A stretch of 32,000 nucleotides of DNA from Acaryochloris marina S15. Lineage in GTDB: Bacteria > Cyanobacteriota > Cyanobacteriia > Thermosynechococcales > Thermosynechococcaceae. Position numbers and translations under genes: made by a program. Below, piece by piece: positions 1-32,000 of the stretch (position 1 is the first letter of the stretch; each line of letters opens with the position of its first letter). The notes below the pieces were generated by a model. The model saw nothing but the letters and a program-made list of their open reading frames with translations. It was not told the DNA's origin and ran no database searches. The DNA lies in the NCBI RefSeq assembly GCF_018336915.1, contig NZ_CP064923.1, positions 900,001 through 932,000 on the forward strand, in the 5' to 3' direction.

Positions 1-594
1 TGCCAGGGTAAGGAAAGGATGGGTATTGGTTTCCAAAGCCCCTAGAACCACATGCCCGACCAACAAGCCATAGGCTAAGTAAACCCCCATATGCAGAGCT
101 TTCCACACCGGAGCCGTGAGGTTGGTTAGCCAAAAATCATGGCTGGTTGCCGCCATCAAAAACAAGATGACAAGGGCTACGCCTCCCAATGCTTCAAAGG
201 GAAAGCGGACAAAATCAGCATAGTGAGTATTGCTAACAAACAAGCTGACAATCGGCTCTAGATTGCCAAAGTCGTGATACCAGGCCAAAGCATCCCGGGC
301 ATGGAGCAGGGCCAGAATAAACATGGTGACGCCCATGTGCCGCCGATTGTAGAGAAGCGGCAAAAACTTAGCGCTAAGACGACTCAGGGGACCAATGGAA
401 AGAATGACATGGAGCAGGATAAAAGCCGCAGAGCCAAAGGCCCGAATCCAAATACCTTTTAGATCTAGATCGCTACTGAACTGAAGGCTAATGCCTTCAA
501 AGCAAAAAAGATAGAAAACGACCGTGGACAGCAAAATAATGTCGTAAACAAACTTTTGCCGATTCCACTGAACCGCTTTATATGCAACGCCCAC
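1..594 (-). CDS. Ferric-reductase-like (FRD/YedZ-type) haem-binding transmembrane domain protein; N-terminal part only, gene runs off the left edge
   Basis: It is missing from the ORF track because it is open at the window edge. My minus-strand translation from GTG 594 reads VGVAYKAVQWNRQKFVYDIILLSTVVFYLF..FGSAAFILLHVILSIGPL..NRRHMGVTMFILALLHA..LMAATSHDFW..WKALHMGVYLAYGLLVGHVVLG. That gives several TM helices with spaced His residues typical of FRD domains. The frame is closed upstream by TAA at 625-627, and GTG is the first plausible start. Confidence 0.6.
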   Translation of the reverse strand, partial: MGVAYKAVQWNRQKFVYDIILLSTVVFYLFCFEGISLQFSSDLDLKGIWIRAFGSAAFILLHVILSIGPLSRLSAKFLPLLYNRRHMGVTMFILALLHARDALAWYHDFGNLEPIVSLFVSNTHYADFVRFPFEALGGVALVILFLMAATSHDFWLTNLTAPVWKALHMGVYLAYGLLVGHVVLGALETNTHPFLTLA

Positions 595-624
595 AGATAA
601 CTTCCTCTCAGAATGAATTAGCGC

Positions 625-1137
625 TTAAGATTGGGTCCAAAAAGGATCTAGGGGAAATGTAGAAATGATTTCTTTAGTCGCTTGGCTGAACAATAGTAGG
701 TGTCCCGTTTGGCCCTGCATCGCGTCTGGAACCCGAAATTGACGATTAGATGCTCCTGACAACGCCCCTAACAAGATAGAATCCTGACTCAGTTCCTCCG
801 GTGGCTTCCCCTGCTGCCAATACACCAACACATCCGGCAATTGGAGATCAGACTGGGGCTGAATATTGATAAAGACATCGCTGCCATCTTGAGCAAACAA
901 TGTTTCAACCCGGAGTTGAATGTTCTCTTGTTTGAGCAAAGTGGGTTTGCGCTTCGACCTCTGATTTTCCCAAGCAAAGTACGGGACAAATCCTGCTCGT
1001 TGAAATAAGGCGTCCGCTGAGGCATCCACTGGCGCGAAATTTGGCCGCCAGACTAACCCTGCAATAAAACAGAGGGGTAACACAACGGCCAAAACTACAA
1101 AGGAATAGAGGTGAACCTGCCGGCGAGAAATGACCAT
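625..1137 (-). CDS. Hypothetical protein, N-terminal TM anchor plus ~140-aa extracytoplasmic domain
   Basis: 170-aa ORF with the TM helix VHLYSFVVLAVVLPLCFIAGLVW. Its ATG (1137-1135) overlaps the TAA of the upstream ORF by 1 nt (TAATG). It sits 30 nt upstream of the FRD-like gene. I recognised no family. Confidence 0.55.
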   Translation of the reverse strand: MVISRRQVHLYSFVVLAVVLPLCFIAGLVWRPNFAPVDASADALFQRAGFVPYFAWENQRSKRKPTLLKQENIQLRVETLFAQDGSDVFINIQPQSDLQLPDVLVYWQQGKPPEELSQDSILLGALSGASNRQFRVPDAMQGQTGHLLLFSQATKEIISTFPLDPFWTQS

Positions 1138-1415
1138 TATTGGGCTCCTGCACTTTGCTTAGCGGCTAGTCGATGGGCATTTTTTTCGGTGGGATGACCT
1201 TTGCCTCGCAACAGCCGAATCGCGAACATCGGCCAAAATGCTACCACGCCAGGAATAATTAAAACTCGAAATCCAAGGGCCCAACCTTGAGCGCCAGAAT
1301 CGACCCGCTTGACCAAAAAGGTGACGAACAAAAAAGCGAAGATCAAACCTGCGATCGCATAGGCTCGCACCAGATTAATCACCCACTCAACTACAGCAAT
1401 AGCAGTGCTATCCAT
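1137..1415 (-). CDS. Small integral membrane protein (2-3 TM helices), unknown function
   Basis: 92-aa ORF with hydrophobic stretches AYAIAGLIFAFLFVTFLV and VLIIPGVVAFWPMFAI. It is first in a three-gene minus-strand cluster with a 1-nt stop/start overlap. Confidence 0.55.
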   Translation of the reverse strand: MDSTAIAVVEWVINLVRAYAIAGLIFAFLFVTFLVKRVDSGAQGWALGFRVLIIPGVVAFWPMFAIRLLRGKGHPTEKNAHRLAAKQSAGAQ

Positions 1416-1563
1416 ACGTCGTCTACCTTCTAGAATTCATAAAGGGCAGTCCTATTAGGTATGAGAATACCAGCCCATTTAGCCATCGGTAAACTACTCG
1501 TCTAGATTTGGCAAATTGCCTCAAGGTTGCCAGAATTAGAACCGTAGGAATGAACGGTACAAC

Positions 1564-2259
1564 ATGCATCGCTTTACTCAGACTCCTAAACGAAAATCGA
1601 TTGCTTTAGCCCTACTTCCCCTTAGTCTTGGGTTATTGATCAGCTGCAGCACTACAGAAGCCCCCTCAGACACTGAATCGCCAGCGTCCGACACCTCGAC
1701 AGAGTCTCTAGATCGCTCGGTTGCTGATCCCAGCGCTACAACGGAGGAAAGTGCGGACAGCTCCGGCACCGAAACTCTAGCCTCTTCAGCCAGTTCAGGG
1801 AAAGTCGATCTGGCAGCCATCATTGGCACTGAAGATGATGGATGGCTCCCCAAAACTCTCTCGGAATATGATTTCAAGCGGGGAATGAGTCCCGAAGAAG
1901 TGGGCAAGATTATGCCTGGAGCTGAAAAGATCTCCAAGTTTGGTTTTAGCGAAGTCCCCGCCAATGGTGTCCCAGGTGTTGATAAGTACAAATTTAGCTT
2001 CCTCAAAGACAAAAAAGATCCAGATGGAAAGCGCACTTTATACAGTGTTTCACTCTTATTCGATCCGTCTATCAAAAAAGACCATCCCTATGACAAAGTT
2101 GCTTTAGCTTTTGCTGAAAAGTATGGCGAAGTCGAGCCTGAGAAAATTGAAAAGAAAATTGTGACTTGGGTGGGGCCTAAATTTGCCACCGCCCAATTTA
2201 CCAACAGCATCAATAAGTTCGAAGGGTACGAATTTAAAATCGTTGTCCCCAAATCGTAA
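1564..2259 (+). CDS. Lipoprotein, unknown function
   Basis: Signal peptide with a lipobox (LGLLISC|S), followed by a Ser/Thr/Glu/Asp-rich low-complexity linker and a ~140-aa globular C-terminus. Confidence 0.65.
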   Translation: MHRFTQTPKRKSIALALLPLSLGLLISCSTTEAPSDTESPASDTSTESLDRSVADPSATTEESADSSGTETLASSASSGKVDLAAIIGTEDDGWLPKTLSEYDFKRGMSPEEVGKIMPGAEKISKFGFSEVPANGVPGVDKYKFSFLKDKKDPDGKRTLYSVSLLFDPSIKKDHPYDKVALAFAEKYGEVEPEKIEKKIVTWVGPKFATAQFTNSINKFEGYEFKIVVPKS

Positions 2260-2272
2260 ACACTCGTTCAGA

Positions 2273-2305
2273 CACCCTAAGATCATGAGTACAGAGATTA
2301 GGGTG
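2273..2305 (+). terminator. Hairpin between the lipoprotein gene and alkB (8-bp stem CACCCTAA/TTAGGGTG, 17-nt loop)
   Basis: Perfect 8-bp inverted repeat read directly from the sequence, 14 nt after the stop codon. There is no U-tract, so a terminator role is doubtful. Confidence 0.2.
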
Positions 2306-2314
2306 CTGAACTGA

Positions 2315-2962
2315 ATGCAAAAACCCCATCAACCCAATCCCCCACCCCATCAACTTTCTCTATTAGCCTCTGATAGTCAGGCCCAACAGCTACAGATGCC
2401 TGATGCAGAGGTTTTGTTTTACCCCTGTCTGTTCAACGCTGCCGATTGTGAGCAAATGTTTTTAGCCCTGGAAGCAGAAATTGCGTGGCGACAGGACTCA
2501 GCCACCATCTTTGGCCGTCATCACTTTTTGCCTAGATTAACGGCCTGGCATGGCGATCCAGGTAAAACCTATAGCTATTCCGGTATTCGCATGGAGCCTT
2601 TGCCCTGGACATCGACGTTGCGCCAGATCAAGGCAGCAATCGAGCCTATTGCCCAAGTTGAATTTAATAGTGTGTTGTTGAATTTCTACCGTCACGGACA
2701 GGACAGCATGGGCTGGCATAGTGACGATGAACCGGAGTTGGGACCTAATCCGGTCATCGGTTCAGTGAGTTTGGGGGGCTGCCGACGATTTTTGCTAAGA
2801 CATAAAATGGATAAATCAATCTCTAAAGTTGAACTCCATTTAACCAACGGTAGCTTGCTCCTAATGCAAGGCCCAACGCAGCATTTCTGGCAACATTATG
2901 TGCCCAAAACTAAAAGACCAGTTGATCCGAGGATTAATCTAACGTTTCGAGTGATTCATTAA
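2315..2962 (+). CDS. alkB: Alpha-ketoglutarate/Fe(II)-dependent dioxygenase AlkB (ALKBH2/3-like DNA/RNA alkylation repair)
   Basis: Motifs LLNFYRHGQDSMGWHSDDEPELG (HxD), GSLLLMQGPTQHFWQHYVPK (distal His) and RINLTFR (2OG-binding Arg). The true start may be the internal Met (MPDAEVLFYP). Confidence 0.85.
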   Translation: MQKPHQPNPPPHQLSLLASDSQAQQLQMPDAEVLFYPCLFNAADCEQMFLALEAEIAWRQDSATIFGRHHFLPRLTAWHGDPGKTYSYSGIRMEPLPWTSTLRQIKAAIEPIAQVEFNSVLLNFYRHGQDSMGWHSDDEPELGPNPVIGSVSLGGCRRFLLRHKMDKSISKVELHLTNGSLLLMQGPTQHFWQHYVPKTKRPVDPRINLTFRVIH

Positions 2963-3116
2963 ATCACAAGGTTTGATGGGAGCTTCCTAATCACCGCTGT
3001 CTTCAGAAATTGGCATCAATCGCAGCAGAGTCTCCAATCGCTACCCACCAACCCAATGGAGAAGCTCCTATAAGATTAAGTGAAGTCGCGTTTTAGAATA
3101 ATGGGTTGCTGATTGG

Positions 3117-3968
3117 ATGTCTCATCCGCGGGTCTTTCCCCTGACTTTACTAGCTATGCTTGCCTTTGCCGGAAATTCTATCCTGTGTAGGTTAGCGCTT
3201 AGAGCCACTCCTATTGATGCAGCAACATTCACATCGATTCGGATCGTCTCCGGTGCGATTATGTTGGGATTGATCACGCAAATAAAGGGTGGAGGCCTTA
3301 AAGCTGGAGGCAGTTGGCTATCTGCCTTAGCACTTTTTATTTATGCGGCGGGCTTTTCGTTTGCTTACATCCAGCTATCTGCAGGTACGGGGGCTTTACT
3401 ACTCTTTGGGGCAGTACAGGTCACCATGATGGGATATGGATTTTGGACGGGAGAACGCTTAAAGAAACAGCAAATTTCTGGTTTTATCTTGGCGCTGGTG
3501 GGGCTGGTGATTTTTTTGTTGCCAGGTCTCTCTGCTCCCCCACTACTGAGTTCTGGACTAATGATGGCTGCGGGTGTGGCCTGGGGAATTTATTCCTTAC
3601 GAGGTAAAACTGCTAGCAATCCCATGGGCATGACGGCTGGCAACTTTTTAAGAGCAGTCCCTTTTACTGTGGGGCTAAGTCTGTCGATGGTTTCTGACGC
3701 TACGTTAACCATTACAGGCTGTTTATACGCAGTCGCAGCGGGCGCAGTCACCTCAGGTCTGGGATATACCATTTGGTACACGGCCCTAAAAGATTTGACC
3801 GCAACGTCTGCGGCAACGGTCCAACTCAGTGTGCCTGTCATTGCTGCTGCAGGAGGGATGCTTTTCCTCGGTGAACACCTGACCCTGCGCCTGTTCGTTG
3901 CTTCCTGTACCATTCTTGGAGGAATTGCTCTAGCAATCTTGGAGAAGCCTCAAACTGAAGCAACCTGA
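3117..3968 (+). CDS. EamA/DMT-superfamily transporter (10 TM)
   Basis: 283 aa and hydrophobic throughout, with two-fold EamA-like organisation and the typical C-terminal motif LFLGEHLTL. Confidence 0.8.
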   Translation: MSHPRVFPLTLLAMLAFAGNSILCRLALRATPIDAATFTSIRIVSGAIMLGLITQIKGGGLKAGGSWLSALALFIYAAGFSFAYIQLSAGTGALLLFGAVQVTMMGYGFWTGERLKKQQISGFILALVGLVIFLLPGLSAPPLLSSGLMMAAGVAWGIYSLRGKTASNPMGMTAGNFLRAVPFTVGLSLSMVSDATLTITGCLYAVAAGAVTSGLGYTIWYTALKDLTATSAATVQLSVPVIAAAGGMLFLGEHLTLRLFVASCTILGGIALAILEKPQTEAT

Positions 3969-4011
3969 GTCAATAACTCTTTTACGTAACCTAAGTTCGG
4001 GATGTTCACAG

Positions 4012-4287
4012 ATGCTAGAGTCTCAAGCCCATAAATCTTGTCACTACTTATCTGTCTATGAACGCCAAGGAGACAGCTTTATTGAAGAGCACAAGCTCAT
4101 AGACTTTGACCCCAGAAACTTCAGTATAGAATTTGGCCTTGATATTTCTGACGATCCAGAGATGATTTTTGTCTATCCGCTAAAAGAAGAGCACGTTAGG
4201 TATTTGAGTCGTTTGCTACTGAATCAAGTCATATTTGATTTTGGTTGTTATGAGTATTTTTTGGAACCATACGCAGACAAGAGCTGA
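4012..4287 (+). CDS. Small acidic hypothetical protein (91 aa)
   Basis: ORF only, with no signal peptide or TM helix. The coding call rests on ORF length and position between two genes on the same strand. Confidence 0.4.
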   Translation: MLESQAHKSCHYLSVYERQGDSFIEEHKLIDFDPRNFSIEFGLDISDDPEMIFVYPLKEEHVRYLSRLLLNQVIFDFGCYEYFLEPYADKS

Positions 4288-4450
4288 TAATTTTAATGAT
4301 GTAGGTAGGTTTATAGGTGTGATGCATAGTCAAATCCTCCCTTTAGTTTCAGCCCAGCTGACTGATGCTCAATAGCCTTTGCGCGTTTGTACCTTTAACA
4401 ACAAAACCAATTCAGCGAGTTTTCTCCTTCATTAAAATACGAATCCTCTT

Positions 4451-5152
4451 ATGACGACAGAAGCTACCCCCACTTCTAACAGCTCGATTAAACTTGAGCC
4501 GAGCTGGAAAGCAGTGCTGGAAGACGTATTTGCCACGCCCTATATGCAGGAGCTGAAACAATTTCTCAAAGCAGAAAAGGCTGCTGGCAAAACGATTTAC
4601 CCCCGTGGCTCACTGATGTTTAATGCCATGGACAGTACTCCCTTTAATCAAGTCAAAGTCGTGATTCTCGGACAAGACCCCTATCACGGCCCCAGGCAAG
4701 CCCACGGTTTATGCTTTTCCGTCCCAGAGGGCGTTGCTCCACCCCCTTCTCTGATCAATATTTTCAAAGAAATTGAACAAGATCTAGGCACAAAACCACC
4801 CAGGCATGGCTGCCTGCAAAGCTGGGCAGACCAAGGCGTACTACTACTCAATAGCGTCCTAACCGTGGAACAGCATAAAGCTGCTTCACATAGAGGCAAA
4901 GGTTGGGAGCAATTTACCGATGCCATTATCAGCGCCTTAAACCAGCAACGCGAAAATCTCGTCTTTCTGCTGTGGGGCAGCTATGCGCAACAAAAAGGGA
5001 AGATTATTGATCGCAGACGCCATCTAGTCCTGATCTCGCCCCATCCATCACCGTTATCTGCCCATCGGGGTTTCTTTGGTAATCAGCATTTTTCTAAAGC
5101 GAATGCGTATTTGCAAAAAAACGGTATTGAACCTATTTCTTGGTCCCTATAG
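4451..5152 (+). CDS. ung: Uracil-DNA glycosylase, family 1
   Basis: Canonical motifs [22 protein letters not shown] (water-activating loop) and HPSPLSA (Leu-intercalation loop). The length is typical. Confidence 0.95.
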
Positions 5153-5252
5153 TGGCGTCGACTCAGAATGACTGGCATTGTTCATTTTAGGGTTATAGAT
5201 CTAGTCCACAGTTGAGTGACATCAAGACGTTTTGAGATCTCGGATATAGCGA

Positions 5253-5447
5253 TCAGGGATACTCAATCAATCTACCCATCACGAGGGCTGTTTTGCCAAT
5301 ATCCGAAGCACCCGCGATCAACATGAATTCTGAGGTACCCTGAGCCACTCGATTAAAGGCATTGAGCAAGGTTTGAACGCCTGTGTCACGATCATAGAGT
5401 TTCTCGGGTATCAAGATGAGATCGCATACATCGTTCCGAGTCTTAGA
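5253..5447 (-). pseudogene. Relic (~60 codons) of the P-loop (AAA_16-type) region of a multidomain sensor kinase/ATPase
   Basis: Minus-strand translation reads ..LILIPEKLYDRDTGVQTLLNAFNRVAQGTSEFMLIAGASDIGKTALVMGRLIEYP*. This matches the conserved block IPxKLYGRExEvxxLLxAFxRVxxGxxEmmLVxGxSGIGKTALV of large cyanobacterial kinase/ATPase proteins. It is bounded by stops, has no start, and nothing upstream or downstream continues it. Confidence 0.45.
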
Positions 5448-5492
5448 TTAACCGAGACTTGATTAATTGGTCATTCTTGTAAGATTTTGCAT

Positions 5493-7001
5493 CTATGGCA
5501 GCAAGAACTCGGGCAATAAGTTCTTCTGGACTTCTCGCAGCGTTTTATTCACTGAACGCGCCATTTGAATATGAGGTTCATCGGGTTCAATCGGGGCAAT
5601 TACTGCAGGAGCACCCTGCCCCAATTGGCTAATCACGTGATTGGCCGCTTCCAGACCCGTAACATAGGCTTTTTCCTGGGACCAAGATCCGTGGCGGGTC
5701 ACCACCCAGTCACCACTCATATATAAGTTGTTAATGGGTGTTTGAGCGGGTAACAAATACCGATAGCTCCCCGGTGCAAAGTGAGTTACCGCTCGGGGTA
5801 AGCGAATCACGCTGGAATCTACCACTTTCGCCTCTCGAAAATCGGGTAAACAGGTGGTGAGATCCTTTTGGACCATGGAAATAATCTCATCGTCTTCCAT
5901 AGCCAGGAACTGATTGGCATGGTAGAAGTCTGCCTCAATCACCGTTTCAGGCTGATCGCGATAGTCATCATGAAGGGCATTGAGATCAAAGAAGGTAGAA
6001 CCTGTGGTGGGATGGAAGCCAAAACAAGCATTCGACGGTTGGGGGACATCGACTTTGCGGTCGAACCAGAGACGAGTGGCTAATATATCCACTGCACCCA
6101 GGTTCATGATGTCTCGGAACTGAGGATGTTTTTGTAGTGTAGAACTGCCGCGAACGATGTTTTTCATCCCGGAAATCCCCACAGAGAAGATCACGGCATC
6201 GGCTTCAAATATTTCATCTCCACAAATCACGGCATCCGCTTGGCCTTGATCATTGAGTCGCACATCCGTAACCCGACGCTGGGTGAGGATTTTGCCCCCT
6301 GCATTGGTGATGCGATCGCACCAGGGTTTAAAAATCTTTTCTCCCACTGTGCCCCGACACCAAACCACATCAAAATCAGCCTGATGGGCGAGGATAAAAT
6401 AGTAGAGCATTCCTAAAGCTGCAGCAGCAGAACACTGCTCACCCGGAGCAAACAATCCCACCAACAGCATGGGTTCAAAGGCATCTCTGTAGAGTCGTGC
6501 TGAAACGCCATAGCTCTTGAACATTTCTCGGGCGGTCACAGAGTCGTAACGTCGCCAAGCCTCATCGGAATTATCAAAGTCGATGATTGGATACATCATC
6601 GTAAAAGCGGACAGCCGATCAACCAGCGGCAAGCGGGGAAACTGAGGGTAAGCAAAGGTTCCCAAAGGCATGGGTAAGCGCTGTTCATTCTGAAAAATAG
6701 GCGACACCGCTTCCAGTCCGGCAGGGGAATACTGGGATGATTTTGTCCAGTTCGTAAATGGATCGAGCCCTAACTCATCGACCAGACCAAAAATATTTTT
6801 ATAAGGGTACCAAAATCCGTGAATCCCAGCTTCTACGGGCCGACCTCCAGCCGTTTCCCAGCCTGCCACGAGGCCGCCAGGATAGGAGCCTGCTTCTAAG
6901 AGGGTGACATCATACCCTTGAGAAACGAGGTGATAGGTGGCACCCAGGCCAGCCCAGCCAGCACCCACGACGACAACACGTTTTTTGGAGTCTGAGGTCA
7001 T
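5493..7001 (-). CDS. FAD-dependent oxidoreductase of the amine-oxidase / phytoene-zeta-carotene desaturase fold
   Basis: N-terminal dinucleotide fold VVVVGAGWAGLGATYHLVSQGYDVTLLEAGSYPGGL followed by the desaturase-like GIHGFWYPYKNIFGLVDELG block. 502 aa. The substrate cannot be inferred. Confidence 0.75.
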   Translation of the reverse strand: MTSDSKKRVVVVGAGWAGLGATYHLVSQGYDVTLLEAGSYPGGLVAGWETAGGRPVEAGIHGFWYPYKNIFGLVDELGLDPFTNWTKSSQYSPAGLEAVSPIFQNEQRLPMPLGTFAYPQFPRLPLVDRLSAFTMMYPIIDFDNSDEAWRRYDSVTAREMFKSYGVSARLYRDAFEPMLLVGLFAPGEQCSAAAALGMLYYFILAHQADFDVVWCRGTVGEKIFKPWCDRITNAGGKILTQRRVTDVRLNDQGQADAVICGDEIFEADAVIFSVGISGMKNIVRGSSTLQKHPQFRDIMNLGAVDILATRLWFDRKVDVPQPSNACFGFHPTTGSTFFDLNALHDDYRDQPETVIEADFYHANQFLAMEDDEIISMVQKDLTTCLPDFREAKVVDSSVIRLPRAVTHFAPGSYRYLLPAQTPINNLYMSGDWVVTRHGSWSQEKAYVTGLEAANHVISQLGQGAPAVIAPIEPDEPHIQMARSVNKTLREVQKNLLPEFLLP

Positions 7002-7321
7002 AGCGTCTAGAGATTGAATGATTAGTAACCGATTACCGTATTTACCATGACATGAAATCTACGGTCTTTGCACGAATAAATGGGGCAGAGTTGTGTATCA
7101 GACTTGTCCTTAGCAAGCGAGAAATATACAGGCTGCAAGAGTCTATCAATTACCATTTCAGGGATCTTGAGGGAAGCAAGAAGTGTTGTAGGTAATTATT
7201 GTAGGGAATGTTAGAACTGTCATGACTTTCGTCGGTTTCGCGCCTGTATGCTGCGTCTCTTAAATTATGTTGCTTAAACGACTTTCTACTGGCTTTAGTC
7301 ATTGGTTTAGGCTTCAGCCTG

Positions 7322-8014
7322 ATGCTATCGCTATCCTGGGCTACTCCTAGTCGAGCCATTGCACCGTCTGATGTTCCCAACCCTCGCCAAGACAATGGTT
7401 GGGTGATGGATATGGCTGATTTGCTGAGTCCTGATAGCGAAGCAAAGCTGAATCAGATGATCACGGCATTAGAAGAAACCAATGGGGCAGAAATTGCAGT
7501 GGTGACCGTCCCCAATACCAAGCCGTCCGCATCGCCCGAAGCATATACGACAAAGTTATTTAACACTTGGGGCATCGGCAAGAAAGGGTTAGATAACGGC
7601 GTGTTGTTTATGGTCTCTAAGGAAGACCGACGGGTCGAAATTGAAACGGGTTATGGCCTAGAGTCCATCTTGCCGGATGCCCAAGTTGGCAATATTATTC
7701 AAACCCAGGTGACCCCTCAGTTCAAGCAAGGCAACTTTGATGGCGGTATACTGCAGGGCACTCAAACCATCATTAGAGTCCTAAAGAATCCAGCCTCATC
7801 ATCCTTCAATCAGCCTGACAAGCGAGTTGAAGAGCATTTTAATTCGATGGTGGTGATTGGTTCTCTCATCGTCATGGGACTCATGGGCCTTGCCGCTAAA
7901 AATGTGATCCAAGTATGCCGGAACCTACATTCATCAAGCTCAACAGCAGGCAGCAACTTATCTTGCCGTTCCTTGGGAAGGGCTGTGAAAAATATTATCT
8001 GCTCTGCTAGCTAG
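7322..8014 (+). CDS. TPM-domain (TLP18.3/Psb32/YgcG-type) protein, apparently damaged at both ends
   Basis: The sequence VMDMADLLSPDSEAKLNQMITALEETNGAEIAVVTVP..GLDNGVLFMVSKEDRRVEIETGYGLE..LPDAQVGNII is the TPM fold signature, followed by a C-terminal TM helix MVVIGSLIVMGLMGLAA. The last 30 codons and the stop lie inside an IS-derived element (7924-8029). The signal peptide extends upstream of the ATG in a frame that has no ATG (see findings). Confidence 0.7.
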   Translation: MLSLSWATPSRAIAPSDVPNPRQDNGWVMDMADLLSPDSEAKLNQMITALEETNGAEIAVVTVPNTKPSASPEAYTTKLFNTWGIGKKGLDNGVLFMVSKEDRRVEIETGYGLESILPDAQVGNIIQTQVTPQFKQGNFDGGILQGTQTIIRVLKNPASSSFNQPDKRVEEHFNSMVVIGSLIVMGLMGLAAKNVIQVCRNLHSSSSTAGSNLSCRSLGRAVKNIICSAS

Positions 8015-8029
8015 CCTGCTGAATGTAGG
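7924..8029 (+). mobile_element. 106-bp MITE-like internal-deletion derivative of the IS1634-like element found at 18436-20200
   Basis: It starts with CCTACATTCA and ends with CCTGCTGAATGTAGG, which are the terminal inverted repeats of the full element. Positions 7934-8029 are the reverse complement of 18436-18531 with a single mismatch by my alignment. I found no target-site duplication. Confidence 0.75.
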
Positions 8030-8178
8030 TTGTATGGTGCGATTCCTCCTAAAAAATACTGAAAAAAACCGATTGCAGTTGCAGCACTTGTCATCCACAC
8101 TTAAAGCAGCTAAGAGCAAGCCAATCCCATATTGACTTAGCCCGCTACCAGTACGAGGTCCATAGGAGTGGAAGCGCT

Positions 8179-9507
8179 GTGTCACAGCATGAACAGCTTA
8201 TCGACGCTGCAACCAAGGCCATTTTTAAGTGCGATAACGAGTATCTAAGAACCATCGAAGTGGATGTACTAGAAGCCTGTCTTGCAGGTCTCACCTACGA
8301 AGAGATGGCTGAGAAACTCGACTACTCCAATCGCTATATTGCCGGTGATATTGCACCCGCTCTTTGGGCGAAACTCACTCGGGCTTTGGACGAAAAAGTC
8401 AGTAAGTCTAATTTGCGAGTCGCCCTTGAACGTCTGCATCAACGCCAGCCATCCCAGGAAAAACGAGCTTCCTATTGCCCCTATCCAGAGGGGCCAGTCC
8501 CTCTAAAGTCTTCGTTCTACATCCACCGATCAGAGATTGAACATCGCTGCAGCCAAATCATTACGAATCCGGGGACTTTAATCCGCATTAAGGCGGCCAA
8601 AGGCATGGGCAAAACCTCCTTAGTCAATCGGATCTTGAAAACTGCGGAGGCCCATCCACTCCAGACCCTCTACCTAGACTTTCGGTGGGCTAGTCAAGCC
8701 TCCATCAACGACTTGGAACGCTTTTTGCGCTGGTTCTGCTTCCAGATGGGGCGTCAGCTAGGGCTAGACAATCAGCTCGATGACTATTGGGACACGGAAC
8801 TACTCACCAGTATTGATAACTGCAGCCAATATTTTGAAGACTATCTGCTCCCCAATATAGAAGCGTCCCTTGTATTAGCCCTCGATAGCGTTGAGCAAAT
8901 TTTCCCTTACCCAGAGGTGGCGGGGGATGTCTTAAGGATGCTGAGAAGCTGGCATGAGAAGTCTAAAAGTTCGGCAACCTGGGAAAAAGTGCGGCTGGTG
9001 ATCACCCATGCCACGGAAGACTATGTGTCGCTCGATATCAACCATTCTCCCCTGACGAATGTGGGAGAACCCATTACCTTGTCCCCATTTACAGTCGAAC
9101 AAGTTCAGGCATTAGCAGCACGTTATGAACTGCAGTGGCAGCAATCAGAAGTGGAGCGTCTGCAGAATAGGGTGGGTGGGCATCCCTATCTGATTCATTT
9201 AGCCCTCTATAAAGGGGCCGTTGAAGGCAAGTCTTGCCAAGAGATTCTGGAGACCTCAGATCAAGAAATCGGCATTTACTTTAACCACCTGCTCCGGTTG
9301 AGGGAAGAATTGATTCAGTCCAAGGATTTAACGGCTGCCTATCTTGCGATCGCAAATTCACCCACCGGTATCGAACTCAACTCCCTGCAAATTTATCACC
9401 TGCAAAGTCTAGGCCTAGTAAAGCTCAAGGGCAATCTAGTGTTACCCTCTTGCAGTCTCTATCAGCAGTACTTCCAGCGAGAGCTAAGCCGAGATGCGAT
9501 CGCATAA
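8179..9507 (+). CDS. HTH (LuxR/sigma70-region-4-like) + AAA_35-type P-loop NTPase (STAND-like), no repeat domain
   Basis: GTG start preceded by AGGAG 10 nt upstream. The N-terminal block EVDVLEACLAGLTYEEMAEKLDYSNRYIAGDIAPALWAKLTRALDEKVSKSNLRVALE recurs in cyanobacterial NTPase/WD40 proteins. The P-loop is IKAAKGMGKTSLV and Walker B is LVLALDSVEQ. It is paralogous to the N-terminal half of the next gene. Confidence 0.7.
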   Translation: MSQHEQLIDAATKAIFKCDNEYLRTIEVDVLEACLAGLTYEEMAEKLDYSNRYIAGDIAPALWAKLTRALDEKVSKSNLRVALERLHQRQPSQEKRASYCPYPEGPVPLKSSFYIHRSEIEHRCSQIITNPGTLIRIKAAKGMGKTSLVNRILKTAEAHPLQTLYLDFRWASQASINDLERFLRWFCFQMGRQLGLDNQLDDYWDTELLTSIDNCSQYFEDYLLPNIEASLVLALDSVEQIFPYPEVAGDVLRMLRSWHEKSKSSATWEKVRLVITHATEDYVSLDINHSPLTNVGEPITLSPFTVEQVQALAARYELQWQQSEVERLQNRVGGHPYLIHLALYKGAVEGKSCQEILETSDQEIGIYFNHLLRLREELIQSKDLTAAYLAIANSPTGIELNSLQIYHLQSLGLVKLKGNLVLPSCSLYQQYFQRELSRDAIA

Positions 9508-12079
9508 TGTAGCGGAACCGAACTATCGGTATCAAGTCGGAGGCAGCCTGCCCGCTTCGGCCCCCAGCTATGTCACCCGAAAGAGCGACAACACCTTCTA
9601 TGACCATCTACAAAACGGCGAATTCTGCTACGTGCTTAATTCTCGCCAGATGGGTAAATCCAGCTTACGAGTGCAAACAATGCACAAGCTGCGTGGGGAG
9701 GATGTTGTCTGTGCAGCCATTGACCTGACCGGCTTTGGCACCCAGGGCATCACCCCAGAAAAATGGTATGGCGGTTTTATCAAAGCCCTCGTCAGTGACT
9801 GCCAACTAGACCTAAACTGGCGAGCCTGGTGGAAACAGCAAGATCCGGCGACTCCGGTACAGCGGCTGCATACATTTATCGAGCAGGTTTTACTCCCAGG
9901 GATTCCGCAAAGCATCGTCATTTTTATCGATGAAATCGATCTGATTCTTAGCCAGAACGTATCCGCTGATGATTTTCTGGCATTGATACGGTTCTTCTAC
10001 AATCAGCGGGTGGATCGACCCGCCTATCGACGCCTCACCTTTGCTCTGCTAGGGGTAGCTACGCCTTCTGCCCTGATGAAAGACCATGAGCGGACGCCCT
10101 TCAATATTGGCCAAGCCATCTATCTAGAAGGGTTTCAGTTTCAAGAAGCTCTCCCCCTCTCTCAGGGCTTTAGAGGTAAGGTTCAAGACCCCGACCAGGT
10201 GCTCCATGAAATCCTGGACTGGACTGGAGGACAGCCCTTTCTGACCCAAAAGCTCTGTCAACTTATGGAGTCATCCCTTCGGTCAAATCCTGAAATCACA
10301 GTAGAGCAGGTGGTTCAAACTCAGATTCTGGAGAACTGGGAAGCTCATGATGAGCCAGTGCATTTGAGAACGATTTGCGATCGCATCCTCTGTAACGATC
10401 ATAAATCGGTACAGCTCTTGGGGCTTTACCAAAAGATTACGAACAGCAAGGTCACCACTAAAAGCAGCCCTGAGCAAATTGAGCTGCGCCTATCAGGTCT
10501 GGTGAAAGACCAAGCTGGAACCCTACAGGTCTATAACCGCATCTATGGTCAGATCTTTAATCAACACTGGATTGAGGCAACCCTCCTAGATTTACGCCCC
10601 TATGCCTCTGCATTTAATGCTTGGGAACAATCTCACTCCCAGGCAGATAAGCTCCTGGAGGGCAAGGCCCTAAAACAAGCGCTCAACTGGGCCGTGGGCA
10701 AAAGCCTCAGCGATCAAGACTATGACTTTATTCGCCTGAGCCAGGTCAAAGCAGAGCGAGAAAAACTACAGCGCAACATTTTCCTGCGGAACTTGCTGAC
10801 GGCTGTGGGCTTGGGAGGATTATTGATTGGAGGTCTTATCTGGGGTAGCGATCGCTGGCTAGCGGATCAAAACCAGCAAGCCCTAACAACGATAACGACA
10901 CTCCATAAACAAGTCGCTCGGGCCAAGCGAAATCAAAATCAAACGGAAGCTCTCTTTCTCGCCATTCAAGCAGGGCAAAAACTCCGCAACCTAGTTCAGG
11001 AGCAACCAATTGCTAGCTATCCCACCACCACACCCCTACTGGATCTGCAACAACTCTTGAAAGACCAAGAACGGCCAGACTCCAAGCAGAAAAAAGAAGA
11101 CCGCTGGAATCTAGAGACTCTGAAAGAAGAGGCGATCTGGGATTTAGATATTAGCCCGGATGGAAAAACCATTGCCGTCTCCGGTTGGGGCAGTTCGGTC
11201 CGCCTCTTACAAAACAGTCGCCAACAGGAACTCACCCATCCCGATTCAGAGATGGTGATCAGCACGGACTTTAATCCCAAAAAGGATCAGGTCGTCACCG
11301 CCTCTCTCAATGGCAATGTTCGCCTCTGGTCCACGTCTGGGCAAGCCCTCCAACATTGGAACACCCAACAAGATGCCATTTGGAATACTCGCTTTAGTCC
11401 CAACGGCCAGTACCTCGCCACAGCAGGATGGGATGGCACCGTTCGCCTCTGGGATTTAGAGGGAACGCAGCGGTTTCAGACTTCACAAAAACACCAAGGC
11501 CCCGTTAAGGATATTCGCTTTAGCCCCGATGGCAAATGGCTGGCTACCGCAGGGGAAGATGGTGCTATCCAACTTTGGCAACTGTGCTTAGGAGCTAACT
11601 GCTCAAAATCGGATGACGCTCAATCCCTGGACCTTCACAAAATATGGAAAGGACATAGCGGTTGGGTTTGGAGTCTAGATGTCAGTCCTGATAGCAAAAT
11701 CCTGGTTTCTGCTGGCGAAGATGGCATTGTTCGATTTTGGGATCTTGATAATCCGAATACCCCACCCCAACGATGGCAATACGGGCAAGGCCGTATCACT
11801 CAAATTCGCTTTAGCCCCGATGGCCAGTGGTTAGCGATTAGCGGCTGGGATGGAACGGTACAGATCCGCGATCGCAACGGCAGAATTTTTTCTCAATGGC
11901 AAAGCCGTCGCCCAGTCACGAGCCTGAGCTTTACCCCCGATCAACAAATGCTTTTGGTGGGAACCGTTATGGGGGATGTCCATCAATGGCCCATTAACTC
12001 TCTCGATCAGCTTCTCAAGGAAGGATGTCAAACCCTTAAAACACTTAACGCCACCCAGGCCAACAAAGTGTGTTCCTAG
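9494..12079 (+). CDS. AAA_35-type P-loop NTPase (STAND-like) + TM-like helix + 7 WD40 repeats
   Basis: YQVGGSLPASAPSYVTRKSD..GEFCYVLNSRQMGKSSLRV (P-loop) and SIVIFIDEIDLI (Walker B) form the pfam AAA_35-type signature. A hydrophobic segment LLTAVGLGGLLIGGLIWG lies at aa 433-451. Seven blades of the type FSPDGxxLAtaGxDGtvrLWd span aa 545-833. Confidence 0.8.
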   Translation: MRSHNVAEPNYRYQVGGSLPASAPSYVTRKSDNTFYDHLQNGEFCYVLNSRQMGKSSLRVQTMHKLRGEDVVCAAIDLTGFGTQGITPEKWYGGFIKALVSDCQLDLNWRAWWKQQDPATPVQRLHTFIEQVLLPGIPQSIVIFIDEIDLILSQNVSADDFLALIRFFYNQRVDRPAYRRLTFALLGVATPSALMKDHERTPFNIGQAIYLEGFQFQEALPLSQGFRGKVQDPDQVLHEILDWTGGQPFLTQKLCQLMESSLRSNPEITVEQVVQTQILENWEAHDEPVHLRTICDRILCNDHKSVQLLGLYQKITNSKVTTKSSPEQIELRLSGLVKDQAGTLQVYNRIYGQIFNQHWIEATLLDLRPYASAFNAWEQSHSQADKLLEGKALKQALNWAVGKSLSDQDYDFIRLSQVKAEREKLQRNIFLRNLLTAVGLGGLLIGGLIWGSDRWLADQNQQALTTITTLHKQVARAKRNQNQTEALFLAIQAGQKLRNLVQEQPIASYPTTTPLLDLQQLLKDQERPDSKQKKEDRWNLETLKEEAIWDLDISPDGKTIAVSGWGSSVRLLQNSRQQELTHPDSEMVISTDFNPKKDQVVTASLNGNVRLWSTSGQALQHWNTQQDAIWNTRFSPNGQYLATAGWDGTVRLWDLEGTQRFQTSQKHQGPVKDIRFSPDGKWLATAGEDGAIQLWQLCLGANCSKSDDAQSLDLHKIWKGHSGWVWSLDVSPDSKILVSAGEDGIVRFWDLDNPNTPPQRWQYGQGRITQIRFSPDGQWLAISGWDGTVQIRDRNGRIFSQWQSRRPVTSLSFTPDQQMLLVGTVMGDVHQWPINSLDQLLKEGCQTLKTLNATQANKVCS
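9496..9503. repeat. HIP1 octamer GCGATCGC (representative; all copies are listed in evidence)
   Basis: Perfect copies seen by eye at 1351, 6312, 9346, 9496, 10377, 10848, 11868, 15071 and 26459 (start coordinates). I found none between 15079 and 26458. This copy sits inside the 14-nt overlap of the two NTPase genes. Confidence 0.8.
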
Positions 12080-12098
12080 CAGATGTTGTAAATACCCA

Positions 12099-13091
12099 TC
12101 ACCGAAACTGCCCTACCTGCTCTTGAATCAGATTGACATTACTGCGATCGATAAAACTAGGCCCAGTGGAAATAATCGGACTGGGGGGGCTAAACCCATG
12201 GCGTTGAATCCAGGTGAGCCATTGCACCGTTAAATACCCTTCCAAATAAGGCTGCTGGTCGATGGCAAATAGTGTAGTTCCCTGCTCAATTGCGGTGAGG
12301 ATAGTACGACTAAGATCAAAGGTGCCGTGGCTATAGGCACCTTTTCGATTGCGGATAACCTCATAAAAGGGGACTGCTGCTTCTGGACCTAGGGTCAAAA
12401 AGAGATTGGTCTCGGGGTTCTTTGATAGATAACGCTGCAAAATTTTTTTTGATTCCGCTGGATTGGGCGTAATGTTGACCCTCTCCGCTTCAATATCAGA
12501 TTCGCTCAATGCATCGAAAAAACCTTGGCAGCGAGCCTCCAAATTTAAAGCACCGGGCTGGTGGTTAATACAGGCTCCCTTAATGCCAGGCGGAGACTCG
12601 GCCAATAAGCGCTTTCCGGCTTCGTATCCACCTTGCCGTTCATCTGGTCCGATATAGGCTCGGTAGGGAATATTGTCTTGTTCTGGTCCTGAACCCGCAT
12701 TGTAGGCAATCACCGGGATATTAAACTTCTGCACAGCCTTAGTTAGGGGCGCTCGGAACTTATCTGGATCAATTACGGCCACCCCAATAGCATCGGGCCG
12801 GGTCTCGACTGCTGCTTCAATTAATCGCGTTACCGCATCAGGGTCAAAGGTATGGGGACGGCGAATTGTCACCTCAACGCCTAGATCCTGGGCGGCATCA
12901 TGGATACCCGTTTCTACCACACACCAAAAATAGGCCCAGGGACAGGACGCATGCTGAATCAAAGTCAGATTTAGAGTCTTAGCTTCAGTCTGCACCAGGG
13001 TTGGATTGTCTAAAGGTGCTGTTGTCGAGGGCGACAGCCGGCAAGCAACCATCATCACCAGCAATAGACAGATCACAATCGTTCGACGCAC
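12099..13091 (-). CDS. Periplasmic sugar-type (PBP type I, RbsB-like) substrate-binding lipoprotein, orphan
   Basis: Lipobox LLVMMVAC, then the conserved organisation ..GIHDAAQDLGVEVTI..DAIGVAVIDP..FNIPVIAYNAG..YIGPDERQGGYEAGKRL..FAIDQQPYLEGY typical of sugar ABC binding proteins. There is no permease or ATPase gene in the window. Confidence 0.75.
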   Translation of the reverse strand: MRRTIVICLLLVMMVACRLSPSTTAPLDNPTLVQTEAKTLNLTLIQHASCPWAYFWCVVETGIHDAAQDLGVEVTIRRPHTFDPDAVTRLIEAAVETRPDAIGVAVIDPDKFRAPLTKAVQKFNIPVIAYNAGSGPEQDNIPYRAYIGPDERQGGYEAGKRLLAESPPGIKGACINHQPGALNLEARCQGFFDALSESDIEAERVNITPNPAESKKILQRYLSKNPETNLFLTLGPEAAVPFYEVIRNRKGAYSHGTFDLSRTILTAIEQGTTLFAIDQQPYLEGYLTVQWLTWIQRHGFSPPSPIISTGPSFIDRSNVNLIQEQVGQFR

Positions 13092-13763
13092 AAGACCCTC
13101 AACAGCATGAACTTCAGCACAGAAGAATTATATCGCTCTTAAAATTGCAACCTGAAAAAACCAGAAAAAGCTGATTCCAACTCCTGAAATAGCAGAAAAA
13201 ACCTCATTGTTGATCACAAAAATATTACAGATAATGAGAACAACAACTGAATTAGAGAGATTAATAAATGGCTTTTTAACTTTGGAGAAAGCAGTAAGTC
13301 AAGATTACAAATCAAAAATTTAAGGCTCAAGAAACAAAGCAATTCAATACACAAATCTAGAATGCACTTAGCAATCATTAGCTACAGTTTCATTCATTGC
13401 AATCCTACTAATTGCTTATCCAGTTTTTCACTAAATGATCCACGATCATGTCATGTTCATCGTTAGAAAGGCAGAGCGGGTCATTAATAGAACATCTTCT
13501 CGATATCTTATTTTCACTGCAGAGAAACGTTTGAAAATACAGGTTCTATAGCGTTAATCAAATTCAATGCTTCTAATATTCATGACCACACAAACGAAGG
13601 AAAAACCCATAAAGTGAAAGTCGCAAAAGCAAGAGTTCTTTCTCTTTTAAGGCATAAAAAATATCATCGATCTCCAGGAGTAATTAAAATAATTCACCAT
13701 TATTTTCTCAACAAGAAAATCTAAGAGATTTCACAGTTTTATCTAGAGGATTACGTAAACAAT

Positions 13764-14444
13764 ATGAATCGCACAAAAACAGTCGTCAGAGCCACCTGGA
13801 ATTGGCTATGGGGGAAGCCAATCGAGGCAGGGGGCGAAATCGCAGCCCAAGTCAGTGAAGACAGCATTGACGATCTCACCCAGGCTTTTCAAACCCTCGT
13901 AGATTCGGTGGGGCTACAAAAGGGCGCATTAGCTGAGGCACTTCGATTACATGATGAGACCGAGCAACAGGTGAAATCCCTCAGTGACCAAGCGGAGCAG
14001 CTAGTGGCTGCCGGTGAAGATGATGCCGCCCTGGCCGTATTAGCCGAACTGGATGTTCTAGAAGAGTATCGTCCACAGCTAGAAGAACAGGTGTTATTTG
14101 CCAAACAAACCTTAGCGGAAGGAACAACCCGTATGAAAGAGGCCCAGTTGGAGCTGAGAAAGATGCAGGCCCAGCAAAAAATGGGGGCTTCGACCATGCG
14201 GGTCACCCAAGCCTTAGAGCGGGCTAACCAAGCAGCTGGCATCGATAACCAATCAGCGATGCGACGGTTTGAAAAATCCCAAGAAGCTATCAAGCGGCGC
14301 AATATCCAAGCCCAGGCCACCTCAGAAGTACAGGGAGAGCTTAAGGGAACATCCAGAGCGATTAAATCCCTCCATGCCCAAGATCGCCTCGCCCAACTGA
14401 AGGCGAAACAAGCCACCAACACTGCAGAAAGCAAGGACCAATAA
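13764..14444 (+). CDS. PspA/IM30 (Vipp1)-family coiled-coil protein, divergent
   Basis: Predicted all-helical protein of 226 aa with a Trp-rich amphipathic N-terminus TVVRATWNWLWGK. The central block AEQLVAAGEDDAALAVLAELDVLEE matches the PspA hallmark A..AL..G.E.LAR.AL..K. The C-terminal SAMRRFEKSQEAIKRRNIQAQA...RLAQLKAK parallels E. coli PspA [21 protein letters not shown]...QLAQLKAK. Confidence 0.6.
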   Translation: MNRTKTVVRATWNWLWGKPIEAGGEIAAQVSEDSIDDLTQAFQTLVDSVGLQKGALAEALRLHDETEQQVKSLSDQAEQLVAAGEDDAALAVLAELDVLEEYRPQLEEQVLFAKQTLAEGTTRMKEAQLELRKMQAQQKMGASTMRVTQALERANQAAGIDNQSAMRRFEKSQEAIKRRNIQAQATSEVQGELKGTSRAIKSLHAQDRLAQLKAKQATNTAESKDQ

Positions 14445-14446
14445 GA

Positions 14447-15988
14447 ATGACAGTTAAAAGAAAAGGTTTACCCCCCATCGCCTATATCGGTGCCGCATTA
14501 CTCATATGTGGGGGTGGATATATGAGCTTTAACGCCATCAAATTGGGAGAAAATTCTCCCCTAACTCAACTCGTCTATGGCAATGAAGCCAGACAGCTGA
14601 CTGTACTGGGTGACACCTTCTCCGGCTACAGCACCTTGCGAGCCGATCCCTTCGCTGCCAAAATCACTCAGGCTGACCTTGGCATTCGGTATCAGGATGA
14701 ATTCGATCAAGCCGCTAGAGCAAAAGCCCTCGGTCGTGAAGCTGACATTATTGTCACCACGCTGGATCAGTATCTGAAGCATCAACCTGAAGGCCGTATC
14801 GTCGGCCTCATTGATAAAACTGTGGGCGCGGATGCCGTGGTCCTCAATACCCAGCAATATCCTCAACTGAAAGGTTTGAATGATATTGCCAAGGTGCGCG
14901 CCTCCGCCTCGGCTCCCCTGAAGTTGGTTTACTCTGCAGGCACCCCGAGTGAATATTTGGCCAAGCTGCTGGATTTGAAGTTTGAAGGGTTAAGCTTGTC
15001 GGATTTTGAAGTGGTGGAAGTGGAAGAATCCACCCAGGCTTATGAATTGTTGAAGTCTGATACGCAGGTTGCGATCGCAATCCTCTGGGAACCCTTCGTT
15101 TCCAAAGCCCGCAAAGAGGGCAACACCGTAGTTCTCTCTAGTAGCGATGTACCCGATGCCATTATTGACGTCATTGTTGCCAGCGATCAGCTAATTCAAA
15201 ACCGTCCCAAAGATCTAAGCCAATTTCTCACCCTCTATTACCAACATACGGATCAGTTAATTCGTGATTCAGGTGTCCTCAGTCAACAAATTGGCAAAGA
15301 TGGCAATCTATCCCCCCAGGATGCCACTTCAGTATCTAATGGCATCGACTTCTTTACTGCTCTAGAAGCCAATCAATGGATGAATTCTGGCACCTTAGCC
15401 AAGCGAATTGAAGCCACCTCAGCGGTCCTCTCTCTCACAGGGGAAACAGCAGGGTTGGTCAAAAATCCTCGTAACCTCTATACCCAAGATTTTATGGCCC
15501 AGGCTGTGACCCATTCGAAACAAGTGGTGGCATCCATCGCCACCACGGATCCCGAGTTAGCCAAAGTACTACGAGGTCAGAAGTCTTCGACCATCAAAGC
15601 TAAGGTCACCCCACAGCAAATTCAAGCAGCTCCGAAGGTGGGTAATTTCAAGGTCAGAGGCGAGGTTAAATTTGCCACGGGTTCAGCGGCGTTGTCGGGA
15701 GACAGCCAATCCACCCTGAAGGCTCTCGCTCAAGAAATCAACGAATTCAATCCCAGTACCATTGCCGTGAACGTGGTGGGGCACACCTCAAAGACGGGGT
15801 CTGCTGCCACGAATCAGTCCTTGAGTCAGCAGCGAGCCCAGGTTGTGGCTAATTACCTCCGGTCTCAAGGTGTCCAGCCAAATCTGGTGGCAGAAGGCAA
15901 AGGGTTTTCTGAACAACTCCCAGGAGTTAACCCCGCTAGCCCTGCACAACAGCGTACAGAAATCCAGCTCAGGCGAGTAGGGGGATAG
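14447..15988 (+). CDS. Membrane-anchored protein: N-terminal TM + SsuA/TauA/NMT1-like periplasmic-binding-protein domain + C-terminal OmpA/MotB peptidoglycan-binding domain
   Basis: TM helix IAYIGAALLICGGGYMSF (aa 11-28). A PBP-like middle spans aa ~50-330. The OmpA_C signature FATGSAALSGDSQSTLKALA..VVGHTSKTGSAATNQSLSQQRAQVVANYL..GKGFSEQLP spans aa 403-511. The start is 3 nt after the stop of the PspA-like gene. Confidence 0.7.
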   Translation: MTVKRKGLPPIAYIGAALLICGGGYMSFNAIKLGENSPLTQLVYGNEARQLTVLGDTFSGYSTLRADPFAAKITQADLGIRYQDEFDQAARAKALGREADIIVTTLDQYLKHQPEGRIVGLIDKTVGADAVVLNTQQYPQLKGLNDIAKVRASASAPLKLVYSAGTPSEYLAKLLDLKFEGLSLSDFEVVEVEESTQAYELLKSDTQVAIAILWEPFVSKARKEGNTVVLSSSDVPDAIIDVIVASDQLIQNRPKDLSQFLTLYYQHTDQLIRDSGVLSQQIGKDGNLSPQDATSVSNGIDFFTALEANQWMNSGTLAKRIEATSAVLSLTGETAGLVKNPRNLYTQDFMAQAVTHSKQVVASIATTDPELAKVLRGQKSSTIKAKVTPQQIQAAPKVGNFKVRGEVKFATGSAALSGDSQSTLKALAQEINEFNPSTIAVNVVGHTSKTGSAATNQSLSQQRAQVVANYLRSQGVQPNLVAEGKGFSEQLPGVNPASPAQQRTEIQLRRVGG

Positions 15989-15992
15989 GCTG

Positions 15993-16433
15993 ATGGCGGA
16001 GTCTTTGCGCCAAGCTTACCAGCGCTTTGGCGGTATCAAGCAGTCTGAGGTGCCTTGGATTATCTGGCTCTTAGAAAATCCGGCTAGTCCCCTCGCCCTG
16101 GCCGGGGCAATTCCCCTGAAGGAACATGACTACCTGCACCTTTTGCTTAATCGGGGGAAGTCTCCAGAGGATGAAGCATTTATTATTGGCTTTACGATGG
16201 GTAATGATACCGCCCTAAACCCCTTTCACCTCTGGGTGTTTAAGTTCGCCTCTCGGTTTCTGTACCCCCAGGACTACCGATTCACTCAGCATCATTGCGA
16301 CATTTTTGATGCTGGGGTCAAGCAGGGAAAACAACTGCCAACCAAAAATTTATGCCGCTTTGATTTTTCATCAATTGAAGAGGAATCCTTAGAGGTATTG
16401 AGAGGTGTACTTAAAATTGATCAAATTCTGTAA
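15993..16433 (+). CDS. Small soluble hypothetical protein with an HDxxH...E motif (weak Coq4-like resemblance)
   Basis: 146-aa ORF starting 5 nt after the preceding stop. KEHDYLHLLLNRGKSPEDEAFIIGF resembles the HDxxH-(x)n-E metal-binding motif region of Coq4-family proteins, but the protein is much shorter. The assignment is tentative. Confidence 0.45.
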   Translation: MAESLRQAYQRFGGIKQSEVPWIIWLLENPASPLALAGAIPLKEHDYLHLLLNRGKSPEDEAFIIGFTMGNDTALNPFHLWVFKFASRFLYPQDYRFTQHHCDIFDAGVKQGKQLPTKNLCRFDFSSIEEESLEVLRGVLKIDQIL

Positions 16434-16639
16434 GGGAAGACAATACAATCACTATTTGTGAAGTGAGCAATTCAGAATAGCGACTCATAACGAAAAAATC
16501 GTAATCGTTTAGGTCAAAATATAGGCTCAACCAGTGTTTCAGGGAGTGAGCCTAGTCAAAAGATAGACACTGAACAGGTTCATATAGGGTTTTATACATC
16601 AGTTTGTTGTATAACCTGAATTATCCATACAAACTATCC

Positions 16640-18172
16640 ATGATGAAAATATTCGTCGGTTCCTCAAGCGAGGCGGGTCTTGTCGATACTGAAGTCCGGA
16701 AGATTCTTGAAGACCAAGACACTCTCCCCATTGACTGGCGAACTCAATTTAGAGCAGGTGAATTTGGTCTTGAGTCACTCATTCGCATCAAGGGTGAATG
16801 TGATGCCGCGATTTTGATAACCACTCCAGATGACAAGATTTGGTATCGCGGGGCTGAAGGTTTCAGTCCCCGAGACAACCTCTTATTCGAACTAGGACTT
16901 TTTATAAGTGCATTGGGTCGCGAGCGTGTTGGGCTAGTTGTCGCAACCAACCAAAATGGGGACGTTCCTAAGATACCAACCGACTTAGCAGGACTAAATT
17001 ACGTATACTACAAGGCGGGAAAAAATGCTGGTAACACTGAGGCAATAACTAAATGGGTCTTGCATCTTCGAAAGCTTGTTGGCTCGGGCGTTAAGAGCTT
17101 TGAGAACCCTTTCGATGTTCTTGAAAGTCAGTTTTCAAGACTCCCGCAGGATTGGAAGGATGACGTGGAGAACTATATCATTGAGCCGTTCCGAGACCAA
17201 AGTTATTCAGCGCTACGAGGCGAGTTTACTCTCGATATTTCCCAGTACTACAACTCCCTTTTCACTGCATTATCGTCTATCGCAGGGACTGATATTCGGA
17301 TCAAAGCGGTTAGCCTCCTCTCACACGAAATTTGGGACTCGGACCCGTTTCAGCTTCAGTATCAAGACTACAACCTGCAAGCTGGCAAAGAGGGCGTTCC
17401 AATTCAACGAATCTTCGTGATCAATGACGGAGTTGAACCAAGTTTGTGGGCAACTATTCAAAAGCAACTTGAAAACAACATTCAGGTTAAGGTTGTAGAT
17501 GCTCGTCTGTTTTCTAAGTTCGCAAACCTTGACGACATCGTGCTCTTGCAAGGTACTGCTTATTCACGGTGTTATAAGTCACAGCAGTTTTTCAATGCTA
17601 CAAATCGACTCAAATCAGCAAACCTCAATCTAAACACCAACTATTGCAACGATCTTTCGCTATCGTTTGATGCTCTTTGGAAATTGGCAAAGCAGCCCAC
17701 GCCAAATATTGTACGAATGCAGCAAAAGTCAATCGCCCCTCCCGGCGATACATTTGAAATATACGATCTTGATCATGATGTGATTACATGCGAACAGGCT
17801 GCAGAAGCTAAAGCAATTCCACTACAGAATGAATTGAAAACTATAGTTACAAAAACATCAAACGGGATAATTGCACTGCATCTACGTGGAGATAGACAGA
17901 TATACTGGCGGGCGGTCAAGAACATTCTTGATGTTAAAGAGGCCGAAATGCTTTCAAAGGAAGACTTAGCAAAGCTCCACTTGTCTGACGGAACAGTTTC
18001 TGCGATTTTGGACCCCGTCTGGAGCATGGCGCATCTAATCTCACGCGAGGTGATACAACTCGATTTTGTCTCCACTAACAATTCAACCCGAAGGCAGTAC
18101 TTTAGGTTTGACCCTTTGGTACTCTTGAGTACAGCAAAGCACATGATTGGCTCGTTTGAAAAACAGGTATAA
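16640..18172 (+). CDS. Three-domain protein: Cap12/PycTIR-type TIR-like domain (PF10137/COG4271-like) + unassigned ~200-aa middle domain + YbaK/ProX-like (aminoacyl-tRNA trans-editing fold) C-terminal domain
   Basis: The ORF track starts at TTG 16604. ATG-ATG at 16640/16643 directly precedes KIFVGSSSE, which is where this TIR-like family normally begins. The TIR-like block is KIFVGSSSE..DAAILITTPDD..SPRDNLLFELGLFISALGRERVGLV..PTDLAGLNYVYY. The YbaK-like block is ITCEQAAEAKAIPLQNELKTIVTKTSNGIIALHLRGDRQIYWRAVKNILDVKEAEMLSKEDLAKLHLSDGTVSAIL..HLISREV..YFRFDPLVLL. Confidence 0.7.
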   Translation: MMKIFVGSSSEAGLVDTEVRKILEDQDTLPIDWRTQFRAGEFGLESLIRIKGECDAAILITTPDDKIWYRGAEGFSPRDNLLFELGLFISALGRERVGLVVATNQNGDVPKIPTDLAGLNYVYYKAGKNAGNTEAITKWVLHLRKLVGSGVKSFENPFDVLESQFSRLPQDWKDDVENYIIEPFRDQSYSALRGEFTLDISQYYNSLFTALSSIAGTDIRIKAVSLLSHEIWDSDPFQLQYQDYNLQAGKEGVPIQRIFVINDGVEPSLWATIQKQLENNIQVKVVDARLFSKFANLDDIVLLQGTAYSRCYKSQQFFNATNRLKSANLNLNTNYCNDLSLSFDALWKLAKQPTPNIVRMQQKSIAPPGDTFEIYDLDHDVITCEQAAEAKAIPLQNELKTIVTKTSNGIIALHLRGDRQIYWRAVKNILDVKEAEMLSKEDLAKLHLSDGTVSAILDPVWSMAHLISREVIQLDFVSTNNSTRRQYFRFDPLVLLSTAKHMIGSFEKQV

Positions 18173-18435
18173 CGCCGAATGAACTTGGATAATAAAAAAA
18201 TGGGTAGTCATAGTCCTGTAAGGATGCATTGTAGTAGTGGATAAACATTCTTGAGAATTACTTATAAAGTGAAATTAAAGACGCCTTGCAATCGATACTG
18301 GGCAATAAAAATAGCGTTTATAGCCTAGGGCAAGCTCAGAGTTGCCTTTCATAAGCACCGATGCAGAGTTAATTGCAATCCATCTTTTTGCGAAATCAAA
18401 AAGTGGAGCCGAAAGGCTATGAAATTAATTTTATT

Positions 18436-20200
18436 CCTACATTCAGCAGGCTAGCTAGCAGAGCAGATAATATTTTTTACAGCCCTTCCCAAGGAACGGC
18501 AAGATAAGTTGCTGCCTGCTGTTGAGCTTGATGAGATGCTTGGCACCATCAAGCCAAACTAAATGGACGGCCTGAAAGCATTGGAGAATCCAACGTAACG
18601 TAGGTTTCATAGTTTGTTTCCCCTTCTGATTAGGGAGAGTTGTTTGTACTTGTTCTAGTGCATTTCTTAACTGTCGTTGTCCTAAGCTGTAGACCATCAA
18701 ACACAAGGCCATGATCATGGCTAAGGCAGCGATACGCCGAGGTGTCTTCAGGAAAACACTAGAGGCAAAGAAGAGTGGATCTTTGATAAAGCGAAAGCCT
18801 CCTTCACACGCCTGCTGGTTCTTATACTCGCGCAGAATATCATCATTGCTCCATTGCTCTTGTTCCAAGAGATTGGTGGCTAAGATGAAACGACCTGCTT
18901 GCCGCCGATAGCGTTCGATGACTGGCTCATTGAGGGTTAAGGTAGCCTCAATAGAATAGGTGTAGTGAGTCACAACCGTTGCTTTTGTCGGTCGTCCAGC
19001 CTTTGAATAATGAGGTTTTTTGTGGATTTTGAGATCGTCAAGGGTGTGATACCTGAGGATTTTGCCAAAATCTTGGGCTGCAGCTAAAGCATCTGCAGGG
19101 CACAAGAAGGTCTGTTTGCAGAGGGTTTTAAGTGCAGTAGTTTTTTGGCTAAACGCCTGATCAATCCGCTTTTGCACTTGTTTGAGTCCAGAGTCTCTGC
19201 GAGCTTTACTTTCAACCACCAGCCACCGTTGTTGAATCTCTCCATAGGTACTACATACTTCGACAAAGCTATAGCCGTTGAGAGCACTGGGGTGAAACTG
19301 TGAACCCGGCAGCCCTTGTAATAAGTCTTGGGCTGCCGTTGAACTTGCTGGAACTCGGCTAATCCAAGATGTACTTCCTAATGCTTGCAGATTGTCGGCA
19401 CTGTAGAGGGCACTATCAGCAACAATCACCTCTGGCTGTTGCTGACTCCACTGTTGCTTAAATTCATGGATGATAGGCACAAACGTACTTTTGTCCGCAT
19501 CATTACCGTTGCCCACTTGTAAAAATAAAGGAATACCCCCGTCCCCACTCACCAGTAGGTTCAATACAAACTGCTTGAGATCACGACGATTGTCCCGTGA
19601 GTAGCCGTAGGTGATTTTCACGGGTATCGGCTCCTCTGATTCAGCCAGTGCAGGGGAGGGGGACTCAGGTGCAGAGGGGGATTCGTCTGACGCCTCAACC
19701 TGTGGTTTATCTAAGTATTGCCCCTCAACACTAAGGCTTGTCGCATCTAGATGCGCACACCTTAGAGCTACATCGAATTTCTGAACGACTGCCATTGCCA
19801 CATGGATAAATATCTGGGTCACACCATAGGCATAGAGCTTGTCGAGGACTCGACCGATACGGGTATCGTTGAGGTGCTCTGGCAGTACACCTTGACCGAG
19901 TAAGTGCTCGGTTGCTTTGCTTTCGAAAAACTCACTAAATAAGTACAATGGAGCACTCAAAAAGCCCATACCATTTAGAATCAGGGCTTTGACAACTTGA
20001 CCACAACTAACATTCTCTTGCTCGTGAGTACCTAATAATCGATCCACTATTTCGACAATGCCGATCTCATCGACGATACCGGCAATAATACCGAGATGGT
20101 CAATATCCTGAACGTCTATCTCTTGAGGTGAATACATGGACTTGCGTTGAGAGACAACCTCAAAATTATCCCTTGATGGTTAGTACCTGCTGAATGTCGG
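18436..20200 (-). mobile_element. Complete IS4-superfamily (IS1634-like) insertion sequence, 1765 bp
   Basis: The terminal inverted repeats are CCTACATTCAGCAGG (18436-18450) and CCTGCTGAATGTCGG (20186-20200), matching 14/15. A perfect 6-bp direct repeat TTTATT flanks the element (18430-18435 and 20201-20206). It contains a single transposase ORF. Confidence 0.85.
18455..20137 (-). CDS. DDE transposase, IS4 superfamily / IS1634-like
   Basis: 560 aa. The N-terminal block DIDHLGIIAGIVDEIGIVEIVDRLLG..VSCGQVVKALILNGMGFLSAPLYLFSEFF is characteristic of this transposase group. DDE-type motifs include VIVADSALYS. Confidence 0.8.
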   Translation of the reverse strand: MYSPQEIDVQDIDHLGIIAGIVDEIGIVEIVDRLLGTHEQENVSCGQVVKALILNGMGFLSAPLYLFSEFFESKATEHLLGQGVLPEHLNDTRIGRVLDKLYAYGVTQIFIHVAMAVVQKFDVALRCAHLDATSLSVEGQYLDKPQVEASDESPSAPESPSPALAESEEPIPVKITYGYSRDNRRDLKQFVLNLLVSGDGGIPLFLQVGNGNDADKSTFVPIIHEFKQQWSQQQPEVIVADSALYSADNLQALGSTSWISRVPASSTAAQDLLQGLPGSQFHPSALNGYSFVEVCSTYGEIQQRWLVVESKARRDSGLKQVQKRIDQAFSQKTTALKTLCKQTFLCPADALAAAQDFGKILRYHTLDDLKIHKKPHYSKAGRPTKATVVTHYTYSIEATLTLNEPVIERYRRQAGRFILATNLLEQEQWSNDDILREYKNQQACEGGFRFIKDPLFFASSVFLKTPRRIAALAMIMALCLMVYSLGQRQLRNALEQVQTTLPNQKGKQTMKPTLRWILQCFQAVHLVWLDGAKHLIKLNSRQQLILPFLGKGCKKYYLLC

Positions 20201-20472
20201 TTTATTCATCTGCTTATCTTAGTTAGACCTGGTTTAAGATTCACTTTCTAAATAGCCTCTTATAGAACTAAAACTATCCGAAAAGGAATAAGAGTTTGCT
20301 TAAGCAGATACTCAAATCACTGTTCTCCCATAAACTCTCGATTCGCCATCAAATACTAGAACTATCGATAAAAAAATAACTATTAGCATTCATCCAGGAA
20401 GTCGATGTCCTCTGTTGGAGTTACCCTTTCTATTACAGAAAATCAGCCCCACATAATACCTTAGAAGGAAAA

Positions 20473-21579
20473 ATGGATCATAGAATTTTACTAATCACAA
20501 CTGGAGGAACAATCGGAGGTAAGTTGGCTGCTGATCAGCAAGATGAACAGATGATAAGAAGCGCTGACCAGTTTGCAATGCTCCTTGGAGACACAATTGC
20601 ATATCTCAGTAAAAAGTATGGTCTTAAAATTGAAATTGATACCATTGAGTTATGTGATATTGATAGTTCGGATATTAATCACGAACATTGGATTCAGTTA
20701 GCCGAAACAATACGAGATAAATATGATGAATATGAGTCCTTCATTATTACTCATGGAACAAATACTCTAGGATATACAGCTGCTGCTCTCTCCTTTGCCA
20801 TAGCGAACTCTAGCAAGCCAATCATTCTTACCGGTTCCCAAGTGCCAGCAGGATTACCTGGTACAGATGGTTTAGCCAATCTGCAGAATGCTTTGCGAGT
20901 AGCTATTTGGAGGCAAGATGGACAACCCATTAAAGGCGTGGTAGCAGTCTTTGGTAGTCATATTATTGCTGGTACAAGACTTAAAAAAGACACAGAATTT
21001 GGTTATGATGCTTTCAAGTCATTTAAAATCGGAAATATAGGTCAAATTGGCAGAATTATTGACATCAACGAGAACAATCTCAAGAAACATGTAAGCTATC
21101 TACGTTCTGGTCTTTATCCTGAAGCAAAAAAAGCTAAAGATTTACACTGTGAGATTGATTTTGATATGCGTATTGCATCATTAACAGAGTTTCCTGGAAT
21201 GCGCTCCGAAATATTTTCAATTCTTGTTGAAAAGCACAATATTAGAGGAATCATTCTAAGAGCATTCGGTGCTGGAGATCCATGTACTAAACACCTTGAA
21301 GCATTTAAGTATTTAAAGAGAGAGAAAATTCCAATCGTGATTACTACTCAAGCTCCAAATGGAAACAGTAATTTCCAAGTGAATGAGCCAGGAAAGTTAT
21401 TGCTTGAAAATAATTTAGCAATCCCCGCATATGATATGAGTATCGAGTCTCAGACTACCAAGTTAGCCTGGCTTTTAGCAAAAGTAAAGAAAGCTGATTT
21501 AGGTTACTCGGAACTTTGTAGAGAGATGGTGAATGACATTAGGGGTGAGGTAAAAGTTCTCTGGGAAATAGGTATATAA
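20473..21579 (+). CDS. Type I (cytoplasmic, AnsA/GatD-like) L-asparaginase-family protein
   Basis: ILLITTGGTIGG (nucleophile Thr loop), FIITHGTNTLGYTAAALSF (HGTDT motif with D replaced by N), PIILTGSQVP, and a C-terminal domain GIILRAFGAGD. The gene is strongly AT-rich relative to its neighbours. A good SD (GAAGGA) precedes the ATG. Confidence 0.85.
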   Translation: MDHRILLITTGGTIGGKLAADQQDEQMIRSADQFAMLLGDTIAYLSKKYGLKIEIDTIELCDIDSSDINHEHWIQLAETIRDKYDEYESFIITHGTNTLGYTAAALSFAIANSSKPIILTGSQVPAGLPGTDGLANLQNALRVAIWRQDGQPIKGVVAVFGSHIIAGTRLKKDTEFGYDAFKSFKIGNIGQIGRIIDINENNLKKHVSYLRSGLYPEAKKAKDLHCEIDFDMRIASLTEFPGMRSEIFSILVEKHNIRGIILRAFGAGDPCTKHLEAFKYLKREKIPIVITTQAPNGNSNFQVNEPGKLLLENNLAIPAYDMSIESQTTKLAWLLAKVKKADLGYSELCREMVNDIRGEVKVLWEIGI

Positions 21580-21608
21580 ACTTCGTCTAGTTTGAGACCC
21601 GTATTTTT

Positions 21609-22983
21609 GTTAGTGTCCCTATTTATTCGCCACGGTTTTTGAGGCGATCATGCTTGGCATGATCCCTACGAGAGACGAGAAAGAAAATCGCTAAACAGCT
21701 CTCCTCATTTGGGAAAGCACCAATTTCGTCAGCCTTGGTTCGGAATTTCCGGAACAGCCTTTCTAGCGCATTGGAAGTACGAATCAGCGAATGAAGGGAT
21801 TCATCAAAATCATAGAAACTCAAGGTCAGGGCAAAATCTTTGATGAAGGTTCTAACAGCATCGGGTTCAAGGTCTGTCCATTTCTGTGCAAACACGAGCA
21901 ACGTCACAATCGCTTCTTCCCAGTCTGGCGCTTTATAGATAGCATAGGCATCGTGTTTAATTTGTGAATATCGCAGCTTCTTTGCTTCAGAGTGGGAGAG
22001 TTCTTGTCCTTGAGCATCCAGGTGTGGCAATTGCTCATAGCCCAAATGCCGGAGCATCGCTCGAACCTTGTGGGTAATGCATCGTTGATGTTGTGCGAGG
22101 GGAAACAGAGCGCGAATTACCTTAGGTAGTCCAGTGGTGCCATCACTGACAATCAGCTTCACCAAATGGGTTTGCAATCCTCGGTGCCGCAGGTGCTCAA
22201 AGAACAGTAGCCAGGCTGCCTCAGATTCTTGGACAGCCATTTCGTAATGAAGAACGGTTTGTGTCCCATCTGGCCATATCGCCATGGCCACTAAGATGAC
22301 TCGGTCTTCCGCACGACGTAGCTTCCGGATATGTCCAGCTTGGTCTTCCCAAAAGTCTTCGGAGGCGCATTGAACACTCGCCCACACTCCATCAACAATC
22401 AGAATAAAAGGGGTTTTCTCAAGACGAGTTTGACGACTTTGGAGCATTTGCTTCTGAGCTTTGAGAGTAATCCGGTTAATGGCATTCACGGATAAAACTG
22501 CTCCCAGGATCTCATAGAGAGCTTCTTGCAAGTCTCGAAGCGATAAACCCATGACATACAAGCCCAGGCAAAACTCTAGAAGGCTACCGAGGGCTCGTTG
22601 GTAACGCTCTAGAATCTTCCACTCTCGGTCTGCATTCCCTTTCCGTAGTTTCGGGACAGATAGTTGAGCAATCCTGCCGTACTGGGTATCAAGAACCCGC
22701 TGATAATAGCCTGAACGTCGAGGGCGAGTCCCTTGAAGCTCTGATAGATAAGCTTGGACTTCTTCGTCTAGTGCTGACTCTACTGCTATCTGGGTAACTC
22801 GGTTAGCCTCAAGGCGCAGGGTTGCTTCTAAAGCTTTGTTAATAGAGGCATATGAACTTTGAGACTGGATACGGATAATCTGCTGCTCACGTTGGGAAAT
22901 GTTCATCAAGGAGTGCTCCGAATTCTCTATTATCAGAGCATTTCAGCTATTCCAGCTCATGGCGAATAAATCAAGACACTAAC
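21609..22983 (-). mobile_element. Complete IS256-family insertion sequence, 1375 bp
   Basis: The inverted repeats GTTAGTGTCCCTATTTATTCGCCACG (left) and its partner (reverse complement GTTAGTGTCTTGATTTATTCGCCATG) match 22/26. A perfect 8-bp target duplication GTATTTTT lies at 21601-21608 and 22984-22991. Confidence 0.9.
21623..22909 (-). CDS. IS256-family (mutator-type) transposase
   Basis: 428 aa. Typical blocks are PFILIVDGVWASV, VILVAMAIWPDGTQTVLHYEM, LIVSDGTTGLPKVIRALFPLAQHQRCITHKVRAML and SNALERLFRKFRTKADEIGAFPNEESC. Confidence 0.9.
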   Translation of the reverse strand: MMNISQREQQIIRIQSQSSYASINKALEATLRLEANRVTQIAVESALDEEVQAYLSELQGTRPRRSGYYQRVLDTQYGRIAQLSVPKLRKGNADREWKILERYQRALGSLLEFCLGLYVMGLSLRDLQEALYEILGAVLSVNAINRITLKAQKQMLQSRQTRLEKTPFILIVDGVWASVQCASEDFWEDQAGHIRKLRRAEDRVILVAMAIWPDGTQTVLHYEMAVQESEAAWLLFFEHLRHRGLQTHLVKLIVSDGTTGLPKVIRALFPLAQHQRCITHKVRAMLRHLGYEQLPHLDAQGQELSHSEAKKLRYSQIKHDAYAIYKAPDWEEAIVTLLVFAQKWTDLEPDAVRTFIKDFALTLSFYDFDESLHSLIRTSNALERLFRKFRTKADEIGAFPNEESCLAIFFLVSRRDHAKHDRLKNRGE

Positions 22984-23046
22984 GTATTTTTCCTTCTCTA
23001 ATTGAAGCTGAGTTGTGACCCATAAATGGTCCGATACTGCAATGGG

Positions 23047-23079
23047 TTAATGATGGAGTTGCGTCACAAACAGTTCAAC
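23047..23079 (-). pseudogene. IS630-like relic, downstream half (last 7 codons + stop, plus one copy of the 9-bp TSD)
   Basis: Deleting 23080-24565 and one CAGTTCAAC copy joins ..ITQVEL to FVTQLHH* in the same frame. Confidence 0.4.
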
Positions 23080-24565
23080 GGGCGTATTTAGCGGATCGGG
23101 GATGCCTTAGTTTTCGGAATGGTCACCTCTGGGAATAAGGAGTCAAACCGTTCATTGACCCAGGCAATTCTCAAGATCAGTAAATGGTTGAAACCATCCT
23201 CACTCCAGCGCATGCCAACTCCCTTAAAGCGCTGCTGAATCAACCACTTGCATGCACTTTCAACCATTCCTGACCCGAGAGGAATCTGTTGCTGTTCAAA
23301 GTGCCGATAACGGATGTGGTTATGATGGCGTTGGAAATAAGCCTGCACCTGGAGCAACGTTGAAAAAGACTTTCCCGTTAACAGTTGTGAGTGAATCAAT
23401 ATCGTCAAGGACCGTAATACAAGTAGGTGTTGCCCGTGTCGCAATTGGTGTCGCCAGTGCCGGAACCAGGCTTGGGCTTGAGCAGAGCGGGCATCTCCAA
23501 ACATCGCTTTAGTTGCTCGTGCCAGATGGCCTGCTGAATGAAAAAAGTCGAGGACTGCCACAGCACAATGAGAGAACAAGGTGCGATAGACTCGCCAGAA
23601 GCCTCGTCCCCCATCACTGAGCCAGATGACTTTTGGAGCAGATTCAAAGTCTTGTTTGTGAGCTTCGAGTTGAAGTAAAGGGATGAACTGGTCGATATCG
23701 CCCAATACTGCCACCAGTCTTCGACGCAGTAATTGGGGGACCTCCTTTTTAGCTCGGGTAACCCGTGTTCCCAGGCGAGCTAAGATGGCGACTTTGACTT
23801 CTCGCCACTGGATTTTTCCCTTGGGTGAGTTCGGGGTGGGGCGAAAGGGGACCATCACACCATCGGCGGCAATGGCCAAAGGTAGAGCAGATAACATCTC
23901 TGAAATCGCTTCACAAGGGGCCTGAGTCCCTGATGATTGAGCGTTGAGTTGAGCTTCTAATTCCTGCTGAGCTTTGTTACCCACGGATTGCACCCAGTTC
24001 CACAAACTGGATGGACTCACGGATAGACCACTCCACTGACCCAGCATCCAACTGGCCAGTTCATAGGGCATGAACAGACTCAACAAGCAGCCCAGACGCA
24101 CCAGTTCTTCGCTGCTGTGCTGATAGGGGGCAATCCCAATGGCTTGATCCAGGGGAGTCAACAGACTGCCTGGACATCCTTTGGGACAACGGCCCACCCG
24201 TCGCTTTCAAGAGATAGTGCCTACCAGTGTCTGCATCTGACGAGATTCCCATCCCTTCGAATGTAAGCGGGTTCCGCAGGTAGTACATACAGGCCATACA
24301 AATACTGCTTTCGCGCGCCTTGAGAGTTCATCCTCCAGAAGACAGCGAGCTAGAAACAAGCCCATTTGCAGAACGATATAAACCATCTGACTCAGGCTGG
24401 TTGATACTTTGAGTGCTTCAGTTTGTTCTAGAAATTCGTCATGGGCTAGCACGGTTAGCAATTGCGATGGTAGGGTCATGATAGTTTTTTGGTTCGGGTA
24501 CAGGATCTATTGTCCTTGACCCGTTTTTCTTTGAGCCATGCATCCCCGATCCTTTGCTTACGCCC
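23080..24565 (-). mobile_element. ISKra4-like insertion sequence, 1486 bp, inserted into an older IS630-like relic
   Basis: The terminal repeats are GGGCGTATTTAGCGGATCGGGGATGC (23080-23105) and the reverse complement of 24540-24565, GGGCGTAAGCAAAGGATCGGGGATGC. They match at 7+13 outer/inner positions. A perfect 9-bp direct repeat CAGTTCAAC flanks the element (23071-23079 and 24566-24574). Confidence 0.7.
23088..24479 (-). pseudogene. ISKra4-like DDE transposase interrupted by one in-frame TGA (codon at 24209-24207)
   Basis: The two track ORFs (24207..24479 and 23088..24197) are in the same frame. Read-through gives ..CTTCGTRLHSKGWESRQMQTLVGTIS*KRRVGRCPKGCPGS.. as one 463-codon frame. DDE-like blocks are IAADGVMVP, WLSDGGRGFW and GSGMVESACKWLIQQRFKGVGMRWS. 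Confidence 0.7.
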
Positions 24566-24661
24566 CAGTTCAACTTGAGTGATCAAGTGTTTCTTTTTTT
24601 TATCACAAGCATGATAAGCTACATCCTCTCGTAGCCATTGCCACAGATGTTCAACAGGCAT
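24566..24661 (-). pseudogene. IS630/Tc1-mariner-like transposase C-terminal relic, upstream half (split by the ISKra4-like insertion)
   Basis: It reads ..PVEHLWQWLREDVAYHACDKKKKHLITQVEL. The NP(V/I)EhLW..LK motif carries the catalytic E of IS630-type transposases. The frame is closed 9 nt upstream by a stop, and further upstream sequence is decayed. The 61-aa track ORF 24476..24661 is a chimera that runs into the ISKra4-like terminal repeat. Confidence 0.45.
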
Positions 24662-25014
24662 GCAGTGAAATTACCTTCGGCTCTTAACTACATCCTCAAA
24701 GGGGAACTTCTTCACCATCTACCTAACGGCTCCTAGGGAGCATAGACCTCTTGTAAGATTCAGTTCACGATATGCTAGAGACTCAATTCATGAGCCAATG
24801 CTTCCTGTATATTTCGGTCCCTATCTATGTCACGGAACCAATGATGCAAGAGGTCTACTATTTGTCAACGGTCTGGATCGTTGTGCATATGTCTTCGGTA
24901 AGTAAGGTAAACGGGTCTGAATAACAGTCGTATACCACCTGAAATTTTTTCCTCCTCATGGTTTCAGACCACAGCCTTGGTTGCCATAGGCCATTGAGAT
25001 TCACAATATTGAGT

Positions 25015-26937
25015 TTATTGTTCTATCTGGGTAAGATCAGACTCTGTGGAAGTTTGTCCCTTGGCGAGCTGCAAATCCTCAGCAACTTGGGGATAGCGAG
25101 GCTTCAAGTCATAGGCCGTTTCCAAATGGGGAATCGCTGCCGATGGTTTATTTTGCTGAAGCAACGCTTTTCCTAAGCCATGCAATGCCTCAACGTTGTT
25201 GGCATTGAGTTGAGTTGCCCGTTCAAAATCGGCAATAGCTGCATCCACCTTGCCTTGTGCCAAGAACGCTAACCCCCGCCCGCTGAAGAATTGGTGAGTA
25301 AAAAATAAGTTACGGGGCTGCAGTTTCAGCGCTTTTTCATAAGCCGGAATCGCCTGATCAGGTTTGCCTTGCCGACGTAGAATATTCCCCACAGCAAAGT
25401 GACCTACCGCAAAATCGGGATCGAGCTGAACCGCCTGCCGATAATGCTGTAATGCCAAGTCATATTGTTTCAGGTCAAAGTAAATCTGCCCCATTAAAGT
25501 TTCCACCCTCGCTTCTGGAGTAGTATCAAGACCCATCATATCCAGTGGGAACAAGTCCTTTTTTAAAGTTGTTTGCAGAATCTGACGAGCTTCTTGCTTT
25601 TGGCCCGATTGGAGCAGAACATTACTGAGAGTAATCGCCATAAAAGGACTATCTGTAGGGCCAGCTTGACGGAGAACTTTCAAAGCTGCCTCTACTTGGC
25701 CATTTCCGGCCAATGCACTGCCAAGATTGACTGCGAGGGCCTCTGCCCCGAAAGTGCTTGGATTCGCATTGTAAAGATCTTGTGCCCGATTTAGAACGGC
25801 AATGGCCTCATCCCAACGCTCTAATTCGGCGAGCACCACCCCCAATTCATTCAATGTACGGGCATCTTTGGGTTGTAGAGCCGCAAGCTTTTGATATGCA
25901 TCAACCGCAGGTTCTAACCGATTCAGTTTTTTAAGAGCTGTCGCTAACCACTTGTAAGCATCTGCATCTAACTTGGCATCATTCTGTTGAGAAGAAGAGT
26001 TTGAACCTAAAAATTGCCGATATTGAGAAAAAGCTCCCTCGAAATCTTCCTTTCGAATCAGGGCATCACCGATTAGAGCATGGGTAGCCTGGCTTTTAGG
26101 GGAGAGTTTCAGCTGCTGAGAATAGTTGGCAATCGCTTCATCCCAACGTCTCTGCAATGAATAGTTTTGTCCCAAGACTAAATAGGCATCTGTGTATTGC
26201 AAATCAAGGGCAATGGCATTTTCCAGAAACGGTACTCCTCGTTTTAACTGCTTAGTCGTAGTTAAGAACTTACCCACACGAAAATAAGCCCGAGCGTTGA
26301 TTTGCCTAGGAGTCAATGATGTTGATTTTTTTAATAGAACTGCCTGGCGAAAAGACTTCAAGGCCAGTTCAAATTTTTTGGCTTTCACTTGAGTTTGGCC
26401 CAAGTTGTTCCAAATTGCAGCATTCTTGGGCGTGAGTCGGGTCGCGTAATCGAAGGTTGCGATCGCACGTTCCAGTTCCCCTACCACAACCAAATTTTCA
26501 CCTAACTCATTGTAGGCAAGCCCATCAATTTCTTTAGCAGAGAGCGTCTTAGATTTAGATTGATGATATTGACGGTAAATATTGAGGGCTTGGGTGAGTT
26601 TTTGCTGTCTAACTCGGACTCTAGCAATATCGAACTGGTACTGGGCATGCCAGCTTTGCAAGGTCTTCCCCCGTTCAAAAGCGGCAATCGCTTCATCAAA
26701 TTTTTGACAGTTTTCGAATGCCTGCCCCAGAGCGTGATATCCCCCCGCAATTTCATGCTTGGGGGTTTTGGCTAAAGCCTTTTCCAGATCTGCCTGCATC
26801 CCAGTCCAGTCCTGGGCACATTCTGCTTCCGTCGGTGGTGGAAACGGTGGAAACGCAAGTTGTAGTTTTAACTGAGCCCGACTGGGCATTGCCGATAAAG
26901 CCAAGACTAATGCAAGGGGCAGCGTAAATCGACGCAT
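25015..26937 (-). CDS. Secreted/periplasmic TPR-repeat protein
   Basis: Signal peptide MRRFTLPLALVLALSAMPSRA|Q, then about 15 or more 34-residue TPR-like units (recurrent A..Y..A..L.P....A...LG pattern) over 640 aa. Confidence 0.85.
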   Translation of the reverse strand: MRRFTLPLALVLALSAMPSRAQLKLQLAFPPFPPPTEAECAQDWTGMQADLEKALAKTPKHEIAGGYHALGQAFENCQKFDEAIAAFERGKTLQSWHAQYQFDIARVRVRQQKLTQALNIYRQYHQSKSKTLSAKEIDGLAYNELGENLVVVGELERAIATFDYATRLTPKNAAIWNNLGQTQVKAKKFELALKSFRQAVLLKKSTSLTPRQINARAYFRVGKFLTTTKQLKRGVPFLENAIALDLQYTDAYLVLGQNYSLQRRWDEAIANYSQQLKLSPKSQATHALIGDALIRKEDFEGAFSQYRQFLGSNSSSQQNDAKLDADAYKWLATALKKLNRLEPAVDAYQKLAALQPKDARTLNELGVVLAELERWDEAIAVLNRAQDLYNANPSTFGAEALAVNLGSALAGNGQVEAALKVLRQAGPTDSPFMAITLSNVLLQSGQKQEARQILQTTLKKDLFPLDMMGLDTTPEARVETLMGQIYFDLKQYDLALQHYRQAVQLDPDFAVGHFAVGNILRRQGKPDQAIPAYEKALKLQPRNLFFTHQFFSGRGLAFLAQGKVDAAIADFERATQLNANNVEALHGLGKALLQQNKPSAAIPHLETAYDLKPRYPQVAEDLQLAKGQTSTESDLTQIEQ

Positions 26938-27103
26938 GCGTTAATCATCCTTCCGTAGTGTAAAAAGCCAGTAATTAAGAAGCAACAGCATTGATGAAAA
27001 TCAGGAAAAAGCCTGTCTGCCCCCATGTCTATTTATTAGGTCAACCTGAATGAGGTTATGCAGATACATCTGAAATCATAGGAGTTTCCCTCACCACAAA
27101 ATA

Positions 27104-27121
27104 TGAGAGATATCACTCTCA
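27104..27121 (-). terminator. Possible weak intrinsic terminator after ruvB
   Basis: On the minus strand, TGAGAG-TGATAT-CTCTCA (6-bp stem) is followed by TATTTTG, about 65 nt downstream of the ruvB stop. The stem is short, so confidence is low. Confidence 0.25.
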
Positions 27122-27185
27122 CAAGTGGACTTGATCACAGACATCACTGCTGTAGCACATTCACTACAAGCCCCAACAGGCTGAC

Positions 27186-28301
27186 TCAGGAGATTAACCG
27201 CATTTGTTCATCGGGCGGTTGATAACCCAGATGGGTCCATGCCGCAGGCGTTGCCACTCGGCCTCTAGGCGTCCGGTTCAGATAGCCGATCTGCATCAGA
27301 TACGGCTCATAAACCTCTTCAATCGTCTGGGAATCTTCCCCCGTCGCCGCAGCTAGAGTATCTACCCCCACTGGGCCACCGTTATATTGCTCAATCATCA
27401 CCGTTAGTAAGCGGCGATCTGTCCAGTCCAATCCGCAAGGATCGACATTAAACAGCTCTAACGCTTCCTTGGCAATAGTTGGGGTAATGTCCCCCGAATA
27501 CTTCACCTCCGCATAATCTCGCACCCGTTTCAGTAAGCGGTTAGCAATACGAGGCGTGCCTCTGGATCGTCGAGCGACTTCTGCTGCCGCATCTGGGGTA
27601 ATGGAGACCTTGAGAATATCCGCCGTCCGCAACACGATTTTCTCCAGCTCATCGGCTTCATAAAAGCGCAACCGTTGAACAAAGCCAAATCGGTCTCGCA
27701 GGGGTGACGTCAGCGCCCCCACCCGAGTGGTGGCCCCGACTAAAGTAAAAGGCTTTAAGGGCAAACTGCGAATTCGTGCTGACTGGCCCTTGCCAATCGT
27801 GATATCTAGCCGAAAATCTTCCATGGCTGGGTAGAGCAGCTCTTCCGTCATCCTCGACAGCCGATGGATTTCATCGATAAACAAAATATCACGGGGCTGC
27901 AGGTTGACCAGCAAACCGACAATGTCACGGGGCCGTTCTAGGGCAGGTGCACTCGTGACTTTACAATTCACCCCTAACTCAGACGCCAAGATCAGCGAAA
28001 TCGTTGTTTTCCCAAGTCCCGGCGGCCCATAGAGCAATAGATGGTCCAGGGCTTCTTGTCGCGACTTAGTGGCCTGGATGGCAATATCCAGAACCTCTTT
28101 CAGTTCCCGCTGACCAATATATTCATCAAATTTTTGGGGCCGCAGCTTATCATCCTGCTTGCCCACAGATTCTTCGTTTACCGCTTCAGGCTGCAATAAA
28201 GCATCCGTCTGCTCAGGCTTAGACCGTTTGGCAGACTTCGCCTGAGATGGCTTTTTCGGCTCATCGGGTTGTGGAGATTGCTTAGAGGAGACAATGGCCA
28301 T
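27186..28301 (-). CDS. ruvB: Holliday junction branch-migration helicase RuvB
   Basis: [28 protein letters not shown] (Walker A), [10 protein letters not shown] (Walker B) and [18 protein letters not shown]. The track ORF begins at 28352, but cyanobacterial RuvB proteins start MAI(I/V)SSK.., which corresponds to the ATG at 28301. Confidence 0.95.
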
Positions 28302-28359
28302 AATAGCCTCCATCATAGCGGGCGAAGGCAGTGGGTGGGACATCCCCCCCAATCCCCCA

Positions 28360-29544
28360 CTACCCTTTTACACAGACCACTTGCTTCAAGGTTGCAACCA
28401 CCTCTACCAAGTCAGCCTGATTTGCCATCACCTCTTCAATCGGCTTGTAGGCTCCTGGAATTTCATCCAGAATCCCCTTGTCCTTGCGGCACTCCACCCC
28501 TTGAGTCTGCTCAATCAAATCATCCAGGGTAAAGTGCTTTTTCGCCTTCGTCCGAGACATGGTGCGACCAGCACCGTGACTACAAGAGCAATAGCTTTCC
28601 AGATTCCCTTTACCTTTGACGATGTAGGACTTCGCTCCCATGGAACCAGGGATAATCCCATAGTCTTCTTGACGAGCGCGAACGGCCCCTTTACGAGTGA
28701 CATACACCTGCTCTCCATAGTGCATTTCTTGCTCCGCATAATTGTGATGGCAGTTGACGGATAACACCGGCTTGGTAGGCTTGCCCCCAGCCAAATGCTT
28801 CTCCACAATTCGCTTAAAGCGAGCCATCATCACCTCACGGTTATAGCGGGCATAGTCTTGAGCCCACTGCAAATCACGCCAATAGGCAGCAAACTCAGAG
28901 GTACCAGCTACAAAGTAGGCCAAATCCAGATCCGGCAATTTCATCTCAGCCAGTTTGGCTAGCTCCTTCGCCGTTCTGATATGGTTTTGGGCCAGCATAT
29001 TGCCAATATTGCGAGATCCCGAATGCAGCATCAGCCACACCTGATCGTCCGTATCCACACAGACTTCAATGAAATGGTTACCCCCTCCCAAGGAGCCCAT
29101 TTGCCGTAGGGCTTTTTTCTCCAGGTGCTGTACCCCGGAATGGAGATGCTTAAAGTCCTGCCAACGCTGCCAATTGTAGACCGACTTATCTGCCTCATCA
29201 TTTTGATTGAAACCAACTGGAATCGTTGCCTCAATATCCAGCCGGATTTGCTTGAGGACTTTGCTATCCAGTTGATTGGCGTTGAAAGAGGTTTGCACTG
29301 CTCCCATGCCACAGCCAATATCCACCCCTACAGCCGCAGGAATGACCGCATCCTTTGTGGCAACCACAGATCCCACGAGAGCCCCTTTACCGAGATGTAC
29401 ATCCGGCATCAAGGCTACATGCTTATAGACAAACGGCAGGGAAGCAACATTCTTCGCCATTTTGGTTTCTGCAGGTCCCAGATCATGATTGGCCCAGGAC
29501 AGAACAGACTTTGGTGCTGACAACTTAAGTGGTTGGTAAGACAT
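28360..29544 (-). CDS. rtcB: RNA 3'-phosphate/2',3'-cyclic-phosphate ligase RtcB
   Basis: Diagnostic blocks are [51 protein letters not shown] and SCSHGAGR. 394 aa. Confidence 0.95.
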
Positions 29545-29852
29545 GGTTGCACCCCCATTCGGAGATATAAAAGATTAATAGCAACATTTCCCAGACCATC
29601 ATGTGACTGATCGCAGGAAGTATTGTAGTACATATACTACATAATATTTTGATATTCGGCAACTTTTCTTTCCCTCAGTTAGTACCTCAGCCCAATCACC
29701 CATTTCAACGCACCATCACTGGAGTATGTTGAATTACCGCCTACAGAAGGGAACGATCACCCCAGGGGAATGGTTACAGCAATATTTCTGAAGTATGGCC
29801 AGACAAGGTATATGTGGGCAGCATTTAGCTGCTAGGTTGAAGTCTATAAGTT

Positions 29853-31322
29853 ATGGCGTTGTCCCATTCAAGTGTTGTGGTTAAATTACCTCACTCTATA
29901 GAACCCTCCACTGGCGATATTCGAGCCCCTCAAAAACTCAGATTTGCCAAAGGCTTGATGGGGCGCTGGCCAAGAATTAGCGCTCTTTTAGTGAGTGATT
30001 TCGTAGCACTAGGTATTGCTTGGGAAATTGCCGCTAAGTTTAATCAGTTTTACGCTCCCATCCCCCCCCAACTCATTGGGTGGTCTTGGCTAGGACTTCC
30101 CAGTCTATTTTGGGCGTTTTCCAGCATGATGGTCATCGTTCTTGCCTGTGGAGGACTTTACAACACCTCGGGAGCCTGGAAACACTATGTTCGGGCAGGC
30201 CAGTTAGTCAGTTTGACCTATCTATGGTCATTGGTGATCAGCTATTTTTATGACCCCAAGCTGGATGCCCCACGATCACTGTTTTTTACTGCTTGGTTCA
30301 GCAGTGTGGTGATGGTGATTGGTTTACGACTCATTACTACCCTTGTCTTAGAACAAATCGGCCTATTCCACCGCAGTAAAATTCCTGTCTTTATCATTGC
30401 ACCTGCCGACCGCTTACCCATCCTTGCCCAAGTGATCCAGCAGCAGTCACAATATCGAATCGTCGGCGCTGCCCTCTCTGCTACCGCCAATGCCAGTAGC
30501 ATGATGCAGTTGATCTGCAAGACCTCTGCCGTCGAAGTGCTTGCAGAAGGTCTGCCCCAAACCGATTTAGCTTCCATGCTGTATTGGCAACTCAGGCGAG
30601 AAGGCATTACTCTCCGCCTGCTGCCATCTAGCGTGGAAATGCTCCATCGGCGGGGTATTCCTGAAATGTTTGCCCATATTCCCACGTTACGCACGGAAGC
30701 ACCGCTATTAGGTGGACTCGATTATCAAGTCAAGCGTCTCATCGATATGGGTGCTGCCCTAGGACTCCTCATATTGCTAGTTCCCGTATTTGTAGGCATT
30801 GCCCTTTCCACAAAACTCACCTCTCCTGGGCCAGTTTTCTTTTGCCAAGAGCGGGTAGGGCTGGGGGGGCAGATATTCCAAATGTGGAAGTTTCGGACAA
30901 TGGTGGTCAATGCGGAGGCCTTACAAGCCAAGCTAGAATCCCAAAATCAAAATAAAGATGGCATTCTCTTCAAGGTCAAAGATGACCCACGCCTGACTCA
31001 GCTGGGCAAATTCTTACGTCGCACTAGTCTAGATGAGCTACCGCAACTCATCAACGTCCTGTTAGGACAAATGAGCCTTGTGGGGCCTCGTCCATTGCCC
31101 ATTAGAGATGTAGAACGGTTCGACTCCTGGCATCATATTCGCCACCATGTTGTCCCCGGCATGACGGGACTATGGCAGATTTCAGGTCGCTCAAAAGTTG
31201 GCAACTTCAATGAGGCGGCCCGCCTAGACCTGTATTACATCGATAACTGGTCCCTAAACCTGGACCTTGAGATATTGGTGGAAACGGCAAGAATAGTGTT
31301 GTTTGGCTATGGGGCGTACTAA
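29853..31322 (+). CDS. Polyprenyl-phosphate hexose-1-phosphate transferase (WbaP/WcaJ-type, Bac_transf domain) for exopolysaccharide/O-antigen initiation
   Basis: N-terminal TM helices plus the C-terminal catalytic block [62 protein letters not shown]. Confidence 0.9.
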
Positions 31323-32000
31323 ATTGTAGGGAAAAGTACCCACCATAAAAATAAAGTCCCTTCGGTATTAACGACCATCATGCCTGTAAAGGGGTAGACT
31401 CGCTAATTTGCGTCTTGCTCTTTCGAGACAAGTTGCCGTTTCGAGGACTTAACTGAGCTATACGGGGGGATCGATAGCCCATCTGTATACGAGTATAAAC
31501 CGATTTATTCTCCATGACTACAAATAGCCATTAAATTTCTATTTAATTTGCCCTATAGAAATGAATAAAAAGCGTGAAAAGACTTATGGGAAAGGATTAC
31601 AGTAGATTAACATTCCCTTACAAAATCAGTTCTCACATTACAGGATGCTTGATTATTCTGCCAGACCTAAAAAGTGATATAAATCACATTCGCTTATCTT
31701 CAAACCCTTCAACAAGTGCCAGTTGTCGTGCAGCAATGAACGAGCTGTTCATTGCTTAGCCTCAACATTTAGCGTTGGCACAATCCCTTCATTAAACCAA
31801 TGGGTGTCTTATTCTGGGCCAATCGTCGGTCCTTTCAATTCTCAGCTATTCCAGAGCACAGACCCTGGTGATTGATCTAAAAACTCCTATCACTAAAAAT
31901 GCTGAAGTGGGTGCACAAAGCGTTCCTATATCAGTGACGACCCCCTACTCGTATTTCAGAAGCAGCAACAGAGTCTGATGTTCGAACACATCTATACCAA

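Follow-up and report, generated by a model that had tools for sequence, protein, structure and literature searches.

The window analysed here, a 32,000-nucleotide stretch of DNA from Acaryochloris marina S15, carries on its forward strand a gene for a three-domain protein that combines a TIR domain, a PLD-like domain and a YbaK-like domain. Its open reading frame runs from 16604 to 18172 (522 aa, with a TTG at 16604 as the first possible start), exactly as given in the preliminary description of this DNA. The ATG at 16640 is likely to be the true start, because a 510-aa protein at NCBI ('TIR domain-containing protein [Acaryochloris marina]') is 100% identical to the product read from it and because the homologues begin at MKIF; the gene is accordingly placed at 16640..18172, with a probable product of 510 aa. 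A total of 32 full-length homologues align with this protein end to end. The AF2 model of the protein has a pLDDT of 86.7, and its Foldseek matches are the TIR domain of SfSTING and structures of ProX and YbaK. No related locus has a homologue of the upstream ORF (15993-16433), which lies outside the unit, and antisense ORFs found across the YbaK region in 11 loci were rejected as genes, being a by-product of the conserved coding frame.

The N-terminal domain (16646..17014, forward strand; aa 15-137 of the 522-aa ORF) matches the Pfam family PF10137 (CAP12-PCTIR_TIR) with an E-value of 9.4e-25 (87.4 bits against a cutoff of 24.7), and the PDB structures of Cap12 (7un8, 9lmq) and PycTIR (8jsj) are retrieved by a family profile with E-values of 1e-21 to 1e-27. 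The matches of PADLOC models for TIR effectors and PycTIR are confined to aa 13-159 (E=1e-31 to 1e-23). A GSSSE motif is found at 16658-16672 and a PRDN motif at 16868-16879. All four residues with assigned roles in the NAD+ site of SfSTING (S10, R78, N80 and E84; PMC9402430) have aligned and identical counterparts in this domain; R78, N80 and G86 are invariant among the 32 homologues, at least 90% of which also have E84. The counterpart of the catalytic E84 is E96 of the 522-aa ORF, a GAA codon at nt 16889-16891, which the preliminary description had correctly singled out as the catalytic glutamate. These alignments establish the domain as a TIR of the Cap12/PycTIR type, as had been proposed, with a complete predicted NAD+ site of the SfSTING type.

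The C-terminal domain (17780..18112, forward strand; aa 393-503) belongs to another well-known fold. PF04073 (tRNA_edit), which had been predicted beforehand together with an N-terminal PF10137, is indeed found by Pfam, like PF10137, above its cutoff (E=8e-10, 39.3 bits against 25.5), both matches being far stronger than chance would give, and Foldseek matches the domain to ProX (2z0k, 2cx5) and YbaK (1dbu) with a TM-score of about 0.78 on the target. A PDB search with the single sequence of this part returned no relative, and the family profile was needed to align it with the ProX-like protein APE2540 (1wdv, E=2.6e-9). In that alignment K412 (nt 17837-17839), the lysine of an LKT motif pointed out earlier as conserved, pairs with the lysine of the KTL motif. 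Profile, predicted fold and conserved lysine place the domain in the PF04073 superfamily, and both the lysine and a GxV(S/P) loop are conserved in the family. The TIGR00011 model (YbaK_EbsC) scores only 12.7 bits against a cutoff of 153, which sets the domain apart from the orthologues of YbaK proper. Compared with YbaK, ProX and ProRS-INS (1dbu, 2z0k, 1wdv), it keeps the fold, the LKT lysine and the Gly-rich loop but is highly divergent, resides inside a TIR protein or is joined to a racemase-like enzyme, and does not have the distribution of a housekeeping protein. Its clade-specific motifs are NELKT (17828-17842), H-x-R/P-G-D (HLRGD, 17879-17893) and PVWS, and the sequence DGTVSA lies at 17987-18004.

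Between these two lies a third domain (17087..17734, forward strand; aa ~162-377), with conserved QYY (17243-17257) and I-x-R-[IL]-F-V (17402-17419) motifs. Sequence searches gave it no significant family in Pfam, NCBIfam or PADLOC (PLDc_2 matched one of 21 members with E=0.029, and matches to DUF6879 were weak and sub-threshold), so that its fold is known from structure prediction. The AF2 model of the domain alone, built from 18 sequence rows, has a pLDDT of 87.9 and a pTM of 0.82. Foldseek places it closest to the C-domain of TrmBL2 (5bpi, 5.7e-8), with further matches to PLD3, Nuc (1byr), PPK and Zucchini. The HKD motif (HxK(x)4D) is absent from the domain and no His or Lys is conserved among homologues, which makes it a non-catalytic PLD-like fold and not one of the HKD phosphodiesterases. 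It is a putative ligand or partner sensor. PLD folds devoid of the HKD motif have counterparts in TrmBL2 and in FAM83 (DUF1669). The domain differs from the TrmB family in having neither a wHTH nor detectable sequence similarity. TrmB proper binds sugar.

The preliminary description had stated that this architecture was not known from described systems, and it has no match in PADLOC 2.0.0; no description of the architecture, or of asparaginase in defence, was found in the largely open-access literature searched. Among the closest known systems is TIR-STING (Cap12, SfSTING; 7un8, 9lmq), which shares the PF10137 subtype, the aligned NAD+-site residues and an N-terminal TIR followed by a regulatory module, and presumably also the cue-driven oligomerisation that leads to NAD+ hydrolysis. 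The regulatory part of the present family is, however, a PLD fold plus a YbaK fold, with no STING domain, and its linked enzyme is an asparaginase homologue (see below) rather than a nucleotidyltransferase. Membership of CBASS was rejected: no CD-NTase was found among the scanned ORFs of the window or in the annotated family loci, Pfam and Foldseek detect no STING or SAVED domain in the protein, and the NCBIfam Cap12 equivalogs reach 70 bits where the cutoff is 450. PycTIR (8jsj) has the same TIR subtype (PADLOC PycTIR E=8e-23; 8jsj E=4.5e-21) and likewise unites sensor and TIR on one chain, but PycTIR has its cNMP-binding domain at the N-terminus and its TIR at the C-terminus, where the present protein begins with the TIR. 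Pycsar was also rejected, as a cNMP-binding domain (PF00027) is missing, the PADLOC PycTIR match covers the TIR part only and no cyclase gene adjoins the members of the family.

The preliminary description had called this a single-gene candidate with no partner visible in the window, and neither statement is supported. Beyond an insertion sequence lies an asparaginase-family gene (20473..21579, forward strand; 368 aa), and genes of this kind are recurrent neighbours of the family. Both asparaginase domains are present in its product (PF00710, 3e-47; PF17763, 1e-18), which matches archaeal type I asparaginases with E-values of about 1e-37 (30-35% similarity) and GatD with 1e-26. The TGGT motif with its Thr nucleophile (TGGTI, 20500-20514) and the lysine (TRLKK, 20974-20988) are kept as in type I L-asparaginases and GatD, whereas the HGTDT motif of those enzymes is replaced by an invariant HGTNT (20752-20766 in the window). 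Because the Asp of the catalytic triad is Asn in all of the 120 closest clusters (120/120), it is doubtful, as judged from sequence, whether members of this HGTNT clade carry out canonical asparaginase chemistry. The clade shows 50-72% identity across phyla, far above the conservation of its neighbours, and its members are always found inside the cassettes discussed here, at times fused to a TIR.

The insertion sequence is an IS4-like element of 1765 bp (18436..20200, reverse strand) whose transposase ORF (18455-20137, reverse strand) contains DUF4277 and DDE_Tnp_1. It is bounded by terminal inverted repeats (18436-18450 and 20186-20200) and by a 6-bp target duplication, TTTATT, read from the flanks (18430-18435 and 20201-20206). 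It is a clean and recent insertion that splits a two-gene unit formed of the TIR gene and the asparaginase gene; once it is removed, the partner lies about 530 bp downstream of the TIR gene on the same strand. In A. marina S15 the two genes may no longer be coupled as a result. Directly 3' of the asparaginase gene, a Mutator-family transposase gene (21623..22909, reverse strand; PF00872, E=4.5e-60) bounds the acquired patch and is part of the context, not a component. A 369-aa orphan ORF (23088-24197) has no Pfam match, and neither a YbaK-racemase nor an FGE-sulfatase, nor remnants of them, were found in the window. A promoter and terminator scan of the locus returned signals at background level and is silent on co-transcription.

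The association with asparaginase extends well beyond A. marina. Such a gene occurs within the fetched flanks of 14 of 27 family loci (at least 9 kb) and in none of 56 control loci carrying other PF10137 proteins (870 kb; Fisher p=7.6e-9). The association covers at least five phyla, with gaps between 4 bp and 4 kb and with genes on either strand. Both of the closest relatives with genomic context carry the partner: in L140 it is encoded on the same strand, 34 bp upstream, and L139 has it as well. Among 128 neighbouring genes surveyed with Pfam, asparaginase appeared 14 times and everything else at most twice, and a mirror-tree comparison gave r=0.42 (Mantel p=4e-4). The HGTNT asparaginase clade is the one recurrent neighbour of the TIR-YbaK family. 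Nonetheless, in about half of the family loci with good flanks (L001, L004, L011, L013, L016, L018, L020, L024, L025, L096 and L119) an asparaginase is missing from the surrounding 10 kb, so either a partner in cis is not required or the protein can act alone. If it acts alone, the PLD-like and YbaK-like domains would themselves sense a phage product or a change that infection causes at the 3' ends of aminoacyl-tRNAs and would switch on the TIR NADase, and the asparaginase would be dispensable or modulatory. Single-protein TIR or SIR2 sensors have precedents in SpbK and DSR2, one copy (L004) stands alone within a dense defence island, and the conservation of the YbaK lysine and GxV(S/P) loop would suit a sensor of this kind. 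We nevertheless consider a self-contained sensor-effector rather unlikely: the association is very strong where flanks exist, the closest relatives included, related cassettes join the asparaginase to a TIR, no tRNA gene is consistently linked to the family loci, and a YbaK domain that can be detached and fused to a racemase elsewhere fits a pathway enzyme better than a tRNA sensor.

These related cassettes show how freely the modules are exchanged. In sister cassettes the YbaK-like domain is a separate gene or is joined to an Asp/Glu-racemase-like enzyme, and all of the four other contexts of the HGTNT clade that were examined (4/4) are cassettes of an X-FGE-sulfatase, an asparaginase and a YbaK-racemase. 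Further genes code for a PLP decarboxylase and for cyclase-like or KAP-FGE-sulfatase proteins; the class III cyclase-like domain, a faint Pfam match, is confined to sister cassettes, where it is fused to the FGE-sulfatase. A 2TM-PLD gene follows the sister cassette in two contexts (L136 and L150/L151), and the 2TM-PLD-YbaK combination is fused in P0238, P0240, P0248 and P0262 and split over two adjacent ORFs elsewhere. An exhaustive search of representatives found the PLD-like domain behind other modules, namely 2TM, TIR_2, Metallophos and HTH, and actinobacterial members of the family have a canonical TIR_2 in place of the Cap12-type TIR. An apparent TIR-less variant (P0019), the single match of a word-indexed profile search with the middle domain, proved to be a truncation at a contig end. 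Swapping of TIR, 2TM and Metallophos modules on one sensor is typical of conflict systems. The suggestion that the YbaK pocket gates the TIR, made in the preliminary description, has become doubtful, as it is the PLD-like domain that stays with the alternative outputs; the YbaK domain, being separable as a gene of its own or in a racemase fusion, may process the signal rather than sense it.

In three operons (L088, L002 and L139) a TIR_2 domain with a weak match to ThsB models is fused to the asparaginase, and this raises the question of a link with Thoeris (ThsB plus ThsA). Both are TIR-based, and the richer cassettes pair a ThsB-like TIR_2 with a separate effector; type II Thoeris also provides (bioRxiv 10.1101/2024.01.03.573942) a precedent for a signal that is an amino-acid-nucleotide conjugate, His-ADPR. 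A TIR_2-asparaginase, or the Cap12-type TIR itself, could by analogy make an ADPR-amino-acid conjugate that the PLD/YbaK part receives or hydrolyses, and the YbaK pocket suits an acyl-ribose-adenine moiety (ProX-AlaSA complex, 2z0k). We hold this to be improbable, since the fusion is missing from the window and from many loci and since the characterised PF10137 TIRs (Cap12, PycTIR) are terminal NADases, not makers of signals. Membership of Thoeris proper was rejected: the family lacks SLOG and Macro sensors, its effector TIR is of the Cap12 type, and a ThsB-like TIR_2 occurs in some relatives only, fused to an asparaginase-like domain. Asparaginase, PLD and YbaK go unmentioned among the roughly 30 effector types in the text of a 2025 systematic survey.

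The family is rare. It is found in about 20 species among GTDB representatives, sparsely and patchily across phyla, and the scan of GTDB species representatives did not recover the TIR-YbaK gene for Acaryochloris. In viral and plasmid records the matches were to the TIR domain only, with neither the full architecture nor an HGTNT asparaginase, which counts against the conflict-system reading given below. In the window, the GC content is 44% in the TIR gene and 37.5% in the asparaginase gene, against about 48-52% in the flanks, no HIP1 site occurs between 15071 and 26459, and the patch holds the two transposase genes described above. The HIP1-free, IS-laden setting reported earlier is thereby borne out, and the low GC, the IS-flanked position and the patchy family all support the view that the gene is accessory and horizontally acquired.

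Neighbours of the defence-island kind are found near some family members and related cassettes: SduA_C, NACHT, RT, TIR-kinase and GmrSD at L004, AbiH and an nSTAND NTPase at L003, ThsB_TIR with SLATT at L002, SIR2_2 at L136 and PycTM at L150. A PADLOC census of the 128 neighbours was swamped in its family counts by redundant kinase models, and the defence context therefore rests on these individually annotated loci. Other members (L001, L005-7) are set among ordinary metabolic genes, not defence genes, and every partner gene codes for an enzyme that belongs to amino-acid chemistry (asparaginase, Asp/Glu racemase-like, PLP decarboxylase, DAO); some members are moreover labelled 'prolyl-tRNA editing enzyme YbaK/EbsC' by JGI. 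One could read from this a module for Asn/Asp (or D-amino-acid) metabolism or aminoacyl-tRNA quality control, with no role in immunity and with the TIR-like domain as a nucleotide-binding or regulatory part. Such a reading is highly improbable in view of the very sparse spread, the foreign composition and IS-flanked position, the full NADase catalytic set, the swapping of output modules on one sensor, the loss of the canonical Asp from every asparaginase of the clade, and the existence of KAP NTPase, FGE-sulfatase and cyclase-like companions. The candidate-defence reading of the TIR-YbaK gene is plausible, and it seems to us somewhat probable that its product is the effector in a horizontally mobile conflict (anti-phage) system that has not been described before and consists of at least two genes.

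If the gene is such an effector, the TIR would, by analogy with TIR-STING and PycTIR, be released from an inactive state when a cue is bound by the C-terminal module; the TIR would then oligomerise and hydrolyse NAD+, and the infected cell would be arrested. The PLD-like domain would be the likelier receptor, because it is retained with every alternative output module, and the YbaK-like domain and the asparaginase-like enzyme would make, edit or destroy the cue, a role in which the TIR_2-asparaginase, YbaK-racemase, PLP decarboxylase and cyclase-like or KAP-FGE-sulfatase proteins of the richer cassettes would share. Other roles for the asparaginase are just as conceivable: it might act as a sensor or a regulator, or kill as a second effector through Asn depletion. 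Since the YbaK pocket is built for such molecules, we propose, speculatively and by analogy, a cue in which the ribose of a nucleotide carries an ester or conjugate derived from an amino acid of the Asp/Asn type.

Taken to its full extent, this proposal would make the A. marina locus the minimal form of an unrecognised family of signalling immune systems whose messenger is built from an amino acid by an asparaginase-derived enzyme, a scheme that we put forward tentatively and regard, taken whole, as unlikely. The maker would not be a nucleotidyltransferase or cyclase alone but an acyl-transfer enzyme derived from asparaginase: in the HGTNT clade, hydrolysis of the beta-aspartyl-enzyme intermediate would be impaired, and a ribose hydroxyl would receive the aspartyl group. 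The non-catalytic PLD-fold receptor would read the product, a YbaK-type aminoacyl-ester hydrolase would edit or clear it, and interchangeable TIR, 2TM or phosphoesterase killers would be mounted on the one receptor. Were this true, an aminoacyl- or aspartyl-nucleotide ester would be new to the chemistry of second messengers, and the tRNA-editing and asparaginase folds would both have gained a new use in immunity.

Should the system defend against phage, the known immune modules would gain three folds with no earlier link to immunity, namely the YbaK/ProX editing fold, the altered-site asparaginase clade and the TrmB-like dead PLD fold, and the Cap12-type TIR NADase, a killer that is already well understood, would be coupled with chemistry of the amino-acid type instead of a cyclase or CD-NTase. 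The two-gene system measures about 2.7 kb without the IS, small enough for direct testing. The related cassettes (TIR-asparaginase, YbaK-racemase, PLP decarboxylase, cyclase-like/KAP-FGE-sulfatase and 2TM/TIR/Metallophos-PLD) form a comparative series in which the maker, reader and remover of the cue can be sorted. Members of the family and their partners currently go by the names 'TIR domain-containing protein', 'nucleotide-binding protein', 'prolyl-tRNA editing enzyme YbaK' and 'L-asparaginase', a mixture that masks the link between the TIR-YbaK family and the asparaginase.

The TIR gene is an intact open reading frame on the forward strand (16604-18172, probable ATG at 16640), and its product from that ATG is 100% identical to a 510-aa NCBI entry, "TIR domain-containing protein [Acaryochloris marina]". 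The preliminary description placed a PF10137-type TIR domain at its N-terminus and a YbaK-type domain with the conserved lysine at its C-terminus, and both assignments are borne out by Pfam, above the curated threshold in each case: aa 15-137 match PF10137 (CAP12/PycTIR TIR; E=9.4e-25) and aa 393-503 match PF04073 (tRNA_edit, YbaK/ProX fold; E=8e-10). A family profile built from 32 full-length homologues matches Cap12 (7un8 and 9lmq), PycTIR (8jsj) and the ProX-like protein APE2540 (1wdv) in the PDB, and the AF2 model of the window protein (pLDDT 86.7) retrieves SfSTING, ProX and YbaK. The NAD+ site of SfSTING is formed by S10, R78, N80 and the catalytic E84, as seen by cryo-EM (PMC9402430). 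The window protein is identical at all four aligned positions, which are invariant or nearly so across the family, and E96 (GAA, 16889-16891), proposed earlier as the catalytic glutamate, is indeed the counterpart of E84; by this alignment, its TIR has a complete Cap12-type NADase site. K412 (in NELKT), the YbaK hallmark lysine, corresponds in the alignment to the lysine of the KTL motif in 1wdv. The YbaK-coding segment is overlapped by antisense ORFs (90-220 aa), in the window (17773-18207, reverse strand) and at equivalent positions in 10 other loci; they group as one 'family' in all-against-all BLAST and were rejected as genes, since they arise from conservation of the sense frame.

The middle domain (residues ~162-377) matches no significant sequence family, yielding only sub-threshold DUF6879 matches. 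Modelled by itself (pLDDT 87.9, pTM 0.82) it has a PLD-superfamily fold, with the TrmBL2 C-terminal domain as top structural match (5bpi, 5.7e-8), followed by PLD3, Nuc, polyphosphate kinase, NucT, Zucchini and the FAM83 pseudo-PLD. Family members share no conserved His or Lys in it, which makes it a non-catalytic PLD-like domain, of a type used as a binding module in the TrmB family. An exhaustive profile search with it returned 820 representatives, including 2TM-PLD-YbaK, TIR_2-PLD, Metallophos-PLD and HTH-PLD proteins; it is joined to TIR_2 (P0244), a calcineurin-like phosphoesterase (P0294), an XRE-type HTH (P0284) and a 2TM segment (P0238, P0240, P0248 and P0262), with loci at L029:9650-11036, L116:9087-10426 and L112:470-1837. 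The 2TM-PLD and YbaK parts are found both as one fused protein and as two adjacent ORFs, and a canonical TIR_2 takes the place of the Cap12-type TIR in actinobacterial family members.

Homologue gene maps, in which neighbours outside annotated loci were taken as stop-to-stop ORFs, reveal a gene of ~370 aa with PF00710 and PF17763 (asparaginase family) adjoining the TIR gene in unrelated organisms. It lies within the fetched flanks of 14 of 27 family loci of at least 9 kb, on either strand and at gaps of 4 bp to 4 kb, and in none of 56 control loci with other PF10137 TIR proteins (870 kb in total; Fisher p=7.6e-9). A Pfam census of 128 neighbouring genes counted the asparaginase 14 times and every other family at most twice, and the TIR-protein and asparaginase distance matrices are correlated (r=0.42, Mantel p=4e-4). 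Of the proteins closest to the window protein, the two whose context is usable are both accompanied by the asparaginase: in L140 it sits 34 bp upstream of the TIR gene on the same strand, and in L139 it forms an operon with a PLP decarboxylase and a TIR_2-asparaginase fusion. The earlier statement that no partner is visible in the window, the one observation of the preliminary description that is not confirmed, thus does not hold, an asparaginase gene with both domains being present at 20473-21579 (forward strand). A truly stand-alone sensor-effector that requires no asparaginase would fit the roughly half of family loci lacking one in cis; set beside the 14 linked loci and the empty controls, we consider it unlikely.

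Between the two genes in the window lies an intact IS4-like element of 1765 bp (18436-20200), with 15-bp terminal inverted repeats, a 6-bp TTTATT target duplication and a 560-aa transposase (DUF4277 and DDE_Tnp_1). Its removal in silico leaves the TIR gene and the asparaginase 529 bp apart on the same strand. Given this clean insertion and the restored spacing, the pair is a unit that has been split by recent transposition, and the element may have inactivated coordinated expression of the two genes in A. marina S15.

The window asparaginase is similar to type I enzymes of archaea (E~1e-37) and to GatD (1e-26), and both its TGGT nucleophile motif and the Lys of the triad are retained. It carries HGTNT for the canonical HGTDT, as do ~17 closely related family-linked stand-alone copies and all 120 of the clusters closest to it; two TIR-asparaginase fusions have HGANT and HGTNT, whereas HGTDT is retained in a small number of more distant copies. 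Identity across phyla is 60-72% in the closest asparaginase clusters, as against 31-56% for the TIR protein. The corresponding Asp of E. coli AnsB is part of the Thr89-Asp90-Lys162 triad and makes contact with the alpha-amino group of the substrate, and a triad mutation (T89V) is reported to trap the enzyme as its beta-aspartyl intermediate. Because Asn replaces the triad Asp, the HGTNT clade is, on the AnsB precedent, unlikely to be a plain asparaginase.

The four examined HGTNT-asparaginase contexts without a TIR-PLD-YbaK gene all share one core, consisting of an X-FGE-sulfatase gene, the asparaginase and a YbaK-like-Asp/Glu-racemase-like fusion, with X being either a KAP NTPase or, on weak or faint Pfam matches, a domain resembling class III cyclases; a PLP decarboxylase is often found upstream. 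In L136 and L150/151 the core is followed by a ~290-300-aa 2TM protein whose soluble part is the PLD-like domain of the window protein. The recurrent cassette (L136:4001-11779, L137:5756-10698, L138:6470-10529 and L150:4053-10503) runs PLP Orn/DAP/Arg decarboxylase, cyclase-like/KAP-FGE-sulfatase, HGTNT asparaginase, YbaK-racemase fusion and 2TM-PLD-like protein, with SIR2_2, PycTM and NADAR genes nearby in some loci. This cassette seems to form the larger family to which the two-gene unit of the window belongs. The pattern is one of swappable output modules, a constant receptor and enzymes alongside, as in signalling defence systems such as TIR-/TM-STING and PycTIR/PycTM; in these cassettes the enzymes are of amino-acid type. 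L132:9824-13184 and L134:593-3558 encode a lone YbaK-like protein (NELKT clade) followed by a ~700-aa protein in which an N-terminal asparaginase domain with the canonical HGTDT precedes a long, uncharacterised extension; this arrangement could be a remoter relative of the pairing.

From this arrangement we think it reasonably probable that the family is an abortive-infection-type system, in which a cue reaching the C-terminal module would switch on the TIR and deplete NAD+. The earlier proposal that the YbaK pocket gates the TIR is doubtful, since the PLD-like domain goes with all alternative output modules and the YbaK-like domain is detachable and in places fused to an enzyme. The PLD-like domain would rather be the receptor of the cue, with the YbaK-like domain and the asparaginase, whose HGTNT clade is the family's most constant companion, working on it. 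We can only speculate, with little confidence, that the cue might be a nucleotide whose ribose carries an aspartyl- or aminoacyl-ester, an idea in keeping with type II Thoeris, whose signal is reportedly His-ADPR, with the possibility that the HGTNT asparaginase holds a beta-aspartyl intermediate, and with the kind of molecule that YbaK pockets bind (cf. the ProX-AlaSA complex 2z0k). Family loci also contain TIR_2-asparaginase fusions (L088, L002, L139) and YbaK-racemase fusions (L002, L014, L019); a Thoeris-like scheme with the former as signal maker seems distinctly improbable. The window system has the TIR subtype and general logic in common with CBASS, Pycsar and Thoeris, but their defining partner and sensor features are all missing from it. 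Defence-island context is clear at L004, L003, L002, L136 and L150 and absent at L001 and L005-7. A non-immune, metabolic role is the least probable of these readings.

PADLOC 2.0.0 matches the window protein via the TIR alone and has no model for the asparaginase, YbaK-racemase, cyclase-like-FGE-sulfatase or 2TM-PLD proteins. For the PADLOC TIR-effector and PycTIR models and for those of NCBIfam for Cap12, matching is confined to the first ~150 residues and stays far under equivalog cutoffs. The searched full-text literature, as far as it was accessible and including 2025-2026 systematic-discovery papers, does not mention YbaK, asparaginase, DUF6879 or PLD in this context. By its sequence, the window protein is a candidate ligand-gated variant of Cap12-type TIR effectors, and the possibility that the cassette family as a whole embodies a new signalling chemistry is a real one.

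The full architecture is found in ~37 clusters among 5.8 billion proteins and, in a scan of 185,579 species-representative genomes, in at least ~20 species, including Acidobacteriota, Bacteroidota, Myxococcota, Actinomycetota, Alphaproteobacteria, Cloacimonadota and Zixibacteria. No Acaryochloris representative is among the matches listed in that scan, and the TIR gene is therefore accessory in its own genus. HIP1 sites are absent across 15071-26459, the stretch containing it; GC content is 44% in the TIR gene and 37.5% in the asparaginase against ~48-52% in the surroundings, and the asparaginase is flanked by the IS4-like element and a Mutator-family transposase gene. This setting and the sparse spread rule out a housekeeping gene in a conserved syntenic core context, the alternative raised in the preliminary description.

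The Mutator-family transposase (21623-22909, reverse strand) directly follows the asparaginase, and beyond it a 369-aa ORF (23088-24197, reverse strand) has no Pfam match and no relative in related loci. Before the TIR gene, 13764-16433 (forward strand) contains three ORFs, for a PspA/IM30-like protein (under the Pfam cutoff), for a protein of 513 aa whose C-terminal domain is OmpA, and for an orphan product of 146 aa; none of them recurs in related loci. tRNA genes (Gly-GCC, Ser-GGA) lie ~100 bp downstream of actinobacterial family members (L021:10025-10100 and L025:11171-11256), as would fit sites where islands integrate, but across the family loci no tRNA gene shows consistent linkage. Just upstream of the acquired patch, two overlapping genes (8179-9507 and 9494-12079, forward strand) each code for an AAA_35 ATPase domain, to which a WD40 beta-propeller is added in the second (861 aa), making the pair STAND-like NTPases. 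A 640-aa TPR protein is encoded at 25015-26937, and RuvB adjoins the RNA ligase RtcB at 27186-29544 (reverse strand).
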